A stretch of DNA of 64,000 nucleotides. Source: Nitrososphaerales archaeon. Its GTDB lineage: Archaea > Thermoproteota > Nitrososphaeria > Nitrososphaerales > UBA213. Where the stretch lies: positions 1 through 64,000 of the forward strand of contig CBDAOC010000013.1 of NCBI GenBank assembly GCA_965197925.1, read 5' to 3'. Below, piece by piece: positions 1 through 64,000 of the stretch. Under the pieces are notes generated by a model. That model was not told the DNA's origin. It did no database searches and saw nothing but the letters and a program-made list of their open reading frames with translations. The number at the start of each line of letters is the position of its first letter. The stretch's first letter is position 1. The position numbers and the translations under genes are program-made.

Positions 1-99
1 AAATCCGTGAGTTTGGGGTTCTGGTTTTTAGCTACTAGCAGCGAAAAGAAGCAATTGATATTGCTAAAAATAGCCGATATCAATCTAATATTAAAGTTA

Positions 100-966
100 T
101 TAAATAGTAAGGGCCCTTATTATGTCCGTTCTAGTAATAATACCAACCAGAGTACCTTTTAAATCAACTACTGGAAGGCCAGTTATCCTATTCCTTGTCA
201 TTATTTGTGCAGATTCAGCAAGATCAGAGTCGCTGTTAATTGTTATGGGATCAAACTTCATTAAATCCTTGGCGAGGAATATTGCACTTATGCCCGATGG
301 TATGATCATTTGGACTTCTTTATGTGAAGAGAAAACTTCTTTAATTGTCTCAGAGGTATCAGGACCAACTAGTGAACTCACAGGAAGTATATCACGCCCT
401 GTTATTATACCTACAGGTTTATGGCCTCTTACAACAACTACCCTCGATATATTATTGCTCGTCATTAATAATAGAACCATATGCGTATTTTCATCTGGTG
501 TTACTGTCAGGACTTTTTTAGTCATATAATCTCCTACCAAATTTTTTCCAGCATAATATTTTGCATAGACAGCCATCAAATCACTTTTAGTGAATACTCC
601 ATTCAGGTTGTTCTTACTATCGGTAACTACTAATGAGCTTATTTCCTTGTCTATCATCAACTTGGCGGATTTATTCAAATCAAATTGTTCTTTAACTGTC
701 ACTAGGTCTTTGCTCATCACCTCGTCTACTCTGATTTCGTCAAGACGCCTAGTAGCCGCAGTTCCATAAAGAAATCGTGCAATATCTTTCTCTGTAATGA
801 TTCCTACGGGTTTTCCTTTTTTTGTGATTATGATTCTACTTATGTCATATCTGAGCAAAGCATTACGTGCATCGTAAAGAGTTTTAGTAGGTTCAAGAGT
901 GATGGCTTTCCTTCGCGCGTCCTTCGCCTTCAGGCGCATATACTTTTTCATATTCTTGTTCTCCAT
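100..966 (-). CDS. CBS-domain protein (four CBS motifs, two Bateman modules)
   Basis: Repeated CBS motifs VGIITEKDI, GVFTKSDL, VGIITGRDI, VGIITRTDI. Confidence 0.9.
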   Translation of the reverse strand: MENKNMKKYMRLKAKDARRKAITLEPTKTLYDARNALLRYDISRIIITKKGKPVGIITEKDIARFLYGTAATRRLDEIRVDEVMSKDLVTVKEQFDLNKSAKLMIDKEISSLVVTDSKNNLNGVFTKSDLMAVYAKYYAGKNLVGDYMTKKVLTVTPDENTHMVLLLMTSNNISRVVVVRGHKPVGIITGRDILPVSSLVGPDTSETIKEVFSSHKEVQMIIPSGISAIFLAKDLMKFDPITINSDSDLAESAQIMTRNRITGLPVVDLKGTLVGIITRTDIIRALTI

Positions 967-1042
967 TCAATTTATTTAAGAAGTTTTCATTCTATACAAG
1001 ATATAGGAACTTTTTTTGTCCAACACAATTTTATAAAAAAAT

Positions 1043-1490
1043 CTACAAATTGGTCTCTTCGATCATCTTGAACCTTCCCATGGCAAGTAGAACATCATCT
1101 TTTTCGGTTTCCCTCTGCATTACCCGTGCAAGGTCTGTCGTGGTTACTATACCAAATAATGTGCCCTCTTCAATAATTGGCAGTCTTCATATCCCATACT
1201 TGTACATCACGTTGGCAGCACTAGATATTGTGGCTTCAGGCCCAACGCTTATTATGGGCTTGGATACGATATCGCTAACCTTGGTTGCAGAAGGACTTCT
1301 ATCTTCAGCTAAGACACGCCTTACCATGTCTCTTTCAGTAACTATTCCAATTGGTTTTCCACCCTCTACAACTACAAGAGAACCTCTGGCTCTTTCCTTC
1401 ATCACGTTCGCTGCAAAAGCCACCGTTAGCCCTCCTTCAATAGTGTCAACCGGAGTTTCTGTCATTATTTCTAACTCTTTTCCTTAACAT
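1043..1490 (-). pseudogene. CBS-pair protein, disrupted
   Basis: GIVTERDMV motif, then an in-frame TGA in KYGI*RLPIIEEGTLFGIVTTTDL; the reading continues to TAG at 1043; the 5' ATG at 1490 is out of frame. Confidence 0.8.
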
Positions 1491-1624
1491 GATATCACTT
1501 TCAAGCTTTCGTTATTTAAAAAGTAAACACGATTTCTAAAATTGGGAATCAACTTTGACAACTGAAAGTAACTATCATTGTGTTTATACATGGTAAGAAG
1601 TAATTTGTTGGGTATGAACTGTGG

Positions 1625-2345
1625 TTGGAGATAAGACTTTTAGAATCATTAGATACTGAAGAGCTAATTGTTTTGGTTGATTTGCCAGATGTTGGTTTGG
1701 TGGATACAATAACAGTATCATATATCATAGATAAAATGAAGATGAGGGAGTTAGGTAATATTGACTCCAATATTTCCAACCTTGATTATTGTCAAGGAAA
1801 CAGTACTCAAAAATATTTTTAGAATTTACGCCAAGGACAATATAATAGCAACCATTTCTGGTGTTCCCTTAATAGCATCTGTGTTGAATCAATTCTTCAG
1901 AACTCTTCTAGCATGGGTTCAAATACTTACTCCAAAGCCAATGATAGGCTTGTCCTGTACATACTGGATAAAGATAAACAACCCGGTAGTGGGAATAACA
2001 ACAACAAAGGGTATAGAGGTCCATCCTGACGAAGCAAATGTAAGCTTGCTTAGCGGGTGTTTTCTCTGGGATTTGGCCATGGCTTATCATAGAATGTACT
2101 AGACAAAATATTCCAAATCTCACATTAATCGTAGAATTCTATCTAAACTTCCCAGATACAACTTCCTGTTTAGAAACACCTTTCATTGTAAGCAAAATTC
2201 TTAACATTCGTATTAATTTTAAACAGTTAGAAGAGGAAAGCGAAAGAATAATGATATGTGTTCGAGAGCTGATACTACTTATCGAACAGTCAATAAAAAA
2301 TCTCAAATATTAAAGAAAGAAAAGATCCACACCATGTATAGGTGA
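1625..2345 (+). pseudogene. PAC2-family proteasome assembly chaperone, frameshifted
   Basis: LPDVGLV..I.V.YII..MKMRELG.IDS..FP then RIYAKDN spread over several frames; C-terminal ..MYR* resembles the HbYX tail. Confidence 0.75.
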
Positions 2346-2349
2346 TTTA

Positions 2350-2769
2350 TTGAGCAACGATAAAAGTTATCAAGAAAATGACCTTACATATATGACCAAT
2401 CACTGCGGATTATATGGATTTGTCAATATTCGAATTTCTTTATGCTCTAGAAAAAAGAGAATTGGTATCAATAACCGAATTAATTGAAAATGTTGATGAA
2501 TTGATAGTAAAATTCTATCCACCATGAGTTAGAAGAGGAGACATGAATCTAACGATTGAAGAAGATGTTCAAAAATAATGTACCTATAATGAATGGGTAT
2601 TGGTTAACACCCCCAATTCTACAAAGGAATTATGATTCAAAGAGTTCAGAAAGGTTATAAGGTTATGCTATGCAGTTGATGTCACAATGGCTAGGTTACA
2701 TTCAATAATGGTCTACTCGAGATTTGGTTGCCTAATGGGAGAAACCATAACGAGGTAAGCAGAGAATGA
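2350..2769 (+). pseudogene. Hsp20/alpha-crystallin small heat-shock protein, decayed
   Basis: Manual translation ELIENVDELIVKFYPP*VRRGDMNLTIEED...FKEFRKVIRL..AVD, then a frameshift to VTFNNGLLEIWLP (Hsp20 AxFxNGxLxIxLP motif); GGTGA RBS upstream. Confidence 0.7.
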
Positions 2770-2785
2770 TGTATATTATCAATAG

Positions 2786-3973
2786 GTGTTATCTAGAATG
2801 GTTATAAGAAGAATGGGTGACGCACTTTATAATTCTCTGAATAATCTACGTACCAAATCTGTCAAGAAAATAATCGAAGGATCTCTGGATGTAAAGGCAA
2901 CCAACTCGTTTTCTACAATTATAGGAATCTTAATGGAACAAGATGCATATGAGGCCTTTATTCCTGTATCAAACAAAGTTGCAAGTATAAACTTGAGGGA
3001 TATACTTGGGATCAGGAACATCACTTCTACAAAACCATCATTAATCGGCAAGTTAGTTCCAAGTTTAACCTATGAAAGTAATCTTGGATATGCCGCAAGG
3101 ATAATGAGCTCCTATGGGTTGAGGTCCCTTCCTGTAGTCCAAGACAGCAAGATCATTGGTCAGGTTAATGTAAAATCCATAGCTAAAAGTATCAAGGATA
3201 CGGGAATTAAAGTTGGTAAAGCCTCAGATATAATGACTCCAAATCCGATTGTGCTTAGAGCGAATGACAAGGCATCAAGTGGAAAAGGCATGATGATAAA
3301 GCATAAAATTGATCATCTTCCCGTTATGGAAGAGAAGAGGCTTGCAGGAATAGTCACTTCGTCTCACATGGTGAGAGCAACACTGCCATCTGAAAGGATA
3401 GGTAGAAGGTCTCTGGGGGTTGATAAAATAATCAGGCTAGATTTTCCTGTGATAAGCATAGCAGATCGGGATGTTATAACATCGAAACCTCAAGATACTC
3501 TGCAATCTGTTATAGGTTCGATTATAGATATGAATTCGACTTATTCCGTGGTCAAGGTATGGGACGAGATTCAGGGAATCATCACATACAGAGATATAGT
3601 TGCATTGCTGGCAGAGAGGATCGAAGAAGATATACCTTCTTTCATTGTTGGTTTGCCAGAAGATCCTTTCGATGCGGAGCTTGCCAAGACAAAATTCACT
3701 GGGCTAATCAAATTGTTAAGAAAAGTATCTCCAGATATAGAGGAGGCTAGATGTTCTATGAAAATAAGAAATATGCAGGGGCAGCGAAGAAGGTACGAGG
3801 TGGGTGTTAACATAATAACACCAACCAAACGGCATACTTATACCAACGCAGGATGGGATCTAGCAAAAATATTTGATGAGATTAGTGATGGTCTCAAGAA
3901 AAAGTTAGCTCATAGACCAACAAGAAAGAAAAGAAGCTCCGTAAGGTACAGAACAGATCATTACACAAGTTGA
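2786..3973 (+). CDS. Four-CBS protein with C-terminal HPF/RaiA-like domain (candidate archaeal ribosome hibernation factor, Hib-type)
   Basis: CBS motifs (LRSLPVV, IDHLPVM, IQGIITYRDIV) followed by a ~95-aa beta-alpha-beta-beta-beta-alpha-like domain (IVGLPED...YEVGVNII...AGWDLAKIFDEISDGLKKKL) and a basic tail. Confidence 0.75.
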   Translation: MLSRMVIRRMGDALYNSLNNLRTKSVKKIIEGSLDVKATNSFSTIIGILMEQDAYEAFIPVSNKVASINLRDILGIRNITSTKPSLIGKLVPSLTYESNLGYAARIMSSYGLRSLPVVQDSKIIGQVNVKSIAKSIKDTGIKVGKASDIMTPNPIVLRANDKASSGKGMMIKHKIDHLPVMEEKRLAGIVTSSHMVRATLPSERIGRRSLGVDKIIRLDFPVISIADRDVITSKPQDTLQSVIGSIIDMNSTYSVVKVWDEIQGIITYRDIVALLAERIEEDIPSFIVGLPEDPFDAELAKTKFTGLIKLLRKVSPDIEEARCSMKIRNMQGQRRRYEVGVNIITPTKRHTYTNAGWDLAKIFDEISDGLKKKLAHRPTRKKRSSVRYRTDHYTS

Positions 3974-4041
3974 ATATCATAGAATTATTCATTTGAATTC
4001 TAACACTACGGTCTTTTCATTGAATAGAGTTTAGAATCATA

Positions 4042-4173
4042 CTACATTGGATGGTTACTCAAGAAATCTCATTTGCATTCTTCCGAACAGAACACATATC
4101 CCTTGTAGAACACAGGTTACTGAATCTTCTTATCACATTTTAAACATCGTTTGATATATGTTTCATTTGCCAT
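4042..4173 (-). pseudogene. Small YHS/TRASH-like metal-binding protein with two in-frame stops
   Basis: MANETYIKRCLKCDKKIQ*PVFYKGYVFCSEECK*DFLSNHPM*: CxxC...FCSxxC pattern; GGTGA RBS. Confidence 0.65.
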
Positions 4174-5168
4174 TTCACCCATAATTCATCATTTCCATGT
4201 ACTCCTTGAAAGATATAATTTTAGTATACAATTTCCATTATTGATAACCAGTTATAGAAATCATCATTGTGTTGATATTAGAATAAGGTTTTTTATTGAG
4301 TGAATTTTCAAAATCAATAACCATGCAATTTGATATACATACATAATTCTCGTCACATTCTGAAAATAATAATACACCCAACATTAATTCTTGTGTAGAT
4401 TTCGGCAAAATGACTTCAAATTATTAAAGTGTTTTCTTGTGCAAATTACTAATGACGATGCCCTTTGGCACAGGCATGTAAAGATAAAGTGGGGGACGCT
4501 AGAGATAGTACACATACCTGTACCAGAGTGCCTCATTCTACCATCTATGAAATCATATATATTCAGTTTGTATTCATTGCAAGTGAGTGCATTACTAAAT
4601 TATTACAAACCACTCTCCGTAATCTTACTGATGTAATTCTGACTTGTAATAATGTTTAAAGGGCATATCAATTTGTTACAACCCAGAAATTCAACCGTTA
4701 AAATCTTCAATTTGAAGGATTAGGTAGATTCTTACAGAATGTTTTAGTAATTTTGACTCTACTGTATAAACACCATTTGGTCAACAACGGAATAGGATAT
4801 GCCATTGCCTTAACCATAATACATATCAAAACCTCGGCCTAATCCTATTTCATTCTTTATTATATCATAACGAAAATTCATTTTTGGATTTGTGATCATT
4901 TCATGATGCATCAACCTAGGAAAATAAAATAGTTTTTAGGAAAGGCGAAATGTTTGCTTATAGTATACTAATATCTTATCCGGTTATCTCATATAGATTT
5001 TGCATTGTAGATGTTTACTAGAAATGTGTGGGCAAAGTCATAATCAACCGAGTGAAAGTTTCGATAGTATGATTGCACGAAAATTAATTGGATTGATATT
5101 TAGTAGGATTGATATTGGTGACAGGGGACAACAAAGGATAGAAACTTCTATCATCGATATGTAGTAAA

Positions 5169-5609
5169 TTGAAAAAGGAAAGTACGTTTCTTACAAGAAT
5201 ACTCGTTCCTAAAGATGGATCAAAATGCTCTTTGGAAGCTGCATATCGGGCATTTGAACTTACAAAGAAGCATTCTGAAATAATAGCTTTGTATATCATA
5301 TTCATCCCCTCATCTCCCGGTTTATCAAGTTCAACCAAGAAAATTTACAGGCATGCTGAGAAAGAAGCTTGCAAGTGGCTAAACAGTTTGCAGAGAAAGG
5401 CTGAGGCTGAAGACGTGAAATTTAGAGCAGTGGCATTGAAATCAAAAGATTCTATTATCTTCCCAATAGCCGAGTTTGCAGCGAAGAATGATATCGATCT
5501 TATAATTCTAGGTACCAGTGGGAGGACACAATATAGAAAGACTCTATTGGGTAGTGTTGCAAGCGGGATAGCAAGCTATGCTCCTTGCTCTGTGATGGTG
5601 GTAGGGTGA
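5169..5609 (+). CDS. Universal stress protein (UspA family)
   Basis: RILVPKDGSKCS N-terminus; DLIILGTSGRT..LLGSVA..IA..APCSVMVV. Confidence 0.9.
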   Translation: MKKESTFLTRILVPKDGSKCSLEAAYRAFELTKKHSEIIALYIIFIPSSPGLSSSTKKIYRHAEKEACKWLNSLQRKAEAEDVKFRAVALKSKDSIIFPIAEFAAKNDIDLIILGTSGRTQYRKTLLGSVASGIASYAPCSVMVVG

Positions 5610-5631
5610 AGTTTAGTTGCCGCTTGATACT

Positions 5632-6509
5632 CAACTGATCCCAAAACTGATCATTTAGTGAATAATTGACGATCATTTGGATCTATTTGCAATGCTGCCC
5701 GTAGCAGATCATGAAATTTCAGGAGATAACAGGTGAACAATGGAAGATGATATCACCGCATCTCCCCAAGCCAGCCAGAACCGGAAGGCCAAGGGCAGAC
5801 GACAGAAAGACAGTCAACGGAATCCTGTTTGTCGGGATAACAGGATGCAGGTGGACTGGGATGTCACAAAGGTACGGCTCCAAATCAACTGCGCACCGCA
5901 GACTGCAGAACTGGCAGCGACGTGGAATATGGAAGAATATCCTCTCCGCTGCAGTCAAATCAGCCCACAGATCAGGCAAGATGCAGCTGCAAAAAACGGT
6001 CGATTCGTCATCAGTTCCGGCCAAAAAAGGGGAAGCGTCATAGGATACAACGGATTCAACAGGATTTCAGGCACAAAAATACACGTTGCGGTGGAACAAA
6101 ACGGACTGCCAGTCTCAGTAGTAATGTCCTGCAAATCAGCATGACTCTGCAAGATTTGTAGACGTGATGGATGGCATCTCACAATATCTGGATGAGAGAT
6201 CTATCAGAAAAATTGCGCGGTGCCAAGCAGACAAGGGCTATGATGCAGAATTCATCAGGAAATACCTCACCAAAAGAAAAATCTCTGACTGCATGCCTTA
6301 CAGAAAAAACAGTAAGACACAACAACAAAATGATAATACAGAACAATACCTATACGGCAAGACGCGCTATGTTGTGGAGAGATTCTTTGCCTGGTTGAAG
6401 AATGGGTTCCACAGAACCAGGATCAGATATGAGAAGAATGCACAAAACTATCTGGCATTTGTTATCATTTCGTCGATTATGATGTATTGGAGAGTATTGG
6501 GATGACTTC
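5632..6509 (+). mobile_element. IS5-family element (split orfA/orfB, IS427-like), probably inactive
   Basis: Imperfect TIRs CAACTGATCCCAAAAC / GTATTGGGATGACTTC; orfA 5711..6043 (TGRPR..D, TGCRW); A6G4 slippery site 6023-6032; orfB ADKGYD, RYVVERFFAWL; extra frameshift near 6125. Confidence 0.9.
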
Positions 6510-6750
6510 ACAGTTAGTCCCACATTATACAACTCTTCAGAAGTTTGCTGCTAGGATAGATGGCAACATACTTTACAGAATAATTTCTTCTTTCATACTA
6601 ACCAAGATTAGGAAATTGTTCGTAGCAATAGATGCTTTTGGATTCAGGTCGAGCAATGCATCGTCATACTATACGGATAGAACAAGAATAAGGAAAAAGT
6701 ACATCAAGCTATCGATAGGTACTGAAGTGAGAGAGCAGGTAACATGTTAA
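6510..6750 (+). pseudogene. Internal fragment of a second DDE transposase type (IS5/IS4-like)
   Basis: VPHYTTLQKFA...VAIDAFGF...ASSYY...YIKLSI, abutting the IS end at 6509. Confidence 0.75.
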
Positions 6751-6982
6751 TTGAAGACATCTTGATTACTTTGACAGGATAATCATCGAACTTGGCAAGA
6801 GATACGGAAAAGAAATTATTACTAACGATGGTTTGATAAAAATCAGAAATTACAAGAGGGAACTCGTCAATATAGACCCTGATCCAATTATTATACATCA
6901 ATCATATTTGGGATTGCGAAATGTCCTATTTGCTTTGATGCCTGAAATATGATCTTAAACGTTCTTATCTTATGCGCGGCTC

Positions 6983-8152
6983 GTGCATGTTATGAGAAGT
7001 CTTCAAACTATAGTGGAAGGTAACACTAAACTGGTTGTACCTGCAGATTCTCTTACCAGTAAAGTTCCTCCTAGAAATCCAGCATTTTTCAATCCAAATG
7101 CAAGATTAAGCAGGGATTTTTCAATCATTGCATACAAATCCTATGTCAAAAAGTTGAATGAAAAAAGCATGGCTGATGCACTTGCGGGAGTTTGTGCAAG
7201 AGGGGTTAGAACTGCTGTTGAGGTCAGGGAGCTTGATGAGATATACGTCAATGACGCAAACCCGATTGCCCTTGGGATGGGGAGGGAATCATGCAGGCTC
7301 AATAACGTTGAGAAACAGTGCAAGTTTAGTATGAATGAAGCGTGTAGGTTCCTCATCAGGCATTCTTCCAAAGGGTCCAGATTTGGAATAATTGATCTAG
7401 ATCCCTTTGGGACACCAGCACCATACATTGACTGTGCACTCAGAGCTCTGGACAATGAAGGACTTTTAAGCGTCACAGCTACAGATACTGCTGTTCTTTG
7501 CGGCATATACCCAAATGTATGCAAAAGAAGGTATTATGGTCGATCATTGAATGTTGAATATGGAAATGAAATTAGTTTGCGATTAATAGTGGGTCTAATA
7601 TCAATGATTGCCTCCAGACTTGAACTTGGAATCAAGCCTTTATTCGTTCACAGCAACAGAAATTACTTACGTGTTTATGCAAGAGTAAATATTGGCAGTA
7701 GGTATGCTGAAGCAATGCCAAGCAAGCTAGGATACATCTATCACTGCTTTTCCTGCAGCCATAGAGCTTATTCGTACAATACCGATAATAGTAAAATTTG
7801 TGAATCGTGTGAAAAAGAAATGAGGCATGCTGGCCAATTATGGATTGAGGATATGTTTGATAAAGATTTTATTGAACAAATGTTACAATATGTTGATAGT
7901 TGTAATATTGATAAAAAGTGCAGAAAATTGCTTTCAGTGGCTAAGGAAGAGATAAGTATGCCTCCCGCTTACTTTTCTGTAGACAAAGTTTCAGAAAGGG
8001 CAAGGTTAACTCCTCCTTCTATATCTGAAATCATAGACAGACTAAAAACTTCAGGTTTTTCAGCCGCGCGAACAAGTCTATGCTATACAGGCTTCAGGAC
8101 AGATGCAAAACATAATGAAATTCTAGATTTGTTCAGACAAATTGTAACCTAG
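6983..8152 (+). CDS. trm1: tRNA (guanine-26-N2)-dimethyltransferase
   Basis: FFNP...SRD, IDLDPFGTP, VTATDTAVLCG, CxxC..CxxC, GQLW, TGFRTDA motifs. Confidence 0.95.
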   Translation: MHVMRSLQTIVEGNTKLVVPADSLTSKVPPRNPAFFNPNARLSRDFSIIAYKSYVKKLNEKSMADALAGVCARGVRTAVEVRELDEIYVNDANPIALGMGRESCRLNNVEKQCKFSMNEACRFLIRHSSKGSRFGIIDLDPFGTPAPYIDCALRALDNEGLLSVTATDTAVLCGIYPNVCKRRYYGRSLNVEYGNEISLRLIVGLISMIASRLELGIKPLFVHSNRNYLRVYARVNIGSRYAEAMPSKLGYIYHCFSCSHRAYSYNTDNSKICESCEKEMRHAGQLWIEDMFDKDFIEQMLQYVDSCNIDKKCRKLLSVAKEEISMPPAYFSVDKVSERARLTPPSISEIIDRLKTSGFSAARTSLCYTGFRTDAKHNEILDLFRQIVT

Positions 8153-8728
8153 ACAAACGAGATAAATCTCACTACTAGCCTTCTTACTCGCTTTCGGTTT
8201 ATAAAGACGCACCTTGTTGAACTTTACCTTGAGAAAATCTCTCACTTCATTTAACATGGCGCCTTCAAACACCTTGAATACAGCATTACCATTTTTTGCA
8301 AGAATTGTGTCCATTACGGAGATTGCATTTTCTGTTAATGCTATTTGCCTAGTATGATCCAGCTGCCAGATTCCAGTAATATTTGGCGCTAGGTCTGATA
8401 ATACCAGATTTACTTTCGCTCCCATTGTTGACAGGATTTTTTGAGCCAATGAATTATCATCAACGCTTCCCTCGATAACCTCTACATTAGGCATTGGCAT
8501 AACAATACGTTTATCAACACCAAGGACCATTCCTTGTCCACCTACAAACCTTCTTGCAACTTGTAACCATCCACCGGGTGCACAGCCAAGATCCACAACG
8601 AGCATTCCTCTATTTATTATATGAAATGAATTATTAATTTCCATTAATTTAAATGCCGCTCTGCTTCTATACCCATGATCTTTAGCTAACCGTCTGTATA
8701 GGTCGTGTTTAGCCTCTTGCAGACGCAT
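8123..8728 (-). CDS. rlmE: 23S rRNA (uridine-2'-O)-methyltransferase RlmE/FtsJ
   Basis: GYRSRAAFKL, DLGCAPGGW, VLSDLAPNITG, KVFEG, KPKAS...SSEIY. Confidence 0.95.
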   Translation of the reverse strand: MRLQEAKHDLYRRLAKDHGYRSRAAFKLMEINNSFHIINRGMLVVDLGCAPGGWLQVARRFVGGQGMVLGVDKRIVMPMPNVEVIEGSVDDNSLAQKILSTMGAKVNLVLSDLAPNITGIWQLDHTRQIALTENAISVMDTILAKNGNAVFKVFEGAMLNEVRDFLKVKFNKVRLYKPKASKKASSEIYLVCLGYNLSEQI

Positions 8729-9128
8729 GTTTCTTACCGTCTACACTTACATTAATTAATTGTTCTGACCTACTGTTTTCATTTAATATCCAATTTTCAA
8801 TAAGCAAACATGTGTTGGGGCTTACAGTACCGTCGATCGAACACATATGTTCAACCGGGCACGTCAAGCAAGGAGCTTGTTCTATGCAATTAGTATCAAC
8901 AGGGAGTTTTATTGCTATTAGTTTGTAAGTCCATCTTCCATTTTCTAGAACCTTTTCACGCCTTATCAGTGACCTTCTTTCCAGCCTTATAGACATCCGA
9001 GAACCATCCCTGCTTGTCAGATTAAGTTTCTTCCATAATTCACTTTGATGGATGCCAGCCTTCCCATTCTCCGCAACCATTCGGAACACCTTTGTTGTCA
9101 AGTCCTCAATATAATCATCTTCACTCAA
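8709..9128 (-). CDS. Winged-helix plus Cys4 (Fe-S) protein, RPC34/RPC39-like TFE beta subunit
   Basis: GIHQSELWKKLNL.SRDGSR wHTH followed by PCLTCP...C......SPNTC..I..W. Confidence 0.75.
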   Translation of the reverse strand: MSEDDYIEDLTTKVFRMVAENGKAGIHQSELWKKLNLTSRDGSRMSIRLERRSLIRREKVLENGRWTYKLIAIKLPVDTNCIEQAPCLTCPVEHMCSIDGTVSPNTCLLIENWILNENSRSEQLINVSVDGKKHASARG

Positions 9129-9634
9129 AAGGAAACATAACTCCGCAGTTTGTAATACAATGTACCAGTAAATAATTGTTTACCTGTTCTATTTGTTGGT
9201 AGCTTTAGCCCAACCTAGTGGTCTAAAGGACCTCAAATTAATTAAAGAGATGAATATTCAGACTAATTTTATATTATCAGCGATTTACGAGCAAGCTCTT
9301 ACAATTTAGTTATTACAAGTGAAGATAATTACCTAAAAATACTGTTCTTAGTAATATAAAGAGTAATAACATTCAAGGGTAGTATAAGTACATAGAAATT
9401 TTGCAACTTTTTTATTGGTACAATATGTACAGATAAAAGAATTATATTATTTCTTCCACTTTAATGATCCATTTGGCAAAAGCGAAAGTTTTCAATTTTT
9501 TTAGAGATAAAGAATAATGTAACTACAATTTTGGGCATTTATATAGGTATATTTTATTTGATAAACTATCTCAAATCATTGATATTTACCATTATAAACT
9601 AGAAATTATCTATATAATCCTTATAGGAAGTCTA

Positions 9635-11398
9635 TTGTTTACAACAAGAAATAAAAAGGATAATCATCCCTATTGTAGGAAGATGTATTTGTTTAATTTA
9701 AAATATCCTGCTATAGTAATAATACTATTATTATTTACAATGATTTTGCCTGTGGGCTATACGCAGTCGGATTTAACTGACTACTCACTAGTAAAGCTTA
9801 CTGCCAAGAGCTGGAAGACCATCACAGTTTTAAAGGTTAACAATAGTGAAGATAACATTTACAACGCCAAGCTTATTTGGCTAACACTGGAAAATGGTAA
9901 CATTCAATCCTATAAAGCAGTGGATGGATGGAGTACGGAAGAATCATCATCAAATCCGAATACCATACAGTTTAGTACGGAGACAAACTCGATAAGACCC
10001 GGAGAATCCACAAGGTTCGGTATCAAGTCAGATCAATCAAACCCTATCTTCAAGTGGATTGTCATTGACGAAGAGGGCGACGAACTTGGGAGTGGCCTAT
10101 TAGACGTAGTCAAAGCAATAGAGGAAGAGGCCGCAACGGAGGAAGCTGCAATGGAAGCTGCAATGGAAGCTGCAATGGAAGCTGCAATGGAAGCTGTAAT
10201 GGAAGCTGTAATGGAAGCTGCGAAGTCCACCACTGACAATATCAACGCAGAAAAAAATAATTCAACTCCAACTAATGGATCAAACGTTAAAGAGATTCCA
10301 GATATTCTCGACAAGAAACCTGCATTTGCGGTGATACCGGATACAGCAAGACCTGGTCTTGTCATGAGAATATTAGGTGAAGGCTTCATGCCAGATTCGA
10401 GGCTGACTATTCTGTTCGATGGAAAATTGATAGAGACTCTGAAGACAGCATCTGACGGAACAATTATGGATAGAATAACAATTCCCCAGGATGTAGTTGA
10501 TGGTGCTCATCAGTTATCTGTTTCAGATAGTAGTGGAAGGGCTGCAAATCTACCCATTACTGTAACAATTGAGGAAAAAGAAATTTCTTTTATGGTAACC
10601 ACCGAACAAGAAACATACAAACAAGGTGATCTTGTAAAGATAGTTGGTGTTGGAAAAGGGGGAGCCGCTGTTTCATTGAGAGCTGCAAATCCTTCTGGAG
10701 TTTCCATATTCTTTTCAGCGGTTCCAGTTAATAAGGATGGCAAATTTACAGCATTCATACCACTAGGCTCTACAACTATGACAGGTGAGTATCTAGTAAG
10801 TGCCTTGCAGGAAGGTATGACAATTACAACAAAGTTCAATGTCAAGACAGAAACTGGCTTTGAGATGACAATAGTTACCGACAAGTTCGAGTACAAACAG
10901 GGTGAGAGCGTGATAATAACAGGGCAGACATTGTCAAATAAAGACATTGGTATTACGGTTATAGATCCCAATGATAATGAAATGTTCACAACGGTTGTAA
11001 TATCAGATAACAATGGGCAATACAATGCAACAATGCTTGTGCCTCTAAACTCCCAGTTAGGCAAATATTCTGTAACTGCCAAGGCAGGCGATGAGGAGCT
11101 AGCATTAACATTCTCAGTCGTAAGAGGCTCAGTTGCTCTAACCGTGAAAACAGACAAGAGTGAATACAGGGATGGAGAGCTTGTAAGGATCAGTGGAAAA
11201 GGAAAGCCGGGTGAGAGATTATCGATAGTTATCCTCACTCCTAATGAAGACCGCATTCCGATGTCTGCTAATATTAAAGAGGATGGAACTTATAGTGCAT
11301 TATGGTTGATCCAGAAAACTGCAGATTCTGGTACTTACCGAGTAATTGTTCAGGATGAAGAATCTAGAGCAGAGGCTTTCTTCGCAGTGAGCTCCTGA
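9635..11398 (+). CDS. Secreted/surface protein with tandem Ig-like repeats (true start may be Met at 9683)
   Basis: Hydrophobic signal segment; three repeats of the type TDKxxYxxGExVxIxG; low-complexity linker. Confidence 0.8.
   Translation: MFTTRNKKDNHPYCRKMYLFNLKYPAIVIILLLFTMILPVGYTQSDLTDYSLVKLTAKSWKTITVLKVNNSEDNIYNAKLIWLTLENGNIQSYKAVDGWSTEESSSNPNTIQFSTETNSIRPGESTRFGIKSDQSNPIFKWIVIDEEGDELGSGLLDVVKAIEEEAATEEAAMEAAMEAAMEAAMEAVMEAVMEAAKSTTDNINAEKNNSTPTNGSNVKEIPDILDKKPAFAVIPDTARPGLVMRILGEGFMPDSRLTILFDGKLIETLKTASDGTIMDRITIPQDVVDGAHQLSVSDSSGRAANLPITVTIEEKEISFMVTTEQETYKQGDLVKIVGVGKGGAAVSLRAANPSGVSIFFSAVPVNKDGKFTAFIPLGSTTMTGEYLVSALQEGMTITTKFNVKTETGFEMTIVTDKFEYKQGESVIITGQTLSNKDIGITVIDPNDNEMFTTVVISDNNGQYNATMLVPLNSQLGKYSVTAKAGDEELALTFSVVRGSVALTVKTDKSEYRDGELVRISGKGKPGERLSIVILTPNEDRIPMSANIKEDGTYSALWLIQKTADSGTYRVIVQDEESRAEAFFAVSS
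10141..10221 (+). repeat. Coding 12-bp tandem repeat (GGAAGCTG[C/T]AAT), ~6.75 units, encoding EAAM/EAVM
   Basis: Four units with C, two with T, one partial. Confidence 0.95.
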
Positions 11399-11460
11399 CT
11401 TTATCTATTTCTTTGACCACCGTAAATGAGTTCCTTCATTATTCAAAAGTATGTCCTTAA

Positions 11461-11779
11461 CGGCTGTGTAGAAACCATAGATTTTAGCCTGTTGTGCACG
11501 GAATTGCACCATGAGATCAATGTATCACATATAACTCCTGCCTATGCATGAAAGAGTCAAGGTATGTCAAACTTGCTAGAACCATGCTCAATGTTTTGAT
11601 AAAGGCCAGGATACCCCTGTACATACACAAGAAGAGCAATCATATCTACATTGTATGGCAGCATACAATCCTTCTGGTATTAAGGCAGTATGAAGGGAAG
11701 AGCTACAGGAGGTTTGTGGAATGGCTGCATGAAGCATACTACCTGAGGATCTTTCTACATCTAGATATAGTACCCCATT
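11461..11779 (+). mobile_element. 5' remnant of an IS (same transposase type as 6510..6750), truncated by the adjacent IS5
   Basis: ORF from 11548 MKESRYVKLA...LVLRQYEGKSYRRFVEWL...DIVPH broken at 11779; putative left end CGGCTGTGTAGAAACC. Confidence 0.7.
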
Positions 11780-12653
11780 CAACTCATCTCAAAACCCTAC
11801 AATACATCAAAAATGATGCAGGATTAACAAATGCCAGATAGTTTTCTGCCGTTCTTTCATACCTGATTCTTGTTCTGTGAAATCCATTCTTGAGTCATGC
11901 AAGGAATCTCTCAACTACAAATCTTGTCTTGTTGTAATGTTTGCAATCATTATTTTGCAAGATGAACTTGGAATTTATTTTGTATGGGATGCAACATGCA
12001 ATATTTCTATCCCACAAATACATTCTGATGTATTTTGCATCATTTTGTCTGCATAAACTGATTCTATCTGTTGTATTGAATCATCATCAAGATAGTCTGA
12101 AATTGATCCTGTAACATCTATGCATTTTGTACTGTCATGTTCATTTGCCGGACTCAACAGTATGGATATTGGAAATCCGTTACTCTCTACTGCGGCATGT
12201 ATTTTTGTACCTGTTATTCTCTTGAATCCATTATATCCAGTTACATTGCCCCTTTTTTATCAGGAATGGATGAAGAGTCAACTGATATTTTTTGTAGATT
12301 AATTTTGCCAGATTTATGTGCTGAGTGAATAGTACGTGATAGAATCTTTTTCCAGATTCCTTTTTGTTGCCATTTGTTTAACCTTCTGTTTGCAGTAGAA
12401 TCATCACCATATCTTTTTGGCATATCGTCCCATCGGCATCCAGTAGTTAGAACATGGATTATTCCGTTAATGATTTTTCTATCATCATCCCTAGGCCTGC
12501 CAGTTTTTGCATGTGGTGGTATGTGTGATTCCATCATACTCCACTGTTTGTCTGATAATTCTTGGAATTTCATAAAATAATTTTAGATGTCGCTATTCAT
12601 AGATCTAAATGGCCGCTAAAAATTGTCTAAATGGTTAGTTTTGAGATGAGTTG
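11780..12653 (-). mobile_element. IS5-family element (orfA/orfB), inactive; forms the inner boundary of the duplication
   Basis: Perfect 16-bp TIR CAACTCATCTCAAAAC; orfA 12241..12573; A6G4 slip site; orfB has frameshifts and a TGA; no target duplication. Confidence 0.93.
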
Positions 12654-13316
12654 AGTATAGGATGGGACTGGCAATCCATGGATAGCGTTACTGTGAAGGC
12701 CCCATTAGGGGGAAAACGACCGGAGCAAACCCAACGGATAGAGGTAAGCTAGGTACCAAACGTCACATGCTGGTTGATAGAAGAGGTATTCCTCTCTCAT
12801 CTGTAATTACTGGAGCAAACAAGCACGATATGAAATCAGCCTTTCCTACAATAGATAGCATTGTTGTTGATAGGCCCAAAGTTAAACAGAACATATGCAT
12901 GAATAGGATACGATTTCACTGAGATAGAGTATGGAGTTAGGAGAAGAGGATATGTAGATCACACGCGTCATAAGGGTGAAGTGTTGAAAAAGAATTTGTA
13001 CAAAGCAAAGAGATGGGTTGTAGAAAGAACCGCATCTTGGCATAACAGGTTCAGAAAGTTATTGGTAAGGTTCGAGAAGAAGAAGGAAAATTATCAGGCA
13101 TTAGTAGAATTTGCTAACTGCTTAATAGAGTAGAGGGATATATTGGTAGTGTCATAAACACGTTAATGCAACTGTTTCTAGTATCTACTATCTACAATAC
13201 TAATAAAATCAATAGTAAGAAAACTAAACCTGATATTATGAACTAATATTCTTACATTCTAAATGTTATCATTTCTACCAATCATTAACTACCAGCTAGA
13301 ATTTTAGGATAGGCTC
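12654..13316 (+). mobile_element. 3' half of another IS5-family element (type of 25762..26810)
   Basis: Matches ~26146..26630; RWVVERTASWHNRFRKL; right TIR TTTTAGGATAGGCTC followed by TTA. Confidence 0.88.
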
Positions 13317-13326
13317 TTAGTTAACT

Positions 13327-13623
13327 TTATGTCTCCGTCGAGGCCCCATAACGCTTGATCAGGTATTCTTGCCATTCCTCTACGAGAGTTGAGAATTTCA
13401 ATCTATTTTTGAATTTATATTCCCTGTTATCAATGTCTAAACTTTCTGCATCATGGATCGCTCTTACCAGAGCACACTGCTCAAGATTGTCACACTTATA
13501 GTTACTTATCATGCTTGAACCCATGTATTCGATTGTTCCGTAAATAACACCAGAACCATCCTCTTTTGGGCAGTACTGGAATGGGAGGAGGCAGATCATT
13601 AGTGCAAGTTCACGATTTTCCAA
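13327..13623 (-). CDS. Hypothetical protein
   Basis: 98-aa ORF co-oriented directly downstream of the htrA remnant; no recognised motif. Confidence 0.5.
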   Translation of the reverse strand: MENRELALMICLLPFQYCPKEDGSGVIYGTIEYMGSSMISNYKCDNLEQCALVRAIHDAESLDIDNREYKFKNRLKFSTLVEEWQEYLIKRYGASTET

Positions 13624-13650
13624 ACATCTTCTAATTTTCTTACTTCCTTT

Positions 13651-14645
13651 TCAAATGATGATCTGAGGCGGTACTCCCATTAACCTGATAGATGTCCTGT
13701 ATAGTACTCCATTTCGGTTGAATTGTATTATCAACACTTCACCTATAGAGTATCGTGATAATGCAGCTAAAAGATCTTTCATTTGCTTTACTTCAACTTC
13801 CCCTATTTGAGTTAGTATATCACTCCGCCGTAAACCTGCTTTGTATACAGGACCATATACAGGACCATAACGTGAAATTCCAACCATTAGCACTCCCGAA
13901 TCCCGCAATGCCAAATCAGCAATTGATTTATTCCTGAGCAAATTCTCCTCGCAACAGTTGGATTGAGATTTATTCCTGAGATTCCAAGCCAGGGTCTAAT
14001 CACTTTTCCCTTTTCAAATATCTGCTCGGTCACATTCTATATGGTGTTTATTGGTATAGCAAACCCTACACCTTGTGCATGTGGTATCATAGCTGTATTG
14101 ATGCCAATTACATTGCCATTCAAATCAGCTAGGGGACCACCACTATTCCCAGGGTTGATCGCTGCATCAGTTTGAATTAATCCCTCGAAAACAAAATCCA
14201 AACCAGGAAGTGGCCTTCCAAGAGCACTGATGACTCCTCCTGACACGGTAGGACCACCTGGTAAACCTAACGTGATCCCAATTGCTAGTGCTATTTGTCC
14301 TACCTTGAGTTTCTCTGAATCACCGAGCTCAGCTGTGGGAAGATTGTTTGCTCCTACCCTCACTACTGCTAAGTCTGTTGCAGGATCTCCTCCGATGACT
14401 TCACCAGCCAAAGTTCTCCTATCTTTTAGATTGATCCAGACTCTGTCCGCACCATCGATAACGTGATTGTTAGTAACTGCATAGCCCCTGGCATCTACAA
14501 TTATTCCAGATCCTGTCCCTTCTTGTGGTACAAGACCAAATCTCGCGTCCATGGTGAGTTTTTTACTATTAATGCAGACCACACTTTCGCTCAGCCTTTC
14601 AACTGCATCGGTTATCTGATTCTCAAGAAACGTAAGCGTCATCAT
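13651..14645 (-). pseudogene. HtrA/DegP-like trypsin serine protease with PDZ domain, disrupted
   Basis: GSGII, TNNHVI, DLAV, IQTDAAINPGNSGGPL; TAG at 14037-14039 followed by RPWLGI; frameshift into the PDZ part (GPVYKAGLRRSDIL). Confidence 0.9.
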
Positions 14646-15526
14646 AGACCATCTCGTATCCAGATTTTCAATTTAGCTATACTTCCAATCGTCATTGTAT
14701 GTATAATAGAATACATGGTACTTGTTGACTAATTTTGATAACTGGTCACACCAGTCTTCGATTTCAAGGGATCGGACAATGTGTCATTGGAACTATAGTA
14801 AATATTGGACAAGTGTTCAGATATTTTATATGGAGAAATTATTGAATTCACTTTTTCTTTTTCATCTTCAGTATTTGCTTCTAGTATTACATAGCTATTC
14901 ATGATCCTTAGATTCATGTGAAATGAATGATCCTCGCTCGTCCATTGCAGAACATAAATTCCTTCACCATCTATTCATTCCCAACCATCTTAATTCGTTG
15001 AACCATTTACCAGCAAGTTCACTAACTATGTTTCTAACATCTACATTTGATTGAATGTATGTTTGGAGTGGCAAGCAATAGTCATGATTATGTTCTATAT
15101 TACTATTAGACAAAACTGATCCTTTGTCACTTGACTTCTATCCGAATTGTGAATTCTCTATAAGATTCAACTCAGACAGTCTTTAAAGGGACCTTGATAG
15201 AGTTTCTTGATCCATATCCAAGGGTTCCGGTATCTACATCGGTCAGTTTTTTGCTTCAAATTTCTCTTTCAGCTTCATCCCAACAAAGACTGATGATGAT
15301 ATTAACAGCATAAAACCAATCAATCCGAAAGTACTGGAAAAGGATGCAAAGGGTATAGATGAAGTCTTAAGAGCACACGACCAAAGAAGGACGCCGTTAT
15401 CAATGCTATCAAGAGGGGTTGGCAGAGTTGGGAAATACCGTCTAGTGAACCTACCAGAAAGTGTAAAGGCGATTTCCGAATCACTGGATGCACTTTTTCC
15501 AGGGATAATGCATATTTACAGAATGC

Positions 15527-15660
15527 TGGCGGGCCCGGAGGGCTTCGATCCCTCGACCTCTGGCTTAGAAGGCAAGCGCTCTATCCAAACTGAGATATGT
15601 TCCAATCATTCACATATCACTTCAGGGCTTTTTTGGCAAGCCTTACTGAGCTACGGGCCC
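15527..15660 (-). tRNA. tRNA-Arg(UCU), CCA encoded, with 56 nt of intron in the D-loop (two tandem BHB introns, 15643..15620 and 15619..15588)
   Basis: Spliced product GGGCCCGTAGCTCAGTA|TGGATAGAGCGCTTGCCTTCTAAGCCAGAGGTCGAGGGATCGAAGCCCTCCGGGCCCGCCA folds as a 78-nt cloverleaf with anticodon TCT. Confidence 0.92.
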
Positions 15661-15708
15661 GTAACCATGTTTGAGCCACTATAATTATAACTTTGTCCAG
15701 TATTCTAA

Positions 15709-16566
15709 TCAACTTTTATTATTTCTGCCATAACAGTAGAGGTATTGTTGTGCATAACCTGCATACTCACCAAAATATTCACGCATTCTTAGTGAAATTG
15801 TTCTATATACACTTGGAGCAATTTTTTCATAATCAAACTCTTTCTTGAACATATGTGAATAATACTTCATAATTGCTCTTGCAATCCAAATATCTATTGG
15901 AAATGAATCAAGCTTTTCTAATGAAAAAAGAAGAATACAATCCGCAACCTTATTGCCTATTCCCAGAATATCCATCAGCTCATTCTTTGCATTTTCATAA
16001 TTTCTGTGTTTAAGATGATCAAAATCTATTTCTCCATCTAACACTGCCTTTGCTGCTCTCTTTATGAACCTGGCCCTGTAACCTACGCTGCACCTGCAAA
16101 GTTCGGTTATTCCTGCTTTTGCCAGTCTTTTGGGTTCTGGGAAAGTGTAAAAATCGAATTTGTCATAGACCAACTTCTTTCCAAAATTAATACTAATCTT
16201 TGTAAGCATTTGCTTTATCATAGAAATGTTAGTATTGGTAGCACAAATAAACGAGATTAAGCATTGATACGGGTTCTGCCTCATTATACGTAATCCTTTC
16301 ATCTTTGATAACGCATCTTCAATAATAGGATCTTTCGATATCTTCTTTGAAATATTATACAAATCATCTTCAAGTCTAAAAAATTTCTTAAGATCAATGC
16401 TTGCAGGATAAGAAAAATATTCTAATCCATGGTTACCTGCTGATATTTTGACCACATTGCTTCCTTCAATACCATACCAGCAATCACCCAATTTATTCCA
16501 GAGAAAGACCTGACCGCTTTCAATTGTAAGGTCAAGATTCAAGTACGGAGCCTTAGCCAACAGCAC
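15709..16566 (-). CDS. ogg: 8-oxoguanine DNA glycosylase (OGG1-like, HhH-GPD)
   Basis: TIESGQVFLW, GLRIMRQNP, GYRA, LGIGNKVADCILLF, FPIDIWI, YAGYAQQYLY. Confidence 0.9.
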   Translation of the reverse strand: MLLAKAPYLNLDLTIESGQVFLWNKLGDCWYGIEGSNVVKISAGNHGLEYFSYPASIDLKKFFRLEDDLYNISKKISKDPIIEDALSKMKGLRIMRQNPYQCLISFICATNTNISMIKQMLTKISINFGKKLVYDKFDFYTFPEPKRLAKAGITELCRCSVGYRARFIKRAAKAVLDGEIDFDHLKHRNYENAKNELMDILGIGNKVADCILLFSLEKLDSFPIDIWIARAIMKYYSHMFKKEFDYEKIAPSVYRTISLRMREYFGEYAGYAQQYLYCYGRNNKS

Positions 16567-16853
16567 AGGTATCTATATTAGCACGTGCACTTATAACTGC
16601 GCTAAAAAGTGCTCACCTTTGAGGGTATCAATATCTGATTCTAACCTTGGCAGGAGGTCAGGACAGTAATTATAGGCTCACTCGATTCTAAATGGGACCA
16701 AACCTGAAGAGGTCAAATTATGCCTATTGACTATTGTAGGGTCGATACCTTTATGCTACAAAAAACCAAATTAGGAAGAAATACAGATACTAAGCTCTTT
16801 ACTATATTATTGGTCAGCAATAGATATTAAGAGCCTTCCAGGATAAGGCATTT

Positions 16854-17048
16854 ATGCCAAAGCAGATCTTCAACAAGGACGATTTTATCAAGGTGGCGGA
16901 TAATGCTAGGGAGTGCTTGGTGGTAAGAAGAAAGGACAAAGTGAAGATCAAGCTACGGAGGTCGAGATTGATGTATATCTATGTCTCAAAATCTTCTGAT
17001 GCCGATCAGATATTAAAGCAAATAAAAATTGATAAGACAGAGCTTTAG
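16854..17048 (+). CDS. rpl38e: 50S ribosomal protein L38e
   Basis: MPKQI...F...A, KVKIKLRRSRLMY; 64-aa basic protein. Confidence 0.8.
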   Translation: MPKQIFNKDDFIKVADNARECLVVRRKDKVKIKLRRSRLMYIYVSKSSDADQILKQIKIDKTEL

Positions 17049-18304
17049 ACGATTATTTCTTCACCGGTGTTTGGTGCGTGCGCATCAAAGCCAAACTTTT
17101 CATGGATTTCTTCGGCAAATTTAACACAGGCTTCACCATCCCCATGTACGGTAAGAACTCTTGGGTTACCCTTTATTCTTGATATCATATCAAACAAGTC
17201 ACTTCTTCCACTATGACCCGAAAAATCTAATTGTTTTACCTCTGCCTTTACCTTCATAACCTTCCCCCCAATTGTTGCTACATTTCTTTCTAACAAGGCC
17301 CTACCAGGGGTTCCTTCACCTTGATAAGACACCATGGCTATACCGTTCTTCTCATTTCTAGCAATCTGTTGAAGATAGAATACACCAGCGCCGCCAACTA
17401 ACATACCAGCTGGTGAAATTACAACACATGGTTCCTTAGCAGCATTCCTTCGGTCCTTCCAACCACTAATCCATTCCGCCTCCCTTATCGCATCAGAAAA
17501 CAATTTGTGGTCTTTAAGAAAATCTGGATGTTTAGACATAACCCTGTTGACTTTAAGTGCCATTCCATCCATCACAATTTTATGCTGGAAGTTAGCATTC
17601 TTAAAAACACATGCAATCTCCTGTGATCTTTCTACACTAAAAGATGGTACGAAAAGTATACCTCCTCGCTCAACAACTTCATTGGCGAAACTCACTAGCT
17701 CGTTTTCTGCTTCTTCCCTAGGTTGATGTTCGCCCATAGAATACGTACTTTCTGTTATTACCAGATCAATATCCCCAATATCTAGATCTGCAGTTCTAAG
17801 CATTCTTGAACCCCTTGTATTGACATCTCCCGTATAGAATATTCTCTTACCCTTATGCTCGACAACTATTGTTGACCCACCAAATACATGGCCCGAGTCA
17901 TGCAGTGTTACATCGACACCATTTAGGGAAAATGATTCTCTGCAGCTGATCGCTCTTGAGTTCTTCTGCATCGCAACCAGATCAATATATTCAAACGGAA
18001 GGTAGAATCCAGAGATTCTTATCATATCTTCTATAAGCAAGCTCGAAAGTTCAAACGTGGGCTGTGTTGCATAAGCGGTTATGCCCTTGGATAGAAATAG
18101 TGATGGCACAAAACCAGAATGATCCAGATGCGCGTGTGTTATTACTACAGCATCAATGTCTTTTGGTTTTACATGCATGGGAAAGAGGGGTTCTTGGCGA
18201 CGAAGCATTACCCCATAATCTAACAATATTGTGGTATTGTCAGCATTAATGAGAAATGCAGATCTGCCAACCTCTTTAGCAGAACCTAATACTGTTACTC
18301 TCAA
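17045..18304 (-). CDS. MBL-fold beta-CASP ribonuclease (aCPSF-like, no KH domains)
   Basis: LGSAKEVGRS, THAHLDHSG, SGHVFG, YTGD, ESTY, FSGHS, VHGD. Confidence 0.92.
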   Translation of the reverse strand: MRVTVLGSAKEVGRSAFLINADNTTILLDYGVMLRRQEPLFPMHVKPKDIDAVVITHAHLDHSGFVPSLFLSKGITAYATQPTFELSSLLIEDMIRISGFYLPFEYIDLVAMQKNSRAISCRESFSLNGVDVTLHDSGHVFGGSTIVVEHKGKRIFYTGDVNTRGSRMLRTADLDIGDIDLVITESTYSMGEHQPREEAENELVSFANEVVERGGILFVPSFSVERSQEIACVFKNANFQHKIVMDGMALKVNRVMSKHPDFLKDHKLFSDAIREAEWISGWKDRRNAAKEPCVVISPAGMLVGGAGVFYLQQIARNEKNGIAMVSYQGEGTPGRALLERNVATIGGKVMKVKAEVKQLDFSGHSGRSDLFDMISRIKGNPRVLTVHGDGEACVKFAEEIHEKFGFDAHAPNTGEEIIV

Positions 18305-18460
18305 GCTTCATTCAACTCCCTCTCATATTAGACCTTTAAACATTTGCAATAACTTAGAAATAGAGGATTAGATCTAATCGAACCAACAAAGAGTGGCTAC
18401 TGTCATTGTTTTACAGGAAGAGGGCAAAAACTTAATAAGTTCTACAGGTTAACAGCGTGT

Positions 18461-18688
18461 ATGGGTAGGAGCTTTAAAGATTGGTGGGCTGCAGTACCTG
18501 AAGATCTGAAGACAAAAGCAAAAGGTAATGATGATTGGAATACCTACAAGCCGATCCTTAATGAGTTAAACTTTGTTTGGGTGATGCTGAACCAACAAGG
18601 AAAGTTTGACTTGGTGCCAACTGGCGAAGAAGTGTTAGGCTGGGTAGGAAACGGCGAAATAGACGCAATGCGACAGATTAAGAAGTAA
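18461..18688 (+). CDS. Small hypothetical protein
   Basis: 75-aa ORF, TATA-like TTAATAA ~25 nt upstream, T-rich tract downstream. Confidence 0.75.
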   Translation: MGRSFKDWWAAVPEDLKTKAKGNDDWNTYKPILNELNFVWVMLNQQGKFDLVPTGEEVLGWVGNGEIDAMRQIKK

Positions 18689-18809
18689 AGAACGGCAATT
18701 GGTAAAAAATTTTCCTTTTTTTGTTAATAATATCTTTTGTAAAACGGTGTTATGTGAGTTGGCTAGTCCTTAAATAATATGATAACAGATAGTAATTAAG
18801 TGAAATAAA

Positions 18810-19103
18810 ATGCCAATAGCAATTCTACCTGACGTAGATGAACAAACGTGCATAGGATGTGCACTTTGTGTAGAAATCTGCACAGCACTAGGGCCGGATG
18901 TACTCAGAGTAAAACCAGTTGAAGGCTGGAAGAGAGGGAAGGCATTCGTCTTCTATCCAGAAAGATGTATTTCTGATGGGGCATGTATCGGCGTTTGCCC
19001 AACAAAGTCAATATTCTGGATGAGACCAATGGACTTTACACCAGGTCAACCGGTTGCACTGCATAAATTCGGCAGATTCACAAAGGGCTGGGCAGAAGGA
19101 TAA
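18810..19103 (+). CDS. Dicluster ferredoxin
   Basis: CIGCALCVEIC and CISDGACIGVCP motifs. Confidence 0.93.
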   Translation: MPIAILPDVDEQTCIGCALCVEICTALGPDVLRVKPVEGWKRGKAFVFYPERCISDGACIGVCPTKSIFWMRPMDFTPGQPVALHKFGRFTKGWAEG

Positions 19104-19126
19104 AAAGTTCAAGCACCACTTTTTTT

Positions 19127-20662
19127 TTATTTTGTATCATTTAATATATTAGCTATTTCGTTCATTTCGGCAGTATAAGGTAAATGAATGATCTCGGTTT
19201 CATCCATCAGTTCTAGGAAACCCTCTAGAAAATCATCTACAACAGCTACTACTTGATTGAATTCATTCATTTTTATATATGATCTTAAGGCAGTTCCAAA
19301 AGTTTCAAATTCAGCAAAATTAGGCTTTGTTCTATTAGCTACATGATGTGCTGCGGGAAATACATCAGAGATTTCTTCAGGCACAATACCCAAGAATGGA
19401 GAGTAATAAGCAAATTGAACATCGTTGTGAATCAACTTTCTTAATTCAGTATACTGAGAGTAAAGCGGGTGTTCATCAGGTTCTGGCAATAGCAGTAACA
19501 GACTCTTATTACTCCTCGTATTCTTCACAAACCTCCTGAACCTTTTCACTTCTGGTCTGTATTGATCCAAATGTGAAAATAGGAAGATAGCCTTCTCTTT
19601 AGAGACAGCCGTCCCTTCTTCCAGATGATCTGAATTTCTTATAAACACCTCTATAATTTCAGCCAATCTTGGGTGAGACATCGCTTTTTGCATAACATAC
19701 TCCCACAAACGACCCTCCATTATGGCCTGTTTTACCGCATCTACTTCACTCTTAATAGCATTTAAATTGTGTATTGCAAGCTCATGAATACGCCTTTCAT
19801 CTTCAAGTTCCAATAACTCCTTAACATTATACTTTGCACAGATCTCACAACTACATGGTAAATATGTCAAGTCATTTAACCTCCGAGTTGAATATGGAAG
19901 AATATATCGATTATCTCTTGCATAAAGCATGTACGATGCGGAATCAAAGGTATCGCATCCTAATGCCACGGCCATAGGTATAGTTAAAGGATGTCCTGCG
20001 CCAAAAAGATGGAGCGGTTTATTGCTGGGTATGGATTTTTTCGCGGATAATATCATCATTGCCAGAAGCTTAAATTCGTACGATTCCATCACCTCGGTGG
20101 GACTACCGAGTGCAAACATGTTATATCCTAAGTTATTAAGGGAGTCCGCGGACAAAGCTATTAGATCTAGATGTTCTCCCCCTTGTATTGGACCAACCCA
20201 AATAGTTTTACTATTATTCATTAAGCCAATAGTTTCTTTCGCAGATTCAAGGGTTTGGTTAACATAAGATTCAGCAATATTGCGTTCAAGTTTAAAACCA
20301 GTTGGTTTGTCTAAAGGTATAGCAATGTCACTGCCTATACTCTCTTCAAAAAAAGCCATTTCTCTTGGAGCGATATCTATATCTCCATACTCTAGAACTT
20401 GATAACCACCAGAGTCTGTCATGACAGCACCGCTAAAATTTATTATTTTATGTATGTCTTTGACATCATCACCGTAATACTTCTTAGTTATGTATGCATT
20501 TGTTATCAAAAGTTTGAATCCTAATTCATTAAACTTGTTAATTTCGATAGTCTGCTTTACAGGGTGTATAACTGGAACAAAAGCGGGTGTTTCTACTGAA
20601 CCATGTTGGGTTTCTAACCTACCTATTCTCGCGGCAAGATCAGTGTACCGTGCCTCAAACAA
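19127..20662 (-). CDS. tgtA: Archaeosine tRNA-guanine(15) transglycosylase
   Basis: ETPAFVPV, MTDSGGYQ, PIQGG, HLFGAGHP, DTFDSASY, CSCEIC, HNL, GRLWEYV. Confidence 0.95.
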   Translation of the reverse strand: MFEARYTDLAARIGRLETQHGSVETPAFVPVIHPVKQTIEINKFNELGFKLLITNAYITKKYYGDDVKDIHKIINFSGAVMTDSGGYQVLEYGDIDIAPREMAFFEESIGSDIAIPLDKPTGFKLERNIAESYVNQTLESAKETIGLMNNSKTIWVGPIQGGEHLDLIALSADSLNNLGYNMFALGSPTEVMESYEFKLLAMMILSAKKSIPSNKPLHLFGAGHPLTIPMAVALGCDTFDSASYMLYARDNRYILPYSTRRLNDLTYLPCSCEICAKYNVKELLELEDERRIHELAIHNLNAIKSEVDAVKQAIMEGRLWEYVMQKAMSHPRLAEIIEVFIRNSDHLEEGTAVSKEKAIFLFSHLDQYRPEVKRFRRFVKNTRSNKSLLLLLPEPDEHPLYSQYTELRKLIHNDVQFAYYSPFLGIVPEEISDVFPAAHHVANRTKPNFAEFETFGTALRSYIKMNEFNQVVAVVDDFLEGFLELMDETEIIHLPYTAEMNEIANILNDTK

Positions 20663-21070
20663 CTACTTACTCTCCTTTGTGAACTGGGCATATATTGCTT
20701 TTACACGATCTGCAGCCAATCCGCTTCCCTGAACTCCTCTTTCAGTAATCTTGATGTTGTCCATAACTATTATGGTATTTTCAACTACCTTCACAAGACC
20801 AGGAAATAACTCATTCAGTCTTTCAATAAAGGCGCTCATATTCAATGACTTTATTAACTTTACTTCCTTTACAAAATTTCCATTTATGATCAATCCATTG
20901 AATTCACCAGTAATATCTTCAAGTATAACATTCAAATTGTCATCAATAGAAACAAGCCGTCCTTCATATATACGACCTTCCGCCGTTTCTACACACACTC
21001 TCTTTCCTATGAACTGATATATTTCATCTTCAAATTTGGGCACTTTAGCTGTCATCTTGAAAGTGATCAT
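20663..21070 (-). CDS. Lsm/SmAP3-type RNA-binding protein (Sm fold plus C-terminal domain)
   Basis: IGKRVCV..GRIYEGRLVSID.NLNVIL, IINGNFV, C-terminal FPGLVKV...V.GSGLAADRV. Confidence 0.85.
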   Translation of the reverse strand: MITFKMTAKVPKFEDEIYQFIGKRVCVETAEGRIYEGRLVSIDDNLNVILEDITGEFNGLIINGNFVKEVKLIKSLNMSAFIERLNELFPGLVKVVENTIIVMDNIKITERGVQGSGLAADRVKAIYAQFTKESK

Positions 21071-21085
21071 ACTTCTATTATAAAG

Positions 21086-21664
21086 TCACTTTTTAGGATA
21101 GCCCTTCTTATATTCAAAAAATTTCCACATATCATTATTTTCAATGATCAAAGACAACCAATCAAATTTCCCTATAACGAATTTGGTCTTTCCTTTGAAT
21201 GTATTTATTATTTTATCTGCTGTTGTTTCGGGTTTTAAAGCGGTGTTATTGAATTCTGCAACCTTATTCTTCCCAAATTTCTTGACCGCATCGTACATGC
21301 ATACACCAATTATCTCACTGGATAAATTACTAGCTATCTGTTGAGCTCCATAACCTCTTTTCTTATACACGCTGGTCAATTCATAGGGAGAACGTCTTAT
21401 TACAGCAACCATAGATGCATCACTCTTTTGCAGAACGTATGGAGCGAGATGCCCTACCAACAAATTTTTCTTATTTACATGATCTCTTAGCGATACAGCT
21501 AACTTTCGCAGGTCAACCACATATCCTAAACTATCCTTTGATTTTATGGCATTATTTTTTATCGCAATAGTGTTTATTTCGATAAGGTCAAGAGAAAGTT
21601 TTCTTGCAACTATTTTAGCTAATGTGTGTTTCCCTACACCTGGATTTCCAGTTATTACCAACAT
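21086..21664 (-). CDS. AK6/Fap7-type adenylate kinase
   Basis: ITGNPGVGKHT P-loop, LLVGHL, RGY...I..N..SEI. Confidence 0.85.
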   Translation of the reverse strand: MLVITGNPGVGKHTLAKIVARKLSLDLIEINTIAIKNNAIKSKDSLGYVVDLRKLAVSLRDHVNKKNLLVGHLAPYVLQKSDASMVAVIRRSPYELTSVYKKRGYGAQQIASNLSSEIIGVCMYDAVKKFGKNKVAEFNNTALKPETTADKIINTFKGKTKFVIGKFDWLSLIIENNDMWKFFEYKKGYPKK

Positions 21665-21806
21665 GTCTTATCAAAACAATTTATCAAAACAAAGTTATGT
21701 GAATCAACACTCTATTTATTTATTCAATGTTTGGTTAGAATTACCTTACCTAACATTGAAAATTAGTTACCATACCATTAAATCTAAGCATGAATGACCC
21801 ATTGAT

Positions 21807-23003
21807 ATGATAATAGGATTATTGGGCAAAACAAATGTAGGAAAATCAACGTTATTTAACGCTGCAACACAACTGAATGCCCCTATTGCAAATCATCCCT
21901 TCACCACGATTAATCCAAATGTTGGTATAGCATATTCTAGGGTAAAATGTGTATGTAAAGAGTTTGGTGTCAAGGATAATCCTGTTCATTCTGTGTGTAT
22001 TGATGGCAACAGATTCATACCTGTGAAACTCATTGACATCGCTGGCCTCGTTCCGGATGCACATGAAGGAAGAGGTCTAGGAAACAAGTTTCTTGATGAT
22101 GCAAGACAAGCTGATGCCTTGATCCATGTTGTAGATGTATCGGGTTCTACAGATAGCGAGGGCAGGCCATGCACTCCAGGAACCCATGATCCCATGTTTG
22201 ACGTAGAATTCGTTGAAAAGGAGTTTGATTTATGGTTGGCTGGACTATTAAATCGTGATTGGGAGAAGTTGGTAAAAGAGGAAGAAAATCAGACTCAAAA
22301 ACTCGAGCAATTACTTGCTACCAAATTAAGCGGTCTATCCATAAACGAAAGTCACGTAGTAGAAGTTCTGCGGAAGTTCAAAGTAGGAAAATTATCTGTA
22401 TGGAACAAGAATGATGTCTTTAACTTTTGCAAGGCTTTAAGAGAAATATCCAAGCCAATTGTAATAGCTGCAAATAAGGCTGATATTCCCCCTGCAGAAG
22501 AGAACATATCGAAACTTCAGAAATCTGGCAGGATCATCATACCAAGTGCATCAGAAGCAGAACTTCTTTTGAGGAGAGCTTCGAGCAAAGATCTGATTGA
22601 TTATAAACCAGGTGATGATCTATTCAAGGTAAAGAATGAAAGCATGTTGACGAGCCAACAAAAGAAGGCACTTGAATTAGTTAGAACTTTCATGGATAGA
22701 TCAGGAACAACGGGGATTCAGCGGGTAATAAATGAAACATGTTTCAATTTACTTAACATGATAGTAGCATATCCAGTTGAGGATGAAAATAAGTTAACCG
22801 ATAAAAAAGGTAATATCCTCCCAGATGCATATATGATAAAGGCAAACTCAACGGTAAAAGATCTTTCGACCATCATACATAGCGATCTGGCAAAGGGATT
22901 CTTGCATGCCGTAGATGTAAGAAGTAAGCAATTGATTGGCTCAGATCACAAGCTAAATGACGGTGATGTAATCAAGATAGTCTCTACGATGAGCAGGGGA
23001 TAG
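21807..23003 (+). CDS. ychF: Obg-family ATPase YchF (archaeal) with TGS domain
   Basis: GKTNVGKST, PFTTINPN, DIAGLV, GLGNKFLDD, ANKAD. Confidence 0.93.
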   Translation: MIIGLLGKTNVGKSTLFNAATQLNAPIANHPFTTINPNVGIAYSRVKCVCKEFGVKDNPVHSVCIDGNRFIPVKLIDIAGLVPDAHEGRGLGNKFLDDARQADALIHVVDVSGSTDSEGRPCTPGTHDPMFDVEFVEKEFDLWLAGLLNRDWEKLVKEEENQTQKLEQLLATKLSGLSINESHVVEVLRKFKVGKLSVWNKNDVFNFCKALREISKPIVIAANKADIPPAEENISKLQKSGRIIIPSASEAELLLRRASSKDLIDYKPGDDLFKVKNESMLTSQQKKALELVRTFMDRSGTTGIQRVINETCFNLLNMIVAYPVEDENKLTDKKGNILPDAYMIKANSTVKDLSTIIHSDLAKGFLHAVDVRSKQLIGSDHKLNDGDVIKIVSTMSRG

Positions 23004-23005
23004 AG

Positions 23006-23998
23006 ATGCTTTGCCTAGGAATTGAGAGCACAGCTCACACTTTTTCATGTTCTATTATTGAGCTTATTAATAAAAAGGGCAAGATTCTTTCAGATATCAG
23101 AAGTGTGTATAAACCCCCACTAGGTTCTGGCATCCATCCCAGGGAAGCTTCGAGACATCATGCTGATATTAGTTCAAAAGTGTTGCTTGATGCATTGAAA
23201 ACTGCAAAGATTAACTTGGGTGATGTTAACGTGATAGCATACTCGGCGGGCCCTGGACTTGGACCATGCCTTAGAGTTGGTGCTGTGGTTGCTCGATGTT
23301 TAGCTGGATTTTATAAGAAACCGCTAGTGCCAGTAAATCATGCAATAGGCCATCTAGAACTTGGTATTCTTCTTACAGGTGCCAAAGATCCTGTTGTACT
23401 GTTGGTCTCGGGCGGGCATTCTATGATACTTGCATACTCGAACAGGAAATGGCGTGTGTTTGGTGAAACTTTGGACATAACTATAGGGCAGCTGCTGGAT
23501 CAATTTGGTAGAGCCGTTGGTTTTTCGTCTCCATGTGGATCAAAGATAGAGAAACTTGCGACAAAGTCAAATAACTATCTGCAATTGCCATATACTGTCA
23601 AAGGAAACGATGTATCATATTCTGGGCTGCTTACTGCTGCTAAGGTGGCTATCGAAAGCAAGAAACTAGAAGATGTCAGTTTCTCGCTGCAGGAAACTGC
23701 ATTTGCAATGCTTACGGAAACGACTGAACGTGCACTAGCTTTTTGCAACAAGAGGGAATTACTGGTAGTCGGTGGTGTTGCTGCAAATATGCGTCTTACT
23801 GACATGCTTAAAGGTGTATGTAAAAGGCAGAATACAAAATTTTTTGTAATACCAACGAACTATGCCGGTGATTGTGGTGCACAGATAGGTTGGACTGGAA
23901 TGCTTGATTATAAGGCTGGGATCCGAGCCAAGATCGAAGAAGCATTTGTAAGACAGTCGTGGCGACTAGATACCGTAGATATTAATCGGAAGAACTAA
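23006..23998 (+). CDS. kae1: KEOPS t6A synthase Kae1
   Basis: LGIESTAHT, GPGLGPCL, VNHAIGHLE, VSGGHS, GETLDI, GGVAAN, DCGAQI. Confidence 0.96.
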   Translation: MLCLGIESTAHTFSCSIIELINKKGKILSDIRSVYKPPLGSGIHPREASRHHADISSKVLLDALKTAKINLGDVNVIAYSAGPGLGPCLRVGAVVARCLAGFYKKPLVPVNHAIGHLELGILLTGAKDPVVLLVSGGHSMILAYSNRKWRVFGETLDITIGQLLDQFGRAVGFSSPCGSKIEKLATKSNNYLQLPYTVKGNDVSYSGLLTAAKVAIESKKLEDVSFSLQETAFAMLTETTERALAFCNKRELLVVGGVAANMRLTDMLKGVCKRQNTKFFVIPTNYAGDCGAQIGWTGMLDYKAGIRAKIEEAFVRQSWRLDTVDINRKN

Positions 23999-24320
23999 AA
24001 GTCTTCATCGCGTCATCTATAGTGTTCCTCCACTTGCCAGAGCTGAAAACGCCAAACTTGTATAACTCACTTCCAACATCCCCGGAGACCTCTATGACTA
24101 CCTTCTTAGCAAGCCAACCTTCAGTCTTAACATGTTTGATATTGTGTATGGGTACTTCAAGGACAACTTCGTTTAATTTTTTGCTTAGTGTAAGCATGCG
24201 CACTTTACCCTTCTGGAATATTAGCCTCTGATTGGTGAGCGTGAGATAACCAGATCCAAGCTTGTCCTCACCACAGTCTTCCTGCATGATTATTTTTTCA
24301 CCCTCTTTCTGCTCTACCAT
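23982..24320 (-). CDS. PH/GRAM-like domain protein
   Basis: GYLTLTNQRLIF and EVPIHNIKHV motifs with a C-terminal W-containing helix. Confidence 0.7.
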   Translation of the reverse strand: MVEQKEGEKIIMQEDCGEDKLGSGYLTLTNQRLIFQKGKVRMLTLSKKLNEVVLEVPIHNIKHVKTEGWLAKKVVIEVSGDVGSELYKFGVFSSGKWRNTIDDAMKTFSSSD

Positions 24321-24358
24321 AAGTAGAGTTTAATTTGATGGCCTAAGTTATAACTTTA

Positions 24359-24976
24359 ATGATGTTGATCAAAAAGGGGGCGGAAGCAAATATTTACCTT
24401 GTTGACTGGTATGGTAAGAAAGCTGTGATGAAGATTAGAAAACCGAAGAGATACAGAAACAAGATACTTGATGTAGAGATCAATAAAAAACGTACAATAC
24501 ATGAAGCTGAAATGCTTTCAAATGCCAAAAGAGCTGGTGTCACAACACCTTTGCTTTATTTTGTAGATCCACAACGCGGAGAAATAATAATGCAATATAT
24601 TAAGGGAAAGCTTGCCCGGGATATACTCCCAAAAGATCTACAAGTGTGTAAAAGGATAGGGATCTATACCGCAAAATTGCATGAAAATAATATTGTGCAT
24701 GGCGACTTGACCACATCTAATTTTATAATCAATAATGATAAACTTGTCTTGATTGATTTTGGTTTATCATATCATTCTGAAAGGGTTGAAGATAAGGCCG
24801 TTGACATCCGCCTTATTAAAGAAATCATGAGCAGTGCCCATTCAGTTGTGTTCAAAAGTGCATTCGGGAATTTTATTAATGGATACAGAAGCATCTCTGG
24901 TGAAACGCTAACTTCAAAAATTGTTAGGAAAGTAGCTGAGATAGAAGGGAGAGGTCGCTATGCGAAAATCACCTGA
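24359..24976 (+). CDS. bud32: KEOPS kinase/ATPase Bud32
   Basis: KGAEA, K.R.PKRYR, HGDLTTSN, IDFGL, EDKAVD, RGRY. Confidence 0.96.
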   Translation: MMLIKKGAEANIYLVDWYGKKAVMKIRKPKRYRNKILDVEINKKRTIHEAEMLSNAKRAGVTTPLLYFVDPQRGEIIMQYIKGKLARDILPKDLQVCKRIGIYTAKLHENNIVHGDLTTSNFIINNDKLVLIDFGLSYHSERVEDKAVDIRLIKEIMSSAHSVVFKSAFGNFINGYRSISGETLTSKIVRKVAEIEGRGRYAKIT

Positions 24977-25529
24977 ATTATACTTTGCTACAACAAATTC
25001 AAATAAGTTCAACGAGGTTAAGACTATACTTTCCTATCATGATATAGAAGTAAAGATGGCAAAAATTGATCTATTTGAAATACAATCAGATAATTTGGAA
25101 AAAATAGCAATGGAGAAGGCAAAAGATGCTTGTAGAAGACTAAATTCAAACGTAATTGTCGAAGACGACGGTTTATTTATAAAATCTCTGAATGGATTCC
25201 CTGGACCTTATTCTTCATTTGTATTTAGGACTATAGGAAACCTCGGTATTACTCAGTTGATGAAAGCATACGATGATTGCACTGCGACGTTCAGATCAGT
25301 AATTGCTTATATCGAGCCAAAAAAATTAAAATTAATCTTTGTGGCAAACGTTAATGGCAATATTTCCACAGAGATAAGGGGTAAAGGCTGGGGATATGAT
25401 CCTATCTTCATACCTGATGATTCCGGAGGAAGAACATACGCGGAATTAGCAGACACAAAAAACGAATTATCACATAGGAAGCTTGCATTAAACAAAATGA
25501 TACAGTGGATGAAGAATTATGAACACTAA
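24960..25529 (+). CDS. rdgB: Non-canonical purine NTP pyrophosphatase (Ham1/RdgB)
   Basis: FATTNSNK, EIQ, VEDDGL...LNGFPGPYS, GYDPIF, KNELSHR. Confidence 0.95.
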   Translation: MRKSPELYFATTNSNKFNEVKTILSYHDIEVKMAKIDLFEIQSDNLEKIAMEKAKDACRRLNSNVIVEDDGLFIKSLNGFPGPYSSFVFRTIGNLGITQLMKAYDDCTATFRSVIAYIEPKKLKLIFVANVNGNISTEIRGKGWGYDPIFIPDDSGGRTYAELADTKNELSHRKLALNKMIQWMKNYEH

Positions 25530-25761
25530 TTATTTTCTAGAAAATACTAAAATGGTGTATAATATCACATCTTCTGATATCCTGTAGATTAACAAATCTT
25601 GGGTTCTATTTTTTAGATTAATAGCAAGACTTACCATAATTCAGAATGATATCTTTGGCAAATAGTATAAGAGTGAGTCGAAACCATTGCGCTTAATATT
25701 TATTCATCATCACAAAGGTTTGAATATTTACTAAAGTATATTCAGGAATTATTCTAACTTA

Positions 25762-26810
25762 GAGCCTATCTTAAAATTAACAATCATAGCCTAATTGTTT
25801 ATACCGAAACAGATCTAGATCTGTTCTCTCTAGCTAAATTTGTGAGAAAATCAAAGAAAAAGAGCATGCCGACCATATAGAACATACCAAATGATCTATG
25901 GGTAGAGTTCAAACTAGTGTTGCCACCAGAGAAACCAGCAAGAACAGTTGGAAGACCAGCTGTACCATTTAGAAAAGTGTTGAATGGAATACTGTACGTA
26001 TTAAGAACTGGATGCCAGTGGAAGAAGGTATCTAAAGAATTTGGTTCTGGTTCAACTTGCCATGCAAGATTTCAGGAATGGATTGGGATAGGAGTATTCA
26101 AGAAGGTATGGAAGAGGCTGCTGGAAATATATGATGAATTGAAGAGCATGGGATGGGACTGGCAATCCATGGATAGCGTACCGAAGGCCCCATTAGGGGG
26201 AAAACAACCGGAGCAAATCCAACGGATAGAGGCAAGCTAGGTACCAAACGTCACATGCTGGTTGATAGAAGAGGAGTACCTCTCTCATCTGTAATTACTG
26301 AAGCAAATAAACACGATATGAAATCAGCCTTTCCTACAATAGATAGCATTGTTGTTGATAGGCCCAAAGTTAAACAGAACATATGCATGAATAGGATATG
26401 ATTTTCCAGAGATAGAGTATGGAGTATGAAATATGGAGTTAGGAAGGGGATATGTGGATCACATTCGTCATAAGGGTGAAGTGTTGAAAAAGAATTTATA
26501 CAAAGCAAAGAGATGGGTTGTAGAAAGAACCGCATCTTGGCATAACAGGTTCAGAAAGTTATTGGTAAGGTTCGAGAAGAGAGAGGAAAATTATCAGGCG
26601 CTAGTAGAATTGGCTAACTGTCTAATAGTATACAGAGCAATTCACTGGTAAGCTCATATGATTTTGGAATTACTATAGCGTGCGCTTTCTACAAAATTGA
26701 TAAAATCACACCCAGGAAGAGATGTATATATTTATTTTCCATCATTCCGATTTAATTATTGCTAGTATGAGCAGCGTACAATCTATGGAATAGGATTTTC
26801 GGATAGGCTC
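25762..26810 (+). mobile_element. IS5-family element, full length but pseudogenised
   Basis: TIRs GAGCCTATCTTAAAA / TTTTCGGATAGGCTC with TTA on both flanks; GRP, LRTGCQW, RWVVER motifs; early TAG and frameshifts. Confidence 0.92.
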
Positions 26811-26914
26811 TTAATTCAATATGCAGTATAAATCTAATAAAATTAAAGTATCTATAACATTAAACAATCTTACTAAATCTAACCGAATATATAAAACATT
26901 TCAGTCAGGTCTAC

Positions 26915-27523
26915 ATGGTTGTCAATGATGAAGATCGGGCTAAAGAATATCTTCGAAAATATTCTAGTTTAACTTCGATTCTATCACAGATACTACCCAT
27001 TTTACTTTTGACACTTGTAAGTAGTATACTAACAGGGTTTTTGTTTTTGAATATGAAAGAGTCACTTGAATTGTTACCAGGTCTACTATTATTAATACCC
27101 GCAGTCATGGGCACTAGAGGAGGTATTTACGGTGCATTCGGCTCCAAGTTAGCGACGGGGCTACATCTTGGTATCGTTGAACCTAGGTTTGTGACTAACA
27201 GAAATGTAAACAATGCTATTGCAACAGCGCTGATCAATAGTTTAGTGATCTCAACTGTAATTCCATTTGTTGCGTATGTATTATTGCTTCTAATTGGGCT
27301 TAACACAATCCCTCTTTGGGCGTTAGTAGTTATTTCTCTTCTTGCAGGTGTGATCAGTGGGTTGATACTTTTAGGTATAGTTATTCTAATAACATTCAAT
27401 AGTTTTAGGAGAGGAATAGATCCAGATAATTTAGTTGGCCCCTTAGTGACAGTGACTGGCGACATATTCAGCATTTTAGCTCTCTTAGCGTCTGCAAAAA
27501 TAGTCTTGGTGTTTATTTCATGA
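26915..27523 (+). CDS. MgtE/SLC41-type membrane domain protein
   Basis: PAVMGTRGGIYG, GIDPDN..GP.VT..GD; ~5 TM segments. Confidence 0.88.
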   Translation: MVVNDEDRAKEYLRKYSSLTSILSQILPILLLTLVSSILTGFLFLNMKESLELLPGLLLLIPAVMGTRGGIYGAFGSKLATGLHLGIVEPRFVTNRNVNNAIATALINSLVISTVIPFVAYVLLLLIGLNTIPLWALVVISLLAGVISGLILLGIVILITFNSFRRGIDPDNLVGPLVTVTGDIFSILALLASAKIVLVFIS

Positions 27524-28092
27524 GTGAAAATTCTGATAGAATCTACTGGAGTATTGGAAGCATGCTCAAGACAACAATGCCAATACTGTTGGGAATGACA
27601 GTTCTAGGCATCTTAGCAGGGATAATATTGGAGTCATTCGCGCAAAAATTATTCGAATTTCCTTCCATCTTTGTGTTGGTTCCTGCTTTGATCGGCATAG
27701 GAGGAAACCTTGGTGCAATCTTCGGCTCCAGACTGTCTACTGGAATCCATCTTGGCATTCTTGAATTCAGACTAGACAACTTAATGTTCAGAAATAACTT
27801 GTTAGCGGTTTCAATAGCAAGTATGTTCATTTTCGTGGTGCTGGGATTTGTTGGATACATCATCACGAATGCTGTCGGTATTGGGATGTTGCCTCTTGTA
27901 ACCGTGATTGTACTTTCTATCTTATCTGGGCTTATACTTATAGCAGCCTTGATACCCACCTCAATAATTGTAGCATACATAAGTTATAGGAAGGGTGTAG
28001 ATCCCGATGACACCATCATTCCAGTTGTAACTTCTATAGGAGACATAATTGGGCTAATGGCGCTCTTTATAGTGATCGTGTTATTATTATAG
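27520..28092 (+). CDS. MgtE/SLC41-type membrane domain protein (second paralog)
   Basis: PALIGIGGNLG, GVDPDD..IPVVT..GD; ATGA overlap with the upstream gene. Confidence 0.88.
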   Translation: MSENSDRIYWSIGSMLKTTMPILLGMTVLGILAGIILESFAQKLFEFPSIFVLVPALIGIGGNLGAIFGSRLSTGIHLGILEFRLDNLMFRNNLLAVSIASMFIFVVLGFVGYIITNAVGIGMLPLVTVIVLSILSGLILIAALIPTSIIVAYISYRKGVDPDDTIIPVVTSIGDIIGLMALFIVIVLLL

Positions 28093-28120
28093 CTGTTTCA
28101 CAAATTGAGTTGTATTAGTT

Positions 28121-29338
28121 ATGGGTTTGAAAAGAACTGGGCATCTGAAGTACAGACCTACAACTGTGAAGGAGATAATTTCAGAGATACGTGACACCGC
28201 AGAGCTAATGCTGGATTTATCGTATTCAAGCATACTATTCAAGGAGAAACACTTTGGTGAAGAGGTAATTGAACTTGAGAAGAAGATTGATGAGCTGATC
28301 TTCATGGGCAGAGCTTCTGTAATGCTTTCAGCCAGGGGAATGGAGGAGGTGCAGAGCTTGACTGGTGTTCTGCAAATAATAGATTCATCTGCCCAGATTA
28401 GCTATGGGGCAGTTGATCTTGCAAAGATACATGTATCAGATATTGGAATGCCTTCAACATTTCTACATACCATACATCTGGTTGAAGAAACATTGGCAAC
28501 CTTGATAGTACCAGAAGAGTCTAGAGCTGTGAAGAATAGTGTTCATACACTAGAACAAGAAACAGGTATGCGCATAATAGCCATTAAAAGATCTGTGGGT
28601 GAATGGATAATCAACCCTACGGGTGATGTTGTAATACACAAAAAAGATCGGATAATTGCAAAGGGACCATTTGAAGCTTTAGAAGAGTTACAAGTCTTCT
28701 GTACAGGTAAGCATGAAGTGTTTCCAAGTTTGAACGAATTGAAGGAACCAAAAGTTGTTCGCACTATAAGAGAAACTGTGGTGGAAATGATGACCTTATC
28801 TCAGTTATCAATTGATCTTGCATACTCTTCAGTGCTATTCAATAGCAACGAAATTGCACATGAGGTTGCCATGATAGAGGACAAATTAGAGGTTCTAAGA
28901 GGAGATCTAGAAGAACAAATTTTAAAATACGCAAAAACAGCGGAATGTTTGAAAGAGTTAAGAGGTTTGCTGCGAATTGCTACAGCTTCTGAAAAGATTT
29001 CTGATGCAAGCAAGGATATTGCAGATATTTTGTTGAGCGGTGTAGGTTTGCATCCTATACTTCTTTATGCTATAAAGGAGAGTGATGAGGTAATAACTAA
29101 GGTAGAAATTGAAGAAAAGAGCCCCCTTGACGGCAAATCAATAGCGGAATCCGAGATTGAAGTAGAAACAGGTATGGATATTATCGCAATAAAAAAACCA
29201 AATATCGGGAGGTGGCAATTCCATCCAAAAGGGGATCATAAATTAGAATCTAACGACATAATTATTGCAAGGGGTTTGAAGGAAGGAGATCGAAGATTGC
29301 ACAAATTGGCAAAGAGTAGGAACAGGTATGTAGATTAA
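28121..29338 (+). CDS. Tandem PhoU plus TrkA-C (RCK_C) regulatory protein
   Basis: Two repeats of M.DL.YSS.LF...EV...E followed by ETGM.IIAIK. Confidence 0.85.
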   Translation: MGLKRTGHLKYRPTTVKEIISEIRDTAELMLDLSYSSILFKEKHFGEEVIELEKKIDELIFMGRASVMLSARGMEEVQSLTGVLQIIDSSAQISYGAVDLAKIHVSDIGMPSTFLHTIHLVEETLATLIVPEESRAVKNSVHTLEQETGMRIIAIKRSVGEWIINPTGDVVIHKKDRIIAKGPFEALEELQVFCTGKHEVFPSLNELKEPKVVRTIRETVVEMMTLSQLSIDLAYSSVLFNSNEIAHEVAMIEDKLEVLRGDLEEQILKYAKTAECLKELRGLLRIATASEKISDASKDIADILLSGVGLHPILLYAIKESDEVITKVEIEEKSPLDGKSIAESEIEVETGMDIIAIKKPNIGRWQFHPKGDHKLESNDIIIARGLKEGDRRLHKLAKSRNRYVD

Positions 29339-29360
29339 TCACCACCCATAATCCCTAGTT

Positions 29361-30533
29361 ATGTTAAGAGATGCTATTGATAAAGTTGAAAGTAATTTTG
29401 ATGAAATACTTCTTACAGCATCTGAGATGATAAAAATTCCGAGCAGGAACCCTCCAGGAGAAGAGAGGAAGTGTGCTGAATATATCTATTCAAGACTGAA
29501 AGAATTGGGGTACGAAACCTATATGATAAATGAACCTTTCGAAGATAGACCGCAAGTAATAGGGCTGTTGAGAGGAAGAAGTACCGATACCGTAATGTTA
29601 AACGGTCATATAGACACTGTGCCAGAAGGCAATCCAGAAAGCTGGAGCATGGACCCATTTTCAGGTGAAACAAGAGACGGTTTTCTTTATGGAAGAGGTG
29701 CGGTAGATATGAAGAGCAGCTTAGCAATAATGATGCATGCGGCAAAATTTGCAGAATCAGACGGTAGCCTGTTGCTTACCTTTGCAATTGGTGAAGAGAG
29801 GGCAGAACCAGGAACATCATTATTGTTATCATGGATAAATAGATTTGATCTTAAGATAAAATATGGACTGGTAATGGAACCTACAGGAATGCAAGTTGCT
29901 ACCCATCAGAAGGGAGCTGTTTGGTTCAATATCAAGATTAATGGTAGAGCCACACATGCATCTTTGCCAAGTGAAGGGATTAATGCAATTGAGATCGCTA
30001 ACTATATGATGCAAACAATTCAAGATTACAAAAATGAAATAGGAAAGAGATCACATAACCTTGAAGCCATTGAGACATGCAGTATCACTAAGATCAATGG
30101 AGGGGTAAAAGAAAACATGATTCCTGATAGGTGTGAAGTCGTTATAGACAGGAGGTTAGTTCCAGGAGAATCAACAAATCAAGTTGAAAATGAATTTTCA
30201 TCATTATTTGATAAAATGCAAGTGGATTATAAAATTACAAAACTTGGCTCAAGAGAACCTGTAGAGCTGTCAAATGATTCCTTACTAGCAAAAACTATTC
30301 TGGATGTGATGCGTCAGTTGGAAATCCAAAGTGGTACCATATGTTTTACCGGAGCAACCGATAATGAATATTTGGTTGCCAACGGAATAGAAAGTTTGGT
30401 TTGGGGGCCCGGAGAGCTGAGGTATGCTCATGCCATAGACGAACGAATAAGCATTAGTGATTTTAAAAATGCTACTACTACACTTGTGATTACATTGAAC
30501 AAATTACTTCAAACCACTTCTGTAAACGGTTAA
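29361..30533 (+). CDS. M20 family metallopeptidase/deacylase (ArgE/DapE-like)
   Basis: LNGHIDTVP, LYGRGAVDMK, GEE, EPT, HAS.P..G.NAI, GATD, AHAIDE. Confidence 0.92.
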   Translation: MLRDAIDKVESNFDEILLTASEMIKIPSRNPPGEERKCAEYIYSRLKELGYETYMINEPFEDRPQVIGLLRGRSTDTVMLNGHIDTVPEGNPESWSMDPFSGETRDGFLYGRGAVDMKSSLAIMMHAAKFAESDGSLLLTFAIGEERAEPGTSLLLSWINRFDLKIKYGLVMEPTGMQVATHQKGAVWFNIKINGRATHASLPSEGINAIEIANYMMQTIQDYKNEIGKRSHNLEAIETCSITKINGGVKENMIPDRCEVVIDRRLVPGESTNQVENEFSSLFDKMQVDYKITKLGSREPVELSNDSLLAKTILDVMRQLEIQSGTICFTGATDNEYLVANGIESLVWGPGELRYAHAIDERISISDFKNATTTLVITLNKLLQTTSVNG

Positions 30534-31296
30534 TCAGATATAATAAATACATTTCCTTCAATATCAATGAAGAAGATAATCATCTAGCACTAAAATGGTA
30601 TATAGTAGTGTTAATGAGTTCAAGTTTATTTTGTTATAGCATTTGTGAGATCAAGGAAAAGTATAGAAAATATTCACATTTTGAGAACTTAAATTTCAGT
30701 ATACATGATCGCAAAAGGCTAACTCTTGGGAATTATATAATCAATTAATAGTTAGGAAGTAATTTTTTCCTCTACCAAATATTCAATCTCAGAAAAAAGT
30801 CAGTCTTTCTTACACACATGATTTTATGGTTTACATTCTAAAGCAATTAGGATATCAAAAATTGACAACAAATCCAGTATTAATGCAAGAACTGCTTGCA
30901 CCTGGTTGTATTTAAGCTGCAAGATGGTCAGATAGTAATAGACAGGGGTTTTCAAGAAATATTACAGACAGAGATGTGTTTGAATGGATTGGACCAAAAA
31001 CGATCTATAGCAAATTTAGCACGACTCTATTTTCCCTATTTAACAAACGAGAAGATAATAGATTATTCTTTTTTTATAGAGACATTTATTTTGCGGAATT
31101 AGAATTTACGTAATCGATACATTGATATTTTTATGTTAACGAATTATAACGAGGAATAGTAATTCCAAGAAAAAGTTGGATGGGTTAAGTTTACTGCTTG
31201 GAAAGTCCTTTGTAATCATATATTTTCTGGTAGTAGGTTATTCCTATATCCTTAACGTAATCTATTTAAAATCCATACGGTCGCGCTAGATATGTA

Positions 31297-31518
31297 ATGT
31301 CAGAAGATAGAAGTGTCCTTTACAAAATAAGGTGGGAGATATTAGTTATAGCGGCTTCACTTGTGCTTTCTGCAGTCGTAGTGCTTGCCATACCTAATGA
31401 CTTTACAGATAAAATGCTTAACCAGCAAAAAGAGGAAAGAGAAGCGAAAAAAAAGGTTATTGAAATAGGAGATCGGGTTGGTTTTAATGAAAGTGGAATG
31501 GCTGTTACCACTCCCTGA
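31297..31518 (+). CDS. Small single-pass membrane protein
   Basis: TATA-like TTTAAA ~28 nt upstream; one hydrophobic helix. Confidence 0.6.
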   Translation: MSEDRSVLYKIRWEILVIAASLVLSAVVVLAIPNDFTDKMLNQQKEEREAKKKVIEIGDRVGFNESGMAVTTP

Positions 31519-31562
31519 TTAAATCACTCTTACCTTGAACATGTAATTAAGTTCACAAAAAT

Positions 31563-32011
31563 TCACCATACTACACGCAAATTTATCAAGTAAACCCTAT
31601 TTTGTAAATCAATCTTATACATATCATTCCCTTCTTTCACAAGCTTTCCTATCTGCATTAATTTACCAAAGCAATCAATAACAAATACAAATGTGTTAAT
31701 CCTGTAGGTTCGACTACGTTGTTTATTAGGAATCCTACTAAAGACCCCTGAACGGCACCAACCCCTCCAGTAGATTCTTGCAGGTCTGCATGAGCGCATT
31801 TGTTTTCCCAGCAGTAACTCCCAATCGTTCCCGAATAATGTTCATCCTCATATACCAGCCATATGCTCTGAGGACCCAAGTTTCCTGGCAGAGACTTTGT
31901 AAAATATCCATATCCAAAAATAAACCATATTATTATTACTGCAAGGAAAAGTACAATGATTACTAATTTGGTAGAAAATCCTTCTTTTCTAGCGTAAGCA
32001 TCTTCAGACAC
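31563..32011 (-). pseudogene. Membrane-anchored hypothetical protein, possibly frameshifted (or intact as 31658..32011)
   Basis: N-terminal TM then GSYCWENKCAHAD; a second frame continues to 31563. Confidence 0.45.
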
Positions 32012-32014
32012 TTT

Positions 32015-33415
32015 CTAATTTAAGAAAGAATATTCCCTAAAACCTTCTGTTGTCACTCCACTCCCTATCTTTACTAACACAAATTCTCTCTTTGATGACA
32101 AGAACGTTTCATCTAAAAGCCTCTCTCCTTCATGTAATTTTTCATATTCATCTATAGAGATTTTCTTCCTCTCACCTATCTCATTTTCTAGATCCATTTG
32201 TTTTACAATTTCAAGGTTTGTTGGTTGAATTATCCCACTAAAGACCATTGCACTGCTACCACTTCCATAAGATGCAAAGCCTACTCTTTTTCCAGCAAGA
32301 TCTATACCCTTTCTATGCTCAAATTCCAGCTCGCTCCTGAAGCCCATGTACAGTGATCCTGTGTAAAGGTTACCTACTATTTCTGACGCTTTTAATGAAC
32401 TGGCAAGTTTCGCATTAAAGATGTTATTGTATTGTGGTGTTTGCATAAACTTCTTTCTAAATACCTCGTCCTTCTCCATGAATTCTCTATCAGTAAGTAT
32501 CGATTCAATTGTACCATTATTGGTGTTTGGCTTGGGTTCCTCCATCCCAACTTCGTTGATAACATCGGCCCATTTTGGAAGGGTTCTCCATTCATGACGT
32601 AGTAAGAAAGACAGAGCATTTTTTCCCATCTTGGCATACGGTAGATGAAGAGCTAAGTAGTCTATGTGGTCTATAACCGATTCATTAGTTCCTAGTGTAA
32701 AAAGACCAGTTTTCAGTGCCTTCTCCTTGTACTTTATCATCGCCTTCTTCACCTGTATAAGGTATGATAGATTCGAGTAAGCACCATTAACCAGTGGGGT
32801 TTGTCGTCCAAAAGGTCTGAAGAAATCATGCTCATTCTTTATCACAGTAGAGGTAACCTTTTGATCAAACACAAGAATTCGAGGATCTTCTTTAACTAGC
32901 ATCGCGACAGCACCAGCTCCTTGAGTGTATTCACCTGTGGAACCAATATCATACTTTGCTACATCACTAACAACAATTATAGCAGCTCTTCCTTCATTCT
33001 CATCCGCCCTTATCCAATTAGAATTATCGTATAGAGCATATGATCCGCTAACGCACGCAAACTTACACTCTATGCCACCACAATGCTCAAAGCTGTCATT
33101 CCCATAAATCTGTTCAAGCATGCCAACAACATAGGAGTTCATGGCCTTTGATTCGTCAAGCCCTGATTCCGTTGCTACATACAGCCTACCAACATCTTCC
33201 GGTTGAAGGTTATTCCTCTCCATCAGTTTTAGGCATGCATTTGAGGCCATCGTGGCTGGATCCTGATTAGTATCAACCATTGCCATCATCTTCACACCTA
33301 TACCAAACTCAAGCTTTGCAGGATTTATTCCCCTTGCCTCGGCAAAGTCCTTAGAATCTATGTATAACTTTGGTACGTATATGGCTATATCGTCTATGCC
33401 TACGAGCCTAGACAT
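32015..33415 (-). CDS. mvaS: Hydroxymethylglutaryl-CoA synthase
   Basis: VGIDDI, VATES..D.SK, KFACVSG, GEYTQGAGAVA, HLPY, VGNLYTGS, SYGSG. Confidence 0.95.
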   Translation of the reverse strand: MSRLVGIDDIAIYVPKLYIDSKDFAEARGINPAKLEFGIGVKMMAMVDTNQDPATMASNACLKLMERNNLQPEDVGRLYVATESGLDESKAMNSYVVGMLEQIYGNDSFEHCGGIECKFACVSGSYALYDNSNWIRADENEGRAAIIVVSDVAKYDIGSTGEYTQGAGAVAMLVKEDPRILVFDQKVTSTVIKNEHDFFRPFGRQTPLVNGAYSNLSYLIQVKKAMIKYKEKALKTGLFTLGTNESVIDHIDYLALHLPYAKMGKNALSFLLRHEWRTLPKWADVINEVGMEEPKPNTNNGTIESILTDREFMEKDEVFRKKFMQTPQYNNIFNAKLASSLKASEIVGNLYTGSLYMGFRSELEFEHRKGIDLAGKRVGFASYGSGSSAMVFSGIIQPTNLEIVKQMDLENEIGERKKISIDEYEKLHEGERLLDETFLSSKREFVLVKIGSGVTTEGFREYSFLN

Positions 33416-33938
33416 TGGACATCAATCCTTTAGCTGTCATATATATCTATTTAGACAATTTCTTTAGTTCTCTAACAGAAATATGATCAATTACAAGATT
33501 TTACATTTATTTATCTTTATAGCCTTAATATTGAAAAATTTATCGAACCATGAGAGGCAATTCACTTCTATAAAGGTCTTGAATCTCTAGCAATATAATT
33601 TGGTATTTTTTGGAGAGATTGTATTCTGACGAATATACTGATATTCACTGTTATGGCAGGTCTAGAAAAAAAATTATGTTAGATATAGAACGGATTTTGG
33701 ATTATAAGATATTTGGATGTGTAATAACTGACGAAGTATTTTCACTACAAGGTAAGACGATCTAGATGATCCAGCAGCAAAAACCAAAAAATGATCCACC
33801 ATATTGATCTTCTATACCAGATTAAATTAGGCTAACACCGTGGATCGAAGAACTATTCCACCAATTGAGGAAATTAGAACACTTCGGGAATGACATTAAT
33901 GATGCTATAGTTCTTATACAATATTCTTTTTCTCACAT

Positions 33939-34800
33939 ATGCTTATTTCAAATAATAGGTGCCCTAGGTGTTGCAGTGGTAAAATAATATTATTATACGA
34001 ATCGGAGAAACTAACTTGCAGCGGCTGCGGCTAAATTCCTCACAAGATTATTAATAGAAAGCTAGATTGGGAAGCATTTACAAAAGCGGACAGAAGAAAT
34101 AGAGAGAAGCCGACTCATATTTTACAAAAGCTGGTAAGGGATTTCAGCAATCATTGGAAAAGCGTCTATGACCGCAAATGGAAGATCATTGATGTTAAGA
34201 GTATTTGTTTACAGTATGCAGATATGGGATACTAATATCAAATTCCATCCCCAAGCAGAGAAATATTATACATGTGATGAATTTCCTATCAAGACTTTGG
34301 ACATATACTACTATAATCCCCTAATGAAGGAAGTTACTATACACATCTATCGGAAGATGTTAACTTGTATATTAATGATGAACAGATCGATAAAAGGGAA
34401 AATATTATCTTCCGTGTTAGTTGGGAGTAGTAATCATGGTGACCAGAAAAGTGACGCGGTGAAAAATTAGTTATCTTAACAATAGTGGGTAAGCAAAGTG
34501 TTACCATGTATTGTTGAACGAGCGTGGAAAGAATATGCTTGTCATAGTTGCATTGAGGTAAATATCAGGTATAACAACCGGAGTTGTACAAAAAAAATGA
34601 AAATACAGAGGTAAGCATTGGATTATAGATAACCAAGCAAAGAAAAAGGATGCTAATGGAAAGAATCCGATGGATATTGCACCCACTGCATCAATACAGC
34701 ACTAATCCTAGGAGAAGAAATAATCACACATTACAAGCTCGACAATTGTGTATGGATAACCGGTGTAAAACCAGGAAAGAATCACTCTCACCTATACCAA
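33939..34800 (+). pseudogene. tfb: Heavily decayed transcription initiation factor IIB (end approximate)
   Basis: Manual translation RCPRC...TCSGCG*, DWEAF, ISAIIGK..TANGRSL, QIWD, HIYRK..NRSI, AKCYHVLL, GKNPMDIAPTA, colinear with the intact TFB at 59769. Confidence 0.8.
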
Positions 34801-34851
34801 ATATTGAATTCTAAATAGTAAATATTATATCTAGTATTAATCGTTGTTAAC

Positions 34852-35898
34852 TTGGATTTGGTTACTGTATTTGTTAATGGTTTTGGTAACATAGGGAGGA
34901 GACTTGCGAGCGCATTATCTGTAGATAAGGAATTCAAGTTTTTAGGTATATCAAAATATACTCCTGATGAAAGAATAAGGGAAGCCCTAGACCAGAACTT
35001 TAGCATATATGTTCCAGATGATAATATTGCTGCTTTCGATGGTTATAATATTACGGGAACAGTGAGGGATGCTATTGAGCAGAGTGATATCGTTGTAGAT
35101 GCAGCTAAGGAAGGTTTGGGATTTGCAAATAAAGTAAAATATTACTTACCAATGTCAAAGACAGCAATATTTCAAGGTGGGGAGGACAGGAATGGGGAGA
35201 GAAGCGTTGCCGATATGATCCATAATTCACGAGTAAATTATGAAAAAAGTTTCGGTAAAAAATATGTCATACAGGGTAGTTGTAATGTGACTGGTTTGGG
35301 AAGGGTTATGCAACCATTAATAGAGAAGTATGGAGATGCTATAGAGAGGTTTGATGCCACGCTTATCAGACGATGGGCCGATCTCGAGGATAAAAAAGAA
35401 ATAAAGGATTCGATAGAGTGGACCAGTAACCCGCATCATCAGGACGATGTAGCTGATTTTATAGAAAAGCCTCCATTATACGTTGATGTTTATAAGGTAC
35501 CCTCAAGGATGATGCACTTGCACCAGCTTTATGTTAGATTCAAAAAAGGTTACTCTCCTAGTATTGACGAAGCAATGGATTTATTAGAAAAGGAATTTGG
35601 TATTGTTGTTCTTCAAAGTGCGAAAGGAACTGCAAGTGTCAGAAATAAAGCAAAAGAATTAGGGTTTCCTCACGGTGATACCAACGCAGTCCATATACAT
35701 GCTGATGTGTTTAAGCTTCAGGGTGATACTTTAAAGATAGTCTATTCTGATGATCAAACAGGTATGGTGATACCTGAAAATCATATGCTGCTACAGGCAA
35801 TGGCATTTAAGCGTAATAGAGAAGAAGCAATTAATAGAACTGATAGACTTTTTAATATGAATAAGCAAAAGAAAATCCTAATGGAAGAATTCCGATAA
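34852..35898 (+). CDS. gap: Type II (archaeal) glyceraldehyde-3-phosphate dehydrogenase
   Basis: VNGFGNIGRR, IFQGGE, SCNVTGL, IRRWAD, HHQDDV, MHLH, VIPEN. Confidence 0.92.
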   Translation: MDLVTVFVNGFGNIGRRLASALSVDKEFKFLGISKYTPDERIREALDQNFSIYVPDDNIAAFDGYNITGTVRDAIEQSDIVVDAAKEGLGFANKVKYYLPMSKTAIFQGGEDRNGERSVADMIHNSRVNYEKSFGKKYVIQGSCNVTGLGRVMQPLIEKYGDAIERFDATLIRRWADLEDKKEIKDSIEWTSNPHHQDDVADFIEKPPLYVDVYKVPSRMMHLHQLYVRFKKGYSPSIDEAMDLLEKEFGIVVLQSAKGTASVRNKAKELGFPHGDTNAVHIHADVFKLQGDTLKIVYSDDQTGMVIPENHMLLQAMAFKRNREEAINRTDRLFNMNKQKKILMEEFR

Positions 35899-36016
35899 TT
35901 GAGAATAAAATATTTGATATTATACACAACAATCTTCAACGATGTTCATGAGACCCAATCTAAATCATAGCTAACCTTTATTTATTACAAATGGGTGATT
36001 ATTTTCATCTAGAAAG

Positions 36017-37318
36017 ATGGTTGATATAGCATTACCGATTGATATAGCATTACCAATAGCTGCATTGATTGGATTAATAGTGCTCTCCGGATTTTACAGC
36101 GGTCTCGAGGTAGCTTTTGTGTCTATAAGTAAAGGGCAGCTAAAAAGGTTTCTAAATGAAAATAGGCGGGGAGCGAAATCCCTTCAAAAATTAAAATCAA
36201 ATCCTAGTAGGATGTTGACAACATTATTAATTGGTAATAATCTGGTGAACGTAGCAGCAGCTGCAATTGCGACCAACCTAGCAATAATCTTGGTTGGTGA
36301 TTTAGGCGTTGGTTATGCGATTGGAATAATGACCTTCCTATTACTCGTGTTTGGAGAGATAACCCCAAAAGCATACTGTAATGCACATGCCGAATCCATA
36401 TCACTCCGATGGGCAGGAGTTATGATGGTGCATGAATATGTTATATTCCCAATAGTAAAAATGTTCGAATTAATTACTAAAGGAATCTTTAAGGTAATGG
36501 GAACACAAGAACATCCTCCACCAATTAGCGAAGAGGAGGTAAAAGCATTCATAGACGTTGGTGTAGAAGAAAAAATATTGCTGAAAGAAGAAAAGAAACT
36601 CATCGATGAGGTTCTAGAGTTTTATGATATACCTGTTAGAGCCGTCATGACTCCTAGAAAGAACATGTATGTGCTTAATGCACATACGTTAATTCGGGAA
36701 TCGATCCCCCTTATAAACAAGGGGGTATATTCCCGCGTCCCGATAATAGAAGGAACTAAAGACAATGTCGTTGGAATCGTTCATAACAGGGACCTTCTTC
36801 GAGAGTTGGAGCACAAAAATATGGATGCTATGTTGAAGGACATAGCACGAAAGCCATTATTTGTCTCTCAGGAAAAAAGGATCAGCGAACTTCTTAAGGA
36901 ATTTCAGAGCAGGCGGATGCACATGGCTATTGTTGTTGATGAGTTCGGAGGAACAGAAGGATTGGTTACTCTTGAAGATATAATAGAGGAACTTGTAGGA
37001 GAGATTGTTGACGAGACAGATATAGATAGGCTATTGATTGTTACAGTAGATAAGAATACAGTAATAGTGCATGGAGATGTTGAAATTGATGATGTAAACG
37101 AAGCACTAAACATCCATATACCCAAAGGAGAAGATTACTCCACACTTAATGCCTTCCTTCACGAAAAGCTTCATGATATTCCGAAGCAAGGAGACAAGGT
37201 AACAATAAGCAATGTAGTTATTAGTGTGGAAGAAGTGAAACAAAATGCTCCCTTAAAAATCAAAGTGCAAAGGCTTCATTCTGATTATTTGGACAAATCA
37301 GCTATAGAACAACGATAG
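36017..37318 (+). CDS. CNNM/CorC (hemolysin-family) CBS protein
   Basis: DUF21 TM region (LIGNNLVN, FGEITPK), VMTPR, SRVPI, HMAIVVDEFGGTEGLVTLEDIIEE, CorC C-terminus. Confidence 0.93.
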   Translation: MVDIALPIDIALPIAALIGLIVLSGFYSGLEVAFVSISKGQLKRFLNENRRGAKSLQKLKSNPSRMLTTLLIGNNLVNVAAAAIATNLAIILVGDLGVGYAIGIMTFLLLVFGEITPKAYCNAHAESISLRWAGVMMVHEYVIFPIVKMFELITKGIFKVMGTQEHPPPISEEEVKAFIDVGVEEKILLKEEKKLIDEVLEFYDIPVRAVMTPRKNMYVLNAHTLIRESIPLINKGVYSRVPIIEGTKDNVVGIVHNRDLLRELEHKNMDAMLKDIARKPLFVSQEKRISELLKEFQSRRMHMAIVVDEFGGTEGLVTLEDIIEELVGEIVDETDIDRLLIVTVDKNTVIVHGDVEIDDVNEALNIHIPKGEDYSTLNAFLHEKLHDIPKQGDKVTISNVVISVEEVKQNAPLKIKVQRLHSDYLDKSAIEQR

Positions 37319-37382
37319 CATAATTTTCTATTACTATATTTTTTGTATTAAAAGCTAATAACTAAACTATAGAGAAGACGAA

Positions 37383-38035
37383 TCAGTCGTTCTTTAAGAA
37401 TTATTATTTTTTATAATCTCTTATTATTTTTATTACTTCATCATCACTTATCTAAGCAAAATCCTCATAGAATTCACCAAAAGTGCTAAATTCTGATGGC
37501 GTATGTAAAAACCAGAGTTCTATCAACAATTTCTTTAAATTTTCTAACCACTTGGCTTGGAGCAACAGATATTGCAAGTATTACCATCCTAGGTTTTTTG
37601 TTTTTTGATCCATGTTATTGCTACCATCGTTGTTGCAACGGTAGCTATACCATCATCAATTATTACAATGGTTTTATCCTTCAAATCATATTTACCGCTT
37701 CCATGGAAAACTACTAACCTGCGTCCTGCTTCGGTCTGGACCTCAATATCTGGGAACACTTTTCCCTGTTTTATGCCCAATATTTTGATCACATATTCAT
37801 TAATGTAAGAGCTGCCATCAAGCATTATAGCAGCTATTACCAATTCTGAATTGTGTGGTGCACTAAGCTTTCTTGGCACAACAACATCTAGTAGTGCATC
37901 TAGTGACTTTGCAACAACATCAACAACAACTATACCTCCTCGTGGTATAGCAAGAATTGTTATGTTTTCATTTTTCATTCCGGATAACTTTGCTACTAGC
38001 TATAACCCAGCATCATTCCTGTCTGTGAATCGCAT
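37383..38035 (-). pseudogene. Phosphoribosyltransferase, disrupted
   Basis: MRFTDRNDAGL*L, LAIPRGG, PRKL.AP.NSE, IIDDGIAT; several stops. Confidence 0.85.
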
Positions 38036-38408
38036 ACTGGTTCAAAGGGTCAGTCAGTTCATTATAAGCTAAGTCATGCTCTTTTTTCAATTAATATAAG
38101 TATAAAAAGTGCTATAAGGTCTTATTCAGTATAAATTCAAAACTGCTTATTTTACAGATGTCTATATTGATTTTGGTTGAACACACTTCATTTTTTGAGT
38201 ATTCTAAGAAGTATATACTTGCAGTATTATAGCATATTTTTATGTTATAAATTAAATAGAAGATGTCAAAATCGTAGGGCAAAAATGTTACAATTGCTCA
38301 CATAACGTATAGAAGTGAAAAAAGTATCATGATCTTATTCATTGGTTCTAAAAAATACTTTAGCTAATAACAGGAAATGTTTTTTACCATCTACTATTTC
38401 AAAAATAT

Positions 38409-39050
38409 ATGGAACGAACGTTAGGAATAGCTATTGTTGGTAGTGTTGTTATATTAGTTGCATTAGCAATGATTCTAGTTGTAGTACCAGATATAACCTT
38501 CGTCGAAGTTACTCCGACCTCAGTAAAGGTTGGTGCATTAGGAGGAGAAGCGCCAGTACATTCTGAAAATAAAATACAACAATTAGAACCTAGCTCTCTA
38601 GACGATTTGGAGCCCACACAAAGAGAACATCTACAGCAACAGTTAGATGACTTGAAGAAACAACAAACAAGAGATAGTCAAGAACAATTAGAAAATCTAC
38701 AACAACAAATAGATGATCTGAAAAAACAAGATGTGAAAGAGCAACCAGACTTGGAACGACAGATGTTAGATTATCAAGGGACTTGGAATGTTAGTGGAAA
38801 TTCTTATGGTTACTCTCTCTCTGCGAGGATAATATTATATGATAATACAGAATACGAGATGGAAGGAAATATAGGTGGTGCACCCTTACAAAGTGTTGGG
38901 ATTTATAATATTGATACTAACAATGGAATATTTACGATGATTAATGAAATAGGTCAAATTTCAAGTTATTATATAACAGATCAAAGAATTGATTCCTTTT
39001 TGTTATCCAATCCTCTTACTGGAGAATTTTATTCATTTATGCGAAATTAA
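38409..39050 (+). CDS. Membrane-anchored hypothetical protein with Gln-rich coiled coil and beta-rich C-terminus
   Basis: N-terminal TM; LQQQ(L/I)DDLKKQ twice; YQGTWNV (lipocalin-like GxW). Confidence 0.75.
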   Translation: MERTLGIAIVGSVVILVALAMILVVVPDITFVEVTPTSVKVGALGGEAPVHSENKIQQLEPSSLDDLEPTQREHLQQQLDDLKKQQTRDSQEQLENLQQQIDDLKKQDVKEQPDLERQMLDYQGTWNVSGNSYGYSLSARIILYDNTEYEMEGNIGGAPLQSVGIYNIDTNNGIFTMINEIGQISSYYITDQRIDSFLLSNPLTGEFYSFMRN

Positions 39051-39348
39051 GGATTATGAGAGAAAAACTGATCACTCATTTTGTTTCTAGATAATCAATA
39101 TAGAACAAGGGTAAATAAGTTATTTATTCTTGTTCCTTTGAAATTGAAACTTTATTTTCGAAAAAGTAAGTATATTTATAAAAAGTTAAGTTTCTATAGG
39201 GAAGGCATCATCCTTTTCTGAGTCCTTTGGTACAGAATAGTAGGGCTAGTAAGCATGTTCCTTTTGTACATGTGAATTATAGGCTTTTTTTCCAGAGCAA
39301 AGTACCCTATGCCTTTCACATACTTCGTAAATATGCCCATACTTAATT

Positions 39349-40439
39349 GAGGCATGGGCATTATTCCATATAACAAAAATAACTTGATGCCTCTGATTGA
39401 TTAACTTCCCAACATGTGCTTCAATGCCCTTAATGGTCTTCCTGTTAGATGATTGTAGTACACCATTACCTGATACAACAATACTGATAACAACACTATA
39501 CTCCTTACCTTATCAAATCCTCTAACTGGCAATGGATCTATGGTAAATACATCCTTCATATGCTCTATCAATGGCTCAACGCTTATGCTCCTCCGAGAAT
39601 ATAATGCTGCCCATATTCAGAGTTATAGAACTGCAGCAATGCCAGTCTATTATTATCTGTAGTATGCCTATACCTTTCCAATGGGAATACTGGATGCCCT
39701 CTATACCTGCTGAAATCACATAACTTGTGATCATCATATCCTTCATCTCCTACAACATACTTTACCATTCCTGTAGGCAATGAAGATGTTATGCTTTCAT
39801 ACATCTTGTTATCAGTAATGTTAGCTGTTGTGAAATCAGCTGATAATGGAACTATCAATGAACCTGTGCTACATGCTAGATGCAGTTTGTATCCGAATAT
39901 CCATCCCTTGGTTCTGCTGTAGCCCCATCGAGCATCTGTATCTATACCCGAGCGTGGCACTTCATTCTTCTTCATGCTAGATTTGTGCCATACATGTCCC
40001 TTTGCTTTCAACAATGAACTATCAACGGATACTATGGCTGGTCTACCAACCCATCTTTTATGAAGAGCATACCCATAACATCTATCCTTGATCTTATGTC
40101 AATTGATACGGCCTTGACCTTCTGTCGAATGTTCTTCTGTCTGGTAATCTATTAAGACCACATGCCTTCATTACCTTCCTGTTGTATGGCATATCTATCG
40201 AAAAATATTGATGTAACACATTGTTGCTTGGTATTCTTATCCATACTCTAACGATGAAGCATCTCACCATAACTGTAGGAGAATAGTAGAATGGTCTACC
40301 CCTTTTCCTATTAGGTTTTGACTAGAATCACGTCAATCAAAAATAATATACGAAGGAGTATCGAGTCTGAGCTAAACACATTACCAATATGAACTGGAAC
40401 CTGATCTTATCGTTTCGAACTAAATTACGCCCAAGCCTC
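39349..40439 (-). mobile_element. ~1.1-kb IS with DDE_Tnp_1-type transposase, frameshifted
   Basis: TIRs GAGGCATGGGCATTATT / AATTACGCCCAAGCCTC; VDSS, DARWG, GYKLH, GDEGYD; flanks do not match. Confidence 0.9.
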
Positions 40440-40802
40440 AAATATATATCAAATTAGATCGAGATGAATAAGCACCAGTATCGTTCTAATAAGATTTAGC
40501 GGTTATTAGATATTGTTCTACTTTTTGTTCTGACTTTTTGGAATTCTTGTATCTACCCCGTGAATTATTTTTTCGTGTTGGTCACAAGCCTTGTGTGGTT
40601 TTACACTTTCATTCTTAAGTAACTTGTTGATACGTACATTTGATCCCACCGTTAATAGAACTAGTTATCAGGAAGTAACCCGTTTCCTCGTGAGAAGGCA
40701 AAGATTATCATATTGAATATCTAATTGCGTAGAAATAAATAATATCTATGATTGAATGAATATTCATAACTTATTTATGGCCTACTTCAATTTTGTGTAA
40801 CA

Positions 40803-41240
40803 ATGAAAAGTATTAGACTCGAGACTGGACTAGCAATTGCCTCTCTTGGACTTCATATAATGTTCGTGGCATATTTGTCATCATTTTACCATGCCCTGTC
40901 ACGTCCTATAGAAGGTTTTAATATTATATTTTATCCTTCACAGCTTCTATTGGTTGGCGTGTTCCTTTTTGCGCTACCAGGTTTTGGGTTAGTCATTATA
41001 ACATATTTTTTATCAAAAAGAGATGCGCCAAGGGAGACTAGCATCTTACTTATAGCTCATGGTATAATGATGCCGTTGGGAATGTTTTATGCGTCGACCC
41101 TTACAAGTAACATTAATGAAGCCTATAGATCTTTTGAACTTTTAATCATTCCACAAATATTCTTGATCGTTGGTGTTATACCAATAGCATTTGGTATTCA
41201 CATTGCGAAACTCAAACCAGTAAAACAACGTTATGGCTGA
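40803..41240 (+). CDS. Four-TM hypothetical membrane protein
   Basis: Four hydrophobic segments, TATA-like TTTAT ~25 nt upstream. Confidence 0.75.
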   Translation: MKSIRLETGLAIASLGLHIMFVAYLSSFYHALSRPIEGFNIIFYPSQLLLVGVFLFALPGFGLVIITYFLSKRDAPRETSILLIAHGIMMPLGMFYASTLTSNINEAYRSFELLIIPQIFLIVGVIPIAFGIHIAKLKPVKQRYG

Positions 41241-41278
41241 CATTACCTTTCTATTACGAAGTTCTAGAATCTCGAATT

Positions 41279-42193
41279 ATGAGGTTTTTGGTGACTGGTG
41301 GTGCAGGTTTTATAGGTTCAGATATTACAGAAAGAGTATCAAAAGATCATGATGTTATTGTTCTTGATGATCCTCATCCTGGACATAAGAAAACATTGAT
41401 GATTATGATGTGAAAGTTGTCAAAGGTTCCGTAAGGGATGTACTGAGTATGAATAGATTATGCAAACAGTGTGATTATGTCTTTCATTATGCTGTGAAGA
41501 GCTTATCTCCAATGTTCAAGGAACAACCAAAACTGGGAATGGAAGTGAATCTGATTGGTTTCATGAATGTTATGAAATCCCCTTTTGATATGGTGTAAAG
41601 AAGGTCATTTACGCTTCACATTCTCAATGTATAATGATAACACTTTGCCATTCAGCGAAACTCAACCTATAACAGCCAAGACTCTCTACGAGGCGTCGTT
41701 TCGCAGCGAGGAGATAGATGCGCAAACGTACTATGAAAATGACTTTATTTCCATAGAGATTGAGATACTTTAGTGAGTATGGACTTAATGAACACCATAA
41801 GGGGCATTGCCAATAATATATCATAGTTCCTTTGGGATATGATGGAGAATAAATCACTGTTAATCTACGGTAATATCACCCAGAGAAGAGATTTTACATT
41901 AGTGCGAGATGTTGTTGATGCAAATATAATGACAATGACCCCCAACATAAATTTCGGTATTTTCAATGCCGGGACAGGTATAGGAACGACTTTCACCAAC
42001 TTTGTATCATTGATCAACAAATTTCTAGGTACGTCCATAAAACCTAGATTTATTGAAAATCCACTCGAAAATTATGTACATGATATAATAACAGATCTAG
42101 CTCAAATGTCAAGATCTCTAGGTTTTAGACCAAAATGGAACTCTTGAGAAGGAGATAAAATTCCTAATTGATTATTATAGAAATGCACAATAA
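41279..42193 (+). pseudogene. NAD-dependent epimerase/dehydratase, fragmented
   Basis: MRFLVTGGAGFIGS, DYVFHYA, YG..TQRRDFT.VRDVVDAN, FNAGTG, LGFRPKW in four frames. Confidence 0.88.
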
Positions 42194-42305
42194 TTATCCT
42201 GTAATATGGATGTAAATGGTATCTTGATATGATGATAATCCCCTCAACAACCATACAATTTATTTCCAAACCAAGTTTAAATCATCATACTTCACACTTA
42301 TAACG

Positions 42306-42605
42306 ATGCCAGACTCAGGTGCAATGAGGCTATTCTGGTATTTATTTGCGGGAACTAGGGGAGGCGGTACTAGAATTGAAATTATTATGCGCCTAAGGGA
42401 CAAACCATCTAACAGAAATCAACTTGCAGAGGAAATGAGACTGGATTACAAGTCAATTCAACATCATTTGGGTGTACTTGAAAAGAACAATTTGATTACG
42501 CGGCAAGGAGAGAAGTACGGTATTATGTTCTTCATCTCCTCATATTTGGAAGTTAATGCTGGAGCTTTTGATGAAATATGTAAAAAATTGGAAAAAAGTA
42601 AATAA
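42306..42605 (+). CDS. ArsR-like winged-helix regulator
   Basis: GTRGG.TR.EI..L..KP.N.NQLA..M.LDYKSIQHHL.VL. Confidence 0.88.
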   Translation: MPDSGAMRLFWYLFAGTRGGGTRIEIIMRLRDKPSNRNQLAEEMRLDYKSIQHHLGVLEKNNLITRQGEKYGIMFFISSYLEVNAGAFDEICKKLEKSK

Positions 42606-42629
42606 ACAAATTTGAATTATTAACCATGA

Positions 42630-42911
42630 ATGTCTATAGTAATGGATGCGAGTGCAGTAGTAAGTTTAGCCAATGTTGGGATATTGGTTGGCTTGATAAT
42701 TCTGTATGCAAAAACGTACAACAGTTCTAGAGCTCAATTTACTCTGGGATTGATCTTCTTCGCTTCACTTTTGCTCATACAGAACGCTATAGGTATATAC
42801 TCATATGTAACTATGGCTCCTTTCTTTTCAGAAGCTGTTCTTCCATACGTATTGGCCATTAACATTGCAGAATTAGGAGGGCTCTCTATCCTATTAAAAA
42901 TCACTTGGTAA
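42630..42911 (+). CDS. Small three-TM membrane protein
   Basis: Hydrophobic 93-aa ORF immediately after the wHTH gene. Confidence 0.75.
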   Translation: MSIVMDASAVVSLANVGILVGLIILYAKTYNSSRAQFTLGLIFFASLLLIQNAIGIYSYVTMAPFFSEAVLPYVLAINIAELGGLSILLKITW

Positions 42912-43070
42912 AATTGTTTAGGTGATTAAATAGTAAGAAAATACCTAATATTCTATAAATTTACGAACAATCCAGACATTGTGAGACGAACCTCTAATTT
43001 GGTCAAATGTATGAATATTGGCTTGTTTTTTTAGAATAAGATTTATTCAACTTCATGATTAGCAATATAC

Positions 43071-44165
43071 ATGCTCACGTCTGACGAAATAAAAACCGTT
43101 GATAAATCATCTATCTGTGATTCGTATGACAAATGGCCTGAATACTGCAAAATTTCATTTGGGAGAAGTACAAATATAGATGACAAGTTGTTTGATAATG
43201 TAAATTCAATTGTTTTTTCAGGTATGGGAGGTTCTGGCACAACAGGGGATATTCTTTCAGATTGGATGCAGCTAAAGTGTAATGTTCCCGTTGTCGTTAC
43301 AAAAGGTTACCATATACCTGCGTTTGTTAATCAAAACACATTATTCATCGCTATGAGTGTATCTGGAAATACTGAAGAGACATTATCAACGCTGATTGAA
43401 GCTGCATCTGTTAATGCCAAGGTTGTAGGCATCTCTCATGGAGGTAATATGGAAGCCATTTGTAAGAAGAAGATGTTACCATTTGTAAAGATTGAGCAAA
43501 GACTTTTGCCACGTATAACCCTGCCAGAAATTCTGTTTTCTGTGCTGAAGTTACTTACATACACGCCTTTCGTACACGATATACGGCTTCAGATAGATGA
43601 TTCCATTAAAACAATGATAGATGTGAGAAAGAAGATTTGTAGAGAATGCAGCTTTGAAGAAAACCCATCAAAGCAACTTGCTGAAAGGATGTTTAAAGGT
43701 TTACCAACAGTTTATTGTGCCCCCTTACAAAAGGGTGTTGGAATAAGGTTCAAAAATTCTGTGAATGAAAATGCTAAGATAAATGCAATAACGAGTGAAC
43801 TCTTGGATGCCTGTCACAACGAGCTGGTATCATGGGGTTACAAAAATACAAATCGAGAAAAGCCGATCTTTAAACCTATACTTGTAAGAAGTAAATTCGA
43901 TCCTGTGGAGATAAAAACTAGATTCGATATATTCAAGGAGATCCTGGAAGGAAATGGTCATGAAGTGAATGATATTCCCTTGTACGGCTCAACACCCCTT
44001 GCAAATATAATATCATCACTCTATCTTCTCGATTACTCAACTATATATCTTGGAATATTACAGAAAATTGATCCTACGCCCATCACTGCAATATTCCAAT
44101 TCAAGGAGGAGATGAAGAGACGTTTGGATTATTTTACAAGAACAATAAAACCAAAACTGACATAG
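43071..44165 (+). CDS. Bifunctional phosphoglucose/phosphomannose isomerase (SIS)
   Basis: GMGGSG, SVSGNTEET, PR, RFKNSVNENAK, HNEL, IDPTP. Confidence 0.92.
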   Translation: MLTSDEIKTVDKSSICDSYDKWPEYCKISFGRSTNIDDKLFDNVNSIVFSGMGGSGTTGDILSDWMQLKCNVPVVVTKGYHIPAFVNQNTLFIAMSVSGNTEETLSTLIEAASVNAKVVGISHGGNMEAICKKKMLPFVKIEQRLLPRITLPEILFSVLKLLTYTPFVHDIRLQIDDSIKTMIDVRKKICRECSFEENPSKQLAERMFKGLPTVYCAPLQKGVGIRFKNSVNENAKINAITSELLDACHNELVSWGYKNTNREKPIFKPILVRSKFDPVEIKTRFDIFKEILEGNGHEVNDIPLYGSTPLANIISSLYLLDYSTIYLGILQKIDPTPITAIFQFKEEMKRRLDYFTRTIKPKLT

Positions 44166-44595
44166 AACTATAGGAATTCATAAAACTCACCAAGGACATC
44201 AATAATCAAAAAGGAAATAATGATTCCAAGGTGTAAATTAAGGGATTAGATTTACTAAAATCTTATATGATGTACAAATCTCTCCATGAAAAATAGAGTA
44301 ACAGTTAGGGAAAAACAGTTATCTAATAATTGAACATCTTGAAGAACATTACAAGAAATATCCTTGGTTATACACATTGGATTAGGGGGGTGGATATTGA
44401 GATATTGGAACCTTTAAGGTTCTCTTAAAGCTATCGTATTATCGGGAAGCAATGAAAAACTTTTGAAATCCGAGATGAACTCAATGAGATATAAAAAAAA
44501 TATTCTGATCAAAATCATTTCAATGAATTATAGGGCCTTGCCTTTGGTTAATTCAGGAGCTGATGAAATGATTTTGATAACACTAAATGAAAGTA

Positions 44596-45373
44596 CTACA
44601 GAATTATCCTAGTTATTTGAGGCATGGGCATTATTCCTAATTTATCCCAAAAAAATCATGATTGATGTTAACCAACTTTCTGCTCTTCTTTCATAACTGA
44701 TTGCCATTCTATGGGAATCCAAACTTGAGCAAACGCAAAGAATCTCTGTAACGTGTCAATGGTTTGTTGTCTTGTTGTTCTTTGTCTTGAAATTTCTGTG
44801 TGAAATGGTCAATCTAGAATATTTCTGCTTTTCAAATCTGCTTTAGAATCAAAATAAACTGATGTAATTTGTTTTATTTCATCAATGAATTATAGGGCCA
44901 TTTGCCAATAATTATTGATACTGGCAGGGAATTACAATCAACTGCAACATGTATCTTTGTGCCTGTAATCCTCTTGAATCCATCATGTCCAAACATTGCC
45001 TCTTTTTTGGCAGGAACAGTTGAGGAATCAACTGATATCCTCTGAGTTGTAGATTGCCAGATTTGTATGCAGATTTTATTGCACCTGACAGAATCTTTTT
45101 CCATACTTTCCTTTGCTGCCAGTTCTGTGCATGATTTTGAAATACTTTTCTGGCATCTCACGCCACCTGCATCCAGTAACTAGAACAAACATGAATTTAT
45201 CGTGACACGGTCATTACTCCTTGGTCTGCCTGTTCTTGCAGGTTTTGGAATGTATTTTTGCATCATCCTCCATTGCTTGTCTGTTAATTCTTGAAATTGC
45301 ATGAGAGTTCAATGACTAATTGCAAATAGATCTACAGAATTATCCTAGTTATTTGAGGCATGGGCATTATTCC
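44596..45373. repeat. 42-bp direct repeat (44596..44637 and 45332..45373)
   Basis: CTACAGAATTATCCTAGTTATTTGAGGCATGGGCATTATTCC occurs twice. Confidence 0.92.
44638..45331 (-). mobile_element. Degenerate IS5-family copy (type of 5632/11780) lacking its left TIR
   Basis: MQFQELTDKQW, ISVDSSTVPAKK, GFKRITGTKIHVAV; TIR-like AATTTATCCCAAAA at 44639. Confidence 0.82.
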
Positions 45374-45957
45374 ATATAACAAAAATAACTTGATGCCTCT
45401 GATTGATTAACTTCCCAACATGTGCTTCAATGCCCTTAATGGTCTTCCTGTCAAGTAGTTGTAGTATACCATCAGCTGGTATAGCAATACAGAAATCAGA
45501 ACGATGCTCCTAGCTTTATCAAATCCTCTAACTGGCAATGGATCTATGGTAAATACATCCTTTATCTGCTCTATCAATGGTTCAACACTTATGCTTCTTT
45601 GTGAGTATAAATGCTGCCCATATTCAGAGTTATAGAACTGCAGCAATGCCAGTCTATTATTATCTGTAGTATGCCTATACCTTTCCAATGGGAATACTGG
45701 ATGCCCTCTATACCTGCTGAAATCACATAACTTGTGATCATCATATCCTTCATCTCCTACAACATACTTTACCATTCCTGTAGGCAATGAAGATGTTATG
45801 CTTTCATACATCTTGTTATCAGTAATGTTAGCTGTTGTGAAATCAGCTGATAATGGAACTATCAATGAACCTGTGCTACATGCTAGATGCAGTTTGTATC
45901 CGAATATCCATCCCTTGGTTCTGCTGTAGCCCCATCGAGCATCTGTATCTATACCGG
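45355..45957 (-). mobile_element. 3' half of the DDE_Tnp_1-type IS, truncated by the IS5 at 45958
   Basis: TIR GAGGCATGGGCATTATT; ORF 45407..45865; breaks at GIDTDARWG. Confidence 0.9.
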
Positions 45958-46831
45958 CAACTCATCTCAAAACTAACCATTTAGACAATTTTTAGCGACC
46001 ATTTAGATCCATGAATAGCGACATCTAAAATTATTTTATGAAATTCCAAGAATTATCAGACAAACAGTGGAGTATGATAGAATCACACATACCGCCACAT
46101 GCAAAAACTGGCAGGCCTAGGGATGATGATAGAAAAATCATTAACGGAATAATCCATGTTCTAACTACTGGATGCCGATGGGACGATATGCCAAAAAGAT
46201 ATGGTGATGATTCTACTGCAAACAGAAGGTTAAACAAATGGCAACAAAAAGGAATCTGGAAAAAGATTCTATCACGTACTATTCACTCAGCACATAAATC
46301 TGGCAAAATTAATCTACAAAAAATATCAGTTGACTCTTCATCCATTCCTGATAAAAAAGGGGCAATGTAACTGGATATAATGGATTCAAGAGAATAACAG
46401 GTACAAAAATACATGCCGCAGTAGAGAGTAACGGATTTCCAATATCCATACTGTTGAGTCCAGCAAATGAACATGACAGTACAAAATGCATGGATGTTAC
46501 AGGATCAATTTCAGACTATCTTGATGATGATTCAATACAACAGATAGAATCAGTTTATGCAGACAAAATGATGCAAAATACATCAGAATGTATTTGTGGG
46601 ATAGAAATATTGCATGTTGCATCCCATACAAAATAAATTCCAAGTTCATCTTGCAAAATAATGATTGCAAACATTACAACAAGACAAGATTTGTAGTTGA
46701 GAGATTCCTTGCATGGCTCAAGAATGGATTTCACAGAACAAGAATCAGGTATGAAAGAACGGCAGAAAACTATCTGGCATTTGTTAATCCTGCATCATTT
46801 TTGATGTATTGTAGGGTTTTGAGATGAGTTG
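45958..46831 (+). mobile_element. IS5-family element (variant of 11780..12653)
   Basis: Perfect 16-bp TIRs; orfA 46038..46370; at least 7 substitutions relative to the mirror copy. Confidence 0.93.
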
Positions 46832-47150
46832 AATGGGGTACTATATCTAGATGTAGAAAGATCCTCAGGTAGTATGCTTCATGCAGCCATTCCACAAACC
46901 TCCTGTAGCTCTTCCCTTCATACTGCCTTAATACCAGAAGGATTGTATGCTGCCATACAATGTAGATATGATTGCTCTTCTTGTGTATGTACAGGGGTAT
47001 CCTGGCCTTTATCAAAACATTGAGCATGGTTCTAGCAAGTTTGACATACCTTGACTCTTTCATGCATAGGCAGGAGTTATATGTGATACATTGATCTCAT
47101 GGTGCAATTCCGTGCACAACAGGCTAAAATCTATGGTTTCTACACAGCCG
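46832..47150 (-). mobile_element. 5' IS remnant (mirror of 11461..11779)
   Basis: Identical translation. Confidence 0.7.
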
Positions 47151-47212
47151 TTAAGGACATACTTTTGAATAATGAAGGAACTCATTTACGGTGGTCAAAG
47201 AAATAGATAAAG

Positions 47213-48976
47213 TCAGGAGCTCACTGCGAAGAAAGCCTCTGCTCTAGATTCTTCATCCTGAACAATTACTCGGTAAGTACCAGAATCTGCAGTTTTCTGG
47301 ATCAACCATAATGCACTATAAGTTCCATCCTCTTTAATATTAGCAGACATCGGAATGCGGTCTTCATTAGGAGTGAGGATAACTATCGATAATCTCTCAC
47401 CCGGCTTTCCTTTTCCACTGATCCTTACAAGCTCTCCATCCCTGTATTCACTCTTGTCTGTTTTCACGGTTAGAGCAACTGAGCCTCTTACGACTGAGAA
47501 TGTTAATGCTAGCTCCTCATCGCCTGCCTTGGCAGTTACAGAATATTTGCCTAACTGGGAGTTTAGAGGCACAAGCATTGTTGCATTGTATTGCCCATTG
47601 TTATCTGATATTACAACCGTTGTGAACATTTCATTATCATTGGGATCTATAACCGTAATACCAATGTCTTTATTTGACAATGTCTGCCCTGTTATTATCA
47701 CGCTCTCACCCTGTTTGTACTCGAACTTGTCGGTAACTATTGTCATCTCAAAGCCAGTTTCTGTCTTGACATTGAACTTTGTTGTAATTGTCATACCTTC
47801 CTGCAAGGCACTTACTAGATACTCACCTGTCATAGTTGTAGAGCCTAGTGGTATGAATGCTGTAAATTTGCCATCCTTATTAACTGGAACCGCTGAAAAG
47901 AATATGGAAACTCCAGAAGGATTTGCAGCTCTCAATGAAACAGCGGCTCCCCCTTTTCCAACACCAACTATCTTTACAAGATCACCTTGTTTGTATGTTT
48001 CTTGTTCGGTGGTTACCATAAAAGAAATTTCTTTTTCCTCAATTGTTACAGTAATGGGTAGATTTGCAGCCCTTCCACTACTATCTGAAACAGATAACTG
48101 ATGAGCACCATCAACTACATCCTGGGGAATTGTTATTCTATCCATAATTGTTCCGTCAGATGCTGTCTTCAGAGTCTCTATCAATTTTCCATCGAACAGA
48201 ATAGTCAGCCTCGAATCTGGCATGAAGCCTTCACCTAATATTCTCATGACAAGACCAGGTCTTGCTGTATCCGGTATCACCGCAAATGCAGGTTTCTTGT
48301 CGAGAATATCTGGAATCTCTTTAACGTTTGATCCATTAGTTGGAGTTGAATTATTTTTTTCTGCGTTGATATTGTCAGTGGTGGACTTCGCAGCTTCCAT
48401 TACAGCTTCCATTACAGCTTCCATTGCAGCTTCCATTGCAGCTTCCATTGCAGCTTCCATTGCAGCTTCCTCCGTTGCGGCCTCTTCCTCTATTGCTTTG
48501 ACTACGTCTAATAGGCCACTCCCAAGTTCGTCGCCCTCTTCGTCAATGACAATCCACTTGAAGATAGGGTTTGATTGATCTGACTTGATACCGAACCTTG
48601 TGGATTCTCCGGGTCTTATCGAGTTTGTCTCCGTACTAAACTGTATGGTATTCGGATTTGATGATGATTCTTCCGTACTCCATCCATCCACTGCTTTATA
48701 GGATTGAATGTTACCATTTTCCAGTGTTAGCCAAATAAGCTTGGCGTTGTAAATGTTATCTTCACTATTGTTAACCTTTAAAACTGTGATGGTCTTCCAG
48801 CTCTTGGCAGTAAGCTTTACTAGTGAGTAGTCAGTTAAATCCGACTGCGTATAGCCCACAGGCAAAATCATTGTAAATAATAATAGTATTATTACTATAG
48901 CAGGATATTTTAAATTAAACAAATACATCTTCCTACAATAGGGATGATTATCCTTTTTATTTCTTGTTGTAAACAA
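47213..48976 (-). CDS. Secreted Ig-like repeat protein (copy 2)
   Basis: Identical protein to 9635..11398, including the EAAM repeat at 48390..48470. Confidence 0.8.
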   Translation of the reverse strand: MFTTRNKKDNHPYCRKMYLFNLKYPAIVIILLLFTMILPVGYTQSDLTDYSLVKLTAKSWKTITVLKVNNSEDNIYNAKLIWLTLENGNIQSYKAVDGWSTEESSSNPNTIQFSTETNSIRPGESTRFGIKSDQSNPIFKWIVIDEEGDELGSGLLDVVKAIEEEAATEEAAMEAAMEAAMEAAMEAVMEAVMEAAKSTTDNINAEKNNSTPTNGSNVKEIPDILDKKPAFAVIPDTARPGLVMRILGEGFMPDSRLTILFDGKLIETLKTASDGTIMDRITIPQDVVDGAHQLSVSDSSGRAANLPITVTIEEKEISFMVTTEQETYKQGDLVKIVGVGKGGAAVSLRAANPSGVSIFFSAVPVNKDGKFTAFIPLGSTTMTGEYLVSALQEGMTITTKFNVKTETGFEMTIVTDKFEYKQGESVIITGQTLSNKDIGITVIDPNDNEMFTTVVISDNNGQYNATMLVPLNSQLGKYSVTAKAGDEELALTFSVVRGSVALTVKTDKSEYRDGELVRISGKGKPGERLSIVILTPNEDRIPMSANIKEDGTYSALWLIQKTADSGTYRVIVQDEESRAEAFFAVSS

Positions 48977-49482
48977 TAGACTTCCTATAAGGATTATATA
49001 GATAATTTCTAGTTTATAATGGTAAATATCAATGATTTGAGATAGTTTATCAAATAAAATATACCTATATAAATGCCCAAAATTGTAGTTACATTATTCT
49101 TTATCTCTAAAAAAATTGAAAACTTTCGCTTTTGCCAAATGGATCATTAAAGTGGAAGAAATAATATAATTCTTTTATCTGTACATATTGTACCAATAAA
49201 AAAGTTGCAAAATTTCTATGTACTTATACTACCCTTGAATGTTATTACTCTTTATATTACTAAGAACAGTATTTTTAGGTAATTATCTTCACTTGTAATA
49301 ACTAAATTGTAAGAGCTTGCTCGTAAATCGCTGATAATATAAAATTAGTCTGAATATTCATCTCTTTAATTAATTTGAGGTCCTTTAGACCACTAGGTTG
49401 GGCTAAAGCTACCAACAAATAGAACAGGTAAACAATTATTTACTGGTACATTGTATTACAAACTGCGGAGTTATGTTTCCTT

Positions 49483-49902
49483 TTGAGTGAAGATGATTAT
49501 ATTGAGGACTTGACAACAAAGGTGTTCCGAATGGTTGCGGAGAATGGGAAGGCTGGCATCCATCAAAGTGAATTATGGAAGAAACTTAATCTGACAAGCA
49601 GGGATGGTTCTCGGATGTCTATAAGGCTGGAAAGAAGGTCACTGATAAGGCGTGAAAAGGTTCTAGAAAATGGAAGATGGACTTACAAACTAATAGCAAT
49701 AAAACTCCCTGTTGATACTAATTGCATAGAACAAGCTCCTTGCTTGACGTGCCCGGTTGAACATATGTGTTCGATCGACGGTACTGTAAGCCCCAACACA
49801 TGTTTGCTTATTGAAAATTGGATATTAAATGAAAACAGTAGGTCAGAACAATTAATTAATGTAAGTGTAGACGGTAAGAAACATGCGTCTGCAAGAGGCT
49901 AA
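49483..49902 (+). CDS. TFE-beta/RPC34-like wHTH Fe-S protein (copy 2)
   Basis: Identical to 8709..9128. Confidence 0.75.
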   Translation: MSEDDYIEDLTTKVFRMVAENGKAGIHQSELWKKLNLTSRDGSRMSIRLERRSLIRREKVLENGRWTYKLIAIKLPVDTNCIEQAPCLTCPVEHMCSIDGTVSPNTCLLIENWILNENSRSEQLINVSVDGKKHASARG

Positions 49903-50488
49903 ACACGACCTATACAGACGGTTAGCTAAAGATCATGGGTATAGAAGCAGAGCGGCATTTAAATTAATGGAAATTAATAATTCATTTCATATAATAAATA
50001 GAGGAATGCTCGTTGTGGATCTTGGCTGTGCACCCGGTGGATGGTTACAAGTTGCAAGAAGGTTTGTAGGTGGACAAGGAATGGTCCTTGGTGTTGATAA
50101 ACGTATTGTTATGCCAATGCCTAATGTAGAGGTTATCGAGGGAAGCGTTGATGATAATTCATTGGCTCAAAAAATCCTGTCAACAATGGGAGCGAAAGTA
50201 AATCTGGTATTATCAGACCTAGCGCCAAATATTACTGGAATCTGGCAGCTGGATCATACTAGGCAAATAGCATTAACAGAAAATGCAATCTCCGTAATGG
50301 ACACAATTCTTGCAAAAAATGGTAATGCTGTATTCAAGGTGTTTGAAGGCGCCATGTTAAATGAAGTGAGAGATTTTCTCAAGGTAAAGTTCAACAAGGT
50401 GCGTCTTTATAAACCGAAAGCGAGTAAGAAGGCTAGTAGTGAGATTTATCTCGTTTGTCTAGGTTACAATTTGTCTGAACAAATCTAG
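49883..50488 (+). CDS. rlmE: RlmE/FtsJ methyltransferase (copy 2)
   Basis: Identical to 8123..8728. Confidence 0.95.
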   Translation: MRLQEAKHDLYRRLAKDHGYRSRAAFKLMEINNSFHIINRGMLVVDLGCAPGGWLQVARRFVGGQGMVLGVDKRIVMPMPNVEVIEGSVDDNSLAQKILSTMGAKVNLVLSDLAPNITGIWQLDHTRQIALTENAISVMDTILAKNGNAVFKVFEGAMLNEVRDFLKVKFNKVRLYKPKASKKASSEIYLVCLGYNLSEQI

Positions 50489-51628
50489 AATTTCATTATG
50501 TTTTGCATCTGTCCTGAAGCCTGTATAGCATAGACTTGTTCGCGCGGCTGAAAAACCTGAAGTTTTTAGTCTGTCTATGATTTCAGATATAGAAGGAGGA
50601 GTTAACCTTGCCCTTTCTGAAACTTTGTCTACAGAAAAGTAAGCGGGAGGCATACTTATCTCTTCCTTAGCCACTGAAAGCAATTTTCTGCACTTTTTAT
50701 CAATATTACAACTATCAACATATTGTAACATTTGTTCAATAAAATCTTTATCAAACATATCCTCAATCCATAATTGGCCAGCATGCCTCATTTCTTTTTC
50801 ACACGATTCACAAATTTTACTATTATCGGTATTGTACGAATAAGCTCTATGGCTGCAGGAAAAGCAGTGATAGATGTATCCTAGCTTGCTTGGCATTGCT
50901 TCAGCATACCTACTGCCAATATTTACTCTTGCATAAACACGTAAGTAATTTCTGTTGCTGTGAACGAATAAAGGCTTGATTCCAAGTTCAAGTCTGGAGG
51001 CAATCATTGATATTAGACCCACTATTAATCGCAAACTAATTTCATTTCCATATTCAACATTCAATGATCGACCATAATACCTTCTTTTGCATACATTTGG
51101 GTATATGCCGCAAAGAACAGCAGTATCTGTAGCTGTGACGCTTAAAAGTCCTTCATTGTCCAGAGCTCTGAGTGCACAGTCAATGTATGGTGCTGGTGTC
51201 CCAAAGGGATCTAGATCAATTATTCCAAATCTGGACCCTTTGGAAGAATGCCTGATGAGGAACCTACACGCTTCATTCATACTAAACTTGCACTGTTTCT
51301 CAACGTTATTGAGCCTGCATGATTCCCTCCCCATCCCAAGGGCAATCGGGTTTGCGTCATTGACGTATATCTCATCAAGCTCCCTGACCTCAACAGCAGT
51401 TCTAACCCCTCTTGCACAAACTCCCGCAAGTGCATCAGCCATGCTTTTTTCATTCAACTTTTTGACATAGGATTTGTATGCAATGATTGAAAAATCCCTG
51501 CTTAATCTTGCATTTGGATTGAAAAATGCTGGATTTCTAGGAGGAACTTTACTGGTAAGAGAATCTGCAGGTACAACCAGTTTAGTGTTACCTTCCACTA
51601 TAGTTTGAAGACTTCTCATAACATGCAC
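50459..51628 (-). CDS. trm1: tRNA G26 dimethyltransferase (copy 2)
   Basis: Identical to 6983..8152. Confidence 0.95.
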   Translation of the reverse strand: MHVMRSLQTIVEGNTKLVVPADSLTSKVPPRNPAFFNPNARLSRDFSIIAYKSYVKKLNEKSMADALAGVCARGVRTAVEVRELDEIYVNDANPIALGMGRESCRLNNVEKQCKFSMNEACRFLIRHSSKGSRFGIIDLDPFGTPAPYIDCALRALDNEGLLSVTATDTAVLCGIYPNVCKRRYYGRSLNVEYGNEISLRLIVGLISMIASRLELGIKPLFVHSNRNYLRVYARVNIGSRYAEAMPSKLGYIYHCFSCSHRAYSYNTDNSKICESCEKEMRHAGQLWIEDMFDKDFIEQMLQYVDSCNIDKKCRKLLSVAKEEISMPPAYFSVDKVSERARLTPPSISEIIDRLKTSGFSAARTSLCYTGFRTDAKHNEILDLFRQIVT

Positions 51629-51860
51629 GAGCCGCGCATAAGATAAGAACGTTTAAGATCATATTTCAGGCATCAAAGCAAATAGGACATTTCGCAATCC
51701 CAAATATGATTGATGTATAATAATTGGATCAGGGTCTATATTGACGAGTTCCCTCTTGTAATTTCTGATTTTTATCAAACCATCGTTAGTAATAATTTCT
51801 TTTCCGTATCTCTTGCCAAGTTCGATGATTATCCTGTCAAAGTAATCAAGATGTCTTCAA

Positions 51861-52101
51861 TTAACATGTTACCTGCTCTCTCACTTCAGTACCTATCGAT
51901 AGCTTGATGTACTTTTTCCTTATTCTTGTTCTATCCGTATAGTATGACGATGCATTGCTCGACCTGAATCCAAAAGCATCTATTGCTACGAACAATTTCC
52001 TAATCTTGGTTAGTATGAAAGAAGAAATTATTCTGTAAAGTATGTTGCCATCTATCCTAGCAGCAAACTTCTGAAGAGTTGTATAATGTGGGACTAACTG
52101 T
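51861..52101 (-). pseudogene. Transposase fragment (mirror of 6510..6750)
   Basis: Identical translation. Confidence 0.75.
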
Positions 52102-52979
52102 GAAGTCATCCCAATACTCTCCAATACATCATAATCGACGAAATGATAACAAATGCCAGATAGTTTTGTGCATTCTTCTCATATCTGATCCTGGTTCTGT
52201 GGAACCCATTCTTCAACCAGGCAAAGAATCTCTCCACAACATAGCGCGTCTTGCCGTATAGGTATTGTTCTGTATTATCATTTTGTTGTTGTGTCTTACT
52301 GTTTTTTCTGTAAGGTATGCAGTCAGAGATTTTTCTTTTGGTGAGGTATTTCCTGATGAATTCTGCATCATAGCCCTTGTCTGCTTGGCACCGCGCAATT
52401 TTTCTGATAGATCTCTCATCCAGATATTGTGAGATGCCATCCATCACGTCTACAAATCTTGCAGAGTCATGCTGATTTGCAGGACATTACTACTGAGACT
52501 GGCAGTCCGTTTTGTTCCACCGCAACGTGTATTTTTGTGCCTGAAATCCTGTTGAATCCGTTGTATCCTATGACGCTTCCCCTTTTTTGGCCGGAACTGA
52601 TGACGAATCGACCGTTTTTTGCAGCTGCATCTTGCCTGATCTGTGGGCTGATTTGACTGCAGCGGAGAGGATATTCTTCCATATTCCACGTCGCTGCCAG
52701 TTCTGCAGTCTGCGGTGCGCAGTTGATTTGGAGCCGTACCTTTGTGACATCCCAGTCCACCTGCATCCTGTTATCCCGACAAACAGGATTCCGTTGACTG
52801 TCTTTCTGTCGTCTGCCCTTGGCCTTCCGGTTCTGGCTGGCTTGGGGAGATGCGGTGATATCATCTTCCATTGTTCACCTGTTATCTCCTGAAATTTCAT
52901 GATCTGCTACGGGCAGCATTGCAAATAGATCCAAATGATCGTCAATTATTCACTAAATGATCAGTTTTGGGATCAGTTG
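52102..52979 (-). mobile_element. IS5-family element (mirror of 5632..6509)
   Basis: Same ORFs; one substitution seen (6295/52316, CMPY vs CIPY). Confidence 0.9.
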
Positions 52980-53001
52980 AGTATCAAGCGGCAACTAAAC
53001 T

Positions 53002-53442
53002 TCACCCTACCACCATCACAGAGCAAGGAGCATAGCTTGCTATCCCGCTTGCAACACTACCCAATAGAGTCTTTCTATATTGTGTCCTCCCACTGGTACC
53101 TAGAATTATAAGATCGATATCATTCTTCGCTGCAAACTCGGCTATTGGGAAGATAATAGAATCTTTTGATTTCAATGCCACTGCTCTAAATTTCACGTCT
53201 TCAGCCTCAGCCTTTCTCTGCAAACTGTTTAGCCACTTGCAAGCTTCTTTCTCAGCATGCCTGTAAATTTTCTTGGTTGAACTTGATAAACCGGGAGATG
53301 AGGGGATGAATATGATATACAAAGCTATTATTTCAGAATGCTTCTTTGTAAGTTCAAATGCCCGATATGCAGCTTCCAAAGAGCATTTTGATCCATCTTT
53401 AGGAACGAGTATTCTTGTAAGAAACGTACTTTCCTTTTTCAA
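53002..53442 (-). CDS. Universal stress protein (copy 2)
   Basis: Identical to 5169..5609. Confidence 0.9.
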   Translation of the reverse strand: MKKESTFLTRILVPKDGSKCSLEAAYRAFELTKKHSEIIALYIIFIPSSPGLSSSTKKIYRHAEKEACKWLNSLQRKAEAEDVKFRAVALKSKDSIIFPIAEFAAKNDIDLIILGTSGRTQYRKTLLGSVASGIASYAPCSVMVVG

Positions 53443-54437
53443 TTTACTACATATCGATGATAGAAGTTTCTATCCTTTGTTGTCCCCTGTCACCAATATC
53501 AATCCTACTAAATATCAATCCAATTAATTTTCGTGCAATCATACTATCGAAACTTTCACTCGGTTGATTATGACTTTGCCCACACATTTCTAGTAAACAT
53601 CTACAATGCAAAATCTATATGAGATAACCGGATAAGATATTAGTATACTATAAGCAAACATTTCGCCTTTCCTAAAAACTATTTTATTTTCCTAGGTTGA
53701 TGCATCATGAAATGATCACAAATCCAAAAATGAATTTTCGTTATGATATAATAAAGAATGAAATAGGATTAGGCCGAGGTTTTGATATGTATTATGGTTA
53801 AGGCAATGGCATATCCTATTCCGTTGTTGACCAAATGGTGTTTATACAGTAGAGTCAAAATTACTAAAACATTCTGTAAGAATCTACCTAATCCTTCAAA
53901 TTGAAGATTTTAACGGTTGAATTTCTGGGTTGTAACAAATTGATATGCCCTTTAAACATTATTACAAGTCAGAATTACATCAGTAAGATTACGGAGAGTG
54001 GTTTGTAATAATTTAGTAATGCACTCACTTGCAATGAATACAAACTGAATATATATGATTTCATAGATGGTAGAATGAGGCACTCTGGTACAGGTATGTG
54101 TACTATCTCTAGCGTCCCCCACTTTATCTTTACATGCCTGTGCCAAAGGGCATCGTCATTAGTAATTTGCACAAGAAAACACTTTAATAATTTGAAGTCA
54201 TTTTGCCGAAATCTACACAAGAATTAATGTTGGGTGTATTATTATTTTCAGAATGTGACGAGAATTATGTATGTATATCAAATTGCATGGTTATTGATTT
54301 TGAAAATTCACTCAATAAAAAACCTTATTCTAATATCAACACAATGATGATTTCTATAACTGGTTATCAATAATGGAAATTGTATACTAAAATTATATCT
54401 TTCAAGGAGTACATGGAAATGATGAATTATGGGTGAA

Positions 54438-54569
54438 ATGGCAAATGAAACATATATCAAACGATGTTTAAAATGTGATAAGAAGATTCAGTAACCTGTG
54501 TTCTACAAGGGATATGTGTTCTGTTCGGAAGAATGCAAATGAGATTTCTTGAGTAACCATCCAATGTAG
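54438..54569 (+). pseudogene. YHS/TRASH-like pseudogene (copy 2)
   Basis: Mirror of 4042..4173. Confidence 0.65.
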
Positions 54570-54637
54570 TATGATTCTAAACTCTATTCAATGAAAAGAC
54601 CGTAGTGTTAGAATTCAAATGAATAATTCTATGATAT

Positions 54638-55825
54638 TCAACTTGTGTAATGATCTGTTCTGTACCTTACGGAGCTTCTTTTCTTTCTTGTTGGTCTATG
54701 AGCTAACTTTTTCTTGAGACCATCACTAATCTCATCAAATATTTTTGCTAGATCCCATCCTGCGTTGGTATAAGTATGCCGTTTGGTTGGTGTTATTATG
54801 TTAACACCCACCTCGTACCTTCTTCGCTGCCCCTGCATATTTCTTATTTTCATAGAACATCTAGCCTCCTCTATATCTGGAGATACTTTTCTTAACAATT
54901 TGATTAGCCCAGTGAATTTTGTCTTGGCAAGCTCCGCATCGAAAGGATCTTCTGGCAAACCAACAATGAAAGAAGGTATATCTTCTTCGATCCTCTCTGC
55001 CAGCAATGCAACTATATCTCTGTATGTGATGATTCCCTGAATCTCGTCCCATACCTTGACCACGGAATAAGTCGAATTCATATCTATAATCGAACCTATA
55101 ACAGATTGCAGAGTATCTTGAGGTTTCGATGTTATAACATCCCGATCTGCTATGCTTATCACAGGAAAATCTAGCCTGATTATTTTATCAACCCCCAGAG
55201 ACCTTCTACCTATCCTTTCAGATGGCAGTGTTGCTCTCACCATGTGAGACGAAGTGACTATTCCTGCAAGCCTCTTCTCTTCCATAACGGGAAGATGATC
55301 AATTTTATGCTTTATCATCATGCCTTTTCCACTTGATGCCTTGTCATTCGCTCTAAGCACAATCGGATTTGGAGTCATTATATCTGAGGCTTTACCAACT
55401 TTAATTCCCGTATCCTTGATACTTTTAGCTATGGATTTTACATTAACCTGACCAATGATCTTGCTGTCTTGGACTACAGGAAGGGACCTCAACCCATAGG
55501 AGCTCATTATCCTTGCGGCATATCCAAGATTACTTTCATAGGTTAAACTTGGAACTAACTTGCCGATTAATGATGGTTTTGTAGAAGTGATGTTCCTGAT
55601 CCCAAGTATATCCCTCAAGTTTATACTTGCAACTTTGTTTGATACAGGAATAAAGGCCTCATATGCATCTTGTTCCATTAAGATTCCTATAATTGTAGAA
55701 AACGAGTTGGTTGCCTTTACATCCAGAGATCCTTCGATTATTTTCTTGACAGATTTGGTACGTAGATTATTCAGAGAATTATAAAGTGCGTCACCCATTC
55801 TTCTTATAACCATTCTAGATAACAC
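54638..55825 (-). CDS. CBS plus HPF-like candidate hibernation factor (copy 2)
   Basis: Identical to 2786..3973. Confidence 0.75.
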   Translation of the reverse strand: MLSRMVIRRMGDALYNSLNNLRTKSVKKIIEGSLDVKATNSFSTIIGILMEQDAYEAFIPVSNKVASINLRDILGIRNITSTKPSLIGKLVPSLTYESNLGYAARIMSSYGLRSLPVVQDSKIIGQVNVKSIAKSIKDTGIKVGKASDIMTPNPIVLRANDKASSGKGMMIKHKIDHLPVMEEKRLAGIVTSSHMVRATLPSERIGRRSLGVDKIIRLDFPVISIADRDVITSKPQDTLQSVIGSIIDMNSTYSVVKVWDEIQGIITYRDIVALLAERIEEDIPSFIVGLPEDPFDAELAKTKFTGLIKLLRKVSPDIEEARCSMKIRNMQGQRRRYEVGVNIITPTKRHTYTNAGWDLAKIFDEISDGLKKKLAHRPTRKKRSSVRYRTDHYTS

Positions 55826-55841
55826 CTATTGATAATATACA

Positions 55842-56261
55842 TCATTCTCTGCTTACCTCGTTATGGTTTCTCCCATTAGGCAACCAAATCTCGAGTAGAC
55901 CATTATTGAATGTAACCTAGCCATTGTGACATCAACTGCATAGCATAACCTTATAACCTTTCTGAACTCTTTGAATCATAATTCCTTTGTAGAATTGGGG
56001 GTGTTAACCAATACCCATTCATTATAGGTACATTATTTTTGAACATCTTCTTCAATCGTTAGATTCATGTCTCCTCTTCTAACTCATGGTGGATAGAATT
56101 TTACTATCAATTCATCAACATTTTCAATTAATTCGGTTATTGATACCAATTCTCTTTTTTCTAGAGCATAAAGAAATTCGAATATTGACAAATCCATATA
56201 ATCCGCAGTGATTGGTCATATATGTAAGGTCATTTTCTTGATAACTTTTATCGTTGCTCAA
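55842..56261 (-). pseudogene. Hsp20 pseudogene (copy 2)
   Basis: Mirror of 2350..2769. Confidence 0.7.
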
Positions 56262-56265
56262 TAAA

Positions 56266-56986
56266 TCACCTATACATGGTGTGGATCTTTTCTTTCTTTA
56301 ATATTTGAGATTTTTTATTGACTGTTCGATAAGTAGTATCAGCTCTCGAACACATATCATTATTCTTTCGCTTTCCTCTTCTAACTGTTTAAAATTAATA
56401 CGAATGTTAAGAATTTTGCTTACAATGAAAGGTGTTTCTAAACAGGAAGTTGTATCTGGGAAGTTTAGATAGAATTCTACGATTAATGTGAGATTTGGAA
56501 TATTTTGTCTAGTACATTCTATGATAAGCCATGGCCAAATCCCAGAGAAAACACCCGCTAAGCAAGCTTACATTTGCTTCGTCAGGATGGACCTCTATAC
56601 CCTTTGTTGTTGTTATTCCCACTACCGGGTTGTTTATCTTTATCCAGTATGTACAGGACAAGCCTATCATTGGCTTTGGAGTAAGTATTTGAACCCATGC
56701 TAGAAGAGTTCTGAAGAATTGATTCAACACAGATGCTATTAAGGGAACACCAGAAATGGTTGCTATTATATTGTCCTTGGCGTAAATTCTAAAAATATTT
56801 TTGAGTACTGTTTCCTTGACAATAATCAAGGTTGGAAATATTGGAGTCAATATTACCTAACTCCCTCATCTTCATTTTATCTATGATATATGATACTGTT
56901 ATTGTATCCACCAAACCAACATCTGGCAAATCAACCAAAACAATTAGCTCTTCAGTATCTAATGATTCTAAAAGTCTTATCTCCAA
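56266..56986 (-). pseudogene. PAC2-family pseudogene (copy 2)
   Basis: Mirror of 1625..2345. Confidence 0.75.
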
Positions 56987-57120
56987 CCACAGTTCATACC
57001 CAACAAATTACTTCTTACCATGTATAAACACAATGATAGTTACTTTCAGTTGTCAAAGTTGATTCCCAATTTTAGAAATCGTGTTTACTTTTTAAATAAC
57101 GAAAGCTTGAAAGTGATATC

Positions 57121-57568
57121 ATGTTAAGGAAAAGAGTTAGAAATAATGACAGAAACTCCGGTTGACACTATTGAAGGAGGGCTAACGGTGGCTTTTGCAG
57201 CGAACGTGATGAAGGAAAGAGCCAGAGGTTCTCTTGTAGTTGTAGAGGGTGGAAAACCAATTGGAATAGTTACTGAAAGAGACATGGTAAGGCGTGTCTT
57301 AGCTGAAGATAGAAGTCCTTCTGCAACCAAGGTTAGCGATATCGTATCCAAGCCCATAATAAGCGTTGGGCCTGAAGCCACAATATCTAGTGCTGCCAAC
57401 GTGATGTACAAGTATGGGATATGAAGACTGCCAATTATTGAAGAGGGCACATTATTTGGTATAGTAACCACGACAGACCTTGCACGGGTAATGCAGAGGG
57501 AAACCGAAAAAGATGATGTTCTACTTGCCATGGGAAGGTTCAAGATGATCGAAGAGACCAATTTGTAG
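57121..57568 (+). pseudogene. CBS-pair pseudogene (copy 2)
   Basis: Mirror of 1043..1490; TGA at 57422. Confidence 0.8.
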
Positions 57569-57644
57569 ATTTTTTTATAAAATTGTGTTGGACAAAAAAA
57601 GTTCCTATATCTTGTATAGAATGAAAACTTCTTAAATAAATTGA

Positions 57645-58511
57645 ATGGAGAACAAGAATATGAAAAAGTATATGCGCCTGAAGGCGAAGGACGCGCGAAG
57701 GAAAGCCATCACTCTTGAACCTACTAAAACTCTTTACGATGCACGTAATGCTTTGCTCAGATATGACATAAGTAGAATCATAATCACAAAAAAAGGAAAA
57801 CCCGTAGGAATCATTACAGAGAAAGATATTGCACGATTTCTTTATGGAACTGCGGCTACTAGGCGTCTTGACGAAATCAGAGTAGACGAGGTGATGAGCA
57901 AAGACCTAGTGACAGTTAAAGAACAATTTGATTTGAATAAATCCGCCAAGTTGATGATAGACAAGGAAATAAGCTCATTAGTAGTTACCGATAGTAAGAA
58001 CAACCTGAATGGAGTATTCACTAAAAGTGATTTGATGGCTGTCTATGCAAAATATTATGCTGGAAAAAATTTGGTAGGAGATTATATGACTAAAAAAGTC
58101 CTGACAGTAACACCAGATGAAAATACGCATATGGTTCTATTATTAATGACGAGCAATAATATATCGAGGGTAGTTGTTGTAAGAGGCCATAAACCTGTAG
58201 GTATAATAACAGGGCGTGATATACTTCCTGTGAGTTCACTAGTTGGTCCTGATACCTCTGAGACAATTAAAGAAGTTTTCTCTTCACATAAAGAAGTCCA
58301 AATGATCATACCATCGGGCATAAGTGCAATATTCCTCGCCAAGGATTTAATGAAGTTTGATCCCATAACAATTAACAGCGACTCTGATCTTGCTGAATCT
58401 GCACAAATAATGACAAGGAATAGGATAACTGGCCTTCCAGTAGTTGATTTAAAAGGTACTCTGGTTGGTATTATTACTAGAACGGACATAATAAGGGCCC
58501 TTACTATTTAA
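57645..58511 (+). CDS. Four-CBS protein (copy 2)
   Basis: Identical to 100..966. Confidence 0.9.
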   Translation: MENKNMKKYMRLKAKDARRKAITLEPTKTLYDARNALLRYDISRIIITKKGKPVGIITEKDIARFLYGTAATRRLDEIRVDEVMSKDLVTVKEQFDLNKSAKLMIDKEISSLVVTDSKNNLNGVFTKSDLMAVYAKYYAGKNLVGDYMTKKVLTVTPDENTHMVLLLMTSNNISRVVVVRGHKPVGIITGRDILPVSSLVGPDTSETIKEVFSSHKEVQMIIPSGISAIFLAKDLMKFDPITINSDSDLAESAQIMTRNRITGLPVVDLKGTLVGIITRTDIIRALTI

Positions 58512-58976
58512 TAACTTTAATATTAGATTGATATCGGCTATTTTTAGCAATATCAATTGCTTCTTTTCGCTGCTAGTAGCTAAAAACCAGAACCCCAAAC
58601 TCACGGATTTCATTATAGCAATTGTTGTAACGGTATCCTGAAAGTGTATAAACATACCCCACATTGATGTAAAATCTTCTATCTACCTGTATTTTTCCAA
58701 TATTAAATAAAGAACATAATTTCCATATAGATTTTCGGTCATGACTATTAACCGATAACTTGTGTGACATTATGTGTTATTGGACAAGAAGCTAAATAAA
58801 TTAAGTTCTTTTTATTTATAAAAAGATAAACAAGATTTTCTGAAATCCATAATATTCTATCACACTAGAATTACTCTTATCATAGGATCTTTATTCGATT
58901 CTTTGATATTTAATACAAGGAACTTTGTTTAGTATAAGACATTATATGAGTCGTTCAATAATTTAATATTCCAATA

Positions 58977-59451
58977 ATGAAACATATATACGATAAAAGA
59001 AAGAAGAAGATGATAAGAAAGATACTGGTTCCGGTTGATTCTTCTGAATGTTCATTTGCTGCTGCAAATTATGCCGTAGGTCTAGCCAAAACTCATGGAG
59101 CAAGTATTATTTTGATTCATGTTGTCGAGATACATCCATACTCCTCTACAATACCGTTTTACATGACTGCGGGGGGATGAAGCTTTTGAAAAAGATGTTA
59201 GAGAAACAGCGAAAGACTGGTTTGCAAAGATCGAAAAGCCTGCCAAAAAGCAAGATGTGATTGTCAAACATGAGGTACTGCTTCGCAGTAAGTCGGTAAT
59301 AGAATCCATAGTTTCATATGCCGATAAGAACAAAGTAGATCTCATCGTCATTGGTACCAAGGGACTCACTGGATTCAAGAAGTTATTACTTGGGAGTGTC
59401 GCTCGGGGAGTGATCGATCATGGTCATTGTCCAGTGTTGCTAGTAAGATAA
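58977..59451 (+). pseudogene. Universal stress protein, frameshifted at a G6 run
   Basis: KILVPVDSSECS in one frame and DLIVIGTKG..LLGSVA..V...HCPVLLVR in another; deleting one G at 59171-59176 joins them. Confidence 0.88.
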
Positions 59452-59768
59452 TGAAATTTCAAGAGATATAAGAGCACCAGTGAGGAGTAATGATCGTGTG
59501 ATATCTAAAAATAGATGTTCTACCAAAAACATATTTGAAGCCCCTCTTCCCTTTGACGATCAAGATTATTACGATGTTATGTTCACATTCGAGCCGCTTT
59601 CGACCTTTAGATACAGGGATGTTAAGGACAGGCTGGACTGGTATTATCAAGTTATGCAAAACACTAAACCTGCAAAATTACTGAAAATTTATCAACTACT
59701 TGTGAGATGGTAATGATTTATATATCTGAAAAGCACCATGGATATTACAAGTAATTTTATGTGACATT

Positions 59769-60683
59769 GTGATGACAAAGAATATTTCTATTTTAGACGA
59801 ATGTACTAATTGTAACAAGGGTCCTATGGTGACAGATGATGTTACAGGTGAGACTTTTTGTAGTCATTGCGGGTATGTCCGTACAGAAAGAATAGAAGCC
59901 TTCGGTCCGGAATGGAGGTCATTTTCCAAGGAGGATCATGAAGCTAAAAGTAGAACTGGTCTCCCAACGTCTTTGGCAATGCATGATATGGGTCTTGCCA
60001 CAATAATAGGTAGAATTAACAAGGATGCGTCTGGCAAACCTTTAACAGCATCTATGAGGAGCACGGTAGAACGCCTACGAACTTGGGACGATAGAAGTCA
60101 GCTTCATAAATCAGTCGATAGGAACTACAGGCAGGCCTTTAACGAATTGAATAGACTAAAGGATAAGTTGGCTTTAAGTGATGTGGTAATAGAAAAAACA
60201 GCCTACATATACAGAAGAGCGGTAGAGAAGAGCCTAATTCGTGGGAGAACCATCTCTGCATTACTTGGAGCAACACTTTATGCCGCATGTAGAGACACAG
60301 AGACACCAAGAACACTTAAGGACATCTCAAGTATCAGCAATGCAAAGAAGAAGGATCTTTCTAGATGTTACAGACTTTTGGTTAAGGAGCTTGATCTTAG
60401 GATGCCTGTAGTAAATCCTATGAATTGCGTTGCAAAGATAGCGAGCAAAGCTAACCTGAGCGAGAAGACAAAAAGGAAGGCTCTTGAGGTTTTGGAAAAA
60501 GCTAGGGAGCTCAGAATATCCGCGGGAAAAGATCCAATGGGAATTGCTGCAACTGCACTTTATATAGCTACCACGTTAAACATGGAAAACAAGACACAGA
60601 AGAAGATTGCTGAAGCCGCTGGTATCACAGAAGTTACAATAAGAAACAGGTGCAAGGATCTTAGCATTGCCCTTGAACTCTAA
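59769..60683 (+). CDS. tfb: Transcription initiation factor IIB
   Basis: Zn ribbon CTNC..CSHCG, GPEWRSF, HDMGLATII, GRTI, PRTLKDI, GKDPMGIAA, ITEVTIRNR. Confidence 0.97.
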   Translation: MMTKNISILDECTNCNKGPMVTDDVTGETFCSHCGYVRTERIEAFGPEWRSFSKEDHEAKSRTGLPTSLAMHDMGLATIIGRINKDASGKPLTASMRSTVERLRTWDDRSQLHKSVDRNYRQAFNELNRLKDKLALSDVVIEKTAYIYRRAVEKSLIRGRTISALLGATLYAACRDTETPRTLKDISSISNAKKKDLSRCYRLLVKELDLRMPVVNPMNCVAKIASKANLSEKTKRKALEVLEKARELRISAGKDPMGIAATALYIATTLNMENKTQKKIAEAAGITEVTIRNRCKDLSIALEL

Positions 60684-60771
60684 GGTTTCATTTGTAACTC
60701 CAATGACTATAGAGAATCCAATATTAATGGATTAAATTGCCATTTGTCTTCTTAGCTTTTGATAATTAGTT

Positions 60772-61868
60772 GAGGCATGGGCATTATTCCATATAACAAA
60801 AATAACTTGATGCCTCTGATTGATTAACTTCCGAGCATGTGCTTCAATGCCTTTAATGGTCTTCCTGTTAGATGATTGTAGTAAACCATTACCTGATACA
60901 ACAATACTGATAACAACACTACACTCCTTACCTTATCAAATCCTCTAACTGGCAATGGATCTATGGTAAATACATCCTTCATATGCTCTATCAATGGCTC
61001 AACGCTTATGCTCCTCCGAGAATATACATGCTGCCCATATTCAGATTGATAGAACTGCAGCAATGCCAGTCTATTATTATCTATGGTATGCTTGTACATT
61101 TCCAATGGGAATACTGGATGCCCTCTATACCTGCTGAAATCACATAACTTGTGATCATCATATCCTTCATCTCCTACAACATACCTTACCATTCCTGTAG
61201 GCAATGAAGATGTTATGCTTTCATACATCTTGTTATCAGTAATGTTAGCTGTTGTGAAATCAGCTGATAATGGAACTATCAACGAACCAGTACTACATGC
61301 TAGATGCATCTTGTATCCAAATACCCATCCCTTGGTTCTGCTGAATCCCCATCGAGCATCTGTATCTATACCGGAGCGTGGTACTTCGTTCTTCTTCATG
61401 CTAGATTTGTGCCATACATGTCCCTTTGCCTTCAACAAGGAACTGTCAACGGATATTATGGCTGGGTCTACCAACCCATCTTTTATGAAGAGCATACCCA
61501 TGACATCTATCCTTGATCTTATGTCAATTGATATGACCTTGAACCTTCTGTCGAATGTTCTTTTATCTGGCAACCTATCAAGACCACATGCCTTCATTAC
61601 CTTCCTGTTGTATGGCATATCTATCGAATAGTATTCATGCAAAGCATTGTTGCTTGGTATTCTTATCCATACTCTAACGATAAAGCATCTCACCATAACT
61701 GTAGGAGAATAGTAGTAGGGTTTACCCCTTTTTCCTATTAGGTTTTGACCAAGGAATCACGTCAATCAAAAATAATATACGAAGAAGTATCTAGTCTGAG
61801 CTAAACATATTACCAATGAAAATTGAAACCTGATCTTATCGTTTCGAACTAAATTATGCCCAAGCCTC
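60772..61868 (-). mobile_element. ~1.1-kb IS with DDE_Tnp_1-type transposase, 8-bp target duplication
   Basis: TIRs GAGGCATGGGCATTATT / AATTATGCCCAAGCCTC; AATTAGTT at 60764-60771 and 61869-61876; ORF 60824..61696, whose N-terminus carries a TAG and a +1 A relative to the 39349 copy. Confidence 0.93.
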
Positions 61869-61934
61869 AATTAGTTAAAGTATTAACTTACAGCTGTAGG
61901 TTCATGACAAAATGAAAAAACTTTCTGATGAACT

Positions 61935-62606
61935 TCATACATTCAGATGCTGAACAAACCAATTGGTCGCAAGCCTTGCAACCTCTTCCAACGTCCCTGA
62001 TTCCTCAAAGGAGTCGCTCCAGGTATGATCATAATTTCCTTTTTCGCCCGGAGTTTTTCCAATGCTTCACGGTTCATACCAATCACATCAAAGTCTTTTC
62101 CCCTACAATGAGAAGTGTTGGTGCTTTGACATTAAACAATGCTGATCCTGCAAGATCTGGACGTCCACCCCGTGAGACCACTGCATTGATAATGTTAGGA
62201 CGGCCTGCTGCCGCAACTATTGCAGCAGCTGCACCTGTACTCGCACCGAAGTAACCGATACGTGGATTTTGAATGGCCTTGCTTTGTATAATCCAATCTG
62301 TAGCTCCCACGAGTCTTTCAGCTAATAACCCAATATCAAACCTTAGGTGTCTTGTTTGAATATCCATCTTCTCCTCATCAGCTGTGAGAAGATCTATCAA
62401 CAAGGTCCCAAGTCAAGCTTCATGGAGTACTTGCGCAACATATAGATTTCGTGGGCTGAATCGGCTACTTCCACTACCATGGGCGAACAACAAACACTGC
62501 CTGATCTTTCTGGTTCGACCAAGTTTCCTTTCAGAATAACCTGTCTAGTAGATACTTCAACCGAGCGTCCTTCTTCCACTCTTGCTGATCCGTTCATTGA
62601 AATCAT
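61935..62606 (-). pseudogene. Dienelactone hydrolase-like alpha/beta hydrolase, frameshifted
   Basis: HGSGSSRFSPRN, LIDLLT, IGYFGASTGAAAA, VSRGGRPDLA, PTLLIVGE across several frames. Confidence 0.85.
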
Positions 62607-63336
62607 TCCCCACTAGAGTTACAAAATTCTTAATGATATATAACCTACCAAAGTTCTTACAATCTCTGCTATTAAACTGGCTCCAGAAATACAGGTTTGT
62701 TGCCTTTGATTTTTATTCCTCATAACACCTTCCCTAAGAATATTAACCACCGGTTCAAAATTGGTAATCTCAATATAGGACACATTCGCCATCACTATAA
62801 TGGTAAATATGAGATGAAATGATTTAAAACTAACACATGTTTATTAATTTTAAGAATAGCAATTTTCTATTTTCCTTACAAGTATTTCTCATTGTTTCAC
62901 ACCTGCCTGCCTTTCACAATAAAATAAGGAGATCATTTTCGTTTGAATCACTTTTTAATTATCATTTTTAATTATCAATATAGAAGCTCAGTTAGAACCA
63001 AATTTACATCCTAAAATATATTTTAGTCAGAATACTTTCCCCTCGCTAGAAGCGTTTATGCCTTTGATAAATATCTTGAAGTATACATATCTAAGGATGA
63101 TGATTCTTGCAAAAATCCTCCAAATTAGGACTTACCAAGATTCCCCCACTGGTTGGTAACTCTTGAAGATTCACTATAGGTGAAATGAAATAACCGTTAT
63201 GGCCAGAAGAATATTCGAAAAGGGTTAAGAGGATGCAATAAAACAAGGTACATCACTTGAGTCGTATATCGAAGTCATGTATGCGTGCGACGATGATCTG
63301 CTACGTTTTTATTCGTTAATAGGGAGAGGATGGAGG

Positions 63337-64000
63337 ATGAAACAGACAATTAGTGTGATAGGATTTATAACTATTATATTATCAATTATGTTATTCTCAC
63401 TTGATAACAATTTATTTTCAAATGAAGAGTTAAAGCTATTACAAATTGAACAGAAAAAAATTGAGATCTTCATCCTCTCACGTAGTTTTATGTTGGCAAA
63501 TCCTTATTATGAACCAGTAAATGCTACTGCTACGGTTGGAACCTTAGTTGAATGGGTAAATGGTGACATTGTCCAACACACGGCGACCAGTGATAGAGGT
63601 ATACAGGGAAAGCTTGAAGGACAAATATTTGATTCTGGTCCTATACCACCTAAATCAATTTTCCAGTTAGATACGTCAGGGATGCTGGATGATGCCTATT
63701 CCTATCATTGTACCCTACATCCTTGGTCCAAAGGTGTACTTACCCTTGTCACCGAACCTATAAACATTACAACCGACAAGAAACTATATTTTGTTGGCGA
63801 GAAGGTTACGGTATCAGGAACTGCAAACATTCCTACATTATCATCTGATGCGTCCAATACCCTACCAGAAAACTTTGTCAATATAACAACTGTAATGCCT
63901 ATATTTGTCAAGGTATTTACCGCCGAGAATGAGCTGTATTTGTCAACAGAGATAATAACTCTTAGTGGTGGAACATTCAGCTATACATTTACAGTAAAAG
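63337..64000 (+). CDS. Secreted cupredoxin (plastocyanin-like) domain protein with Ig-like repeat; runs off the window end
   Basis: GGAGG RBS, N-terminal hydrophobic helix, VEWVNGD..QHTATS, FDSG.I.P, YSYHCTLHPWSKG, then TTDKKLYFVGEKVTVSG; absent from the ORF track because there is no stop in the window. Confidence 0.88.
   Translation, partial: MKQTISVIGFITIILSIMLFSLDNNLFSNEELKLLQIEQKKIEIFILSRSFMLANPYYEPVNATATVGTLVEWVNGDIVQHTATSDRGIQGKLEGQIFDSGPIPPKSIFQLDTSGMLDDAYSYHCTLHPWSKGVLTLVTEPINITTDKKLYFVGEKVTVSGTANIPTLSSDASNTLPENFVNITTVMPIFVKVFTAENELYLSTEIITLSGGTFSYTFTVK

Follow-up and report, generated by a model that had tools for sequence, protein, structure and literature searches.

The closest described system is HibA of Pyrococcus abyssi, a ribosome hibernation factor made of four CBS domains and an HPF/RaiA domain and reported from 47% of archaeal genomes (PMC13324472; Madru et al., Nat Commun 2026). 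HibA is described as anchored on the 30S subunit and as taking three positions on the 50S; it inhibits translation, and its deletion gives a recovery defect. Its structures are available as PDB 9SR9-9SRF and 9T7H (PMC13324472). The same family was named AHA in Haloferax volcanii (HVO_2384) in a study which used a Nitrososphaera viennensis protein as search query and reports 3160 homologues in 2723 species (PMC13728122; Souza et al., EMBO J 2026). In these two papers binding to 30S and 70S, inhibition of translation and preservation of 70S in stationary phase are reported for the proteins of P. abyssi, T. barophilus and H. volcanii. Dri has CBS domains too; it is described as having two tetrads and as binding the 50S in the opposite orientation (PMC13324472, PMC13728122). 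A literature search on HibA together with Nitrososphaer- or symbionts gave no study of this clade's protein among the matches listed.

The window analyzed here is a stretch of 64,000 nucleotides from a Nitrososphaerales archaeon (contig CBDAOC010000013.1). Its plus strand carries an open reading frame of 395 codons without interruption at 2786-3973. The original prediction, made from the letters of the window, saw in this frame a CBS-HPF fusion acting as an energy-charge-gated hibernation factor in a thaumarchaeon, kept under selection as the only intact gene left in its operon. We conclude that the gene is an ordinary, previously unannotated member of the family described in 2025-2026. The host is indeed a thaumarchaeon, since the genome contains an archaeal amoA gene (E 7.7e-111) and its nearest named relatives are Nitrososphaerales. 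The features are collected in Table 1.

Table 1. Features of the hibA locus in the window.
Feature	Position	Strand	Remark
AT-rich block between genes, opening with a TATA-like stretch	1512..1545		common to the window and L028; by eye
PAC2-family pseudogene, three frameshifts (near 1766, 2055, 2300)	1625..2345	+	50% identity to L028, where the gene is intact
Hsp20 pseudogene, stops at 2393, 2525, 2576, 2633, frameshift near 2697	2357..2769	+	40% identity to L028, where the gene is intact
hibA/AHA-family gene, 391 aa: four CBS, HPF/RaiA domain, basic tail	2798..3973	+	
CBS tetrad, residues ~15-274	2840..3619	+	Pfam, fold search
Long loop after CBS3, residues ~197-214	3386..3439	+	HibA alignment, homologue conservation
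HPF/RaiA-fold domain, residues ~279-372	3632..3913	+	predicted structure, fold and profile searches
Disordered Arg/Lys-rich tail and stop codon	3914..3973	+	
Second identical gene copy	54638..55813	-	within the 12,653-bp inverted repeat

In the database copy and in close homologues the protein starts at ATG 2798 and has 391 amino acids. The GTG at 2786 would add four codons which are absent from the homologues; it belongs to an AGGTG motif, noticed by eye, which resembles a ribosome-binding site and lies 9 nt 5' of ATG 2798. This GTG is probably not the real start. Residues are counted from ATG 2798, and residue 279 then corresponds to base 3632, which is where the C-terminal domain had been proposed to begin. 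A Pfam scan finds CBS at E 2.4e-22, with three stretches above the cut-off, and the predicted structure has the four repeats that had been read from the sequence. The tetrad model aligns with CBS-tetrad proteins over 251 residues (Z 26.9, rmsd 2.4), the matches being SSO3205 (Z 26.9), MJ1225 (26.8), a Sri chain (25.8) and Dri (24.1). In the model the C-terminal domain consists of a strand at 281-284, a helix at 290-310, strands at 316-325, 331-340 and 345-352, and a helix at 355-371; this is the HPF/RaiA-like order of strands and helices that had been suggested. The Arg/Lys tail is also present, with seven K/R against one D/E in the last 20 residues, and residues 373-391 are predicted to be disordered (pLDDT <50).

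Of the 6584 candidates in a homologue search, 913 proteins passed at E<=0.001. The 120 of these 913 which were listed carry the Pfam label CBS and nothing else, and among the matches listed the source name of one homologue adds "ribosome-associated translation inhibitor RaiA". When the single sequence was searched against the PDB the best match was 9sr9_H (392 aa, E 4.4e-12), covering the CBS part alone; chain H of 9SR9 is P. abyssi HibA (PMC13324472). A profile, A3, was then made from 54 full-length homologues with HibA itself left out, all but one of which (53) came from the 150 matches listed for a search with the C-terminal domain. Its best match in the PDB was again 9sr9_H, now in one stretch from profile position 9-367 on chain 5-376 (E 1.4e-48), and HibA ranked above all CBS-only proteins. 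The second match was 9l96_a (406 aa), which is covered in both domains and, on this alignment, looks like a further family member. The narrower profile A1 placed MJ1225 just above HibA and covered the CBS part, not the HPF domain. Because of the end-to-end profile match to HibA, and the description of HibA in PMC13324472, we assign the protein with great confidence as the Nitrososphaerales orthologue of HibA/AHA, the archaeal ribosome hibernation factor. The proposal of a hibernation factor was thus correct. The four-CBS-HPF architecture is not novel, however: it is that of the published HibA/AHA family, with its occurrence in nearly half of the archaeal genomes (PMC13324472).

The genes PAC2, Hsp20 and CBS-HPF are intact and in that order in a relative (locus L028 of genome G003), and contig C113 of G007 has the same intact order, but ends within the hib part. 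In the window both upstream genes are destroyed, by three frameshifts and by four stops plus one frameshift, respectively, while the CBS-HPF gene compared with L028 has no lesion over 390 codons, as originally noted. The lesions are not sequencing errors, because the letters are identical in short-read contigs of three studies (X1, X2 and X4, one of which may be the source sample): one such contig in each spans 1-5656 with no differences and no gaps. As to the operon, the gene order shared by two relatives stands, and it is on this synteny that the grouping of the three genes as a putative operon rests. Among the loci L028-L120, many of which have little upstream DNA, L028 alone has PAC2 and Hsp20 upstream, and the arrangement is therefore local to the family. 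The AT-rich block in Table 1 is a candidate promoter region for the operon and for the divergent CBS genes. A scan for sigma-70 promoters, which is unsuited to archaea, gave 17 sites against 11.4 +/- 3.8 in shuffled sequences.

On the minus strand upstream of the block lie a CBS-pair gene (~1040-1487), broken by one TGA, and an intact gene for a stand-alone four-CBS protein of 288 aa (100-966), with MJ1225 and Sri chains as best PDB matches. The 288-aa gene adjoins the operon in G003 and G007 and is near hib in G006. If this protein is Sri-like, it would occur here together with HibA, a combination described as rare (PMC13324472). Downstream of hibA a short Cys-rich remnant with two stops is found at ~4030-4185 (-). 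It resembles, we presume, a YHS/TRASH metal-binding protein. A universal stress protein (PF00582) is intact at 5169-5609 (+); its gene, the CBS genes, Hsp20 and hibA together make up a stress/dormancy island. Further on, at 6983-9128, follows a housekeeping cluster with Trm1, an RlmE/FtsJ methyltransferase and an Rpc34-like winged-helix protein, all intact. IS elements are located at 5627-6510, 6510-6757, 11460-12657 and 60760-61877, and the expansion of IS elements is heavy genome-wide: several families reach dozens of copies, many of them inserted into one another or in pieces.

An identical second copy of the gene, absent from the original prediction, is found in an inverted repeat of 12,653 bp (1-12653 versus 45958-58610) which starts at the first base of the contig. 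The eight mismatches of the repeat are all within IS copies, and it is bounded by an IS5-like element with 34 copies, for which no target-site duplications could be defined; IS copies lie at 11778-12653 and 45958-46833. The depth over the repeat is close to that of adjacent unique DNA, as for a single copy (25.9 versus 26.7, 19.4 versus 17.2 and 18.9 versus 22.3 in three runs), and that of the next contig 21.1, 16.1 and 13.5 in the same runs; these values were taken from contigs and are a weak measure of copy number. One contig of 7,839 bp extends 2,183 bases beyond position 1, which is as long as the stretch between 58610 and the next IS with one word length added (lengths were matched here, not letters). 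In contig C18 the IS at 45958-46833 is attached to a different flank, and several other duplicates of more than 3 kb are also at contig ends. It is quite likely that there is one real gene copy, which the assembler doubled where rearrangements are bounded by IS elements. The repeat itself probably arose in assembly, from an inversion of the 33-kb segment 12658-45957 between IS copies.

In a sample of 151 genomes of the class, 78 are matched by the profile of the C-terminal domain, either in fusions of ~390 aa or in stand-alone domains with a length of 112-134 aa. In the family the domain is matched in three of the eight other genomes; no match was obtained in the remaining five, three of which are at least 97% complete. 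hibA is dispensable in the family. In another family (f12) the HPF-domain profile finds matches in 65 of the 108 genomes, with full fusions or with stand-alone proteins of 112-134 aa, the latter mostly in one genus (g30). Our guess is that f12 is Nitrosopumilaceae; if so, this is at variance with a remark in PMC13324472 that Nitrosopumilaceae notably lacks factors. Some HibA homologues look split, truncated or frameshifted (L022 and L027 of G035, L092, L098, L119, L106), which may be due to assembly errors or to fission towards a stand-alone HPF. In Nitrosocaldus and related loci (L047-L050, L087, L088, L093, L094, L109, L110), of which five ORFs were scanned, hibA is located between rubrerythrin-VIT1 and NikR-like genes, a conserved setting unlike that of the window.

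The fold of the C-terminal domain was one point on which the original prediction could have failed. When the C-terminal 115 residues were folded alone the best model had a pLDDT of 70.8 and the other four 44-46. In a fold search of 48,161 chains with the lone domain, ranks 1-15 were all hibernation-factor chains (Z 12.0-8.9), and the first unrelated chain came at Z 8.6. Plastid "y" chains are among these matches, and we take them to be the HPF homologue. Foldseek at E<=0.001 gave hibernation-factor chains in 13 of the 14 matches listed, and the same domain in the full-length model reaches Z 13.2 to HPF-type chains. HibA and AHA chains were absent from all fold-search outputs, an absence which carries no evidential weight. 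Among the profiles, the wider A4 finds bacterial HPF (S. aureus) at E 1.8e-5 and the narrower A2 at E 0.09-0.3, and the HibA C-terminal domain was absent from the matches listed for both. A 28-residue match of A2 and A4 to the coat protein of phage Q-beta was dismissed as a short beta-hairpin resemblance, and an RPEL match in the domain as a chance match to the basic tail. The domain thus has the HPF/RaiA fold. PF02482 itself was not matched directly: the window protein's own domain had no PF02482 match above the curated cut-off in the Pfam scan, the domain alone gave no family in Pfam and NCBIfam scans, and PF02482 is matched weakly, at E<=1, by 13 of 37 homologous domains (best 9.2e-5). It could be argued that the domain is dsRBD-like with a non-ribosomal target and that the protein is a CBS-controlled RNA regulator. 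The dsRBD proteins which appear lower in the fold lists, the dsRBD of Loquacious at E 3e-3 and the pull-down of Thermococcales HibA with replication and recombination proteins (PMC13324472) would fit such a regulator. The dsRBDs, however, stay at Z<=7.2 over ~70 residues, while the HPF chains reach Z 9-13 and align over 90-100 residues, the first strand among them, and the sequence homology to HibA extends over the full length; we find the idea of an RNA regulator hardly credible.

A hibernation factor whose neighbours are broken might also be a relic in early decay, sharing the fate of its operon and merely not yet hit. The divergent CBS-pair gene is broken like the two upstream genes, and 11% of the assembly consists of repeats of five or more copies. 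Moreover, the window protein departs from well-conserved columns at 13 positions against 2-8 in the 11 nearest aligned homologues, and the branch dN relative to the relatives is 1.8 (CI 1.3-2.5), on a branch dN of 0.098. For PAC2 and Hsp20 the branch dN is 0.231 and 0.301 and the relative values 3.0 and 2.8; Trm1 has relative values of 0.82, 0.95 and 1.85 in three trios, dS being saturated in two of them. Against a relic speaks that at the pseudogene rate 8.3 lesions are expected in the CBS-HPF frame and none is observed (P(0)=2.4e-4). The branch dN/dS of the window gene is 0.24 (CI 0.15-0.38) in the better trio, a three-taxon estimate, and 0.33 (CI 0.14-1.27) in the second. The GC content of 39.2% is like that of Trm1 (39.1%), unlike the 33-34% of the pseudogenes, and a sister sequence, P0003, is intact and identical at 380 of 391 residues (97%), with mostly conservative changes. 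Run X10 contains a sister strain with about 95% identity. Decay is accordingly very improbable. It should be noted that dN/dS does not separate the gene from its neighbours: the branch values of the pseudogenes are 0.33 and 0.32 with wide CIs, because this branch also covers the time when they still functioned and its dS is noisy. The pairwise values against L028 are 0.21 for CBS-HPF and 0.23 and 0.22 for the pseudogenes. The CBS-HPF gene is under purifying selection, as proposed, perhaps somewhat relaxed.

A special meaning of hibA being the last intact gene, as in the original prediction, is not supported. An intact Hsp20 paralogue with a 158-codon frame is present at C20:705918-706337, and PAC2-family open frames are found on C11 and C19, while the HPF profile finds nothing over the genome except the window gene and its duplicate. 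The loss of redundant copies is therefore the plain explanation, and moreover five of the eight other family genomes have no match to the domain. hibA would have outlived PAC2 and Hsp20 by having, unlike these neighbours, no paralogue in an IS-rich, eroding genome. A second PAC2-Hsp20 pair (G000 C20:705918-706521 and C13:66680-67182) has an intact Hsp20 and a PAC2 split over two contigs, both pieces of which adjoin an IS copy. Coding density is 62.5% in the genome and 69.1% in the loci, which is an unfair control. Bacterial HPF is reported to be often lost in small genomes (10.1101/2025.11.04.686544); with 2.9 Mb the genome of the host is not small. That HibA is kept by selection while neighbouring stress genes are lost suggests that dormancy still matters in this ammonia-oxidiser.

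By analogy with the P. abyssi and H. volcanii proteins the window protein would bind the ribosome, block translation and bind nucleotides. The loop of HibA which enters the peptidyl-transferase centre (190-207; PMC13324472) has its counterpart in residues 197-214, which align with it without gaps (HibA 189-205 in the pairwise alignment) and have the same length and place. In the alignment L198, K202 and I203 are identical and E201 appears as D; E199, G202, R203, G207 and R213 of the loop do not vary among the 50 aligned homologues, despite low pLDDT/flexibility. For the nucleotide pocket the 12 residues of HibA which touch ATP (PMC13324472) were mapped by hand onto the pairwise alignment. Seven are identical (T147, I151, I171, P175, I261, T263 and D266) and make the adenine and ribose contacts. 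The other five differ, HibA D96, D139, V140, S162 and R163 being replaced by G107, N149, P150, D172 and H173, and these include the phosphate contacts S162 (D172) and R163 (H173). D172 and H173 are the usual residues in this clade (all 49 sequences of A1; 44 and 43 of 53 in A3). Position 107, the D96 site facing the beta-phosphate of ATP in HibA, is Gly in the window protein and in P0003; the homologues have Arg in 49 of 49 (A1) and 42 of 53 (A3). The ligand would be an adenine nucleotide, AMP best, probably bound between CBS3 and CBS4.

The idea of energy gating has AMP drive the protein onto ribosomes and ATP release it. The CBS module of HibA is reported to bind AMP with a Kd of 12 uM, ADP with 65 and ATP with 113 (PMC13324472), two AMP are found in ribosome-bound AHA, the level of which is described as constant across growth phases (PMC13728122), and ATP is reported to release the related ARC/Sri factors (10.64898/2026.01.19.700304); the adenosine pocket is, as mentioned, conserved in the window protein. 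On the other hand 5 mM AMP or ATP left the conformations of HibA on the ribosome largely unchanged, and native HibA complexes are described as without nucleotide, the authors stating "no clear effect" (PMC13324472). In the window protein D172, H173 and G107 differ from the phosphate-contact residues of HibA. The AHA authors themselves offer energy gating as a hypothesis (PMC13728122). The label "energy-charge-gated" can thus not be kept, since P. abyssi HibA binds AMP and ATP with its ribosome binding largely unchanged (PMC13324472), and we consider such a switch possible but rather doubtful. A more daring idea is that in this lineage adenylate sensing by HibA is being lost or altered and the ribosome clamp retained. 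It would be marked by Gly at 107, next to the clade-typical Asp172, and by several further departures from conserved columns in CBS2-3. We regard it as unlikely; if true, nature would have supplied in this eroding genome of an ammonia-oxidiser a "sensor-blind" form that could serve as a control for nucleotide gating. The IDH-type pocket of the clade and R107G are natural variants for testing the nucleotide gating of HibA.

The family, its ribosome structures and knockouts have already been published, and as a discovery the gene has little value. Of the known systems the bacterial and plastid HPF/RaiA/pY proteins (PF02482) have the same fold as the C-terminal domain (Z 12.0, rmsd 3.4, 98 residues) at 8-17% identity; they are without a CBS module, and the dimerisation domain of long HPF is absent from the window protein. 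Dri, SriA-D/ARC and AMPK gamma have the CBS tetrad fold in common with it (Z 22-27). Dri and SriA-D/ARC are, unlike the window protein, without an HPF domain, and it is this domain that rules out membership of the CBS-only Dri/Sri group. AHA, by its published description (PMC13728122), shares the fusion of four CBS domains to HPF and the extended loop 3. Compared with HibA the window protein is distant in sequence (pairwise E 4.4e-12), has a basic disordered tail and the PAC2-Hsp20 gene context, and reads IDH where HibA has ISR in the CBS3 motif. With regard to the two archaeal insertions in the HPF domain of HibA, the profile alignment shows a linker of similar length between the first strand and the helix and a hairpin which looks ~5 residues shorter in the window protein. 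The two proteins are of near-equal length, 391 and 392 aa, and have the same order, with four CBS domains and then the HPF domain from residue ~270-279.

Follow-up and report, generated by a model that had tools for sequence, protein, structure and literature searches.

Two abutting BHB-type introns predicted to share one helix strand in the D-loop of an archaeal tRNA-Arg(UCU) gene

Nested multi-intron pre-tRNAs have been described in the Thermoproteales (Sugahara et al. 2007; Tocchini-Valentini et al. 2009, both as cited in PMC3978253), as have transposed tRNA introns (Fujishima et al. 2010, as cited in PMC4033280 and PMC4090602). The original prediction for the locus considered here took multi-intron tRNAs to be known mainly from that group; this is too narrow, since the tRNAscan-SE 2.0 preprint also names the Thaumarchaeota as having multiple non-canonical introns. 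A D-loop location also has precedents: in Korarchaeum cryptofilum tRNA-Trp an intron follows base 17 (entry in the PMC8450103 supplement). Ordered splicing of several introns in one archaeal tRNA is thus already known, and the gene described below adds a new arrangement of such introns, the new elements being mutually exclusive motifs that are both available at the start, an exon of zero length between the introns, and exon-like ends of the second intron.

The gene lies on the minus strand of the window (the whole stretch of DNA that was analysed, 64,000 nucleotides of contig C13 of genome G000), where a search with ARAGORN and Rfam misses it in its unspliced form and gives no hit at all. Its D-loop carries a 56-nt insert at position 17/17a that reads as two bulge-helix-bulge (BHB) introns, 24 nt and 32 nt long, directly adjoining one another. 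The features are as follows.

15660..15527, minus strand: tRNA-Arg(UCU) gene, 134 nt unspliced
15644..15660, minus strand: exon 1, positions 1-17; positions 1-16 are invariant in 6/6 alleles
15646..15649, minus strand: exon TCAG, positions 12-15, 5′ strand of the intron 1 central helix; its first two bases are shared with the D-stem
15620..15643, minus strand: intron 1, 24 nt, in the order 5-bp hairpin, CTGA, AG; 22-27 nt in other alleles
15622..15625, minus strand: shared CTGA strand, either the 3′ strand of the intron 1 central helix or the 5′ strand of that of intron 2
15588..15619, minus strand: intron 2, 32 nt, in the order 7-bp hairpin, TCAG, TT; 24-45 nt in other alleles
15590..15593, minus strand: second TCAG, 3′ strand of the intron 2 central helix; GCAG in G008
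15527..15587, minus strand: exon 2, position 17a to the 3′ end, with anticodon TCT at 15569..15567
15641..15650, minus strand: direct repeat copy 1, 10 nt, across the exon 1/intron 1 junction; 8/10 identical to copy 2 in G000
15585..15594, minus strand: direct repeat copy 2, across the intron 2/exon 2 junction; equals the intron-free D-loop of relatives
15683..15696, minus strand: predicted promoter, a TATA-like box and a purine-rich BRE-like run, 23-36 nt upstream of the tRNA
15709..16566, minus strand: upstream neighbour, an 8-oxoguanine glycosylase-like gene (TIGR00588, E 8.5e-53, below the curated cut-off), a synteny marker that lies outside the mechanism

The coordinates, the hairpin stems (GGCTT/AAGCC in intron 1 and GATATGT/ACATATC in intron 2) and the bulges (TAA, AGT and TTT) are as originally described. 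That description also had a single CTGA serving both motifs, and this holds as well: in the RNA, CUGA can pair with the exon UCAG or with the UCAG of intron 2, and in G000 both central helices have 4/4 Watson-Crick pairs between 3-nt bulges. When both introns are removed, the predicted mature D-loop is obtained and ARAGORN calls tRNA-Arg(tct) in five of six alleles (the sixth is cut by a contig end), the spliced tRNA having the same length as that of intron-free relatives; the terminal CCA is not conserved in relatives. We put the probability that the insert consists of two abutting BHB-type introns sharing one strand at roughly 0.9.

The upstream TATA-like and BRE-like element presumably acts as the promoter, an assignment for which we rely on the general archaeal consensus. 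The TATA-like element is common to 6/7 two-insert loci examined; besides G000, it is found upstream in G005, G008, L103, L109 and L112 (L numbers denote loci). The glycosylase-like gene precedes the tRNA in 12/15 loci examined. Elsewhere in the window, short ORFs at 11548-12573 read in translation like transposase fragments, and at 13651-14645 (minus strand) an HtrA-like protease domain (14037-14645) is followed by a separate short PDZ-like ORF, as if one gene had been split by a stop or a frameshift.

BHB-guided splicing routes through the G000 gene were enumerated with 3 of 4 central pairs allowed. A single two-step route has 4/4 Watson-Crick pairs in both steps; it removes intron 2 (7-bp stem and two outer pairs) and then intron 1 (5-bp stem and one outer pair). 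Among 2000 dinucleotide shuffles of the insert, no matching route was found at stems of at least 5 bp; lowering the minimum to 3 bp gave ten, and admitting G-U pairs gave 42. In the reverse order, with intron 1 out first, the remaining helix has 2/4 pairs, both G-U, in five alleles and 1/4 in G008, so intron 2 would be trapped. With one four-base strand shared between the motifs, the downstream intron would thus have to leave before the upstream one.

The same enumeration bears on another reading, in which the 56 nt are one intron that is excised whole, by way of an unusual fold or of a register shifted within the direct repeat, and AG^U is never cut. Wherever one insert is present the other is too, and the direct repeat makes the borders of the insert ambiguous, both as such a reading would have it. 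No one-step BHB route for the 56 nt exists, however, even at 3/4 pairs, and on that ground one-step excision by a BHB motif was rejected; moreover, the 3-nt spacing from CTG(A/G) to hairpin 2 is kept in 6/6 alleles. A single intron is accordingly an improbable reading.

The comparison across relatives rests on nine family genomes (G000, the genome of the window, to G008), in six of which the gene was located. Both inserts are present in G000, G003, G005 and G008, and the D-loop has no insert in G002 and G006. The gene was not found in G001, G004 or G007; the G004 and G007 contigs end in the upstream gene, and the G001 contig has no tRNA in the roughly 150 nt assembled after the glycosylase-like gene before its end (C44:14600-14801, L169), the tRNA of G000 starting 48 nt after the stop codon. 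Of 13 metagenome loci, four have both inserts and nine have none, and with identical alleles from different collections counted once there are six distinct two-insert alleles. Across the order, four of 401 genomes show the two-insert pattern, all within this family. A search for 0-, 1- and 2-intron alleles among relatives had been proposed at the outset, and it returned the first and the last; with patterns that allowed no mismatch, a one-intron allele appeared in 0/401 genomes of the order and 0/13 metagenome loci. Genomes with the same exon sequence are placed in Ca. Nitrosomirales by PMC10811736, which mentions neither tRNA nor introns, and we infer that G000 belongs there too.

The six alleles keep the same 3-nt spacings in spite of variable loops. 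In their alignment the two folds have 98.9% and 98.3% of their cells paired, a share that drops to 12-60% once the alignment is slid, and in the central helices 24/24 and 23/24 cells are paired. The CTG of the shared strand is invariant and its fourth base is A or G; G008 has an A-G mismatch in the intron 2 central helix, as does a contig of RNA run X2. Two compensatory pair changes occur in hairpin 1 and the central helices have one-sided changes only; because 16-20 of 500 shuffles of these six related sequences reach the observed values, support from covariation is modest.

The RNA data are assembled contigs of four runs. Runs X1 and X2 yielded contigs with two further two-insert variants, unspliced and at a depth of about 5, possibly of DNA origin, and the differences of the X1 variant within the gene fall in loops and bulges. 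No joint that skips either intron is present among the matches listed in the run contigs, which counts neither for nor against splicing, as such libraries say nothing on small spliced RNAs. The window sequence is found unchanged and in one piece in X3 and X5 contigs, and these runs may be its source.

Ordered splicing was part of the original prediction, and the dead end that follows if intron 1 leaves first is present in 6/6 alleles; that the fold itself dictates the order is not supported. In the isolated D-arm at 37 C, the fold with intron 2 paired and the D-stem intact is predicted to win in 5/6 alleles, by about 20- to 120-fold in four and 2-fold in one, and the preference is reversed in G008. 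In the whole unconstrained G000 RNA, on the other hand, intron 1 pairing has a predicted probability of 0.63 against 0.04 for intron 2. When the acceptor, anticodon and T arms are enforced, intron 1 pairing is favoured in 6/6 alleles at 37 C (ratio of intron 2 to intron 1 pairing 0.01-0.9), and across full precursors its predicted probability at that temperature is 0.25-0.79. Neither folding result is decisive, since the arms-enforced model pairs the 3′ strand of the D-stem with the variable loop and tertiary contacts are ignored. Models of the isolated D-arm back the idea that the D-stem enforces the order and those of the whole RNA do not; we regard the order as constrained by the logic of the pairing; the folding models do not show it to be enforced.

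Intron 2 had also been called a full BHB. Its outer CC/GG pairs, invariant in 6/6 alleles, have a predicted probability of at most 0.03 and compete with hairpin 1, so the term overstates the case. In a strict hBHBh′ test intron 2 has these two possible outer pairs and intron 1 has one; on these predictions the intron 2 motif is probably of the relaxed hBH kind.

One RtcB gene and two EndA genes are present in G000. The first EndA has crenarchaeal catalytic subunits as its closest matches (2cv8, E 2e-41), and its alignment to that subunit takes in the specific loop and the His that is Ala in 3ajv; the second is a weak match to beta-subunit models. By homology, then, the G000 enzyme appears to be the broad-specificity two-subunit type able to cut relaxed, non-canonical motifs, and EndA of this type is described as cutting D-loop introns and relaxed motifs (portions of PMC3241643 and PMC3239211).

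The best explanation of the locus is that the inserts are likely introns cut by EndA, intron 2 leaving first and intron 1 second. The precursor would fold in two ways, with CUGA paired either to the UCAG of intron 2, which leaves the D-stem free, or to the UCAG of the exon. Starting from the first fold, cleavage by EndA at AG^U and UU^U, followed by RtcB ligation of intron 1 to exon 2, would give a 102-nt intermediate (with CCA). Once CUGA had switched to pairing with the exon UCAG, a second pair of EndA cuts would fall at UA^A and AG^U, leaving RtcB to seal the mature D-loop. The bar to early release of intron 1 would probably be the D-stem together with tertiary folding, or else poor cutting of AG^U where that site runs straight into hairpin 2. 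Several points count against this sequential route. Predicted folding of the full precursor favours intron 1 pairing, and because relaxed motifs are cleavable by this type of enzyme the dead-end cut looks chemically possible. The rare strict outer pairs, the G008 mismatch, the weak covariation and the missing one-intron allele weigh on the same side. On balance we lean slightly towards a sequential route with a ligated intermediate.

The true constraint may be narrower than a strict order of introns, namely that UU^U be cut while the CUGA of intron 1 is still tethered. Three cuts and one ligation would satisfy it as well, and the ligated 102-nt intermediate of the original prediction is not logically required. 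A three-cut route would use the same two motifs with CUGA as a switching guide strand; in any order that cuts UU^U while intron 1 is attached on one side, both pieces would fall out and RtcB would join the exons once. Both folds are predicted to coexist, and each offers just one bulge flanked by helices on both sides. EndA loop mutants are reported to cut a relaxed motif at one site only (an experiment within PMC3241643), so single-site cuts can occur, and by our reckoning 4/6 cut orders would be productive, which would explain why the intron 1 fold has not been removed by selection. Yet wild-type enzymes of this type are reported to cut both sites of relaxed introns (passages of PMC3239211 and PMC3241643), and published nested archaeal cases are described as stepwise in the relevant portion of PMC3978253. 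We hold the three-cut route to be a tentative alternative.

A further alternative is that the gene is dead or unspliced and that AGA is read by another tRNA, either an unassembled copy or an intron-free Arg(UCU) on contig C16. The gene has a U-C mismatch in its anticodon stem and a T-loop that starts with A, and C16 does encode an Arg(tct) gene. Both oddities, however, are common to intron-free relatives; the exons are invariant except at position 17 while the insert loops vary; the upstream TATA-like element is conserved; and a second archaeal-type Arg(UCU) gene was not found in G000, nor was a second copy in any of the four two-insert genomes (4/4). As for C16, it is a tailed-phage contig and probably a binning contaminant. 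Sequential splicing of a functional gene remains the preferred reading, and a dead gene is very improbable.

The mismatch lies within 15561-15574 (minus strand), and the A stands in place of T at position 54 of the T-loop (15548-15549, minus strand), as it also does in the Thr, Met and Lys tRNAs of G000. C16 (150,385 bases; L174, L175) carries terminase, portal and head protease genes, a tyrosyl-tRNA synthetase, a 4902-aa ORF and, by ARAGORN, 28 intron-free tRNA genes; the Arg(tct) gene on it is the other one of the assembly. AGA makes up 7677 of 17095 Arg codons (45%) in the G000 open frames of at least 300 codons with C16 excluded.

Most of the 40 tRNA loci examined in G000 have introns. Arg(UCG) has a single intron at 17/17a, the same site as the Arg(UCU) pair, and in the eight other intron pairs of this genome 6-31 nt of exon separate the introns. 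Arg(CCU), with three, is at C18:22161-22290 (minus strand), its predicted introns of 13, 12 and 31 nt being separated by 7 and 6 nt of exon. On the same contig (269714-269859, minus strand), tRNA-Trp has two introns, of which the canonical one is 59 nt long and has words that we take to resemble box C/D motifs. A script call of two introns in Pro(UGG) was reduced by hand to one 40-nt intron. The tRNA-Ser(GCU) gene (C19:514076-514226) was for a time a candidate second abutting pair, and was dropped when eight relatives pointed to a later start and one acceptor-stem intron; so read (C19:514097-514226, plus strand; L127-L135), it has a 31-nt intron at the acceptor stem's end, present in 7/9 family genomes, and just upstream of the gene G000 and several relatives have a short stretch that resembles the 5′ end of the tRNA. 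In G007, a 3′ fragment of tRNA-Arg(GCG) on C207 (120-400, L166) lies apart from the full gene on C137, as if left by an integrated element, and C27 (L138) has an RNA polymerase B subunit match in a 2385-aa open frame, about twice the length in the other ten genomes, which suggests a fusion of that subunit with the next.

We can now return to the described systems. Like the nested Thermoproteales cases, this gene has several BHB introns in one tRNA, interdependent motifs that imply an order, and a two-subunit EndA in the same genome. In the nested cases, though, the last motif stays masked until the other introns are gone, which makes the order fail-safe. Here both motifs are free to form at the start; sharing one strand they are mutually exclusive, and taking them in the wrong order is a dead end. 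No exon sequence at all (0 nt) separates the two introns, against at least 7 nt in multi-intron genes annotated in the PMC8450103 supplement; the archaeal v2.0 difference file there, a subset of predictions, contains no abutting pair in five of the eight supplement parts that span it, the shortest intervening exon in these being 7 nt. In the literature searched, which did not extend to the primary nested-intron papers, we met no description of two tRNA introns with no exon between them. Aeropyrum pernix pre-tRNA-Thr(UGU) (as treated in part of PMC3241643) and the K. cryptofilum tRNA-Trp share with this locus the region or site, the 3-4-3 geometry and the competition with the D-stem. Each, however, has one intron per site with a central helix made with the exon, whereas for intron 2 here the "upstream exon" strand is supplied entirely by intron 1.

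There is also a likeness to twintrons in that processing of one intron cannot finish until the other has been handled. A twintron is an intron within an intron, with group II/III and fungal mitochondrial cases. In this gene intron 1 is uninterrupted and intron 2 begins at, and abuts, its 3′ cut, and the chemistry would be that of protein-cut BHB motifs, not self-splicing. With the transposed introns the pair has in common that non-canonical introns were gained recently in a lineage rich in introns; unlike those, neither intron has a look-alike elsewhere in G000, and the ends of intron 2 resemble the host exon junction.

These ends bear on the origin of the pair. The 10-nt direct repeat that flanks the insert has the sequence of the intron-free D-loop and is perfect (10/10) in three of six alleles (G005, L103 and L112); four of its bases are needed for pairing and the rest have no obvious need. 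In an accepted set of 31 other G000 introns (script score at least 36, intron 1 included, Pro(UGG) dropped), 29 have an A two bases before the 3′ cut and two have TG. Intron 2 alone has TT there, the same as the exon bulge of intron-free relatives. No 16-mer of either intron is shared with any other place in G000; intron 2 has one 15-nt match at C19:36376, where no tRNA is located, and viral contigs gave 0 matches to the introns. An intron that inserted into the 3′ splice site of an earlier intron, as first proposed, is possible, but intron 2 ends that look copied from the exon junction and the missing one-intron allele speak against it. Ends that copy the junction, with no recurrence elsewhere, instead favour duplication, and the sequences suggest that intron 2 arose by duplication of a splice junction rather than by arrival of a foreign intron.

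In a tree of RpoB and EF-2 from 12 genomes, the two-insert G003 groups with the intron-free G002 (88/86), so that two changes are needed; a single gain of the pair is not rejected (p-AU 0.079). A more speculative, and doubtful, proposal joins these strands. Intron 2 would be a collapsed duplicate of the gene's own junction (the start of exon 2, a hairpin and the end of exon 1), the precursor would be a two-state RNA switch with one guide strand for three cut sites, EndA and RtcB would process it by three cuts and one ligation, and the pair would be lost as a unit by recombination across the 10-nt repeat. If true, this would show the birth of an intron by junction duplication.

What surprise there is in the gene is limited, its splicing chemistry and the notion of splicing several introns in order both being established already. 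Because genes of this kind escape ARAGORN and Rfam, the genomes of the lineage look as if they had no tRNA for their commonest Arg codon. How non-canonical tRNA introns arise is a question on which the exon-like ends of intron 2 have a bearing. The gene is a compact natural substrate, 134 nt long and available in six alleles, on which to study the choice that EndA makes between two mutually exclusive motifs; the known nested cases cannot serve for this, since in them the last motif stays hidden until the other introns have gone. It also asks whether ligation must separate successive cuts, and here a wrong choice would destroy an apparently essential tRNA.
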